From positions 1 to 31,692 of IMG/VR virus record IMGVR_UViG_3300047373_000021: a stretch of 31,692 nucleotides of DNA; one strand, written 5' to 3'. Positions 1-31,692 of this stretch are shown in pieces. Every line of letters begins with the position of its first letter. The first letter of the stretch is position 1. The position numbers and the translations under genes were made by a program. Source of the DNA: a virus. The notes under the pieces are model-generated. The model saw only the letters and a list, made by a program, of their open reading frames with translations. It was not told the DNA's origin and did no database searches.

Positions 1-123
1 CAGATGTTAAACGATTTAATTTTAAAACATCTGAACCATCTGCTGTAGCAAACAACAATCCATTTTGTCTGCTTTCAACACCAACATTTGCAATACCTGC
101 TGAAGTCTTACCAACTAATAAAT
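1..123. repeat. Terminal direct repeat, identical to 31570-31692. It is either the assembly overlap of a circular genome or terminal redundancy. Unique genome length is 31,569 bp.
   Basis: Compared base by base; all 123 positions match. Confidence 0.95.
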
Positions 124-3100
124 TACCACTACTATCTATTCTAGCTCTTTCGTTGTCACCATTGCCCTTGAATACTAAACCTGTGCCACCTGCTGCATGT
201 AATTCAGTTGTGCTTGATGAAGCCTTTAAAATTAATTTATTGGCATCTGAACTACTACCTCTTATATATCCTCCAGTATAAGCTGTTCCTGAAAGGTAGA
301 GGTTTTTGAATCTATATCCGCTTTGACCTAAGTCAACAGCATTATTTACTACACCCCCACCTGTAGTTGCAGGAATTACACCTGCATCATTAAAGTAAAG
401 ACCTTTTGTACTACCACTACCACCTGCAATATAAAAATTGTCTGTTGAAGCAACACCAATACTTCCAACTGTTGTTCCATTTTTTCTAAATAAAGCAATG
501 TCTCCATCTGATGATAGGCGATTTAAAGTTATAGCATTACCTGCTCTAGCTAAATAAAGTAAATCATTTAAGTCTGCTCTAAATTCAAAACCTTGGGTAG
601 CACCTGCATCAACACTTGTTTTGCCAAGCATGACGTTTCCACTACTATCTATCCTAAATCTTTCTGAACTATCTGTTTGGTCATATACTTTTAACGTACC
701 TGCATCTGTAATAAGTCTAAAATGCCCTTCAGTATTTTTTATATCTACACTAGCTTGACCTGCGTTAGTACTTTGAACTGTAAATGTATTATCATTTTTA
801 GCTGTTGTTATAGCACCTGTTACGTCTATGCCTGCTGAATTTAACTTTAAAATTTGTGCAGGCGGATTACCTACTTTAAAATTCATTTCAGGGGATGATG
901 AACCATAACCACCTTCAATAACTCCATACTTAGTAAAAGCTGTATGGAAATCTATAGCGACTCTATTATTAGCACCTGATGTATTATTAGATAGTTTGAG
1001 ACCAGTAGTTACTCCTGATGATGTATTGGTTGCACTTGCTGTTCCTGTTACGTCAATTCCGCTTGAGGTTGTAGATACTTTAGGCGCACCTGCATATCTT
1101 AAAGTTACTGCACCGCCATTAAAAAATGATGCATATTGTGAATCACCTGTAGAATTTTTAAATACTAGATTAGTAGCGTGTAGTTCTAAATTACCAGTTC
1201 CTGCATCTTTTACATAACTATTACTACCATCATGATAGATTTGTAAGTCATTACCTGCACCAAACTGAGCTTTTATATTGTCAGCAAAGTTAAGGTTATG
1301 AGAAAAGTTAAAGCTATCGTTAGCTGTATTCCAAGTTAAGGTAGCATCTTGGGTAGCACTTACAGCATCTTGAATGGTAATACCTGCACCATTAGCTGAA
1401 GCTGATGAATCACCTGTTGAATAGTTAAGGGTAATGTTTTTGTCTTTTACGTTTAGATCATCAGTATTTACGCTTGTTGTAGTACCTTGAACTGTTAGGT
1501 TGCCCTGAATAATTATGTTGTTAGAAAAGGTATGATCGCCTGTAATAGTAGAATCAAGATTTAAAGTAACTGAACCTGAAGTACCGCCACCATTTAAGTT
1601 AGTACCTGCTACTACTGCTGTAATATCACCAGTACCAGTTCCTAGTGCTTGACCATTCCAATATAAAGAACCGCCTACGTTGTAAAGATTATTAGTTGTA
1701 GTTGATGGTGTGTAAGACCCAAACTGTATTGAGCCTTGAGATATGTTAAATGTACCCTGACCAGTAAAACCATCTACAAATGTTGGTGCATTTTCAAATC
1801 TTGCAGTACCACTATCTACAATTAGACCATTATCAAACTCTACAACTTCACCAAAATTAGTTTTATTTAAGAACTTAACCCAGTTACCTGATTTACCTGA
1901 TACAGTTCCATAGGTTTCAACTGTTGACATGGTAACGCCATTCATTTCAACTTCAGTAGTTTTTACTGGGTCATCTGCAATAGTAAATGTTTTAGTAGAT
2001 GCGTTAGATTCAATACCAACACCATTGAAAGCTGTAATACTAGCTTCATAGTTAGAGCCTTTAGGTAAGAAAGCTAAATCAACTGAAGGTGTATCTACTA
2101 TTTTACTAAAGACATTATTGTCTGAGCTATCAACTACATCTACTCTGTATTGTCTTACTGGAAAATCAGTTGGCTCAGTCCAAGTTAAAGTAGGCCTGTT
2201 AATAGATGAAGCATCGGTATCAGTAAATACAATACTATTTGCTTGTGGTGGTTTTAAAGCACCTATAGTTGGTATCTTGGCTAATATTTCAGTTGATTCT
2301 TGAGCTGGTACTTCCCATGTATAGACATCAAAGTATTCAATCAAGCTAACAGATACAAGACCATTTGCCTGTAGTTCTAATGCTTCTACCCTACATATCT
2401 TGCCTGAGAATCCTAAACCTGAATAAGTAAGATCAACTATATCTCCTACGTTTAATTTATACATCTCAGGAGTTCCTAAGAACTGCATAGTGGTCTGATT
2501 TCTACTTCTAGTTAAGATAGCCTTACCCATGTTATAAGCAATGTATGGGTCTGTTACATAAGGGAACTCAGCTTTAATTTCTAATACTTCACCATCATCT
2601 GAATAATAATCAGGCGATGCATCATGTAAAACTGTAGCTGTATCTAGTTCGTATTTCTTATTTGCGTTAAAGAACTCAATAACAACTTTGTTTGCTTTCT
2701 TATCTTTATTGCCATAATCAACTGATATACCAGCATCAGCTATAATATGGTCATCAGTAATACTGAATGTAGAAGAGCCTGTATCTTCTATTTGTAATTC
2801 ATATTTACCATTAACGTAATTAAGAATACCTCGCATATTTGCAAGTAATTCTTTGGCGTTATCCATGACATTTTTATTAGTGTCAATGTAACCATTGCAA
2901 TGAAATCTTTTAACTTTAGCTTTAGCACTACCAGCTTCATTTGTATAACTGCTTGATAAAGTACCATCTATATATAATCTGTTTTCTTGGGTAGCATCAT
3001 AAAATTCATATCGTGTAGTACCTTTAATATCTACACCATCAAAAATTACAGTATCACTAGCATCTCTAATATCTATAACTTCATCTACTTTGTTTTGCCA

Positions 3101-4054
3101 CCAGTCAGCATTGTCATCTATAACAATAAAGTCATCACCTGAATCACCACTCCAAGTTACATCTTGGTAATTGCCATTGTAGTAAGGTTGATCTACTAAA
3201 GTATCGCACTTATTAGCAGCAGCACTAATAGTAGTCATGTTAATTTGTGAAGTTGCTAATCCTTTACCATATTCATCATTTTGTATGTAATCTAAGAAAC
3301 ATAGAGCTGGATTAGAAGACCAAGCAGTAGTGTCAGTTCTTGGGTCGTAAACTTTCTTACCTTTAACCTGTACTGTTATTTGCGGTACGCCTTTATACAT
3401 ACCTTTTTTATCGTAATCAAAAGATGCAGCTATATAACAAATACCATTTAATTTATGATTTGTAGTCCACTCAGTAGGTATAGATGCTCTGAGCATAGGG
3501 TCTGCTGTTTGACTTGATGCGCCATGATGCAAGTTAAATACAAAAGAATATCTAAGTGTTGGGTCAGTTCCTAATGTACCTGCGTTTGAGTATTGATTAT
3601 CACCAACTTGAGATGCAGTATTTAAAGAACCTGAACCTGAAGATATTTTATCTGAGCCTACATATCCACCACCTTTATAGATATTGCCATCTAAAATACT
3701 ATTCCCATCTATTTCAATAGTTCTGCCAAGTATCTCTTCACATTCTCCAACTGATATTGCATAAACAACAAATAAGTCTTTTGATCTGTTTTGTGCTGTA
3801 TCCATATAAACAATTTGAGCACCTACCCTTCTTGTTCCATAGATAACTGGTATCTTGCCACCAGCAGCAGTTTTGTTAGCCATGATGTCTTGACCTTTAG
3901 CTAACATTTGTTTTGCTTGTAAGAAGCCTTTAACACCTACTACTGTTGTATATGCAAAGAAAGCATTTTTAAGGTTAAAGCCACCTGCCCAACCTACTTG
4001 TTGTATTTTATTCCATACAAATTTACCAACAGCCTTAAAAAAATTACCTATCAT
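1..4054 (-). CDS. 5' part (codons 1-1351) of a giant tail-tip / host-specificity / fibre protein: lambda gpJ-like core, FN3-like domain, then fibre. The ORF runs off the window start and continues at 31569.
   Basis: ATG at 4054-4052 overlaps the TAA of the upstream gene (TAATG). I checked every minus-strand codon in this frame down to base 2 and found no stop. The translation contains GKIPVIYGTRRVGAQIVYM, SSNPALCFLDYIQNDEYGKGL and RFHCNGYIDT, which are typical of gpJ / Phage-tail_3 proteins. The frame is continuous with ORF 26759..31627 across the 123-bp overlap. Confidence 0.85.
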   Translation of the reverse strand, partial: MIGNFFKAVGKFVWNKIQQVGWAGGFNLKNAFFAYTTVVGVKGFLQAKQMLAKGQDIMANKTAAGGKIPVIYGTRRVGAQIVYMDTAQNRSKDLFVVYAISVGECEEILGRTIEIDGNSILDGNIYKGGGYVGSDKISSGSGSLNTASQVGDNQYSNAGTLGTDPTLRYSFVFNLHHGASSQTADPMLRASIPTEWTTNHKLNGICYIAASFDYDKKGMYKGVPQITVQVKGKKVYDPRTDTTAWSSNPALCFLDYIQNDEYGKGLATSQINMTTISAAANKCDTLVDQPYYNGNYQDVTWSGDSGDDFIVIDDNADWWQNKVDEVIDIRDASDTVIFDGVDIKGTTRYEFYDATQENRLYIDGTLSSSYTNEAGSAKAKVKRFHCNGYIDTNKNVMDNAKELLANMRGILNYVNGKYELQIEDTGSSTFSITDDHIIADAGISVDYGNKDKKANKVVIEFFNANKKYELDTATVLHDASPDYYSDDGEVLEIKAEFPYVTDPYIAYNMGKAILTRSRNQTTMQFLGTPEMYKLNVGDIVDLTYSGLGFSGKICRVEALELQANGLVSVSLIEYFDVYTWEVPAQESTEILAKIPTIGALKPPQANSIVFTDTDASSINRPTLTWTEPTDFPVRQYRVDVVDSSDNNVFSKIVDTPSVDLAFLPKGSNYEASITAFNGVGIESNASTKTFTIADDPVKTTEVEMNGVTMSTVETYGTVSGKSGNWVKFLNKTNFGEVVEFDNGLIVDSGTARFENAPTFVDGFTGQGTFNISQGSIQFGSYTPSTTTNNLYNVGGSLYWNGQALGTGTGDITAVVAGTNLNGGGTSGSVTLNLDSTITGDHTFSNNIIIQGNLTVQGTTTSVNTDDLNVKDKNITLNYSTGDSSASANGAGITIQDAVSATQDATLTWNTANDSFNFSHNLNFADNIKAQFGAGNDLQIYHDGSNSYVKDAGTGNLELHATNLVFKNSTGDSQYASFFNGGAVTLRYAGAPKVSTTSSGIDVTGTASATNTSSGVTTGLKLSNNTSGANNRVAIDFHTAFTKYGVIEGGYGSSSPEMNFKVGNPPAQILKLNSAGIDVTGAITTAKNDNTFTVQSTNAGQASVDIKNTEGHFRLITDAGTLKVYDQTDSSERFRIDSSGNVMLGKTSVDAGATQGFEFRADLNDLLYLARAGNAITLNRLSSDGDIALFRKNGTTVGSIGVASTDNFYIAGGSGSTKGLYFNDAGVIPATTGGGVVNNAVDLGQSGYRFKNLYLSGTAYTGGYIRGSSSDANKLILKASSSTTELHAAGGTGLVFKGNGDNERARIDSSGNLLVGKTSAGIANVGVESRQNGLLFATADGSDVLKLNRLTS

Positions 4055-4602
4055 TAGCTACCCCACCTTACATCTGATTTCACCTGTGTAGCAAATTCTA
4101 AACCTCTATCGCCTGTATATTCTGCTTGTTGAGATTCATCTGAATAATGCCTACCTTTTGTTAAATTCCAGTTTGCCCAATGTGAAGCTACAGTCATACT
4201 AAGCAAAGAATCTTCTGAGTTTTCTGCTACAGATACATTTCTAATTTGCCCTGTAAAATAATTTATAGCACCCACTAAAGTTTCATTTTCATTAAAGTAA
4301 GCTAAATATATTTCTACTGTTTTATCTGTAAACGCACCGCTTTGAACTAAACTTCTTACTTGATTAGTTACATTTGAAAAACCAAGGTTAATTTCATCTA
4401 CTTGCAACTGACCTGTTTCTGCAACTGAATCTACTGTTAGAAAAGAACCACCAGCTTCATAAGAGTTAGAATCATAAGTTACATCTGAATACCAGTCAGT
4501 AAGTCTTATGGTTGTAGATAAACCTAATTCAACAAGAAATGCTGTTTTGGTTTGTTGTGCTGATACTTGTGTTTGTAAATCTGTTGATAAACTTCTTGGC
4601 AT
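4054..4602 (-). CDS. Tail-tip (hub) minor tail protein, in the position of lambda gpL / RcGTA g13 (DUF2163-like).
   Basis: 182-aa ORF between the distal tail protein and the gpJ-like gene. N-terminus ...AFLVELGLSTTIRLTDWYSDVTYDSNSYEAGG resembles DUF2163-type proteins. TAATG junctions on both sides. Confidence 0.6.
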   Translation of the reverse strand: MPRSLSTDLQTQVSAQQTKTAFLVELGLSTTIRLTDWYSDVTYDSNSYEAGGSFLTVDSVAETGQLQVDEINLGFSNVTNQVRSLVQSGAFTDKTVEIYLAYFNENETLVGAINYFTGQIRNVSVAENSEDSLLSMTVASHWANWNLTKGRHYSDESQQAEYTGDRGLEFATQVKSDVRWGS

Positions 4603-5201
4603 TATGTTATTACCTCTCTAACATCAAATGAAATGCTGTAAAAACCACTAGCATCTGTACTATACATAATATCATTATTCTCAAGATATACAGTAAAAGA
4701 TGGCTTATTTACAGTTACAGCTTCATTATCTGCTAAAGAGCTAACAAGATTTGGAGATATTTTTACAGCAGCTAGTCCACCTGAAGCATTTGCATCTTCT
4801 TGCACCATATAAACTTTTGAATGACTGGCAAATTTAATTAGATCACCAGCTTTTAATGCACCTGTTGTTTGTGAGAAACCATCCATGTTTACAGTATCTA
4901 TCCCTGCTGAATGTGCGGTGTTTACAAGTATATCTGTTTCGCCTTTACTTGCACCTAAATTATCTAGTGGTGCTTGTATTGTAAAGTTACCAATAGCACC
5001 CTTTTGTTTTTGTAAGAAAGCAAATATCTCCTGAGCTTTCTCTTGTTGTATTGGTGGCATTTGAACTGTGAATGAAAAATACTGAGAACCTATTTGTCTT
5101 GCAGACTTTTTGCCTGATAAGGTTTGATTCAGTAATGTAGGTCTATTGTCTTGAAAGTTTATTGACCTAAAGTTTGGGTCTGTAGGAAATGCACCTGACA
5201 T
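4602..5201 (-). CDS. Distal tail protein, in the position of lambda gpM / RcGTA g12.
   Basis: 199-aa ORF immediately after the tape measure gene, with a TAATG overlap. The call rests mainly on synteny. Confidence 0.55.
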   Translation of the reverse strand: MSGAFPTDPNFRSINFQDNRPTLLNQTLSGKKSARQIGSQYFSFTVQMPPIQQEKAQEIFAFLQKQKGAIGNFTIQAPLDNLGASKGETDILVNTAHSAGIDTVNMDGFSQTTGALKAGDLIKFASHSKVYMVQEDANASGGLAAVKISPNLVSSLADNEAVTVNKPSFTVYLENNDIMYSTDASGFYSISFDVREVIT

Positions 5202-6943
5202 TATACTATCCCCATTTTGCCTTGAGTATTCATGGCATTGTTAATTATTTGTGTTATTAATCCTTTTCTTGATGTTAGTAACTGGTCAAATCCAGCAGCA
5301 TCAACTGTTGATATGTTGAAGTTTACTACTGGTGCTGTTTGTGTTGAATTAATACCTTTTAAATCTTGATTGCTTACAATTTGTCCACCTTGATTTGGTA
5401 TAAATAATTCTCTACCTGATTCGCCAACCATATAAGGCTTACCTGCATTTACTGCACCACCTAATGCCTTTTTACCAAATATTCCCTTGAAAAAGGATTC
5501 AAATCCACCAGTCATGGGTGCTATTATTGCTTCTTGTAAAGCTATCCTTAACATTTGCTCTATTGCATAATTTGCAAAATCTTCAAATGCTAATTTTCCA
5601 TTTTTAAGACCTTCAATTAAAGTATCTTCAAATTTTTTCATTGTATTTATTGTTAGATTTTCAATGGCTAAATCAGTTGCACCTAGACTATCTTTAAATT
5701 TTGAAACTCCTTCAGACATTTTTTTAGTTCCTAATGGGTCATCATCATCATCAAGTTTTTTTGTTTCAAGTTTAAAGTTTAAAACTTTAGTAATCATCTC
5801 ATCAAGACTTTTAATAAAACCATTTTCTTCAGGGTCTACACCTTCTAACTGTTGTTGTATTGACATTAGCTCTCTTCGTAAGAGTATAAGGTCATAATTA
5901 GTAAAAAAGTCATCAGGGTCAAATTCAAGGCCAGTTTTCATAATTGCTTGAATCATGTCTGTGTATTCTTTTTTGGTTTCTTTAAAATCCTTTCTTAACT
6001 TTGCTTGTTCATCTGCCATTTCAGGAAAAATCATCTTTCCAATTTTTGTCTGTGAAAAGTCAGCTATTTGTTTTTTTATGCCATTCATAAACTCAACAAA
6101 GCCTATAAATGCAGTTCTCATAAATGTAAGAATACCAACAGCCAAATCCTTACCAAAGTTCTCAAAGGTAGTATCACCACCCTTCATATCAGCTAATATT
6201 ATTTTTAGTTTTTCAGACACATCTTCAAGAACTGGAATAAATGCAGCAGTTATATTTGCTGATATAGCTGTAATTTGTTTTTTAAGTATATTTATAGAAT
6301 TAGCAAACATTTCAGCTTTTGCAATACTTTGTCTACTTATAATAATTCCTAGATTTTCTGCTTCTTGTTCAAATTCTCTTAAACCATCAGCACCATCCTT
6401 TAAGGTGTTTACCAAAGATACACCTTCAGAATCAAAGAATTTAAAAGCTAATCTTACTTGCTCTGCTGAACTTTTTGTGTTTTTTAAACCATCAGCAACA
6501 TCAAATAGCACTTCTCTAACATCCCTTAAATTTCCATTATTATCAGTTAGCTGTATTCCTAATTGCTCAAATGCTCTTTTAGATTCTCCTGTACCTTGAG
6601 CAGCTTCTGCAGCTCTTCTTATAAATCTTTGCAGACCCATATCAAGAGCTTCTACTTTTACACCAGTTTGCTCTGCAGCAAATCGCATAGCTTGTAAAAA
6701 TTCAACCTCTATACCTAGCTTAGAAGCTGTTTTACCCAGCTTATCCATAAAGTCTACATTAACCTTAACTAATGCAGCTAAAGCAGTTGCAGAAGCAGTA
6801 GCAGCTAATCCTACCTTAGCTATACCCATACTAGCTTTACCAGCTACAGAGCCAACACCTTTAAGACCTTTAGTAACCTTATCAAATGCTGCTTTGGTTT
6901 TATCAACTGCGGTTAATTCAAACTTTACTTTTTTATTTGCCAT
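5201..6943 (-). CDS. Tail tape measure protein.
   Basis: 580 aa with an Ala/Gly-rich hydrophobic N-terminal segment and long helical regions. It sits directly after the chaperone frameshift region and before the tail-tip genes. Confidence 0.85.
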   Translation of the reverse strand: MANKKVKFELTAVDKTKAAFDKVTKGLKGVGSVAGKASMGIAKVGLAATASATALAALVKVNVDFMDKLGKTASKLGIEVEFLQAMRFAAEQTGVKVEALDMGLQRFIRRAAEAAQGTGESKRAFEQLGIQLTDNNGNLRDVREVLFDVADGLKNTKSSAEQVRLAFKFFDSEGVSLVNTLKDGADGLREFEQEAENLGIIISRQSIAKAEMFANSINILKKQITAISANITAAFIPVLEDVSEKLKIILADMKGGDTTFENFGKDLAVGILTFMRTAFIGFVEFMNGIKKQIADFSQTKIGKMIFPEMADEQAKLRKDFKETKKEYTDMIQAIMKTGLEFDPDDFFTNYDLILLRRELMSIQQQLEGVDPEENGFIKSLDEMITKVLNFKLETKKLDDDDDPLGTKKMSEGVSKFKDSLGATDLAIENLTINTMKKFEDTLIEGLKNGKLAFEDFANYAIEQMLRIALQEAIIAPMTGGFESFFKGIFGKKALGGAVNAGKPYMVGESGRELFIPNQGGQIVSNQDLKGINSTQTAPVVNFNISTVDAAGFDQLLTSRKGLITQIINNAMNTQGKMGIV

Positions 6944-7417
6944 TGTTTCTCTTTTCTTCAGCTAACTCTAAGTAAGCTATCCATCCTTGATATTCTTGGA
7001 CACTAATTTGTTGGAGTTCTTCTAAGGTCTTTCCAAGTTTTTCAGCTAGTGCATATTGCACATATAAATTAGTATCCTTTATTAGTTTTTTTTCGTTTCC
7101 TCAATGGGTTCTTGACCCATAATTTTTGTAGCAACGCTTACTAATACTTCTCTATCAACGCTATTTAATAAGGCATTTTTATCGCCTAAATCAAATAACT
7201 TATCTCCATTCTCATCTAATGCTTTATATATAAGAACATAAGCCATCATCGTTAAATCATCTTCTTTACTCATTTTATAAAGTTTAGAAGTTTCAGCTAA
7301 CGTTAATGGCTTACTGAATATTCTTAGAGGTTTATCATCTTCACCCCATTCAGGCACTTCGATTACTTTTACATCTTGCTCTGCAAAATGTTTCTTTGCG
7401 TTATCTATTACTGACAT
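6933..7417 (-). CDS. Tail assembly chaperone -1 frameshift product (gpGT analogue, about 160 aa).
   Basis: The -1 frame is open from the A8 run for 51 codons (KLIKDTNLYVQYALAEKLGKTLEELQQISVQEYQGWIAYLELAEEKRNNGK) and stops just inside the tape measure gene. The region 6944-7081 is otherwise non-coding. Confidence 0.55.
7082..7417 (-). CDS. Tail assembly chaperone (gpG analogue).
   Basis: 111-aa acidic ORF between the major tail and tape measure genes. It ends in the slippery run ACG AAA AAA AAC TAA. Confidence 0.7.
   Translation of the reverse strand: MSVIDNAKKHFAEQDVKVIEVPEWGEDDKPLRIFSKPLTLAETSKLYKMSKEDDLTMMAYVLIYKALDENGDKLFDLGDKNALLNSVDREVLVSVATKIMGQEPIEETKKN
7085..7093 (-). promoter_or_regulatory. 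Programmed -1 ribosomal frameshift slippery site (A AAA AAC within an A8 run).
   Basis: Plus strand reads g-tttttttt-cg at 7085-7095. Zero-frame codons are AAA AAA AAC TAA. Confidence 0.55.
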
Positions 7418-7421
7418 CGTC

Positions 7422-7811
7422 TTATACTGTTGTTGATGTTAATGCACCAGTACCTTGTACTGAAACACTTGCTTCAACCAACCCATCAAATGATGCACTT
7501 CTTGAAACACCAGTAACAATAGCTGTACCTGTATAATAAGTATCACCTGATGCATCTCCTTCAGGATAGACATTTAATGTTACTTCTGAGCCAATAGTTA
7601 AAGCACCTTGACCTGAAGTATCAGTCTCATCCCAAAATACATCTAAACTTCCTGAGAAAGAAGTCAATGATGATTTATAGGTTCTAGCAGCATCACCCAT
7701 TGAAGTATCTTCTAAAGTATCAGCAGATTCTTCAATAGAATATGATCTTATTTCAGCTACAGCATTAGTACCGACTTTTACAGTACCTTCACTTCCTTTA
7801 TGTGTTGCCAT
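7422..7811 (-). CDS. Major tail protein (small TP901-1 / RcGTA g9-like type).
   Basis: 129 aa, MATHKGSEGTVKVGTNAVAEIRSYSIEESADTLEDTSMGD.... It lies immediately upstream of the chaperone genes. Confidence 0.7.
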   Translation of the reverse strand: MATHKGSEGTVKVGTNAVAEIRSYSIEESADTLEDTSMGDAARTYKSSLTSFSGSLDVFWDETDTSGQGALTIGSEVTLNVYPEGDASGDTYYTGTAIVTGVSRSASFDGLVEASVSVQGTGALTSTTV

Positions 7812-7968
7812 TTTCTTTTACCTTGTCTTTCGACTTTTTCTTAGAAGAAGATTTAATTTTATCTTGCGAATGGACTGCTTCCTCTTTCCAACCCATATTC
7901 TTTAATGACTCAACTTTTGAGGGATGAGCTATTATCGAAACTTTACCATTTGGACTAATTAATTTCAT
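7798..7968 (-). CDS. Small hypothetical protein (56 aa, Lys/Ser-rich C-terminus). It is not in the ORF track.
   Basis: AGGAGA Shine-Dalgarno 5 nt upstream of the ATG at 7968. The frame checked open. The stop overlaps the start of the major tail gene. Confidence 0.45.
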   Translation of the reverse strand: MKLISPNGKVSIIAHPSKVESLKNMGWKEEAVHSQDKIKSSSKKKSKDKVKENGNT

Positions 7969-7980
7969 AATTATCTCCTA

Positions 7981-8427
7981 TTATACCGCTACATCAGGAT
8001 TGGTTTCCTGAACATAGTAGTTTGTTAAAAAAGTTAGAGTTACATAACCTACTGGCTGTTCTCCTTCTCCTGTATATTCTATTTCAGTTGATTCAACATA
8101 AGTATCTTTTGCTAAACCACCTAGTGTTCTATCAGCCATGATAGCTTCTTCAACTTCTTTACTAATTGTATCAATAGTATCATCAAAGTTGCTAGTAGCT
8201 TTGCAATATGCTTCTACTACCACTGAAAGCTCTCTGCTCATAACCCTATCAGTACCTATAACAATAGGCTCAGATGTTTCTGATTTTGTATAAATAACCA
8301 AAGAAGGTAGGGTGTCTTCTTGTAGTGTATAAACTCTTGACTCATAAACATTAGAGCCTGTAGTTGTAAGACCTGTTAATGTAGTACCAAAGTATTCTCT
8401 GATTTGTTGTCTTACATGATTAGCCAT
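7981..8427 (-). CDS. Tail terminator / tail completion protein (gpU / DUF3168-like position).
   Basis: 148 aa, called from synteny (after the head-tail joining protein, before the major tail protein). N-terminal pattern ...VRQQIREYFGTTLTGL...LPSLVIY. Confidence 0.5.
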   Translation of the reverse strand: MANHVRQQIREYFGTTLTGLTTTGSNVYESRVYTLQEDTLPSLVIYTKSETSEPIVIGTDRVMSRELSVVVEAYCKATSNFDDTIDTISKEVEEAIMADRTLGGLAKDTYVESTEIEYTGEGEQPVGYVTLTFLTNYYVQETNPDVAV

Positions 8428-8774
8428 TATTGAACCTCAAGTAATAATGAAGTCATGCCTAAATTATCATGCTCATAATTTATAACTTTATAAGTTGTTG
8501 ATGGTTTGATTTGTGTACCATCTAAATTCTTAATAGCTGGTGCAACGATAGTGTCACCAAATGCTATGCTTGGTATATCAGTAGTCTTAGCCTGTGCTAC
8601 TGGTTGATAACCTTGAACTGGTAATCCTGCTGTATCTATATCTACATATTCTTGATTTAGGATTACGTTGATAGAAGAAGATGAACCACCTGTAGGTGTG
8701 TAGGTAACTTGAATACCATGACCATAGGTGGCATCTAGGTAGCCATCGAAATCTCTATCAAATTCCATTGGCAT
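8427..8774 (-). CDS. Head-tail joining protein (gpFII-like).
   Basis: 115 aa. The pattern FD..FD....ATYG..I.VTYTP.....INVIL... resembles lambda FII-type connectors. TAATG junction with the next gene. Confidence 0.5.
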   Translation of the reverse strand: MPMEFDRDFDGYLDATYGHGIQVTYTPTGGSSSSINVILNQEYVDIDTAGLPVQGYQPVAQAKTTDIPSIAFGDTIVAPAIKNLDGTQIKPSTTYKVINYEHDNLGMTSLLLEVQ

Positions 8775-8776
8775 AA

Positions 8777-8992
8777 TTATTTTTTAGCTCTAGTTTTAGG
8801 AGCTTTTACTTTAGAAGTTTTTAAGCCTACGCTTCTATCTTCTTTTTTAGCTTTAGGTTTTGCTACATGCACTTCTGCTTTATTGTAAGCACAAAGTTCA
8901 TGCCCTATGTTTTCAGGTAGTTCAACAACATCACCTGCATTTACCTTTTTACCATTTGCGACTGTATCGCTTTTAATTAAGTATTTTTTCAT
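8777..8992 (-). CDS. Hypothetical protein with a Lys-rich C-terminal tail. The ORF is open up to 9034, but I prefer the ATG at 8992.
   Basis: The ORF-track start at 9034 would place the stable hairpin 9001-9020 inside the coding region. Neither start has a clear SD. Confidence 0.45.
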   Translation of the reverse strand: MKKYLIKSDTVANGKKVNAGDVVELPENIGHELCAYNKAEVHVAKPKAKKEDRSVGLKTSKVKAPKTRAKK

Positions 8993-9000
8993 ATTTAAGT

Positions 9001-9020
9001 TGGGGGTATTGCTACCCCCA
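9001..9020 (-). terminator. GC-rich stem-loop just downstream of the capsid gene (8-bp stem, 4-nt loop). It may be an attenuator or an mRNA-stabilising hairpin.
   Basis: tGGGGGTA-ttgc-TACCCCCa is a perfect inverted repeat and an unusually GC-rich island in AT-rich DNA. It lacks a clean U-tract. Confidence 0.35.
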
Positions 9021-9041
9021 TTCCATTTAAGCATCAGTTAA

Positions 9042-11360
9042 TTAGTCTGAAGATTTACAGAAAGATACTGCATGTCTTACAGCTACATCAACAGTTTGTA
9101 GAGCAACAATTCTTACTCCACCTGAAGTTGATAAAGCATAAGGATCAACAGTAATGTCTAAACCGCCATACATACCAATTAATAGGTCTGCAAAGTTACC
9201 AAAGTAGAAGTCTCCACTTGTTACTTGGTTACTTCTGATTACATTGTAACCATTCATGCTGTTGTCAGGTGACACAACAAATTGAGCAGTACCAGTAGCT
9301 TTTTCAGTAGTTTTTAATGTACCAAAGTCAGCAGGTCTACAGATGTATGCTAAAGAACCATTTAATGCGTTGTCATTAGCAACAGCAGATTCCATAGCTA
9401 CAATCTCAGCCCATGTTGGGTTAGCAGCACCAAAAGTAGTAGTGTTAATACCTGAAGTATTAGCAATACCTGTTGGCTGACCACTTGAACCTGAACCAGC
9501 TAAAGCACCTAAATCAATAGCAGTAGCTATAGATTTTGTTAGGTCATCTCTGATTAAGTTTTCAACATCTAATGAAGACTGTTGTAATAATAGTCTTGTA
9601 GCATCTGTGAAAGCACCAATTACTTTAGGTGACATTGTTACTGAACCTGAAGTAAATTCTGATTCAGAAGCAGCAGCACCTTCTGTTGCAATCCATCCAG
9701 CAGATGAAGCAGCAGTTTTCTTAGGTATTACAACATTACCTTGTAATCCTCTAAGCATAGTAGCACCAGCTTGCATTACTGAAGACTCATTTCTGAGAAC
9801 ATCAATAAAGTCTCCACCTCTGTAATCTTCACTTATTAGTTTTGAATCATCAGATGTGTTTAGGTCTCTTTTTCCCCAATTTCTTAGGACTTCTGAAGGC
9901 AACATGATACCTTGAGCATCTTTGCCATATTGTCTAGCAGCTTCAGCAGAACATTCAAATTCAAATGCTGCATCTTCCTGTGCTTTTCTATCAGATGGGT
10001 TAGCCATAGCTCTAATAGCTTTTACTAGGCTAAATTCTCTTACTTCTTCTTTAGTCATGCCGATTTCTGAAGGAGTTTCTAGTGGAGTGTTGTTAGAAAT
10101 ATTTTCTAGCAATACACCTCTAAATTCTTCAACAGAGATACCATCACTAATTGCTTTGTCAGCTAAATCTCTTTTATTGTGTCTAACTGCTAAATCTATG
10201 ATCTCTTTTGAGTTTCTTTTAAATTCAGCTTTAGCTTCATCAATAGTTTGAGTTCTAACTTCATCAAGATTAATATCTTTATTTTCCATTGTTATTACCT
10301 CTATATTATTAATAGTTTGTTTATCTTTAGAACGACCAACTCCAACAAGTCTTGACTGGTCAGCAGGAACAGACACAGAAGAAACTTCCATAGGTGTCCA
10401 TTGAGCTTTATAGTAATTCTCATCATCTTTGTTCATTCTAGTTAATTTATCGACTCTGTAGCCAACTGAAATGTTCATGCGTATACCATCAGCTACATCT
10501 TCAAATATTTCTTGAGCTAAAGCAGATTTACCAAACCTAACTACAGCAGTTGTCCTTTTTGCTGTCTCATCTAATTTGAATTCTTCAATTACACCAATTT
10601 GCTTTTCCATATCATGGTCAAGTAATAATGGTGCTCTTCCTGAGTTTATAAACTCCATGTTTATATCATCAGCAGAATGTCCTAGTACTTCCATACCAAA
10701 ACTTCTTTCAACTGGTTCTTCACTAGAAACACCAACTCTAACCCTTCTGCTTTCTTCATCAATGTAAGAAGCCTTAGATAAATCAATAGTTCTATATTTC
10801 ATAGGCATATCAATTACTTTTCTTTCTTCTTCATCTGATTCAAGCATAGAGACTTCATCAGTTGTTTCTACTTCATCACCTTCGTGTTCTACATCCTCAT
10901 GTTTCTCAAACTCAACAATAACAGTATTGTCAGTTTCAGTTACATTGAGGATATGTCTATCAGTTTTATCCATAGTTTTCTCCTCTTCATTTGTTAATAA
11001 AGGATGTTTTTCTGATTCTTGCGAATCAAAACTTTTTTGTCTTTCATCTTCTTTCTTCATTTGTTCTACTAATCTTTTTGACCAAGAATAACCTGCATCA
11101 CCACCCCATAATGCCCAAGCTATTCTGCCATTTGAAGGATAACCTTCTTCACCTTGTTTAAATCCTTCAGCTTGTTTGTCTACTTCATGCCTACTGAAGA
11201 AGCTATACATTCTTTTAATAGTTTCATCAGATAGATTTTCACCAGCTACTATTTGTCTTGCTCTTACAGCACCGACCCTAGTACCACCTCTACCATGCTC
11301 TTCACGCCAATCTAAACCCCTCTGAGCTTCTTCTTTCATGCCCTGAGTAGGATTACTCAT
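9042..11360 (-). CDS. Fusion protein: unknown N-terminal domain + HK97-type prohead serine protease (S78) + scaffold-like linker + HK97-fold major capsid protein.
   Basis: Single 772-aa ORF. The protease region carries LLLDHDMEKQIG and MNISVGY. The C-terminal roughly 330 aa look like a Phage_capsid (HK97) domain (...GSVTMSPKVIGAFTDATRLLLQQSS...). An acidic linker follows the N-domain. Confidence 0.9.
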   Translation of the reverse strand: MSNPTQGMKEEAQRGLDWREEHGRGGTRVGAVRARQIVAGENLSDETIKRMYSFFSRHEVDKQAEGFKQGEEGYPSNGRIAWALWGGDAGYSWSKRLVEQMKKEDERQKSFDSQESEKHPLLTNEEEKTMDKTDRHILNVTETDNTVIVEFEKHEDVEHEGDEVETTDEVSMLESDEEERKVIDMPMKYRTIDLSKASYIDEESRRVRVGVSSEEPVERSFGMEVLGHSADDINMEFINSGRAPLLLDHDMEKQIGVIEEFKLDETAKRTTAVVRFGKSALAQEIFEDVADGIRMNISVGYRVDKLTRMNKDDENYYKAQWTPMEVSSVSVPADQSRLVGVGRSKDKQTINNIEVITMENKDINLDEVRTQTIDEAKAEFKRNSKEIIDLAVRHNKRDLADKAISDGISVEEFRGVLLENISNNTPLETPSEIGMTKEEVREFSLVKAIRAMANPSDRKAQEDAAFEFECSAEAARQYGKDAQGIMLPSEVLRNWGKRDLNTSDDSKLISEDYRGGDFIDVLRNESSVMQAGATMLRGLQGNVVIPKKTAASSAGWIATEGAAASESEFTSGSVTMSPKVIGAFTDATRLLLQQSSLDVENLIRDDLTKSIATAIDLGALAGSGSSGQPTGIANTSGINTTTFGAANPTWAEIVAMESAVANDNALNGSLAYICRPADFGTLKTTEKATGTAQFVVSPDNSMNGYNVIRSNQVTSGDFYFGNFADLLIGMYGGLDITVDPYALSTSGGVRIVALQTVDVAVRHAVSFCKSSD

Positions 11361-12846
11361 CTTCGTTATCTCCGCCTTGTATATTGGCTTCTACTGGCAA
11401 TTTAGCACCAAATGGTTGATAGGCTAGTTCAATACCATATTGTTTAGCTAGTTCTATTTCTTTTTGGTGTTGTTCAAATAATTCTTCAGTATCTCTACCA
11501 TAAGCTGCAGCTATATCTGAGTAGCTTATTGTTCCATTTTGTAAACCTAGTACGTTTGACTGCATTTCTTTCAATGGGTCAATCCAAGCAAAACTTCTTG
11601 GTATGAAGTTTACTGAGTTAGAGAATTTATCAAACTTACCTATTGGTAAATTAATACGACCTGTAGATATAGCCATCTCTAACCAAGATTGGAATACTGG
11701 ATTTACAAAATGCTCAATAACAAACTGTTGATAGATTTGATACATACTTCTATCTTCTAAAGCACCTTGTCTTATTGAAGAATAATTAACTGAAGTTAGA
11801 TCATTAGATAATGAGTGATAAGAAATATTTAAACCTGATGCAATACTTCTTAAAACACTTGTTGTAAATGAATCAAAAGCAGATGTTGGGTGTGTAGGGT
11901 CAAATGCTTTGAAGTCCATGCCTTGAGGTAGTTGTTCAAATACACCAGCCTGTGCGTTCATTGTTGGATTAAAGGTATCTTCATACTCACCATCACCAAC
12001 ATATCCATCACCATCAGGTGAAGTAAAGAAACCCATTTTAGATGCACCAACTCTAGCTGCAACTATTTCTGCTTCTAAGTAACCATTTAACATCTTCACA
12101 TTAGCCATTGCTGTAGCAACCAAAGAAACACCTCTAGTTTGTTCTGCTCTAGTAGGTAGGTAAGCATGGATAATCTCATCAGCAGGGACTCTAATGTGTT
12201 GATTTTGACTTATGTACGTTCTATCGTAAGGGTGGTTTTTGAAAAGATGATAAGCAACTGGTTTGTCGTACTTATCAACTTCAACACCCATCTTAATTCT
12301 ATTACCAGTTTGTTTATACACATCATTCTTATTTTCATCTAAATGATCTGCTTCTAAAAATTGAATCTGAAAACCAAAAGGTGAATTGTTATCTTTAATC
12401 TTTCTGATTAAGACTTCACCATCTCTACATAAAGATTCAACAAATATTTTCTGACAATCTAAAAATGATAATCTGCCATTGGTTGTGCAATTACCTACTT
12501 TTGACCAATCTTTCCAAGCTGACTCAATGAGCTGGTTAGCAGCAATGTCTAATGAACCATTGTCATTACGACTTTTGCTACTAACTCTTATGCCATGCTT
12601 ACCGATAACATTAGATACCATCAGGTTAAGGTATCTTGCAATATAGCTATCGTTCCTTGCTAACTCTCTTGCTCTATCTCTGAGTATTCTTATGTTATCT
12701 TTTATTTCAGCATCAGCACTTGTAGAGCTTGTTACAAAATCTGCAAACAATCTACCAGTATTAGCACCAGTATAACTTCTTCTATAAGCCTGTTTCTTTT
12801 TCTTTTTAGGCTCATTAACGCCTAGTATTCTGTTATACCATGCCAT
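11353..12846 (-). CDS. Portal protein, lambda (gpB) family.
   Basis: 497 aa, positioned between the terminase side and the protease-capsid gene. The N-terminal region ...RRSYTGANTGRLFADFVTSSTSADAEI... is typical of lambda-family portals. Confidence 0.9.
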   Translation of the reverse strand: MAWYNRILGVNEPKKKKKQAYRRSYTGANTGRLFADFVTSSTSADAEIKDNIRILRDRARELARNDSYIARYLNLMVSNVIGKHGIRVSSKSRNDNGSLDIAANQLIESAWKDWSKVGNCTTNGRLSFLDCQKIFVESLCRDGEVLIRKIKDNNSPFGFQIQFLEADHLDENKNDVYKQTGNRIKMGVEVDKYDKPVAYHLFKNHPYDRTYISQNQHIRVPADEIIHAYLPTRAEQTRGVSLVATAMANVKMLNGYLEAEIVAARVGASKMGFFTSPDGDGYVGDGEYEDTFNPTMNAQAGVFEQLPQGMDFKAFDPTHPTSAFDSFTTSVLRSIASGLNISYHSLSNDLTSVNYSSIRQGALEDRSMYQIYQQFVIEHFVNPVFQSWLEMAISTGRINLPIGKFDKFSNSVNFIPRSFAWIDPLKEMQSNVLGLQNGTISYSDIAAAYGRDTEELFEQHQKEIELAKQYGIELAYQPFGAKLPVEANIQGGDNEDE

Positions 12847-13472
12847 TATGTGTAACTCTTGGGTGTAGAACCAGTAGAACTACCAAAATTAACCTTGATA
12901 GTATTTCCTGACCCTTGTTTGTTTCTAATTCTTGCTAATTTAACTTCTTTTAGATATTCAGCCTTATATCTATCTCTGAATGTCATTAATTCATCAACAG
13001 ACATCCTAGATAGCGATCTACCACCTAAAGAGAAGGATGATTGGTCTATTGTAGCTCTTCCTTCTATTACAGCTTCAATAGCATCTAAAACCTTCTTTGC
13101 ATGACTTCTTAAATCAGCATTAGTGTCAGCTAAGTTAGGTAATATAGTAGTTTTACCACTATCAACCTGTATTCTTGCTGAATCAGAAGCTCTTGTTATG
13201 TAAGCACCCCACAAATAATCGTGTGGATTATAGTCATCTGTAGTGGTTGTTGGTACTTCTATGTAATAAGTGTCATTTGCTTCAACAGCATTAATAGTAA
13301 ATTGATGGCTACCACCACCACCTGAATCGCAATGAAACTCATAAGATAATGAGTAAGAGCCTACTGGATAAGTAGATGCTAAATCATCTCTTTTCCACGC
13401 CCAGTAATCACCAACAACAAGCTCACTAGGTTCTTGAGTTGGGTAGTTTTCTCTATCAAATTGGTTGCTCAA
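12846..13472 (-). CDS. Hypothetical head protein with a gpW-like (head-tail joining) C-terminal segment and an apparent TTG start.
   Basis: It occupies the lambda W position between terL and portal. The C-terminal GGRSLSRMSVDELMTFRDRYKAEYLKE resembles lambda gpW [23 protein letters not shown]. GAGG lies 7 nt upstream of the TTG. Confidence 0.5.
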   Translation of the reverse strand: MSNQFDRENYPTQEPSELVVGDYWAWKRDDLASTYPVGSYSLSYEFHCDSGGGGSHQFTINAVEANDTYYIEVPTTTTDDYNPHDYLWGAYITRASDSARIQVDSGKTTILPNLADTNADLRSHAKKVLDAIEAVIEGRATIDQSSFSLGGRSLSRMSVDELMTFRDRYKAEYLKEVKLARIRNKQGSGNTIKVNFGSSTGSTPKSYT

Positions 13473-13560
13473 GCAAAAACCTCATAAATGTTTTAGATAT
13501 ATCTACATCTAACACTAAGGTTTATTAGGGTATTGTCAATATCGAATCAAGAAAATCTTA

Positions 13561-15381
13561 TTATTTCCAAGAAGTAGCGAAATTACCCCTATTTATGCCT
13601 TTTTGTGGTCTTTTTTGCTGTTTTTGTTGCGGTTTTGACTGTTGAGTCATAACTCTTTCTTGAATAGTGTCGTAATTAGGGTTCAAGATGTAAATAGCAG
13701 CAAAGTTGTAGACCAATGTATCTAATGCTTCGTTTCTTGGTCTAATTTGCTTCCAAACTAGTGATTTACGACCTCTTACAAACTTTGTTACTCTTTTTTC
13801 TGCTGTAAGCTGTTGAAAGTACTCTTCATCAAGATCAGAGCAGAAATGTAGGGTTGTATTGTCAGGTTCAGAAGATAATCTAGCAAATATAGCTTCTTTC
13901 GCACTATCTGTACCTACACCATAGAGAACAGCTTTGTTTTTACCTACAAATGTAGGTCTGTTTGCTATTGGCTTACCTGCTGTTGATAAACCTTTAATTG
14001 CAAAGACTCTTCTTCCTTGTCTTGGTTTGGTGAACTGGTAAACCTGATTGGTTGAATGTCCACCTGAGTCAATACAAGTGCAAGATATGGTTAAGATTCT
14101 TCCTGATTCAGTTGTAAATCGTTTTTTAAGATAACTATCTAGTTCTTGCCATACATTTTGTGCATTTGGGTCACCCCAAAATATCTTGTAATCTATGACC
14201 CATGCTTCATAGTTAGCACCCCATCCAACCATTTGTAACTCTAATCTATCTTTCTGCGTATCAACACCAGCGGTTAGAACTAATACATCTTCAGGGATAG
14301 TTGTGTAATCATAATTCAATCTACGTTCTAGTAATGTTTCATATTCAACAGTTTCACCTTGCTCCTGCCAACTTTCTCCAAGAGCAGTATTTATCCAAGT
14401 CTTTAGCATTTCAGGATTCTTTTTAGCTTCAAGAAATGATTTAGCCATATCCGCCCAAGTAGACCAAACTGAATATAACTCTGAAATATGGAATCCTGCT
14501 GTATCTGACTTAGGTGCTGATGCTATCCATTCACCATGCTTTAACATCCATTGTTTTTTAGATTCATCAATAATAGAACCACATTCTTCACATGCGTAAT
14601 TTGCTGTTTCAGGTTTGTTTTCTTCCCAAACTACATTCTTCCACTTCAAAACCTGTTTATGATTACATTCAGGGCAAGGAACATGATAATAGCGTTTGTC
14701 AGACTCCTCAAAAGCTGTTTCTATTCTTGATAATCCTTTTATTGTTGGAGTAGAGCATAAATAAATCTTCTTATTCCAAAAGGTAGTAGTCCTTTTAGTA
14801 GCAAGTGATATTGGGTCACCCTCAGCACCTGCTGATGATTCATATCTATCGCACTCATCCGCTAAAACAATTCTTATTGGTCTTGATGCTAATCCTGATG
14901 CTGAATTAGAACCAACAATGTTTAGATTACCACCTGCAAACTTTTTAGATAAGACTGTATTGCCACTATCTCTACTTCTTGGGTCTTTTACACAACCTCT
15001 TATCTTTTCAGAATCCCTAATCATCATAGCTAATCTATCTTTACTAAATGCTTGAGCCATCTGAAGTGTTGGTTGCATTATCAGTAATGGTGCGGGGTCT
15101 TGGTCTATGTAGTAACCAATAACATTTAATAAAATTTCGGTAGCACCAACCTGAGCAGACTTCATAAATACAATTCTTTGAATATCAGGGTCATTGAAAG
15201 AATCCATTATCTCTCTTTGGAATGGAGCTCTATCAGTTCTCCATTGACCTGCTTCTGCTGAAGATTCAGGTGATAGTCTTCTATAGGTATCTGCCCAGTT
15301 ACTTATCTTCAGATTGGGTGGTGGAGTCCAAGTCTGATTGGTCTCCTGTATCACCTTTTCTATATTTTTGAGGTATTCCAT
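13561..15381 (-). CDS. terL: Terminase large subunit, GpA (lambda) family.
   Basis: SPESSAEAGQWRTDRAPFQREIMDS...FMKSAQVGATE (Walker A-like). Also has the zinc-ribbon CPECNHK...CEECGS and the ADECDRY motif. Confidence 0.92.
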   Translation of the reverse strand: MEYLKNIEKVIQETNQTWTPPPNLKISNWADTYRRLSPESSAEAGQWRTDRAPFQREIMDSFNDPDIQRIVFMKSAQVGATEILLNVIGYYIDQDPAPLLIMQPTLQMAQAFSKDRLAMMIRDSEKIRGCVKDPRSRDSGNTVLSKKFAGGNLNIVGSNSASGLASRPIRIVLADECDRYESSAGAEGDPISLATKRTTTFWNKKIYLCSTPTIKGLSRIETAFEESDKRYYHVPCPECNHKQVLKWKNVVWEENKPETANYACEECGSIIDESKKQWMLKHGEWIASAPKSDTAGFHISELYSVWSTWADMAKSFLEAKKNPEMLKTWINTALGESWQEQGETVEYETLLERRLNYDYTTIPEDVLVLTAGVDTQKDRLELQMVGWGANYEAWVIDYKIFWGDPNAQNVWQELDSYLKKRFTTESGRILTISCTCIDSGGHSTNQVYQFTKPRQGRRVFAIKGLSTAGKPIANRPTFVGKNKAVLYGVGTDSAKEAIFARLSSEPDNTTLHFCSDLDEEYFQQLTAEKRVTKFVRGRKSLVWKQIRPRNEALDTLVYNFAAIYILNPNYDTIQERVMTQQSKPQQKQQKRPQKGINRGNFATSWK

Positions 15382-15826
15382 CTTGAGCTAACTCGTTTAG
15401 TGCTTCATGCACCTGTTCTTTTATTATTAATTCTGCTTCAGCGTATTTATCTACTGTAATTACCTGATGTGCGATTCTTGAAGGTAGTCCTAATAGCTTT
15501 GCTCTTGCATTAGCTACATAATCAATCCAAGTATCTTCAACTAATTGTGCTGGTATTAGGTTTCCTTCCATTTCTTCTACTTCTAACTCAGCCTTTCTAG
15601 CTTGAGCTGCAGTAAGTTTGGTTTTTTCTTCAGCAATATCACCAGTACCACTTCTTTTGTGATATCCGCCTAGTTTTCTAAGGTACGAGATGTAAGCAAC
15701 CCTACAAACATCTAAGTTAAGTGGACTTCTACCCTGTTTTGAGGGAAAAATGCCATCTCTAATCAATTCTGAGACTCTTTTTACTGATAAGTCCAAGTGA
15801 TCTGCAACCTCTCTTTGTGTAGCCAT
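15299..15826 (-). CDS. terS: Terminase small subunit (N-terminal HTH).
   Basis: 175 aa immediately upstream of terL. MATQREVADHLDLSVKRVSELIRDGIFP looks like an HTH. It overlaps terL by 83 nt. Confidence 0.65.
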   Translation of the reverse strand: MATQREVADHLDLSVKRVSELIRDGIFPSKQGRSPLNLDVCRVAYISYLRKLGGYHKRSGTGDIAEEKTKLTAAQARKAELEVEEMEGNLIPAQLVEDTWIDYVANARAKLLGLPSRIAHQVITVDKYAEAELIIKEQVHEALNELAQDGIPQKYRKGDTGDQSDLDSTTQSEDK

Positions 15827-15924
15827 ACAGTTCGTTAATTACCTAATTAAATATGGGTTGTCGCTAAAAAAATACCGAGCTGTCCAATTACCCATAGTTG
15901 ATGTTGTAGAAGAACCTACGTTTG

Positions 15925-16572
15925 TCACTTAGCGGTCTTGAGTGCATACCTCAACCTCTTTGCAAAATTAGAATCAAATCCATTTTTTCTTGAGAAGGCT
16001 ACACCATTACCTATCTTTTCAAATGGATATAACTCTTTATATCTTCCCATCTTAGTAAGTTTAGCTACTTGCCTTATCTTTGCACCACTAGCTGTATTGG
16101 TTGCTGTTCTTCCATACCTTTCCCATATACCTTCACTACCTTGATTACCTTTAGGTACGCCAAAGAAGTATTTTCCTTTGTCTCTTTTTATTTTGTTATA
16201 TGCAGCTTTACCTATGTTACCAGCCTTAGTCTTGCTACCTTTGTAGTTGTTAGTGTTGGGTATGACTATGGCTGTATTCTTTGGAGTTCTAACACCACCA
16301 TCTACCTGTAGCTTCATATAATGTTCTCTTCTCTCATCAACAAATACTACTGATGTCAGGTTAGTCTTCTTAGCTTTTTCAACTCTAAATCCTTTTTGTG
16401 TAAAAGGTGTGGGGTCATCAAACTTTTGTGTTGTTTGTTTTTTATAAGTCTTATGCAAAGCAAACGCTGTATCGTTTAAAGCTAACATAGTTGCAAAAGG
16501 TATTTGTTTCTTTTGCATAGAGCTTAATCCTTTAGTTACTTCTTTGATGTTTGATTTAATATTAACTCTCAT
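15925..16572 (-). CDS. Basic 215-aa protein resembling lambda gpZ-type tail completion proteins. The function call is tentative.
   Basis: N-terminus ...LSSMQKKQIPFATMLALNDTAFAL... and C-terminus ...FAKRLRYALKTAK parallel lambda gpZ (...AVPGAAAMAINRVASSA... / ...ELGYALQHQLRMVIKR). This was recalled by eye only. Confidence 0.45.
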   Translation of the reverse strand: MRVNIKSNIKEVTKGLSSMQKKQIPFATMLALNDTAFALHKTYKKQTTQKFDDPTPFTQKGFRVEKAKKTNLTSVVFVDERREHYMKLQVDGGVRTPKNTAIVIPNTNNYKGSKTKAGNIGKAAYNKIKRDKGKYFFGVPKGNQGSEGIWERYGRTATNTASGAKIRQVAKLTKMGRYKELYPFEKIGNGVAFSRKNGFDSNFAKRLRYALKTAK

Positions 16573-16727
16573 CCTTTTCTCCAGTAAGACTTACCTTTGA
16601 ACTTTAATCCAATCTCCTTTGCTTTCCTTCTTGCGGTAGATGGACTACAACCAAAAGACATTGCAGCATCATGTGATGACTTACCTTGCTTAATCATTTC
16701 CTTTAGTTTTTTCTTATCTACTTCCAT
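16569..16727 (-). CDS. Small HTH DNA-binding protein (52 aa). It is not in the ORF track.
   Basis: MEVDKKKLKEMIKQGKSSHDAAMSFGCSPSTARRKAKEIGLKFKGKSYWRKG. The start abuts the upstream stop, and there is an ATGA overlap with the next gene. The frame checked open. Confidence 0.5.
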   Translation of the reverse strand: MEVDKKKLKEMIKQGKSSHDAAMSFGCSPSTARRKAKEIGLKFKGKSYWRKG

Positions 16728-16964
16728 TTATAAGTTTTCATAATGTTCTATTAACTTATTAATATACCATTTGGCTTTCTCTAAGTCTTGTATGTTAGCG
16801 TTCTTCATACGATGTCTATGAATGTATTTGATAGCTGAACCTTCTAAATAACTAGGAAACTCAGACCCAAGTTGTTGTTTTATGTACATAATACATTCCA
16901 CCTTCCCATTGTTATAATGTGCTGGCTTATGTACTGGGTCATGCTTTTTCTTTTTAATACTCAT
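16728..16964 (-). CDS. DUF3310-family phage protein. The ORF is open to 17036, but the preferred start is the ATG at 16964.
   Basis: KPAHYNNGKVECIMYIKQQL...GSAIKYIHRHRMKN..QDLEKAKWYINKLI matches the DUF3310 pattern. AAGGAG lies 10 nt upstream of the ATG at 16964. Confidence 0.6.
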   Translation of the reverse strand: MSIKKKKHDPVHKPAHYNNGKVECIMYIKQQLGSEFPSYLEGSAIKYIHRHRMKNANIQDLEKAKWYINKLIEHYENL

Positions 16965-17025
16965 TTTTATTTCACTCCTTTTAAATAACTTATTAGCCTT
17001 TGTTTGAAAAGACCACTCTAAAAAC

Positions 17026-17310
17026 TTATCTAACATCTCTTCTTACCATTTCATTCTTACATTTTTGTATGATCTTTTTCTTTGCACTTGATGATTCAAT
17101 GTAATCATTCAATTCCTTAATTGTCATACTCTTTAAATAATAATGCTCAGTCTTCATCTTGCCTGTAGCTTTATCTTTAATCCTTACGCTTGGTTTTAGT
17201 TTTATTGGCATCTTTCTTTTTCTCCTTTTTCTTTTTGCCAAAGACAGCTTCCCAGTTATCTTCATATCTTTTTGTATTCTCTTTCCTACGACCTGAGCCT
17301 TTGCCACCAT
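17026..17310 (-). CDS. Hypothetical, highly basic protein. The start is uncertain.
   Basis: 94-aa ORF on the coding strand. It contains KRKRRKRK. Confidence 0.5.
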   Translation of the reverse strand: MVAKAQVVGKRIQKDMKITGKLSLAKRKRRKRKMPIKLKPSVRIKDKATGKMKTEHYYLKSMTIKELNDYIESSSAKKKIIQKCKNEMVRRDVR

Positions 17311-17315
17311 GCCAC

Positions 17316-18185
17316 TTAGTCATGGCAAAAACAGCTTCTAGTATCATCATCCAGCAAATCTAATTGGGTGTTATCTTCTGCAATTTGCACAATATCAATA
17401 AATCCCTGACCATTAGATTTAAAAGTTGCAACGTAATTAGAGCCATAATCTTTTTTGGCTTTTGCTATTTTGGTCTCTTGTTTAATCCACCAATCAGCTA
17501 AATCAGGTCTTTCTTTTATAATCTTTACTAAAGTTTGCGTACCTTTTAAGTAACACAAATCACAGTTACCAGCTATAGTTTTACCATTGTAGTTGGGTAG
17601 CTTTAAATCAAAATTGCTTTTTTCCCAAAACTCTCCAACATGCTCTGCTGTAACTTTATTGTCATAAAGTGGCATTAATGATTCCCATTTATTTTTGTTA
17701 GCTTCGTTTTGATTTTTTTGTTTTGATACCCTTCTAGGTTCATCATATCTAAGACCTATGACATTAAACCACTCTTTGTAACCCTTTGACCTCATAAATC
17801 TAGCCATAACACTTACTTTTAATTCTGCTGTACAAATTCTCATAGCTGGATTTGGTAACATTTTCTTTCTATCTATCAATGCTTCAAAAGGTTCTCCATT
17901 CCTACTAGCTGTTTTGTAATTAACTTCTTTGTTTCTATAAATTGGTCTTTCCTCATGTATATCTAATTCCAACCAATTCACTTTTACATCCCACATCTCT
18001 TCACAATCATGTATGAAATCTAAAGTTTCATCCATCTCTTTACCAGTATTTGCAAAAACCACATGCACATCTTCAGGTAATTTACCATCATGTGCTTTAA
18101 GTATTTCATGCAACATATATGCTGAAGTTCTACCGCCACTAAAACTAATTAAAGCAGGTTCATCTATTTTGTATTTATTTTTCAT
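17316..18185 (-). CDS. PAPS reductase-family PP-loop (adenine nucleotide alpha-hydrolase) enzyme with C-terminal Cys motifs.
   Basis: The PP-loop is SFSGGRTS. Also MRICTAELK and GLRYDEPRR, plus the Cys clusters NCDLCYLKG and RSCFCHD. Confidence 0.8.
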   Translation of the reverse strand: MKNKYKIDEPALISFSGGRTSAYMLHEILKAHDGKLPEDVHVVFANTGKEMDETLDFIHDCEEMWDVKVNWLELDIHEERPIYRNKEVNYKTASRNGEPFEALIDRKKMLPNPAMRICTAELKVSVMARFMRSKGYKEWFNVIGLRYDEPRRVSKQKNQNEANKNKWESLMPLYDNKVTAEHVGEFWEKSNFDLKLPNYNGKTIAGNCDLCYLKGTQTLVKIIKERPDLADWWIKQETKIAKAKKDYGSNYVATFKSNGQGFIDIVQIAEDNTQLDLLDDDTRSCFCHD

Positions 18186-18672
18186 AATTTATCCTTTTAA
18201 AATTAACAGCCTTATCTAATTTAGATAACAACTCTTTAGCCTTCATAAAGTCTTGAGGAATACATCTTAATAATTCTTCTATACTAAAGATCATCATGTC
18301 AGGCTCATCTTTATGTGTCTTTTGTAAGATAGGTTTCTCATCATCAGTATCACAAACTAAAGCAGTCTTCTTATCAAAGTTAAAACATCTAGTATTAGGT
18401 TGTATTCTCATATAACCACTTTCTTCACATTTCTTGTTAAGTGAATCAAATGCTCTAGTCATCATCTCAACCATCTTAATCTTTTCTTTAACATGACCTT
18501 TGTAAAGTGCATCCTTAAACATAGATTCTGCTCTGCAAAACTTAATCTCAAAATCTACACCTAACATCTTGAATATTCTTTTCCTAGAACCCCACCTCTC
18601 AAAAGATTCAGCTTCATACATTCTTAACTTCTTCAATTCACTTTCAAAAGATTCATCTAAATATGTCTTCAT
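18175..18672 (-). CDS. Hypothetical protein (165 aa). It overlaps the PAPS-reductase-like gene start by 11 nt.
   Basis: GGAG lies 9 nt upstream of the ATG at 18672. The TTG at 18687 in the ORF track lies inside the repeat region. Confidence 0.6.
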   Translation of the reverse strand: MKTYLDESFESELKKLRMYEAESFERWGSRKRIFKMLGVDFEIKFCRAESMFKDALYKGHVKEKIKMVEMMTRAFDSLNKKCEESGYMRIQPNTRCFNFDKKTALVCDTDDEKPILQKTHKDEPDMMIFSIEELLRCIPQDFMKAKELLSKLDKAVNFKRINYEK

Positions 18673-18813
18673 TGGTTTGGTCTCCAATCGTGAAATTCAT
18701 AGTGGTTTGGGTTGGTTGCTTTAGAAAAGCAAACCAAACCAACCAACTTTTTGATAATTTGGGCAAAAAAACCAAACCAAAACAAACCAAAACCAAACCA
18801 AAACCAAACCATA
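18673..18813. repeat. Iteron-like array of CCAAACC/GGTTTGG heptamers plus an imperfect inverted repeat. Candidate replication origin or regulatory region.
   Basis: GGTTTGG occurs at 18674 and 18704. CCAAACC occurs at 18734, 18772, 18793 and 18804, plus a degenerate copy at 18783. The 11-bp unit CCAAACCAAAA is repeated about 3.7 times across 18772-18810. An imperfect inverted repeat spans 18702-18719 / 18729-18747. Confidence 0.6.
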
Positions 18814-20694
18814 TCAAAATACCTCATTATCGAAAGATTTTGACTGATATCCATAACCTTCTTTGTAATGCACTAAATCATGTGCTTTTAAATCTGCTAA
18901 TCTAGTTTTTAGCGTACTATCTTTAATATCCATTCTAGCTGCTAATATTGAATACTTAACCCAAACACTAATAGGGTCATTAGGCTCTTTTTCCTTCTGA
19001 TATTCTTCTATAGCATCTAATGTTTCTTTTCTTGCTGATGTAAGCATCATTTCTTTAGGAGACTCTAGCGTTAGTTTCAATACACCTGAAGTAACATTGC
19101 TAAAGCCAAAGACTTCTACCTCATGGAACTTAAAGTTCATAGGTTGTATTGGTCTACCATCTTTAACAAGTGTCTGATCTACAGATACAAGCATAGCTTC
19201 ATCATCACCACTTCTTTTAACCCTAAACTCATAGTCAAGTGCTGCTGGTAATACAGAGCTTCCTCTTGCCCTTGCTGAAGAACCATGACCAGTATGATGT
19301 ACTATCACTATAGAAGCATTAAACTCTTCTTTAAGCATGTCTACACGCTGTATAAAGGTATTCATGTCTTTAGTGCTGTTCTCATCTAAACCATAGTTTC
19401 TAGCTAAGGTGTCTATAATAATCATACCTATACCATTGTTCTCAGCTTCTATATCTCTACAAACCTGTTGCAAGATAGCAAACTCTTCATCATCACCTAT
19501 CCTTGAACCTCTATTAGATACAAGCAAAGGTTTCTTATCTAAGTTCATGCTATAGAACTGTTCATACGCCTTAATACGCCTACCAACTGCATTAGTTCCC
19601 TCACCTGCAAGATAAAGTACAGTTGATGGTTTAGTGTCATATCCATAAAAATCTTTACCTGAAGCAACAGCACAACCCATAGCAATAGCTATAAATGACT
19701 TACCTGACTTTGGTGCTCCAAATATAGAAGTAACAGTTCCACGTTCTATACATCTATCCACTAACCAATCAGGCTCAGTAATATTGGCCATGATCTCATT
19801 TACTGTTTGAAAATATAAACTTCCTTTTGGTCTTTTTGCTGTATTGCTTTTTATGTAATCTTCCAACGATTTAGAGTCTGCAAAATAACCTGATTCATAC
19901 GCATCCCATAAATCATCTTTTTCATTAAAATCTTTTGGTGGTTCAGCAATTAAAACACTACAACCATTTTGTTTTAGGTAACTAGAAATCTCATTAGCAA
20001 CTTTCTTACCAGCTTCATCATTATCAGGAAATATCCAAACATCCCTTCCATAGATAGGCGACCAGTCAGCTTTATTCCAACTATTAACGCCACCATGCCA
20101 TGTACAAGCATCTCCATCCTTCCTTATAGCTTCACATCCACGCAATGCTTTCTCACCTTCATTAATAATAATAGGTTTATCAGGAAAGTTATTAGTGTGA
20201 TAAATAGGTAGCAACCCTTCAGGTCTTCGCATAGACCATGAACCATCAGGATTCATACTGAAGGGTGCATACTTCTGTTTGATTGGATGCCCATCAGGAA
20301 ACCTCATGACCCAAAAATTAGTAGAATACTGCACTTTTACTATTGCTTGAGAATGAAGTTCCCTCATTTGGACTTTTGTAAAAGACCTTGCATTGCCCTT
20401 ATTAGTGCCATTTGGGGGAGTCACACTAACGCTGAGTAAGGAGTCATTAGGCAATGCTTGGTCATAACCAAACTGTTTTAAAATTGTATTTATGTCTTTG
20501 TTATGGTGCTTTATTAAGTCTAAGATGCCACCACCAACATCATTTTCAAAGTCATACCAAGTAGCAGATTCTAGGTTTAGTGTAAAAGAGCCATGAGTAC
20601 CCCATCTAAGTTCTTTAGATGAGATACTGCTTGGTTCGCCTAGTATTTGCTTTGCTACTTCAGGTGCGATTCTTTGCCAATCTACTGAATTCAT
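18814..20694 (-). CDS. Bifunctional DNA primase / replicative helicase: Cys-less CHC2-like N-domain, TOPRIM domain, RepA/AAA_25-type ATPase and a C-terminal wHTH-like tail.
   Basis: TOPRIM motifs IINEGEKA ... FPDNDEAGKK. Walker A is GAPKSGKS and Walker B is MIIIDTLARNYG. Confidence 0.85.
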   Translation of the reverse strand: MNSVDWQRIAPEVAKQILGEPSSISSKELRWGTHGSFTLNLESATWYDFENDVGGGILDLIKHHNKDINTILKQFGYDQALPNDSLLSVSVTPPNGTNKGNARSFTKVQMRELHSQAIVKVQYSTNFWVMRFPDGHPIKQKYAPFSMNPDGSWSMRRPEGLLPIYHTNNFPDKPIIINEGEKALRGCEAIRKDGDACTWHGGVNSWNKADWSPIYGRDVWIFPDNDEAGKKVANEISSYLKQNGCSVLIAEPPKDFNEKDDLWDAYESGYFADSKSLEDYIKSNTAKRPKGSLYFQTVNEIMANITEPDWLVDRCIERGTVTSIFGAPKSGKSFIAIAMGCAVASGKDFYGYDTKPSTVLYLAGEGTNAVGRRIKAYEQFYSMNLDKKPLLVSNRGSRIGDDEEFAILQQVCRDIEAENNGIGMIIIDTLARNYGLDENSTKDMNTFIQRVDMLKEEFNASIVIVHHTGHGSSARARGSSVLPAALDYEFRVKRSGDDEAMLVSVDQTLVKDGRPIQPMNFKFHEVEVFGFSNVTSGVLKLTLESPKEMMLTSARKETLDAIEEYQKEKEPNDPISVWVKYSILAARMDIKDSTLKTRLADLKAHDLVHYKEGYGYQSKSFDNEVF

Positions 20695-21299
20695 TAGAAA
20701 GGCACATCTGAATTATCTTCCTCTGCTTGATTTACTAAATCAGCTAAACCTGCATTTGGAGAAACAAAACCATCATCATTGTCAACTGGTGCATCAGGGT
20801 CAACATACCAGTCAGGCACGTTAAAACCTCTATCACCCCACTTAACAAATTCAAATGTAAGTTCAGATGAACTACCCATACCTACTTGAATAGGTTTCGA
20901 GCCTTTGTATTCTACTACTGGCAACTTGCCTACGTTAGCATCCTTCTCATGCCAAAATGTTCCTAGTATCTTATTAAAAGCACTAGATTCAGCAAAAGTA
21001 AATCTTTGCCATAACATCGCATGACCACCATCAGGCATTACCCAACATGAGAATGCTCTCTTCCAATCATCAGCAGGTTTAGGGTCTACAACACCAAACT
21101 TTGCATCCCATTTATATTCAAAGCCATCACCTTTTGTATATCTACCCCAACCTGATTTGAATGTGTCAATATCAAGTTGTAAGTATTTAAACTCTATTGG
21201 TGTTTCTCCATTTGCAAAGAACTGTTGACCTATTGTTTTAAAGCCAAAGTAAATTTGCGGTTTCTCTTCGGAATTTGTCATTCCTCCTAAAATATCCAT
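20694..21299 (-). CDS. Putative ssDNA-binding / annealing protein (T7 gp2.5-like logic).
   Basis: The acidic C-terminal tail ends ...VNQAEEDNSDVPF (compare E. coli SSB ...DDDIPF and the acidic aromatic tail of T7 gp2.5). It lies directly upstream of the primase-helicase gene with a TAATG overlap. Confidence 0.45.
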   Translation of the reverse strand: MDILGGMTNSEEKPQIYFGFKTIGQQFFANGETPIEFKYLQLDIDTFKSGWGRYTKGDGFEYKWDAKFGVVDPKPADDWKRAFSCWVMPDGGHAMLWQRFTFAESSAFNKILGTFWHEKDANVGKLPVVEYKGSKPIQVGMGSSSELTFEFVKWGDRGFNVPDWYVDPDAPVDNDDGFVSPNAGLADLVNQAEEDNSDVPF

Positions 21300-21315
21300 A
21301 CTATACTCCTATGGT

Positions 21316-21525
21316 TTAATGTATTGTTTTATCAATACTGTTTATATAATCAGTCTCAAGTTGGGTGTAACACCTTTCCTTAAAACTTTCGTAATCCTCG
21401 TCATTAATAATGCCAAGAAATTCACATGCAACTAATATCTTGTCAAAAGACATTCTGCAATATTGTTCAAAATCTTCTTCAAGTAAATAACTATGTAAGT
21501 CCATTAGCCTTTTGTACGACTTCAT
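21316..21525 (-). CDS. Hypothetical protein (69 aa).
   Basis: ORF on the coding strand with GAGAGG 4 nt upstream of the ATG. Confidence 0.5.
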   Translation of the reverse strand: MKSYKRLMDLHSYLLEEDFEQYCRMSFDKILVACEFLGIINDEDYESFKERCYTQLETDYINSIDKTIH

Positions 21526-21916
21526 CTAACCTCTCACATACTTCTGATAGCGGACACATATAGTATTGTTCCCAATTCTTTTTATACCCACTCTCCATTA
21601 GATATAGAGGTATAACGCACATAATCTTACGCCTATCGTATTTATAAATTAATACTGGTATCAGGTTATCATTAGCACTCTCAACTGCTTGATTCCACCA
21701 TGCATTTTTAAATACATCACTTCTACCAGTGCCTTTGTATCGTTTACATTCTATTGCCAAGTTATCCCAGTAAATATCAGCCATACCTTTGGTTTGATAT
21801 TGATCTAGGTTTCTTTTAACAGTCTTGGTGCTACCTTTAGATGCAAGATAAGTATTAATCTTTTTAACTATCACTCTCTCAAATGCTGCACCTTTTGTTC
21901 TACTGTTAATTGGCAT
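21491..21916 (-). CDS. PD-(D/E)XK nuclease, Holliday-junction-resolvase-like.
   Basis: SRTKGAAFERVIVKKI ... GMADIYWDNLAIECK fits the G..(F)E ... D ... E.K signature of Hjc / VRR-NUC-type nucleases. Confidence 0.6.
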   Translation of the reverse strand: MPINSRTKGAAFERVIVKKINTYLASKGSTKTVKRNLDQYQTKGMADIYWDNLAIECKRYKGTGRSDVFKNAWWNQAVESANDNLIPVLIYKYDRRKIMCVIPLYLMESGYKKNWEQYYMCPLSEVCERLDEVVQKANGLT

Positions 21917-22100
21917 CTATGAAAATCTCCTTCTTACCAGTAGCATGATAAGTAATAGTTAATGTATCTCCATCTTTAACTTCTGTATAACCAGCACCAT
22001 TATTAACGTGGATATACCATTCATCTTTCTGCTTATTCAGCTTTAATCTTTGCGTTTCAACTATATCGCTATACTGAGTCATTGTTCTTCTCAGCTTCAT
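21906..22100 (-). CDS. Hypothetical protein (64 aa).
   Basis: ORF on the coding strand, overlapping both neighbours. Confidence 0.5.
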   Translation of the reverse strand: MKLRRTMTQYSDIVETQRLKLNKQKDEWYIHVNNGAGYTEVKDGDTLTITYHATGKKEIFIDAN

Positions 22101-22233
22101 AAGTCACCATGCCTAGCTTAATAAGCATCTGACTTGCTTGCTCTATTGTTAAGTTGTTTTGTATTGCAAAGATTTTTATATCTTTGTGTAGCTCTTCAGG
22201 AATCCAAAGTGCTTTTTTTATTACTTCATCCAT
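22069..22233 (-). CDS. Ribbon-helix-helix (CopG/Arc-like) DNA-binding protein (54 aa). It is not in the ORF track.
   Basis: MDEVIKKALWIPEELHKDIKIFAIQNNLTIEQASQMLIKLGM... fits a strand-helix-turn-helix pattern. GGAGAG lies 8 nt upstream of the ATG. The frame checked open. Confidence 0.55.
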   Translation of the reverse strand: MDEVIKKALWIPEELHKDIKIFAIQNNLTIEQASQMLIKLGMVTYEAEKNNDSV

Positions 22234-22253
22234 TGTTTTGACTCTCCATATTT

Positions 22254-22282
22254 ATATTAAAATTAATTTGATAATAAAGCAA
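22254..22282 (-). promoter_or_regulatory. Candidate sigma70-type promoter upstream of the RHH gene (-35 TTGCTT, 17-bp spacer, -10 TAATAT).
   Basis: The hexamers were read on the minus strand. The predicted transcript would start almost at the SD, so this is weak. Confidence 0.3.
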
Positions 22283-22373
22283 AGACTTTATTACATCTTT
22301 CTCCAAAAACCTTATACTGTTGTTAAGGGCAAAGGATAAACTCTCCATACTATACTCTAATACTCTCATTATC

Positions 22374-22529
22374 TTATTTGCCCTTACTTAAATTTAATTT
22401 CCCACTTGTTAAAAAATTCATATCAAAGTCACCTTTTCTAACATGACTTCTAAAAATCTTTTTGTATCGTTTAAGAGATATATAATCTCCTGTTGATTCT
22501 ACTTTTTTAAAGATAAATAGTTTTATCAT
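22374..22529 (-). CDS. Small basic hypothetical protein (51 aa). It is not in the ORF track.
   Basis: The ATG at 22529 forms an ATGA overlap with the exonuclease stop. The frame checked open to the TAA at 22374-22376. Confidence 0.4.
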   Translation of the reverse strand: MIKLFIFKKVESTGDYISLKRYKKIFRSHVRKGDFDMNFLTSGKLNLSKGK

Positions 22530-23353
22530 AAAACCAAATCAACAACATTAGGACTATTGTAAATACTTAAAGTCTTACCCTTCTTGTATTCTTTATAGTC
22601 TTCTAAATAAGTTTCCATTATTGACCAACCAAAATCCATCTGCTCTTTAGTCATTCTAAATACTTTAGATGCATAAGGATAAGTCTTCTCTTGGGCAACA
22701 AACATAAAGTCAGTTACCTTATAACCAGCAGCTTCCATACCACGCCTATAATAAGATGCTTGTAGATCATATCTAAACTTCTTAACAGACTTAGCGAAGG
22801 TGTAAGGCTCAACTGATTGGGTAGTCTTGTAGTCCACTATAACTATCTCATCTTTTGAATCAGTATTATCTAAAGGCGGACATATCAAGTCAGGCCTACA
22901 CTTACACAAAACATCATCTTCATACCAGTAAAAGCTAGACTCAGCCACTTTACCCTTAGCATCAAGATAAGCATTGCCTTCATAGATCATCTTGTCTTTC
23001 ATACCTTGTATAAGTTCTACATCTGCTTCTTTCAATACAGTAAGACCACGCTTCTCGTATTCTTCTTTGAGTTCCTTGTTAGCCTTAGTGTAAGGACTAC
23101 CAGTAATAACAACTACTTCTTTATCAAATGCTTCCTGACCTTCTACAAGCAATGAATGAGCTGCAGTTCCAAACCTCATGGCTGGTGTTGTTTCTTGTTG
23201 ATGCTCTATTGCATGTAACTGTGATTCACCAAACCTTCTAATGAAACTACTACTTACACCAACACCTGCATGATAATCCTTGTTAGGTATATCATCACAA
23301 ACCCATGCTTTGCCACGTTGCTCTGATTGGTATTCTTTTAACTCTTCTATCAT
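22526..23353 (-). CDS. PD-(D/E)XK recombination exonuclease (RecE / DUF3799-like).
   Basis: DIPNKDYHAG..VSSS.I ... FGTAAHSLLVEG ... IVDYKTT ... LQASYY are the characteristic motifs. Confidence 0.7.
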   Translation of the reverse strand: MIEELKEYQSEQRGKAWVCDDIPNKDYHAGVGVSSSFIRRFGESQLHAIEHQQETTPAMRFGTAAHSLLVEGQEAFDKEVVVITGSPYTKANKELKEEYEKRGLTVLKEADVELIQGMKDKMIYEGNAYLDAKGKVAESSFYWYEDDVLCKCRPDLICPPLDNTDSKDEIVIVDYKTTQSVEPYTFAKSVKKFRYDLQASYYRRGMEAAGYKVTDFMFVAQEKTYPYASKVFRMTKEQMDFGWSIMETYLEDYKEYKKGKTLSIYNSPNVVDLVL

Positions 23354-23526
23354 TGCACTACCCCCATAAGATAGGCTATCTCAGTCAAAGACTCTCTGAC
23401 CTTATGCTCATCGTTACCAACTTGCACTTTAGTCTCACCAGTCATAAAGTCTTTGTAATAACCTCTGACCTCTCTTTTGGGTAGGCGGATTTCTCCGCCA
23501 CCTAATATATTAAATACTACTTCCAT
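23350..23526 (-). CDS. Small hypothetical protein (58 aa). It is not in the ORF track.
   Basis: AGGAGA lies 5 nt upstream of the ATG. ATGA overlap with the exonuclease start. Confidence 0.45.
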   Translation of the reverse strand: MEVVFNILGGGEIRLPKREVRGYYKDFMTGETKVQVGNDEHKVRESLTEIAYLMGVVQ

Positions 23527-23612
23527 TTATCTCTCCTTTTATCTGACTCAATCGCCATAAGTATTACCAAGCAAGATATATATCCCACTATTAACATGAT
23601 TACATATTCCAT
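23517..23612 (-). CDS. Possible 31-aa single-pass membrane peptide (MEYVIMLIVGYISCLVILMAIESDKRRDKWK).
   Basis: GAGGAG lies about 8 nt upstream. TAATG overlap with the upstream gene. It has a hydrophobic core followed by a basic tail. Confidence 0.35.
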   Translation of the reverse strand: MEYVIMLIVGYISCLVILMAIESDKRRDKWK

Positions 23613-23887
23613 TACTTCAATCTCCTCAGCCTAGCCTTCTCGTTGTTGTGTTGCCTAGTCTCCTCATTCAAAGGTGCATGTAACGCATCCAAGAAGTCTA
23701 AGGCTATCTTTCTTTGCTCTTTGGTTAGCTGAACCAGTATTTTGTAATCTGACCTTCTATACATAGGGTACTGGTAAAAACACTTATCCCTGTTTTTGTA
23801 TTCCCAAAGAACTGGTTTATCTATGCCTTCAATATGGTCTTCCCAAATATAAAAAGCATCATCAAATCTTTCTGCAAATCTTTCCAT
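23612..23887 (-). CDS. Hypothetical early protein (91 aa from MERFAERF...).
   Basis: The ATG at 23887 forms a TAATG overlap with the upstream stop and follows a G-rich SD. The ORF-track start at 23902 is less likely. Confidence 0.55.
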   Translation of the reverse strand: MERFAERFDDAFYIWEDHIEGIDKPVLWEYKNRDKCFYQYPMYRRSDYKILVQLTKEQRKIALDFLDALHAPLNEETRQHNNEKARLRRLK

Positions 23888-24114
23888 TACTTCACCCCCC
23901 ACTTAGCAATATATTCATGGTCAGCTAAACTCTTGTTGTTGTAGTCTTTTTCCTTTAATAACTTATTAAGTCTCTTTTCAATATACTTACAAAGTATAGC
24001 TTTCCTATCTTTATCAATTTTTTTTGAATTGATACATCCTTCAAATAATATTCTCAAATCTTCAATGCTAAGTTGCCTTATTTCTTTTTGCACTTTTTCA
24101 GGTAATCTTTCCAT
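23887..24114 (-). CDS. Hypothetical early protein (75 aa).
   Basis: ORF on the coding strand with TAATG junctions at both ends. Confidence 0.55.
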   Translation of the reverse strand: MERLPEKVQKEIRQLSIEDLRILFEGCINSKKIDKDRKAILCKYIEKRLNKLLKEKDYNNKSLADHEYIAKWGVK

Positions 24115-24263
24115 TACTTCCCCCTCTTTTTAGTTAGTTTTACTTCGTGACCTTGTCTTTTTAATCTACCCATCTTGCTAAATGCAAAAACCAAGTCGCT
24201 AGTCTTAATGGCAACTACCCAACCTAAGCTAGGTAGTTTTACTTCTAAAGTGTATCTAGTCAT
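24114..24263 (-). CDS. Small hypothetical early protein (49 aa). It is not in the ORF track.
   Basis: MTRYTLEVKLPSLGWVVAIKTSDLVFAFSKMGRLKRQGHEVKLTKKRGK. TAATG junctions at both ends. The frame checked open. Confidence 0.4.
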   Translation of the reverse strand: MTRYTLEVKLPSLGWVVAIKTSDLVFAFSKMGRLKRQGHEVKLTKKRGK

Positions 24264-24523
24264 TATGCACACACCTTATCTGAATCTTCATCACAAAAAT
24301 ACATGTGAGGATTTTCTATTTGATGTGTTTTAGCATTAATCTTACGCCTTACATAAGTTTGCTCTTGTAGTATAGAATCTATGTGGTTATCAAACCTTTC
24401 TTTATTAATTAGATCGTGTGCATATTGCTCAGTTACTATTTCTAAATCAATTGATAGTTTTTTAAATTCTAATTTAAGAATTACTAACTCCGCCTGAGTT
24501 CTATCTAGTTTGTTTGTGTTCAT
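24263..24523 (-). CDS. Hypothetical early protein, predicted helical/coiled (86 aa from MNTNKL...).
   Basis: AAGGAG lies 7 nt upstream of the ATG at 24523. The ORF-track start at 24547 would lie at or upstream of the predicted transcription start. Confidence 0.55.
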   Translation of the reverse strand: MNTNKLDRTQAELVILKLEFKKLSIDLEIVTEQYAHDLINKERFDNHIDSILQEQTYVRRKINAKTHQIENPHMYFCDEDSDKVCA

Positions 24524-24552
24524 GTTTGACTCCTTTTTGTTTAACATAACGT

Positions 24553-24582
24553 ATTATAAACATATATATATAAATATGTAAA
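24553..24582 (-). promoter_or_regulatory. Near-consensus sigma70-type promoter for the early/replication operon (-35 TTTACA, 18-bp spacer, -10 TATAAT).
   Basis: Read on the minus strand in the 47-bp AT-rich gap 24548-24594. The spacer contains the inverted repeat ACATAT...ATATGT. Confidence 0.5.
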
Positions 24583-24594
24583 TAAATTAATTAA

Positions 24595-25041
24595 TTATTT
24601 TAAAGGGTTCAATACTGGCACTTGGCTAAGTGTATCTAGGGTTTCTTGTAAGGATTCTATTTCTAGGTTTGGGGTGATTATCTTTTTATCAAAGGTAAAG
24701 TAAGTTTGCGAAGTAGTATTTGGTTTGAAGATAATTCGCTTATGTTCTTGGCTAAAGAAAACGAAAGCAAGAATATCACAATGATAGTTCTTATAAGTCT
24801 CTGACATTGTCCTTGATGTTTCAGATGCAAAAGTGTATTTGCCTTCTTTAGATTCTCTTCTGCTTTTGACTTGGACTGTATATTTTGCATTGGCAAATTC
24901 TACCATTAAATCTGCGGGATGTTTTTCTTGAGTTGAATAGCAAAAGTCAGCGTATTCCAATAAGAATGTTTGTACTAAGGATTCTCCCAAAGCACCAAGT
25001 CTTGAATTACTTTGGTGGTCTTCCGATGTTTTCTTTGCCAT
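24595..25041 (-). CDS. PD-(D/E)XK endonuclease (PDDEXK_5 / I-Ssp6803I-like), free-standing.
   Basis: LGALGESLVQTFLLEY ... HPADLMVEF...KYTVQVKS fits the G..GE ... D ... QVK signature. Confidence 0.6.
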   Translation of the reverse strand: MAKKTSEDHQSNSRLGALGESLVQTFLLEYADFCYSTQEKHPADLMVEFANAKYTVQVKSRRESKEGKYTFASETSRTMSETYKNYHCDILAFVFFSQEHKRIIFKPNTTSQTYFTFDKKIITPNLEIESLQETLDTLSQVPVLNPLK

Positions 25042-25453
25042 CTTTAGTACAAAGTGCTAGTTGTCTTGAATTGTAATTTGCCCTGTTTGGAGTTTGTATA
25101 GCATATTTGCTATCTAATAATTCTTCTGATGCTTCTAACCACATTCCCATTTCCATTAAGGCTCTTGTTCTTCTAAAACCCATAAAACCCTTGATACCCA
25201 TTTGGAATGTCATATCAACACAACAAAGCTGTGCTTTTTCAGGAAAGCTACGCCAAACAGTCCAGTATTCATCAAGCTGACTCATAACTCTTTTGATGTC
25301 ATTATCAAGCAGATACATAGCTTCATCTTCTGTAATACCCCTATCTTGCAAATTCCTACCTACGCCAATAGTCCATTTATCCTCACTACATTGATAAAGG
25401 GTACACATAACCCCTTCATGCCTTACTAGCATTTCTTTAACTTTATCGTACAT
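25007..25453 (-). CDS. Endolysin, T4-type lysozyme (GH24).
   Basis: MYDKVKEMLVRHEGVMCTLYQCSEDKWTIGVGRNL carries an E13-8aa-C22-5aa-T28 catalytic triad variant. The ATG at 25453 follows the holin stop. The longer ORF-track start overlaps the holin gene. Confidence 0.85.
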   Translation of the reverse strand: MYDKVKEMLVRHEGVMCTLYQCSEDKWTIGVGRNLQDRGITEDEAMYLLDNDIKRVMSQLDEYWTVWRSFPEKAQLCCVDMTFQMGIKGFMGFRRTRALMEMGMWLEASEELLDSKYAIQTPNRANYNSRQLALCTKDGKENIGRPPK

Positions 25454-25454
25454 A

Positions 25455-25847
25455 TTATTTGCTATGAACTCCTTTTGTTTTCTCAAAGGTTCTAAGTGAT
25501 GACATCCCAAGTAGGGATAAAAGAATTGTAGTAAGTTGCGAAAAATCAAACTCAAGAGCTTCAAGCTGTAAATCAACCCCGCTAACTACCGCTACCCAAG
25601 TTGCAATAGGCAATAAACAATAATGTACACCCAAAGAAAATGAACAAATCCAAAGAATAGAAGGTCTTGCTCCTGATATAAACCAGTTCCTGTTTTTCGC
25701 TTCTTCAGCATTAAGGCTAATTTGTGCCTTATCAAGCGATATAAGTTCTTTTTGTAGGTCATGTGATAATTGCTCTTTTAAATCTTTATCCTGAACAAAT
25801 TTATCCAAGACATTGTTTGCCACTTCAGCTATTTTTGTAATACTCAT
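25455..25847 (-). CDS. Holin, resembling the 3-TM 'GTA-release' holin family.
   Basis: The soluble N-terminal helix region is followed by ...AQISLNAEEAKNRNWFISGARPSILWICSFSLGVHYCLLPIATWVAVV... plus a further hydrophobic segment. It lies immediately upstream of the lysozyme gene. Confidence 0.65.
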   Translation of the reverse strand: MSITKIAEVANNVLDKFVQDKDLKEQLSHDLQKELISLDKAQISLNAEEAKNRNWFISGARPSILWICSFSLGVHYCLLPIATWVAVVSGVDLQLEALEFDFSQLTTILLSLLGMSSLRTFEKTKGVHSK

Positions 25848-25850
25848 AAA

Positions 25851-26051
25851 TTAAATAAGAAAATCTCTCAGAAGAATCAATAGCATTGATATGACTATTG
25901 TAGTTAGACCGCCTTTAATCCAATTATTCAAACCAGCAATATCATCATCTAGTTTTTCAAAATGCTTAAATGCTGTAGTCCATCTTTCAGAACATTGTAT
26001 TTCATGATTCTTTAGATCGTGTGCTACATCATTAGCGGTCTTTCTAGGCAT
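25851..26051 (-). CDS. Small membrane protein with a C-terminal TM segment (possible lysis accessory or antiholin).
   Basis: 66 aa ending GGLTTIVISMLLILLRDFLI. It is adjacent to the holin gene. Confidence 0.5.
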   Translation of the reverse strand: MPRKTANDVAHDLKNHEIQCSERWTTAFKHFEKLDDDIAGLNNWIKGGLTTIVISMLLILLRDFLI

Positions 26052-26302
26052 TATTCTTCCTCTGTTACTTCCTCAACTTCTGCTTCTTCTATAGTGTCAG
26101 CAAAAGCCTTGACTTGAAGTTCTCTGTAATCAGCAGTAATAACATAGTCTTCATAAGCATCTTGAAGTCTTTGCAGTTTTCTCTGAGCTACGTTTAGTTT
26201 CCCAGCTATATTTGCTTGATCTTCATTTAAGTCTTCAGCTTTAAAGTCTCTACCATTAAAGTTGATGATTACATCATTTTTTACTTCATTCTCTGTACTC
26301 AT
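26051..26302 (-). CDS. Hypothetical acidic protein (83 aa).
   Basis: AGGAGA SD upstream. TAATG overlap with the next gene. Confidence 0.55.
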   Translation of the reverse strand: MSTENEVKNDVIINFNGRDFKAEDLNEDQANIAGKLNVAQRKLQRLQDAYEDYVITADYRELQVKAFADTIEEAEVEEVTEEE

Positions 26303-26338
26303 ATTTCTCTCCTATAAGTTAATAAGTTTCTTAATTTT

Positions 26339-26388
26339 ATTATATATAAATTTACGCCTGTGGCCATATTGCAGATGCAATATATTGC
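26339..26388 (-). promoter_or_regulatory. Candidate promoter (-10 TATAAT at 26339-26344, weak -35 TGGCCA at 26361-26366). It is flanked by three copies of the heptamer GCAATAT/ATATTGC, including a 12-bp perfect palindrome.
   Basis: ATATTGC occurs at 26366-26372 and 26382-26388, and GCAATAT at 26377-26383. The palindrome GCAATATATTGC spans 26377-26388. Confidence 0.35.
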
Positions 26389-26392
26389 CATT

Positions 26393-26749
26393 TTATTCGC
26401 CTATTGTTTTTGTTTCAGTAGTAGGTGTAATTTGCTCATCTATGTTTTCTTTTAAAGATTTTTTTAGATTAGCTACTTCTTCTTCACCCATAATACTTTG
26501 CACCCATCCACTAACTATAGTGTTAGTTAAGTCTGCAAAAGGTATAAAGTCAGAACCAATATCATCTAGTGATAATGATTGAGTGCCATAAGAACTTGCT
26601 GTATATGGTACTTCTTGACCATCTACTTCGTGCTTTTCACTACTTGTTGCGTTTAGTCTCCAATGAACATTGTAAACTGTATCTGTATGTTCCTCGTATT
26701 CAGGATATACATCTACTGTTTTACAGTCCCATGTGTATGTATTTGCCAT
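26393..26749 (-). CDS. Hypothetical protein directly downstream of the fibre gene (possible fibre accessory or assembly protein).
   Basis: 118-aa ORF with a GGAGAA SD, 9 nt after the fibre stop codon. I recognise no family. Confidence 0.55.
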   Translation of the reverse strand: MANTYTWDCKTVDVYPEYEEHTDTVYNVHWRLNATSSEKHEVDGQEVPYTASSYGTQSLSLDDIGSDFIPFADLTNTIVSGWVQSIMGEEEVANLKKSLKENIDEQITPTTETKTIGE

Positions 26750-26758
26750 TTTGTTCTC

Positions 26759-29700
26759 CTATAAAGTTGTTATTATAAATGCTAGGAGTTCATTATATCT
26801 TACTCCTAGTCTTGTTTGCTCGTTACCATCATCATCAGTCCAAGTGCTAGATATAAACATACCATAATCACCTGCATCTAATCCTTCAGCTTCAAAAGCA
26901 TCTTGTAAGTCTTGGGCTATAACACCAAAGTGGTATCTAGCATCATCGCCTTTTTTCTCTACTGCATCTTGCCATCTGAACCTTCTTATTAAACCTTTAC
27001 ATGCTGTAGCTACTCTTTGCTCTGCTTCTGTTAAGGTTTGTATGTCTTGTTTCTCATTTCTATCAGAAGTGTTGATAGTTCCATTGGTTGCGTAAATATC
27101 ATCAAATCTTGAGCCTGAGTTACCTAAGTCCATAGCATTATCTGCTGTGCTACCATCACCCCTACAGGGTAATGCTGCTTCAGTTACTGTATAATCTATA
27201 AATCTAAGACCAAAACCTGCACTACTTGTAGTACCACTTGCAATATACATATCACTACCAGTAGTGCTATTAATACCTATATTACCTTTAGTAGTTCCGC
27301 CAACTTGAACTGCTATGATTTGCCCTGTATCAGATTCACTATCATTTGCTGTTATAACTGGATTATAGGTTTCAGTTTTATTAAAGTTAAATACACCATC
27401 ACCTGTTGCTGTTATAGACCCTGATGTAATATTTCCACTTGGATAAATCGTTGCAGCTTCACTTTCACCTGCTGTTGTACCGCCAACAATAAAGCGACCT
27501 GCTGAGTCTATTCTAGCTGTTTCGCTGTTATTAACATAGAAAGTAATATTTGATGTGCCATTATCATTATTTCTATCAACACCTAATCTTAGTTCAGAGC
27601 TATTTGTATAAAGTTCTGCTGGTGCTGAATCACCAAATCTAATATTACCTGTAGTGTGTAAAGACTCAGTTGGATTAGTTGTGCCTATTCCAACCTTCGC
27701 ACCTTTTAAAGTCATGGTGTCTGTAAAAGCACCATCTGTGAATAGCATAGAATCATTAGAAGCATCATGTTGTATTTTAGCTTTTACACCATCATCTTCT
27801 TCAAAGAATATTGAAGCATCTGAGCCTACTGCATTTGCATTTATAAAAATACTTGCATTACCTGCATTGGTTACTTTCAAAGCACCGCCTGAAACTTCAA
27901 GTTTTGCTGCTGGGATAGCAGTGCCAATTCCAACATTGTTTGAGCTATCAATGTTGATGTTAGCTGCATTGCTTCCTGAATTTCTACCTATACTTAAAAT
28001 ACCACCTTCAGCACTCATATAACCAATAGTGTCATTATCAGCTATTTTTAGTATTGACCTGTTAGTTCTTGATAAGACTTCTAAGGTTGCTATATTACCG
28101 CCTTCGTTATTAATAACTACATTACCTGTTTGACCGCTAGATAAAGTACCAACTGTTAAAGTAGCAGTTGGATTTGTGTTTTTTATACCTAATCTACCTG
28201 AAGCATCGAAACGACCAACTTCTGTATTTTGTGTAAAGAATTTTAGATTTGAACTTAAAGATACCGCTACAATATCTAAATCATCCCTATCACTTGCGTT
28301 AAGTTCAATCCTACCTCTTGTAGTTCCTGCATCAGTTAGGTAGATATTATCTTCTGCTGATATAGCACCTGTAGATGTAACACCACCAACATTAGCTGTT
28401 CCTGCAAGATAAAGGTCTTTGAATCTTGTATCAGACTTACCTAAGTCTATAGCATTATCTCTACCTGCTATAGTTGATGTATTGATAGGATAAATTTTAT
28501 CTTCAGAAGCATTGAAGTAAATTCCAGTATCACCTGTGCCTAGATAAATATTACTAGCAACAGTACCAATACTTCCAACTGATGAGCCATTTTTGCGGAA
28601 TGAAACAATGTCTCCATCGCTATCAAGCCTGTTAAAATATGCAGTAGCATTGTTAGATTTGGCTAATTGTATAGTTCCATCTGATTCAATTACAGTCCCT
28701 GTATTGCCACCTGCACCATTATTCCAAAGGGAGCTATCAGTAGTCCCAACCAACAGATTGCCTGATGAGTCTATCCTTGCTCTTTCACTTCCACCAGTTG
28801 CAAAAGCAATAGTGTTGTCAGTATTAGGATTAAACATACCTGTATCAACATCACCATTAAATGAATAAGCTGGATTAGATGCAACTCTTCCTGAGTTTGT
28901 TGCTTGTATAAATGCTTCTTTAGAGTTACCAACTCCTACTTGCACATTACCATTTACATGAAGCGGTGAAGCTGGCGAAGTCGTATTAATTCCAACCGAA
29001 CCACCAGCTTTAATAGTAACTCTATCTGTTCCACTTTCCCTAATAAAGAAATCAGCATTGTAAGGTTTTAAACTCCATGATGAGGCATACGTACCTGTTC
29101 TAGCTACTGTTAATTCTGCATTACCATCAGGTGCTGAAACGTGTAAAGCTGTGCTTGGCGAACTTGTGCCGATACCCAATTTTCCATTAGTAAATCTAGC
29201 TGTTTCTGAATTATCACTTCCATAGAATCTTTGTGAGCCTGAGCCATCTACTAAAAATCTTGTTTGGCTACTTGAGTCACAAACTTCAAGACCATAAGAA
29301 GTTGAGGAATTAGCATCTGAACCTACGCTTAATGCTACTGCTGCATTGACAGATTTATTAATTCCAACGCTACCACCTGAAGAAATAGTTAGTCTTCTTG
29401 TATTACCTGTTTTTATACCCAATGTATGACTTGTTGTTGTACCAAACTCCATGTCTGTAGTTGAATCTACATACGCAAAGTTTGCCTTAACTGCACCACC
29501 ACTTCTTTGCCATTCAGATAATGCCACATCACCATTAGCTGTATAAGTACCTGTAAATGTTGCTACTGGAGCATTGGCAGTTGAGTTTAAAACATCTATG
29601 CCACCTGCTACATTAGCTATTCCTGTAAGATAAAGGTTTCTAAATCTATTTGCAGATGAACTAAAACCTAAGTCTACTGAGTTATCAGTCTGTGGGTATA

Positions 29701-31692
29701 AGTGATTTGTATTTAAGTTAAGTAGAGCTGCATTACTTGCACCTAATTGTAGGTTAGCATTTGTACCAATAATGGTCATTTTATTAGAACCACCTACACC
29801 AATGCTTCCCACCAAAGAGCTGTCTTTGTATAACGCTAAGATACTGCCATCACTTGATAAACGATTGAGGTAAAGTGCTGTGTTTCCATCTTTTACAAAA
29901 TGCCCACCCCCAACAAGATTACTACCTTGAGTCCCAAAATCTCCGCTAGTTTTACCAACTAGAAACAGACCACTACTATCTATTCTAGCTCTTTCAGAAC
30001 CACCTGTATAAAAACGCATGACTCTTGAAGATGAAGTAGAATTTATAGATACATTAGAGTCACTACCTAAATATAAAGTTCTTCCACTATCTAAACCAAT
30101 ATCTCCAGCAGCAATATCTAGCTTATGACTTGGCGAAGTTATACCAATTCCAACCTTGCCATCACCATTAAATGTAGCCAAAGTAGCATCACTGGAATTA
30201 GCAATTCTTAATGCGTAATGTGAAGATGTGCTACCTGCTGAAACTCTTAAACCATAGTTATCTGCTCTTACCCATGAACCAAGAGTAGTTGCAGATGATG
30301 AAACTACTTTTAATGTAGCATCAACTGAAGTTGCACCTATTCCAACACGACCTGCTGAGTCAATTGTAAATCGTGTAGTATTAGCAGTATCATCATAAAT
30401 ATAAAAATTACCTGTTGAGTTAGATATAAAGGTAAATTCTCTACCGCCACTAGAATTTGTATTAGCTAGTGTAAAAGTAGTTCCTAATGCTGAATTAGAT
30501 GTTGTGGTTATTCTTGAACCATCATAAGTAAAGTTAGCTTCAGCGTTTAATGTATTTGCTGTACCGCTACCTGTAATAATTCTATTATCAGCGTTGTTGT
30601 TAATGGTTGTCCCTTCTGTATCATCATCCGCCCATATAACTTGGCTACCAGTTGAAGGATATTTAAGAACTTGCCCTGCTGAACCACTTGTTGAAGGTAG
30701 GGTGTATTCGTTGTCAACTGTAAAAGAACCTTGAATGTTTATGTTGTTAGCATAAGCTGTTCCTGAAAGGTAGAGGTCTTTAAATTTATTGTTAGTATTA
30801 CCTAAATCTAACAAACCATTACTTACGCCATTTGTTGTAAGATTCCAAGGAGTTATTTGATTTGCATCTGCAACAAATCTTAATCCTGTATCACCAGTAC
30901 CAATAGTTAATCTAGCACTTTGAGTACCAATACTTCCAACTGTTGTACTATCTTTTCTTAAATCTATAATAGTTCCATCAGATGTAAGTCTGTTAAAGTT
31001 AATACATTCACCGCCATCTCTAGTTATATTAGCAAAACCATTAGCACTAAATCTATGACCAGCAACTCCTGTATTACTAGTTGTTCTCCCAACTAACAAA
31101 TTACCGCTACTATCTATCCTAGCTCTTTCTGATGTACCCGCTCTGAGTAGCAAGTTATTGCCTTTAGCACCTATTGCTACAGCAGCAGCACCAAAAGTAC
31201 CTGTTGTGGTGCTATCTTTAAGAGCAATAAACACATTAGTATCAGTAGACTCAACACCTAGAGGAACATTATCTGTACCACCGCTTACATGAAGGTCAAC
31301 TGTTGAGTCGGGTGAGGTTGTGTTTACAGCAACTTTACTAGTATAAGCTGTTCCTGAAAGGTGAAGGTCTTTGAATCTTGAGCTGCTACTGCCTAAATCT
31401 TTAGAACCATCAGCAACACCACCTGTAGATGTTGAAGGTAAGATTGCATTAGAAATTAAATGTATTCCTGAACCACTACCAAGAGGTGTGCCTAAAGCTA
31501 TACCTGTAGATGTTGTAGATATTCTGCCAACTGTTGAGCTATCTTTTCTAAATTGTGTAATTTCTCCATCAGATGTTAAACGATTTAATTTTAAAACATC
31601 TGAACCATCTGCTGTAGCAAACAACAATCCATTTTGTCTGCTTTCAACACCAACATTTGCAATACCTGCTGAAGTCTTACCAACTAATAAAT
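26759..31692 (-). CDS. 3' part of the same giant tail-fibre gene (2,954 aa in total): repeated fibre modules ending in an S74 chaperone domain. Positions 31570-31692 duplicate 1-123.
   Basis: The frame is open to the window end. The TTG 'start' at 31627 in the ORF track is internal. 4054 + 4811 nt = 8865 nt = 2955 codons. Fibre motifs recur (ERARIDSSGNLLVG, NRLSSDGDI..FRK.G..VGSIG, DLG.S..RFK.LYLSG). Confidence 0.85.
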   Translation of the reverse strand, partial: LLVGKTSAGIANVGVESRQNGLLFATADGSDVLKLNRLTSDGEITQFRKDSSTVGRISTTSTGIALGTPLGSGSGIHLISNAILPSTSTGGVADGSKDLGSSSSRFKDLHLSGTAYTSKVAVNTTSPDSTVDLHVSGGTDNVPLGVESTDTNVFIALKDSTTTGTFGAAAVAIGAKGNNLLLRAGTSERARIDSSGNLLVGRTTSNTGVAGHRFSANGFANITRDGGECINFNRLTSDGTIIDLRKDSTTVGSIGTQSARLTIGTGDTGLRFVADANQITPWNLTTNGVSNGLLDLGNTNNKFKDLYLSGTAYANNINIQGSFTVDNEYTLPSTSGSAGQVLKYPSTGSQVIWADDDTEGTTINNNADNRIITGSGTANTLNAEANFTYDGSRITTTSNSALGTTFTLANTNSSGGREFTFISNSTGNFYIYDDTANTTRFTIDSAGRVGIGATSVDATLKVVSSSATTLGSWVRADNYGLRVSAGSTSSHYALRIANSSDATLATFNGDGKVGIGITSPSHKLDIAAGDIGLDSGRTLYLGSDSNVSINSTSSSRVMRFYTGGSERARIDSSGLFLVGKTSGDFGTQGSNLVGGGHFVKDGNTALYLNRLSSDGSILALYKDSSLVGSIGVGGSNKMTIIGTNANLQLGASNAALLNLNTNHLYPQTDNSVDLGFSSSANRFRNLYLTGIANVAGGIDVLNSTANAPVATFTGTYTANGDVALSEWQRSGGAVKANFAYVDSTTDMEFGTTTSHTLGIKTGNTRRLTISSGGSVGINKSVNAAVALSVGSDANSSTSYGLEVCDSSSQTRFLVDGSGSQRFYGSDNSETARFTNGKLGIGTSSPSTALHVSAPDGNAELTVARTGTYASSWSLKPYNADFFIRESGTDRVTIKAGGSVGINTTSPASPLHVNGNVQVGVGNSKEAFIQATNSGRVASNPAYSFNGDVDTGMFNPNTDNTIAFATGGSERARIDSSGNLLVGTTDSSLWNNGAGGNTGTVIESDGTIQLAKSNNATAYFNRLDSDGDIVSFRKNGSSVGSIGTVASNIYLGTGDTGIYFNASEDKIYPINTSTIAGRDNAIDLGKSDTRFKDLYLAGTANVGGVTSTGAISAEDNIYLTDAGTTRGRIELNASDRDDLDIVAVSLSSNLKFFTQNTEVGRFDASGRLGIKNTNPTATLTVGTLSSGQTGNVVINNEGGNIATLEVLSRTNRSILKIADNDTIGYMSAEGGILSIGRNSGSNAANINIDSSNNVGIGTAIPAAKLEVSGGALKVTNAGNASIFINANAVGSDASIFFEEDDGVKAKIQHDASNDSMLFTDGAFTDTMTLKGAKVGIGTTNPTESLHTTGNIRFGDSAPAELYTNSSELRLGVDRNNDNGTSNITFYVNNSETARIDSAGRFIVGGTTAGESEAATIYPSGNITSGSITATGDGVFNFNKTETYNPVITANDSESDTGQIIAVQVGGTTKGNIGINSTTGSDMYIASGTTSSAGFGLRFIDYTVTEAALPCRGDGSTADNAMDLGNSGSRFDDIYATNGTINTSDRNEKQDIQTLTEAEQRVATACKGLIRRFRWQDAVEKKGDDARYHFGVIAQDLQDAFEAEGLDAGDYGMFISSTWTDDDGNEQTRLGVRYNELLAFIITTL
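26762..27067 (-). other. Peptidase S74-type intramolecular chaperone (auto-cleaving) domain at the C-terminus of the fibre.
   Basis: The last 102 aa begin SDRNEKQDIQTL... and contain YHFGVIAQDLQDAF. This matches the SD.r.K ... G.iAQ pattern of the endosialidase / T5 pb1 C-terminal chaperone domain. Confidence 0.75.
31570..31692. repeat. Second copy of the 123-bp terminal direct repeat (equals 1-123).
   Basis: Exact identity with the window start. Confidence 0.95.

Follow-up and report, generated by a model that had tools for sequence, protein, structure and literature searches.

A gene for a 2,954-residue tail-tip hub and fibre protein, split by linearisation of a small marine siphovirus assembly

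Why should a compact phage genome open with 4 kb of apparently empty DNA? In the window analysed here, the whole 31,692-nucleotide stretch of IMG/VR virus record IMGVR_UViG_3300047373_000021, an ORF lister reported nothing of at least 80 aa in positions 1-4053. Translation of the reverse complement of 1-4054 gave a different picture. From the ATG at 4054-4052, the minus-strand frame runs through 1,351 codons with no stop and one base left over, just as the first-pass annotation had claimed in following it to base 2. The remaining five frames of this region hold 59, 108, 111, 131 and 198 stops, and the chance of an open run of 1,351 codons, calculated from the base composition of 1-4054, is about 10^-47. 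The gene head is absent from the ORF track because the lister omits reading frames left open at a sequence end, in agreement with the earlier explanation that a frame with no stop inside the window had escaped the ORF finder. The start codon lies in the TAATG overlap with the upstream gene that had been read there, the last A of that gene's TAA (4056-4054) being common to the ATG, and a Shine-Dalgarno-like sequence, AAGGTGGGG, is found at 4069-4061, six bases 5′ of the start.

The other half of the gene is at the far end of the record. Positions 1-123 are an exact direct repeat of 31570-31692, a 123 bp terminal overlap that the first-pass annotation had left unstated, and counting it once yields a circle of 31,569 bp. 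Read round this circle on the minus strand, from 4054 to 1 and then from 31569 to 26759, the gene consists of a 5′ part at 124-4054 (codons 1-1310 and the first base of codon 1311), the left overlap copy at 1-123 (aa 1311-1351, NLLVGKTSAGIANVGVESRQNGLLFATADGSDVLKLNRLTS, and the first base of codon 1352), and a 3′ part at 26759-31569 (the rest of codon 1352 to codon 2954, with the stop at 26761-26759). The right copy at 31570-31692 is the redundant end of the circular assembly. With a single overlap copy the joined translation has exactly 2,954 aa and its only stop at the end, and the frame is kept because 123 nucleotides are 41 codons; if both copies are retained in a plain end-to-end joining, the product grows to 2,995 aa, in which 41 residues occur twice. 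The joined frame is that of the listed ORF 26759-31627, whose TTG start is therefore internal, as had been proposed. The gene takes up 8,865 of 31,569 nucleotides, or 28.1% of the genome, and the earlier estimates of about 2,954 aa and about 28% stand.

As expected of a complete circular genome, the window has a terminal overlap, matches its relatives in size, and carries genes for packaging, head, tail, lysis and replication. The gene set includes a GpA terminase, a lambda-type portal, capsid and tail genes, holin and lysozyme, and a primase-helicase. The window thus represents a small marine siphovirus assembled as a complete circle, with 31,569 bp followed by a redundant end of 123 bp, and the circle was opened for writing at a point within the largest gene of the phage. 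What looks like 4 kb of empty sequence is the front part of a 2,954-residue tail-tip gene that is split only by linearisation. We assign a probability of about 0.85 to the full account, in which this gene encodes one central tail fibre protein of 2,954 aa.

A profile HMM search of the full-length product, as the first-pass annotation had suggested, placed Phage-tail_3, fn3 and Peptidase_S74 above their Pfam cut-offs. The baseplate-hub core, of gpJ/pb3 type, occupies aa 53-578 (2321-3898) and was recognised by Pfam, PHROG, PDB sequence and fold searches. Within it, Phage-tail_3 (PF13550) scores 27.1 bits against a cut-off of 23 over aa 426-556 (2387-2779), phrog_31, 'central tail fiber J', matches the protein with an E-value of 3.5e-44, and the solved T5 hub pb3 matches the hub sequence with an E-value of 1.5e-14. 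An AlphaFold model of aa 1-700 (pLDDT 76.4) retrieved T5 pb3 (7ZHJ_b, E 2e-27, TM 0.52) and lambda gpJ (8IYK_F, E 4e-23) in Foldseek, along with the hubs of T1, JBD30, Chi and RcGTA. The three motifs on which a gpJ-like tail-tip hub had originally been proposed, GKIPVIYGTRRVGAQIVYM, SSNPALCFLDYIQNDEYGKGL...AAANKCD and RFHCNGYIDTNKN, all occur in the translation, and the assignment of residues ~53-600 to a gpJ/pb3-type baseplate hub is supported by sequence and by predicted fold. Gene order is also that expected of such a hub: the minus-strand genes for a 580-aa tape-measure protein (5201-6943), a pb9-like distal tail protein (4602-5201) and a 182-aa, gpL-like N-terminal hub piece (4054-4602; Phage_phiJL001_Gp84_N, Pfam E 4e-10; phrog_2048 tail protein) come before the giant gene. 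A minus-strand gene for a 118-aa DUF7936 protein (26393-26749) begins nine bases past its stop.

Behind the hub, an FN3 domain at residues 607-688 (1991-2236) is supported by Pfam fn3 (PF00041), which passes marginally at 26.6 bits against a cut-off of 25 (E 7e-6), and by a model with β-strands at 609-692 arranged as a β-sandwich and FN3 proteins among its fold matches; the domain lies inside the range of about 1985-2255 noted earlier. Residues ~700-2852, some 2,150 aa, form a G/S/T/N-rich fibre. Its proximal shaft (aa 700-1120; 695-1957) is conserved among relatives, carries the motif LTVQGTTTSVNTDDLNVKDKNITLNY...AGITIQD and matches phrog_19195 and phrog_13518. Motif scans, alignment and HMM searches then identified six paralogous modules of about 140 aa: module 1 at aa 1124-1266 (257-685), module 2 at aa 1295-1351 (1-172) continuing across the circular junction at aa 1352-1434 (31569-31322), module 3 at aa 1492-1631 (30731-31150), module 4 at aa 1870-2011 (29591-30016), module 5 at aa 2273-2418 (28370-28807), and the terminal module 6 at aa 2694-2852 (27068-27544). 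The motif spacings in module 2, 45/18/44 residues, fit those of the other modules only when one overlap copy is used. A monomer model of one module found no match among solved structures; module 3 was modelled by AlphaFold with a pLDDT of 77, and the module's structural neighbours in BFVD are mostly S74-domain proteins.

The extreme C-terminus, aa 2853-2954 (26762-27067), is a Peptidase_S74 intramolecular chaperone. PF13884 scores 42 bits against a cut-off of 22 at aa 2853-2914 (E 1.2e-10), and the domain matches the PDB chaperones 6EU4, 7Y5S, 3GUD, 4UW8 and 3GW6 with E-values from 9e-22 to 2e-8. Four autoproteolysis residues are present, D2828 and R2839 in module 6 and S2853 and K2858 in the chaperone, with T2852 preceding the serine. 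In T5 pb1 the corresponding residues are D1239, R1250, S1264 and K1269 (PMC4690869), and the spacing in the two proteins is identical, with Asp at S-25, Arg at S-14 and Lys at S+5. Sequence comparison thus supports a C-terminal chaperone with its autoproteolysis site intact. By analogy with T5 pb1, self-cleavage at T2852|S2853 (Ser codon 27067-27065) should remove the last 102 residues from the mature protein, and module 6 is the predicted distal tip of the mature fibre.

Independent support for the join comes from uncultured relatives. Two contigs syntenic with the window, L009 and L010, carry single genes that are clear of both contig ends and match both halves of the window's gene. That of L009 (31,890 bp) encodes 2,864 aa and lies well within the contig, between the Gp84_N and DUF7936 genes, while the intact 2,908-aa gene of L010 starts 127 bases from the contig end; both contigs keep DUF7936 in the same position. 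Their DNA is 85-91% identical to the window at 1038-4180 and 80-90% identical at 26383-27537, including ~80-90% in the module 6 region. A third contig, the 7.2-kb metagenomic L013, crosses both borders of the overlap free of gaps and contains the overlap once, between sequences homologous to the left and right ends of the window; its support for the junction is limited to a match of 200 nucleotides at 88% identity (gene nucleotides 3904-4103). On these grounds, the earlier proposal that hub and very long fibre form one polypeptide is supported.

Fusion into one giant protein is the rule in this uncultured lineage, and the giant form is common in metagenomes. The N-terminal hub region is shared by 57 of 58 database homologues of 1,642-3,521 aa, and ten homologues reside on contigs of 31.9-34.6 kb. 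Nine metagenomic proteins of 1,693-3,076 aa (P0001-P0009) have the same hub, FN3, fibre and S74 architecture and the same flanking genes. Their identity to the giant protein is 71-93% over the N-terminal ~600 aa and rises to 82-98% over the C-terminal ~115 aa, and six of them (P0001-P0006) maintain 81-92% identity up to ~aa 950-1026 in the proximal shaft, but they differ from it in the sequence, module number (1-8) and length of the central 1,000-1,700 aa.

This variable centre is where the assembly itself has to be questioned. A single assembly is the source of the precise sequence and length given for the divergent, repeat-bearing region (~aa 1000-2700), and relatives there are only 25-45% identical, too distant for residue-by-residue confirmation. 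The topology could be right and the assembled gene inexact, with a centre that is chimeric between co-occurring strains, or that gained or lost modules in assembly, so that the true hub-fibre fusion differs somewhat in length or sequence. Hypervariability and patchy identity among relatives, a 172 bp island of 96.5% identity within otherwise diverged sequence, the six paralogous modules, and the 1,693-3,076 aa range of homologues with the same two ends would all be in keeping with such an error, as would the fact that the overlap begins just within a semi-conserved stretch coding for ERARIDSSGNLL. We nevertheless regard it as unlikely. The modules have diverged at the DNA level; internal repeats of the gene are 66-93% identical over spans of at most 268 bp, and the longest exact repeat, 27 nucleotides, is well under a k-mer of ~124. 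None of the 15-mers of the overlap recurs elsewhere in the window, the frame is intact over 8.9 kb, and 2,954 aa falls inside the 2,785-3,076 aa of the five longest homologues sharing both ends, a group that includes the four closest relatives.

Two further readings concern the ends. The 123 bp identity lies in a repeat-containing gene and might represent two repeat copies within or between fibre genes, in which case the contig would not be a closed circle, and either the two ends would be separated by additional sequence or hub and fibre would be encoded by two genes. We consider this very improbable, given the relatives with one gene matching both ends, the single copy that spans the junction in L013, the canonical module 2 formed across the join, and a complete gene set on a genome equal in size to those of relatives. 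Less probable still is a physical terminal repeat of a linear virion genome, such as the short direct repeats of some phages, that would leave the gene divided at the ends and whole only after circularisation or in concatemers. Lambda gpA-type terminases cut at cos sites near the terminase genes, and the terminase encoded here is of that type (PF05876 and PF20454, E about 1e-95). In related contigs the break falls elsewhere, and 123 equals k-1 for a de Bruijn assembler with an inferred k of 124.

A single gene read round the circle, which remains our preferred interpretation, has counterparts among characterised tail tips. Lambda gpJ (1,132 aa; PDB 8IYK, 8K35) likewise combines a tube-closing hub and a central fibre with a receptor-binding end in one polypeptide, with a hub fold match to the giant protein (E 4e-23) and a gene that also follows those for the tape-measure, distal tail and gpL-like proteins. 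The giant protein is 2.6 times longer, has six repeated ~140-aa modules that gpJ lacks, and ends in an S74 chaperone, a domain that Pfam found in none of the best-known gpJ-type proteins compared; the window also differs from lambda in having no gpK or gpI genes between the gpL-like and hub genes. T5 pb3 (949 aa; PDB 7ZHJ, 9IOZ) is its best match by sequence (E 1.5e-14) and by fold (E 2e-27, TM 0.52), and T5 shares with the window FN3 domains after the hub and a distal tail protein of pb9 type. However, T5 divides hub pb3, central fibre pb4 and receptor binder pb5 among three genes, whereas the window has all distal parts in one chain, and the first ~250 aa of pb3 correspond to the separate 182-aa protein. 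A homologous C-terminal domain is found in the L-shaped fibre pb1 of T5 (4UW8), the K1F endosialidase (3GW6), the GA-1 neck appendage (3GUD) and an Acinetobacter phage tailspike (6EU4). All of these carry the chaperone at the end of a side fibre, a spike or an appendage; in the giant protein it ends a chain that is also the tail hub.

Further comparisons are provided by the cultured roseophages CRP-822 and CRP-811 and the pelagiphage HTVC112P, small marine siphoviruses of ~30-32 kb with the same tail gene order. The CRP-822-type family shares TerS, TerL, portal, capsid and head-tail joining genes and a genome of ~28-40 kb, and membership is set by gene-content clustering or core-gene phylogeny (PMC12629253). 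Judged by sequence, the window's head and tail genes resemble this roseophage group: its fused capsid protein is 43-56% identical to that of CRP phages (56% to CRP-811, 43-45% to six others), and a GC content of ~35% fits the low-GC subgroups. The cultured relatives have neighbouring genes for the two parts, one for the hub (971 or 1,102 aa) and another for the fibre (535 or 756 aa), gp29 and gp28 in CRP-822, gp47 and gp48 in HTVC112P, and likewise in CRP-811, and relative to them the earlier description of the window's protein as fused is correct. The distal 375 aa of the giant protein (aa 2558-2932, chaperone included) have a homologue in CRP-822 gp28 (38% identity, E 2e-49). The cultured relatives have a single copy of the fibre module, as do the fibres of cultured marine podo- and siphoviruses matched by module search, and their fibres measure only ~19 nm by TEM. 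In the window's lineage, hub and fibre, kept at ~970-1,100 and ~535-756 aa in its cultured relatives, have been fused and the number of fibre modules has increased.

From the solved lambda and T5 tips, we propose that three copies of the giant protein would join the 182-aa gpL-like piece and the distal tail protein in a cone closing the tail tube on the tape-measure protein. By homology, what is left of the three chains may form one central fibre, a trimer on the order of 100 nm in length and similar to the tail in this respect. The C-terminal chaperone, if it behaves like those of T5 pb1 and K1F, would nucleate trimer folding and then cut itself off, exposing module 6 as the putative receptor-binding tip, and receptor binding might be relayed up the fibre to open the hub.

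The first-pass annotation was right to recover the giant gene, which encodes a known kind of device in a large version, made of known parts and unusual in size. How the fibre grew is a matter for speculation. Every internal module has retained, from the S74 cleavage site, the Asp/Asn and the Arg, and also the DLG....RFKxLY motif, which directly precedes the chaperone in other marine phages; the Ser, the Lys and the chaperone are kept in none of the five. One tentative and rather doubtful idea is that the internal modules are former C-terminal tips, and that the fibre was extended by repeated capture of 'tip plus chaperone' cassettes downstream of the old tip. The single-copy state of the module in the cultured marine fibres matched by module search and the prevalence of S74-domain proteins among its BFVD neighbours speak for this idea. 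If so, former receptor-binding units would now be lined up along a fibre of ~100 nm, and the phage would gain either several binding specificities or a length tunable across the 1,693-3,076 aa seen in relatives that share both ends.

The 4 kb at the start of the window for which the ORF lister returned nothing (1-4053) is occupied by the head of a very large gene. Starting from the ATG at 4054-4052, the minus-strand frame that the first-pass annotation had described as open from 4054 to 2 runs through 1,351 codons with 0 stops and one base over; the remaining five frames of window 1-4054 contain 59-198 stops each, and the chance of such an open run at the base composition of this segment is approximately 10^-47. 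The listing is empty because the lister skips ORFs left open at the edge of the sequence. The upstream gene ends in a TAA whose last A also begins the ATG (TAATG), AAGGTGGGG lies six bases 5′ of the ATG, and every motif quoted in the earlier annotation is found in the translation. The rest of the gene lies at the other end of the record. The two window ends are identical over 123 bases (1-123 and 31570-31692), with identity ending exactly there, and removal of one copy yields the true genome, a 31,569-bp circle in which the gene continues from 31569 to 26759 and encodes 2,954 aa with one terminal stop. The frame is preserved across the join because 123 bases are 41 codons; joining the ends as they stand would make the protein 2,995 aa long and repeat 41 residues of the fibre. 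The size of 2,954 aa originally proposed, with no mention of the overlap, is therefore right only when one overlap copy is dropped, and the TTG of ORF 26759..31627 is internal, in the same frame as the joined gene. We infer that the overlap corresponds to k-1 at k=124, as left by a de Bruijn assembler on a circular path.

Because the gene is internally repetitive, the question arises whether its repeats could have produced a false closure. Five observations indicate that they did not. The 15-mers of the overlap are all absent from the rest of the window; exact repeats in the gene reach at most 27 nt, and its internal repeats are just 66-93% identical in DNA. The second of six paralogous fibre modules straddles the junction, and its inter-motif spacings (45, 18 and 44 residues) agree with those of modules 1, 3, 4 and 5 (43-51, 18 and 44-46); keeping both overlap copies would make its first spacing 86. 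Intact genes of 2,864 and 2,908 aa are present in two syntenic contigs, L009 and L010. A wobble-tolerant pattern drawn from within the overlap matched one metagenome contig (L013, 7,239 bp). This contig aligns to nt 3904-4103 of the gene over 200 nt, gapless and at 88% identity, and the aligned stretch consists of 28 nt of window 151-124, a single overlap copy and 49 nt of window 31569-31521. The gene set of the circle is full, comprising packaging, head, tail, lysis and replication functions, and ten homologues of the protein reside on contigs of 31.9-34.6 kb. A junction-spanning query of 350 aa found only distant loci among viral contigs, either matching across the join at 36-38% identity or on contigs that end inside the gene, and these weakly back the collinearity of both halves. 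An exact 40-mer of the overlap had no match in the viral contig collection, which therefore holds no identical contig. Lambda gpA-type terminases generate physical ends at cos sites near the terminase genes; because the terminase of this phage is of that type, its physical ends should lie at a cos near those genes, at about 15.3-16 kb, not in the fibre gene.

The three Pfam domains named for a search in the first-pass annotation are all present over their curated cut-offs in the whole protein: Phage-tail_3 at aa 426-556, fn3 at aa 607-688 and Peptidase_S74 at aa 2853-2914. An NlpE match at aa 1085-1145 fell below threshold and was set aside on its score. The N-terminal 700 aa match the PHROG 'central tail fiber J' (E 3.5e-44), and aa 53-578 align in sequence with residues 251-716 of the solved T5 hub pb3 (E 1.5e-14). 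An AlphaFold model of the same 700 aa, built from 24 homologues (pLDDT 76.4, pTM 0.69), matches the folds of T5 pb3 (E 2e-27, TM 0.52), the DT57C hub and lambda gpJ (E 4e-23), as well as the T1, JBD30, Chi and RcGTA hubs. Unlike pb3, the giant protein has no counterpart of the first ~250 aa, and the missing start is probably supplied by the adjoining 182-aa Gp84_N protein. Before the hub core is a conserved, partly hydrophobic N-terminal extension (aa 1-56; window 3890-4054, minus strand; FFAYTTVVGVKGFL); these first ~56 residues fall outside the pb3 alignment and were modelled as two low-confidence helices.

The stretch between the FN3 domain and the chaperone comprises ~2,150 residues rich in G, S, T and N. 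Its proximal shaft is conserved in relatives to about aa 1000, and aa 669-1351 had no match among PDB sequences. Motif scans, MAFFT and HMM delineated the six modules, all on the minus strand and starting at aa 1124 (window 257-685), 1295 (1-172 plus 31322-31569), 1492 (30731-31150), 1870 (29591-30016), 2273 (28370-28807) and 2694 (27068-27544). The modules are marked by four motifs, ERxRIDSSG, NRLxSDG, VGSIG and DLGxxxxRFKxLY, and the spacers between modules bear motifs of the GxVGIGTxxPxxxLxV type; BLASTP of the protein against itself gave zero off-diagonal matches at the settings used. The monomer model of module 3 is of moderate confidence (pLDDT 77) and found no significant fold match in the PDB (best E 0.25, TM ≤0.28). 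If three chains intertwine in the native protein, no match would be expected, and the monomer model is therefore not trustworthy as a fold. In BFVD the model sits mainly among marine-phage proteins that have an S74 domain or are named 'intramolecular chaperone'. How long this variable centre is, and what its precise sequence is, remain uncertain on the basis of the assembly.

At its C-terminus the protein matches the chaperone-bearing ends of 6EU4, 7Y5S, 3GUD, 4UW8 (T5 pb1) and 3GW6 (K1F endosialidase). The four residues of pb1 autoproteolysis, D1239, R1250, S1264 and K1269 (PMC4690869), recur at identical spacing as D2828, R2839, T2852|S2853 and K2858. Candidate S74 remnants behind the internal modules were dropped, Pfam reporting the terminal S74 alone at E ≤0.1. 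A literature search joining 'Peptidase_S74' with 'central tail fiber' found nothing, and a broader one returned only known lambda, T5, T1 and mycobacteriophage tip structures. Of the S74 cleavage site, the internal modules retain the Asp/Asn and Arg; they lack the Ser and the Lys, and also the chaperone. Since the Asp/Arg motif is retained and a module usually sits before S74, these units might be former tips stacked by serial cassette capture, an origin that we consider unlikely. The protein as a whole is an enlarged form of the familiar gpJ-type central tail fibre, with a fibre part of the S74-chaperone type that has been lengthened through module multiplication.

Among relatives, the JGI contig L009 (31,890 bp) shares the gene order of the window, namely GpA terminase, lambda-type portal, 768-aa capsid, tape measure, 199-aa distal tail protein and 182-aa Gp84_N, followed by its intact 2,864-aa gene in mid-contig and then a 118-aa DUF7936 gene. 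In the Logan contig L010, 127 bases separate the contig end from the start of the 2,908-aa gene, which precedes the same downstream genes. The DUF7936 gene of the window (26393-26749, minus strand, 118 aa) begins nine bases past the stop of the giant gene, a position kept in both relatives, and its product may serve as an assembly factor or as an accessory protein of the fibre. DNA identity to L009 is 85% over the 5′ gene end and upstream genes (window 1038-5327) and 80.5% over the 3′ gene end and downstream genes (window 24518-27537). Within the strongly diverged centre of the gene, a 172-bp island (window 648-819, L009 15777-15948) is 96.5% identical and looks like a recombination patch; comparable patches occur in L010 at window 27921-28189 and 30356-30717. 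The 200-nt, 88%-identical module piece in common with L013 suggests module exchange between the fibre genes of different phages; in L013, which is otherwise unrelated to the window, an open frame (2-4405, minus strand) exceeds 1,468 aa and continues past the contig end.

Among metagenomic proteins, 58 of 1,642-3,521 aa match the giant protein, with the N-terminal hub region aligned in all but one (57/58) and S74 present in most according to precomputed Pfam domains. Nine of the 58 are close to it at both ends: their base and last ~115-230 aa are 81-98% identical, and they range in length from 1,693 to 3,076 aa, with 1 to 8 modules. The hub family as a whole numbers 8,324 representatives at E ≤1e-3; the best 150 of these are mostly 800-1,400 aa, with five exceeding 2,500 aa. 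Devoting 28% of a 31.6-kb genome to one central fibre places this phage at the upper end of its family.

The nearest cultured hubs, at 27-31% identity, are those of the pelagiphages HTVC112P, 026P, 111P and 202P, and the nearest capsid is that of roseophage CRP-811 (56%), followed by other CRP-822-type phages. In contrast to the single chain described here, HTVC112P splits hub and fibre into gp47 (1,102 aa) and gp48 (756 aa), CRP-811 has a 971-aa tail protein and separate fibre genes, and CRP-822 encodes gp29 (971 aa) and gp28 (535 aa) separately. CRP-822 gp28 is 38% identical to aa 2558-2932 (E 2e-49) and contains a single module, which matches every module of the giant protein. Searching with the module gave matches in 21 records of cultured marine phages, each to a tail-fibre or structural gene; the phages are pelagiphage podoviruses, roseophages and Synechococcus S-CBP42. 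In the majority, the three modules of the query fall on a single place, with one module per fibre gene. Sequence comparisons make it likely that the phage belongs to or near the abundant marine CRP-822-type siphovirus group, a family described in 2025 with low-GC subgroups for which SAR86 or SAR11 are the predicted hosts (PMC12629253). A PAPS-reductase gene is also listed for that family (PMC12629253), and the replication region of the window encodes a 289-aa protein with this domain (17316-18185, minus strand). The capsid gene (9042-11360, minus strand) encodes a 772-aa fusion with an HK97-type capsid domain at aa 517-769 and an N-terminal ~470 aa matching phrog_4523 'major head and protease protein' and phrog_2859; the fused form is also found in CRP-811, Synechococcus S-CBS1/S-CBS3 and L009. 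The minus strand carries all sizeable ORFs with a function or family match, every 2-kb window shows a negative GC skew, and scans of the window revealed no tRNA genes and no Rfam families.

Domain order, catalytic residues and gene context were established directly, and homology with known tips suggests how the protein may work. By analogy with lambda and T5, the gpL-like piece and the distal tail protein would join three chains of the protein in a closed cone at the tube end, and the rest of the three chains would form a single trimeric central fibre. As in pb1 and endoNF, the C-terminal chaperone is predicted to fold the trimer and then remove itself at T2852|S2853, which would leave module 6 as the distal tip meeting the receptor. 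The 535-aa fibre gene of CRP-822 accompanies fibres of ~19 nm in TEM, and scaling from these gives, as an estimate only, a length of at least 75 nm. Typical fibre density is ~0.05 nm per residue, from which a length of ~110 nm is estimated. Either estimate would be similar to the length of the tail set by the 580-aa tape measure.

The original observation was correct, and its interpretation is supported in all tested respects. The finding is mainly an annotation rescue: a circular contig was opened at an arbitrary point, which hid the gene. It settles no long-standing open question. Given the linear record, a gene caller loses the largest gene of the phage and its main host-range determinant, and yields 4 kb of 'non-coding' DNA and a truncated ORF of 1,622 aa that begins at a spurious TTG. 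Rotation of the circle is the remedy, and every circular contig that carries a terminal overlap poses the same risk. With the conserved base and tip and the variable modular centre of its fibre, this lineage is a natural system for the evolution of fibre length and module number.

What the first reader, a model, noticed from the sequence alone, without database searches (positions are those of the whole stretch)
26759..31569. The fibre shaft is built from at least six copies of a three-motif module
Three motifs recur in a fixed order. Motif 1 is (E/T)RARIDSSGNLLVG. Motif 2 is (L/F)NRL(S/T)SDG.I...(R/Y)K.(S/G)(S/T).VGSIG. Motif 3 is DLG.(S/T)..(R/K)F(K/R).LYL(S/A/T)G. The spacing between motifs varies, so modules span about 190-330 aa. 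On the DNA, the motif-1 copies lie at 625-667, 110-151, 31088-31129, 29954-29995, 28745-28786 and 27482-27523. Weaker ...R(F/L)TI.S.G.VGI... repeats lie between modules. The motifs are conserved at the protein level while the DNA has diverged. That pattern points to old serial duplications kept under selection, and to a fibre whose length is set by module number. Homologous cores up to 27 bp long could still drive gain or loss of copies.
Basis: seen in the sequence. Interest (0 to 1): 0.65.

Follow-up and report, generated by a model that had tools for sequence, protein, structure and literature searches.

The report
Repeated beta-helix modules in phage fibre
A small marine phage spends 28% of its genome on one 2,954-residue tail-fibre protein whose rod holds six copies of a roughly 140-residue building block; that block is very common in ocean phage fibres but absent from Pfam and NCBIfam, so this is an ordinary new example of a known kind of fibre.

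Summary
The window is a 31,569-bp circular or terminally redundant siphovirus genome with a 123-bp end repeat. One minus-strand gene wraps the ends (ATG at 4054, stop at 26759-26761) and encodes 2,954 aa. The protein has a lambda-J-like N-terminus, an fn3 domain, a long shaft and a C-terminal S74 self-cleaving chaperone.

They belong to six colinear modules of about 140 aa. The copies are 32-48% identical to each other (BLASTP E down to 1e-28). A profile built only from other proteins scores them at 76-168 bits, against 7.4 bits at most for shuffles.

The last module abuts the S74 cleavage site. With the chaperone, it aligns to the beta-helix stalk plus chaperone of T5 pb1 and the K1F endosialidase. 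The weaker "VGIG" repeats between modules match the capping-loop motif of Bdellovibrio MAT fibres.

The module family is very large: 32,472 protein clusters match it. It is not in Pfam or NCBIfam.

Relatives carry 0-6 copies. Each copy here is closer to modules in other proteins than to its sisters. Mosaic exchange therefore explains the array better than in-gene serial duplication, and module number explains fibre length only partly.

Verdict: a new member of a known kind, of modest interest.

The parts
1..4054 (-). 5' part of the fibre gene (aa 1-1351). The ATG is at 4054 and overlaps the stop of the upstream tail gene (TAATG). This part holds the J-like anchor, the fn3 domain, the proximal shaft, M1 and the start of M2.
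26759..31569 (-). 3' part of the same gene (aa 1352-2954 plus the stop at 26759-26761). It continues in frame from position 1 across the circular junction.
31570..31692 (.). A 123-bp direct terminal repeat, identical to positions 1-123. It lies inside module M2. It marks a circular or terminally redundant genome of 31,569 bp.
1955..4054 (-). N-terminal anchor (aa 1-700), resembling lambda gpJ and the GTA megatron protein. It includes Pfam Phage-tail_3 (aa 426-556) and fn3 (aa 607-688). Relatives are 71-92% identical here.
701..1954 (-). Proximal shaft (aa 701-1118). It uses other repeat types and contains no three-motif module.
269..700 (-). Module M1 (aa 1119-1262).
   Evidence: 130 bits with the foreign-only HMM
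1..187 (-). Module M2, first part (aa 1290-1351). It continues at 31334-31569.
   Evidence: 141 bits
31334..31569 (-). Module M2, second part (aa 1352-1430).
30743..31165 (-). Module M3 (aa 1487-1627).
   Evidence: 167 bits
30032..30742 (-). Inter-module segment (aa 1628-1864). It carries RFTIDSAGRVGIG and one capping-loop motif (KVGIGITSPSHKL).
29594..30031 (-). Module M4 (aa 1865-2010).
   Evidence: 112 bits
28823..29593 (-). Inter-module segment (aa 2011-2267) with two capping-loop motifs.
28382..28822 (-). Module M5 (aa 2268-2414). The AlphaFold2 monomer model is all-beta with mean pLDDT 84.
   Evidence: 168 bits
27560..28381 (-). Inter-module segment (aa 2415-2688) with three capping-loop motifs. 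Residues 2459-2582 (nt 27878-28249) align with residues 8-141 of the 152-residue solved chain of the Bd3182 trimeric beta-helix domain (8ojn_C, E = 5e-4).
27065..27559 (-). Module M6 (aa 2689-2853). This is the diverged terminal copy and it ends at the S74 cleavage serine (…NGTINT|S2853-D-R-N-E-K2858).
   Evidence: 76 bits
26762..27067 (-). C-terminal intramolecular chaperone and autoprotease (Peptidase_S74, aa 2853-2954).

Best explanation
**What the gene encodes.** It encodes the central tail fibre of a small marine siphovirus related to the CRP-822-type roseophages. The gene order is tape measure, distal tail protein, tail protein, then this fibre.

**Architecture.**
- The N-terminal ~700-1,000 aa form a conserved lambda-J-like anchor that fixes the fibre to the tail tip.
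- The remaining ~2,000 aa form a homotrimeric beta-structured rod built as a chain of related segments.
- Six segments are the three-motif module, about 140 aa each. Five are internal and one is terminal.
- The gaps between M3 and M6 hold Bd3182-like beta-helix segments, bounded by "capping-loop" motifs (V-G-I-G-x-x-x-P-x-x-x-L).

**What the module is.**
- It is the same kind of element that sits directly before the C-terminal S74 chaperone in phage fibres and spikes: the trimeric beta-helix "stalk".
- Motif 1 is a variant of the strand plus capping-loop start seen in MAT fibres.
- Motif 2 is a beta-hairpin in the model.
- Motif 3 is the conserved stretch that precedes the S74 cleavage serine in other S74 proteins.

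**How it most likely works (inferred, from established knowledge of S74 proteins).**
- The C-terminal S74 domain nucleates trimer folding from the C-terminal end.
- It then cuts itself off at S2853 (dyad S2853/K2858), exposing the M6 tip for receptor contact.
- The internal modules act as rod segments that give reach.
- Using 0.4-0.7 Å per residue from the solved and modelled Bdellovibrio fibres, the shaft would be about 90-150 nm. That is as long as, or longer than, the tail expected from a 580-aa tape measure.

**How the array arose.** It was most likely assembled, and is remodelled, by recombination among fibre genes that share a very large pool of such modules, not only by duplication inside this gene.

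**Shown:** the repeat anatomy, family size, domain order, synteny and variation among relatives.
**Inferred:** the trimeric beta-helix fold of the internal modules, the folding order, the cleavage and the fibre length.
For: **Anatomy**
- Six colinear modules.
- Pfam finds Phage-tail_3, fn3 and Peptidase_S74 (42 bits, cut-off 22).
- The S-D-R-N-E-K motif lies at the end of M6.

**Genome context**
- The neighbouring genes are tape measure, distal tail protein and tail protein. Terminase, portal and major head genes are also present.
- The major head protein is 56% identical to that of Roseobacter phage CRP-811 and 38% to those of Synechococcus siphophages S-CBS1 and S-CBS3.
- That group is described as a family-level group of 29-33 kb siphoviruses (PMC12629253).

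**The module sits in the pre-chaperone stalk position**
- By sequence, the second half of M6 plus S74 aligns to tailspike 6eu4 (E = 9e-22), fibre 7y5s, T5 pb1 (4uw8) and the K1F endosialidase (3gw6).
- The M6+S74 model aligns over 245-256 of 266 columns to 4uw8 and 3gw6 (Foldseek E 1e-8 to 5e-7).
- Motif 3 of the module profile matches the last 26 residues of the phi92 endosialidase chain (4hiz), though weakly (E = 0.94).

**Fold of an internal module**
- The M5 model is all-beta with pLDDT 84.
- The best PDB neighbours are a mixed set, none significant. The top-ranked hits are trimeric fibre or spike beta-helices: Bd3182 8onc (prob 0.91), Bd1334 8oml and phi92 endosialidase. K5A lyase (prob 0.93), T5 pb1, T4 gp34 and VgrG1 come lower in the list, interleaved with many unrelated Plk1 polo-box chains.
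- The significant BFVD neighbours are uncultured and cyanophage fibres, many carrying the intramolecular chaperone domain.

**Link to MAT fibres**
- Residues 2459-2582 align with residues 8-141 of the 152-residue Bd3182 beta-helix chain (E = 5e-4).
- Bd2133 contains "SERMRIDTSGNLGLGTAAPTSALHV", which is motif 1 in its capping-loop form.
- The capping-loop consensus from PMC10769870 occurs six times between modules.

**Family size and usage**
- 32,472 representative proteins match at E ≤ 1e-3 and 15,197 at E ≤ 1e-10. Many carry 2-5 full copies.
- The last module of a protein is followed by S74 in 78 of 250 proteins, by an unnamed DYEEG tip in 55, by another C-terminal region shorter than 200 aa in 59, and by the end of the protein or contig within 30 aa in 18.

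**Mosaic origin**
- The nearest relatives of each copy are in other proteins.
- Relatives share the anchor at 71-92% identity but have different shafts.
- P0005, at a syntenic locus, keeps the anchor and the last 230 aa at 82% identity but has a different middle, leaving the protein 1,261 aa shorter. The breakpoint lies inside M6.
Against: - No trimer could be modelled. The beta-helix fold of the internal modules rests on monomer models whose PDB matches are all above E = 0.001 with TM 0.2-0.46.
- Profile comparison of the module with the solved Bd3182 sequence aligns only the 26 columns of motif 1 (hhalign probability 65%). The module profile against Bd2133 gives only E = 0.025.
- The M6 part of the second model is poorly predicted (pLDDT below 50 for residues 27-78).
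- Cleavage, trimer state, fibre length and receptor binding are all untested.
- Mosaic assembly versus ancient in-gene duplication cannot be separated firmly, because the copies are roughly equidistant (40-50%) from most other modules.
Confidence: 0.75

Rival explanations
1. One reading: the six copies arose by serial duplication inside this gene and are kept by selection. Fibre length is tuned by module number. Copies can still be gained or lost by recombination between the short conserved DNA cores.
For: - All six copies are colinear and in one orientation.
- M1-M3 are nearly tandem, with gaps of 27 and 56 aa.
- M4-M6 form a longer super-repeat of about 400 aa (HSPs 1817-1999/2203-2406 and 2202-2400/2637-2839).
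- Module counts among relatives range from 0 to 6 and correlate with length (Spearman 0.40, p = 0.002).
- Shared exact DNA words of 20-27 bp exist.
- The genome encodes an exonuclease VIII-like recombination nuclease.
Against: - Sister copies are only 29-46% identical, while each has 55-87% matches in other proteins.
- Third-codon positions are close to random.
- Close relatives differ by replacement of the whole shaft, not by clean copy-number steps.
- Many long relatives have no copy.
- No near-identical shaft exists in the databases searched, so recent gain or loss could not be tested.
Confidence: 0.25
2. The modules are not only spacers. Each is a binding unit with a lateral cleft, as described for the S74-type beta-helix tips of Bd3182, T5 pb1 and the K1F endosialidase. 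The fibre would then be a multivalent adhesin that binds surface polysaccharide at six points along its length.
For: - The module is homologous to the terminal, receptor-exposed element that precedes S74.
- PMC10769870 describes a ligand cleft on such domains that is exposed after cleavage.
- The variable stretches between the motifs, which include insertions in M5 and M6, would be surface loops.
Against: - There is no direct evidence of binding.
- The conserved residues are the kind expected for fold and trimer packing: Gly, Asp-Gly turns and hydrophobic strands.
- Bd2133 has such beta-helix segments without a cleft.
- In other proteins a dedicated tip domain usually follows the last module. 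That suggests the module itself is scaffold.
Confidence: 0.2
3. Assembly artefact: the end repeat lies inside a repeated gene, so the circle could be a false join through repeats, or the true copy number could have been collapsed or inflated by the assembler.
For: The 123-bp terminal repeat falls inside module M2 of a repeat-rich gene.
Against: - The modules share no DNA word longer than 27 bp and are 44-59% identical. They therefore cannot create a 123-bp exact overlap.
- The ORF and module M2 stay in frame and in register across the junction.
- Relatives carry intact fibres of 2,785-3,076 aa inside contigs of 22-35 kb.
- The locus of P0005 is syntenic.
Confidence: 0.04
4. The repeats form a beta-propeller or other WD40-like solenoid, not a fibre.
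For: The module profile gave whole-sequence E-values of 1e-8 to 1e-3 against designed and natural WD40 proteins in the PDB.
Against: - Those hits have no single stretch passing threshold. Every stretch has an independent E-value above 30, covers only profile positions 18-60 and scores 0-7 bits. They are sums of weak compositional matches over 6-14 blades.
- The units here are 140 aa, not 40.
- Fold searches return no propeller as a significant match.
Confidence: 0.01

Closest known systems
Phage fibres and spikes ending in the S74 intramolecular chaperone: K1F endosialidase stalk (3GW6), T5 L-shaped tail fibre pb1 (4UW7/4UW8), phi29 gp12 (3GUD), AS12 gp42 (6EU4)
   Same: - It has a C-terminal Peptidase_S74 domain with the S-D-x-x-x-K motif.
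- Module M6 sits where the trimeric beta-helix stalk sits.
- Motif 3 (DLG..S.RF.D.Y) is the conserved stretch just before the cleavage serine.
- The sequence and fold matches are significant.
   Different: - Those proteins have one such stalk segment before the chaperone. Here five further copies lie upstream without chaperones.
- The protein is fused to a J-like tail-tip anchor.
- It is 2-4 times longer.
Bdellovibrio bacteriovorus MAT (mosaic adhesive trimer) fibres: Bd3182, Bd2133, Bd1334 (8ONC/8OJN, 8OND, 8OML; PMC10769870)
   Same: - These are long trimeric fibres built from serial beta-helix segments of about 130-150 aa with capping loops.
- They end either in S74 or in other tip domains. 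The same alternation is seen among proteins that carry the module.
- The capping-loop motif occurs six times here.
- Residues 2459-2582 align with residues 8-141 of the 152-residue Bd3182 chain.
   Different: - Those are bacterial surface proteins with a signal peptide and their own N-terminal domain. This is a phage J-like protein.
- The six three-motif modules lack the P-x-x-x-L half of the capping loop.
- Beyond motif 1 they are not detectably similar in sequence to the solved MAT segments.
Lambda gpJ and RcGTA 'megatron' central tail fibre or host-specificity proteins
   Same: - The N-terminal Phage-tail_3 domain, a PHROG 'central tail fiber J' match, and the gene position after the tape measure, distal tail and tail-protein genes.
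   Different: - The NCBIfam GTA_megatron score is far below its cut-off (24.6 against 800 bits).
- The C-terminal ~2,000 aa have no counterpart in gpJ.
- In the cultured relative CRP-811 the J-like protein (971 aa) and the fibre proteins are separate genes and carry no module.
Repeat-built shafts of T4-type long tail fibres (gp34, gp37) and the modular fibre classes of the RBPseg atlas (PMC12143355)
   Same: - Fibre rods are made of reiterated, permutable subdomains.
- S74 or lectin-like heads are exchanged at the end.
- T4 gp34 appears among the weak fold neighbours.
   Different: There is no sequence relationship to those repeat units. The atlas covers coliphage fibres and not this marine module.

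Membership tests
S74 intramolecular-chaperone fibre/spike proteins | C-terminal Peptidase_S74 domain above Pfam's gathering score | tested here: met
   PF13884 scores 42 bits against a cut-off of 22, at aa 2853-2914. PDB sequence matches: 6eu4, 7y5s, 3gud, 4uw8 and 3gw6.
S74 intramolecular-chaperone fibre/spike proteins | Catalytic Ser-Lys motif S-D-x-x-x-K at the domain start | tested here: met
   S2853-D-R-N-E-K2858 is read directly in the translation. The serine, aspartate and lysine are invariant in 27 aligned module+S74 proteins.
S74 intramolecular-chaperone fibre/spike proteins | Trimeric beta-helix or fibre segment immediately N-terminal to the chaperone | tested here: inconclusive
   The M6+S74 monomer model aligns over 245-256 columns to 4uw8 and 3gw6 (E 1e-8 to 5e-7). 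However TM is 0.3-0.35 and part of M6 has low confidence. No trimer could be modelled.
S74 intramolecular-chaperone fibre/spike proteins | Autoproteolytic release of the chaperone after trimer folding | not testable with these tools
   This needs expression of the C-terminal fragment and an S2853A mutant.
MAT-type beta-helix fibre segments (Caulton et al. 2024) | Capping-loop consensus V-G-G/N-pi-x-x-P-x-x-x-L | tested here: met
   There are six matches, around aa 1838, 2163, 2224, 2492, 2578 and 2658. All lie in inter-module segments. The consensus comes from PMC10769870.
MAT-type beta-helix fibre segments (Caulton et al. 2024) | The six three-motif modules themselves carry the capping-loop consensus | tested here: not met
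   Motif 1 reads ...RIDSSGNLLVGKTS... without the P-x-x-x-L half. hhalign against Bd3182 covers only 26 columns, with probability 65%.
MAT-type beta-helix fibre segments (Caulton et al. 2024) | Sequence similarity to a solved MAT beta-helix domain | tested here: met
   This holds for the inter-module segment only. Residues 2459-2582 match 8ojn_C residues 8-141 of 152 at E = 5e-4. The module profile against 8ond_A gives E = 0.025, which is marginal.
MAT-type beta-helix fibre segments (Caulton et al. 2024) | Signal peptide followed by the conserved ~130-aa N-terminal domain of Bdellovibrio MAT proteins | not tested
   No search was run for a signal peptide or for the conserved MAT N-terminal domain. 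The N-terminus does match the phage Phage-tail_3 / J-like family. The resemblance to MAT fibres is therefore claimed for architecture only, not for membership.
Lambda gpJ-like central tail fibre | Phage-tail_3 domain and gene position after the tape measure and distal tail genes | tested here: met
   PF13550 scores 27.1 bits against a cut-off of 23. phrog_31 'central tail fiber J' gives E = 1.6e-37. The neighbours are the tape measure (5204-6943), the distal tail protein (4605-5201) and a tail protein (4057-4602).
RcGTA megatron (NCBIfam NF048004 equivalog) | Score above the curated cut-off | tested here: not met
   24.6 bits against a cut-off of 800.
Any named domain or repeat family for the three-motif module | A Pfam-A or NCBIfam model covering aa 1119-2853 | tested here: not met
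   No Pfam family covers the modules at E ≤ 0.1, apart from a sub-threshold NlpE match. NCBIfam gives none. Short module-plus-tip proteins also have no Pfam hit. Only unnamed PHROG 'tail fiber' families overlap the region.

The most novel reading that the evidence does not exclude
The three-motif module would be an uncatalogued and extremely abundant junction element of marine phage fibres. New distal ends (the S74 chaperone, 'DYEEG' tips and others) would be swapped in at this conserved joint. Under this reading, the five internal copies are fossil junctions left behind as the fibre grew distally by successive tip capture. Alternatively, each copy is an independent glycan-binding cleft. In either case one 31.6-kb phage would carry a fibre of 100 nm or more that records its own history of host switches.
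Probability: 0.15. Interest if true: 0.55.

Novelty: new member of a known kind. Interest (0 to 1): 0.3.

Why it matters
Tail fibres decide which hosts a phage can infect. The hosts of this low-GC marine phage group are only predicted; PMC12629253 suggests SAR86, SAR11 or NAC11-7.

**Practical value**
- A domain family of about 140 aa with more than 30,000 protein clusters, common in ocean metagenomes, has no Pfam or NCBIfam model. Defining it would let annotators recognise and segment thousands of "hypothetical" marine fibre proteins.
- The relatives show where fibre cassettes are exchanged: after the conserved ~700-1,000-aa anchor, and inside or after the last module. That is useful for host-range prediction and for fibre engineering.

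**Limits**
The finding does not reveal a new mechanism. Serial beta-helix segments ending in an S74 chaperone or an alternative tip are already described for phage fibres and for Bdellovibrio MAT fibres.

Tried and rejected
- **Plain self-BLASTP** returned only the identity hit. I replaced it with windowed queries against a masked copy.
- **My first references** for the 3' part of the gene were out of frame. I corrected them to 26762-31567.
- **WD40 and beta-propeller hits** of the module profile in the PDB are rejected. No single stretch passes threshold, and the whole-sequence score is the sum of 6-14 very weak repeats.
- **The NlpE Pfam match** (16 bits, below its cut-off) is rejected as chance.
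- **My first regex for the S74 motif** was too strict. It was corrected.
- **Foldseek of the M5 monomer against the PDB** gave no significant match. It is used only as a weak indication of fold class, as expected for one chain of an intertwined trimer.
- **hhalign of the module profile against the Bd3182 sequence** aligned only motif 1. The modules are therefore not filed as MAT-type segments.
- **The search for close relatives of this shaft** failed, so recent copy-number change could not be tested. IMG/VR gave at most 36-43% identity over long matches. The 5.8-billion-protein search gave at most 45% in the shaft.
- **The cultured relative CRP-811** has no module, so it does not help with module counts.
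- **An assembly artefact at the junction** was considered and rejected.
Full report
**1. The locus**

The first and last 123 bases of the window are identical. The sequence is therefore a 31,569-bp circular or terminally redundant genome cut at an arbitrary point. That point lies inside a gene.

Joined across the ends, the minus strand carries one ORF. It starts at the ATG at 4054, which overlaps the stop of the upstream gene as TAATG. It stops at 26759-26761 and encodes 2,954 aa, or 28% of the genome.

Pfam finds three domains: Phage-tail_3 (aa 426-556), fn3 (aa 607-688) and Peptidase_S74 (aa 2853-2914; 42 bits against a cut-off of 22). PHROGs adds "tail fiber" and "central tail fiber J" for the N-terminal part, and several "tail fiber" or "tail spike" families for the C-terminal part.

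All the large genes lie on the same strand. They are terminase, portal, a 772-aa major head protein, tail terminator, a 580-aa tape measure, distal tail protein, a 182-aa tail protein, and then this gene.

The head protein is 56% identical to that of Roseobacter phage CRP-811. It is 38-45% identical to other CRP-822-type roseophages and to Synechococcus siphophages S-CBS1 and S-CBS3. That group is described as a family-level group of 29-33 kb marine siphoviruses. Its low-GC members (about 35% GC, as here) are predicted to infect SAR86, SAR11 or NAC11-7 (PMC12629253).

**2.

All three motifs occur in the stated order and, apart from a 2-3 nt slip for the first copy, at the stated coordinates.

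They are not isolated motifs. Windowed self-BLASTP gives 40 colinear HSPs of up to 222 aa, with E down to 1e-28. MAFFT aligns six units end to end:

| Module | Residues |
|---|---|
| M1 | 1119-1262 |
| M2 | 1290-1430 |
| M3 | 1487-1627 |
| M4 | 1865-2010 |
| M5 | 2268-2414 |
| M6 | 2689-2853 |

Pairwise identity between copies is 32-48%.

To avoid circularity I built an HMM from 72 modules of other proteins only. It finds exactly these six full-length copies, at 76-168 bits. It also gives two weak partial matches (9-12 bits) in the segments between them. 200 shuffles of the shaft reach at most 7.4 bits.

The DNA copies are 44-59% identical. Third-codon positions are 35-55% identical against 37.5% expected by chance.

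Motif-1 spacings are 171, 197, 378, 403 and 421 aa. M1-M3 are therefore nearly tandem. M4-M6 form a longer super-repeat of about 400 aa that includes an upstream segment.

**3. What the module is**

M6 ends exactly at the S74 motif (…DDIYATNGTINT-S2853-D-R-N-E-K2858).

By sequence, the second half of M6 plus the chaperone matches solved phage proteins that include the region before the cleavage site:
- tailspike 6eu4 (E = 9e-22)
- fibre 7y5s
- T5 pb1, 4uw8
- K1F endosialidase, 3gw6
- phi29 gp12, 3gud

In 6eu4 the aligned stretch includes "DLGSSGSTFRNAYLQN", which is motif 3. The module profile also matches the last 26 residues of the phi92 endosialidase chain with motif 3, though weakly (E = 0.94).

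An AlphaFold2 monomer model of M6+S74 has pLDDT 69. The chaperone part scores 85-94 and part of M6 is poor. It aligns over 245-256 of 266 columns to 4uw8 and 3gw6 (Foldseek E 1e-8 to 5e-7).

An internal copy, M5, modelled with 73 aligned modules, is all-beta with pLDDT 84. It has no significant PDB match. This is expected for one chain of an intertwined trimer. Its neighbours are a mixed set. The top-ranked ones are trimeric fibre or spike beta-helices: Bd3182 (prob 0.91), Bd1334 and phi92 endosialidase. K5A lyase, T5 pb1, T4 gp34 and VgrG1 appear lower down, interleaved with many unrelated Plk1 polo-box chains. In the viral model library its significant matches are uncultured-phage and cyanophage fibres, many annotated with the intramolecular chaperone domain.

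My reading is that the module is a variant of the trimeric beta-helix stalk segment that normally precedes the S74 chaperone. This is inferred. It is not shown for M1-M5.

**4. What lies between the modules**

The weaker R(F/L)TI.S.G.VGI repeats are real. They match the capping-loop consensus V-G-G/N-π-x-x-P-x-x-x-L, defined from crystal structures of Bdellovibrio MAT fibres (PMC10769870). There are six exact matches, all in the three long gaps.

Residues 2459-2582 align with residues 8-141 of the 152-residue solved chain of the Bd3182 beta-helix domain, from its first capping loop to its second (8ojn_C, E = 5e-4).

Bd2133 contains "SERMRIDTSGNLGLGTAAPTSALHV". This shows that motif 1 (SERARIDSSGNLLVGKTS) is the same element with the P-x-x-x-L half replaced. 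Beyond those 26 columns, the module profile and Bd3182 are not alignable (hhalign probability 65%).

The shaft is thus a chain of two related kinds of beta-structured segment. The same paper describes fibres built from serial beta-helix segments of 130-150 aa that end either in S74 or in other tip domains.

**5. How widespread the module is**

A six-copy profile searched against 1.84 billion representative proteins finds 32,472 proteins at E ≤ 1e-3, 15,197 at ≤ 1e-10 and 2,840 at ≤ 1e-30. Among the top 150, full copies per protein range from 1 to 5. That ranking and the comparison with six copies here are biased, because the profile came from this protein.

The hits named by their sources are mostly Tara and GOS marine metagenome proteins. 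Among cultured phages the module occurs in fibres of Roseobacter phages (CRP-821/822/823, CRP-5, CRP-1, CRP-227) and of Pelagibacter podophages. Prochlorococcus P-SCSP1 phages match only a stretch between M3 and M4.

Neither Pfam nor NCBIfam has a model for it.

I examined 447 full copies in 250 proteins:
- 197 copies are followed by another copy.
- The last copy of a protein is followed by the S74 motif in 78 proteins.
- It is followed by an unnamed tip starting "…LDDYEEGTWTP" in 55 proteins.
- It is followed by another C-terminal region shorter than 200 aa in 59 proteins.
- It is followed by the end of the protein or contig within 30 aa in 18 proteins.

**6. Relatives and origin**

Fifty-eight homologues of the whole protein (1,642-3,521 aa, mostly on 10-35 kb contigs) share the N-terminal 700-1,000 aa at 50-92% identity. 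Their full-module counts range from 0 to 4, against six here. Module count correlates with length only moderately (Spearman 0.40, p = 0.002), and many relatives of 2,400-3,500 aa have none.

After the anchor the shafts are replaced, not resized. P0001 is 92% identical over aa 2-949, unalignable in the middle, and 45% identical over the last 700 aa.

P0005 lies at a syntenic locus, with the same 182-aa upstream gene and the same lysis and exonuclease genes downstream. It keeps aa 5-1026 and aa 2725-2954 at 82% identity but has a different middle, and the protein is 1,261 aa shorter. The breakpoint lies inside M6, between motifs 1 and 2.

Each of M1-M6 has matches of 55-87% identity in other proteins. 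Its sisters are only 29-46% identical and rank 29th to 449th. Only the terminal M6 type forms a recognisable subtype, and it is always the last copy.

These facts favour mosaic assembly from a shared pool. Ancient in-gene duplication followed by exchange cannot be excluded.

No close relative of this exact shaft exists in the protein database or in IMG/VR, so recent gain or loss could not be tested. The cultured relative CRP-811 has a separate 971-aa J-like tail protein and small fibre genes, and it has no module.

**7. Likely mechanism**

From established knowledge of S74 proteins (Schulz et al. 2010, cited in PMC12143355; PMC10769870), I infer the following:
- The C-terminal chaperone nucleates trimer folding and then removes itself at S2853, exposing the M6 end.
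- The upstream modules and capping-loop segments form the rod.

The length estimate uses these figures from PMC10769870:
- 60 Å for the 135-aa Bd3182 segment
- about 150 Å for the 370-aa Bd2133 tip
- about 550 Å for the full Bd3182 model

On that basis the ~2,150-aa shaft would measure roughly 90-150 nm. That is about the length of the tail or longer. CRP-822 has an 89-nm tail and 19-nm fibres.

None of this was tested here.

**8. Artefact check**

The end repeat lies in M2. The modules share no DNA word longer than 27 bp, so they cannot produce a 123-bp exact overlap. The ORF and M2 remain in register across the junction. Relatives carry intact giant fibres inside their contigs. The junction is therefore genuine.

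**9. Verdict**

In-gene serial duplication, length set by module number, and recombination at the 27-bp cores are not shown.

This is a new member of a known kind, namely serial beta-helix fibre segments ending in an S74 chaperone. Its module family is very abundant and has no Pfam or NCBIfam model. Interest is modest.

Noticed in passing
window 1-123 and 31570-31692: There is a 123-bp exact direct terminal repeat, so the window is a complete circular or terminally redundant genome of 31,569 bp. The cut point falls inside module M2 of the fibre gene.
   Followed up: yes
L001 914-5995 (protein P0005) compared with window aa 1-2954: A syntenic relative keeps the anchor (aa 5-1026) and the last 230 aa at 82% identity. 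Its middle is different and the protein is 1,261 aa shorter. The recombination breakpoint lies inside M6, between motifs 1 and 2, which indicates that the tip-plus-chaperone end moves as a cassette.
   Followed up: partly
proteins P0070, P0091, P0121, P0137 and about 50 others: In many marine proteins the module is followed not by S74 but by a conserved unnamed tip that begins '…DLYLSGGVYLGGTGSANKLDDYEEGTWTP'. This tip has no Pfam match.
   Followed up: partly
L002 (Roseobacter phage CRP-811) 14281-20369: In the closest cultured relative, the J-like tail protein (971 aa), a 247-aa fibre protein and a 796-aa structural protein are separate genes and carry no module. In the window the anchor and the fibre are fused into one ORF.
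   Followed up: partly
window 17319-18185 (-): This ORF matches PHROG families annotated as phosphoadenosine phosphosulfate reductase (E = 1.4e-51). It may be an auxiliary metabolic gene or a DNA-modification gene.
   Followed up: no
window 9045-11360 (-): The major head protein is 772 aa. The capsid match covers residues 188-770, and a separate N-terminal region (aa 4-114) matches an unnamed PHROG family. A 'major head and protease' family also matches, so this may be a fused protease/scaffold and capsid gene.
   Followed up: no
window 701-1954 (-), aa 701-1118: The proximal shaft uses a different repeat vocabulary (for example 'DLQIYHDGSNSYVKDAGTGNLELHATNL'). Relative P0005 has an extra copy of about 115 aa of this region.
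   Followed up: no
window 5955-6599 (+), 9922-10251 (+), 26262-26582 (+), 27654-28022 (+): These plus-strand ORFs of 106-214 aa lie inside, or overlap, minus-strand ORFs. They are probably not genes.
   Followed up: no
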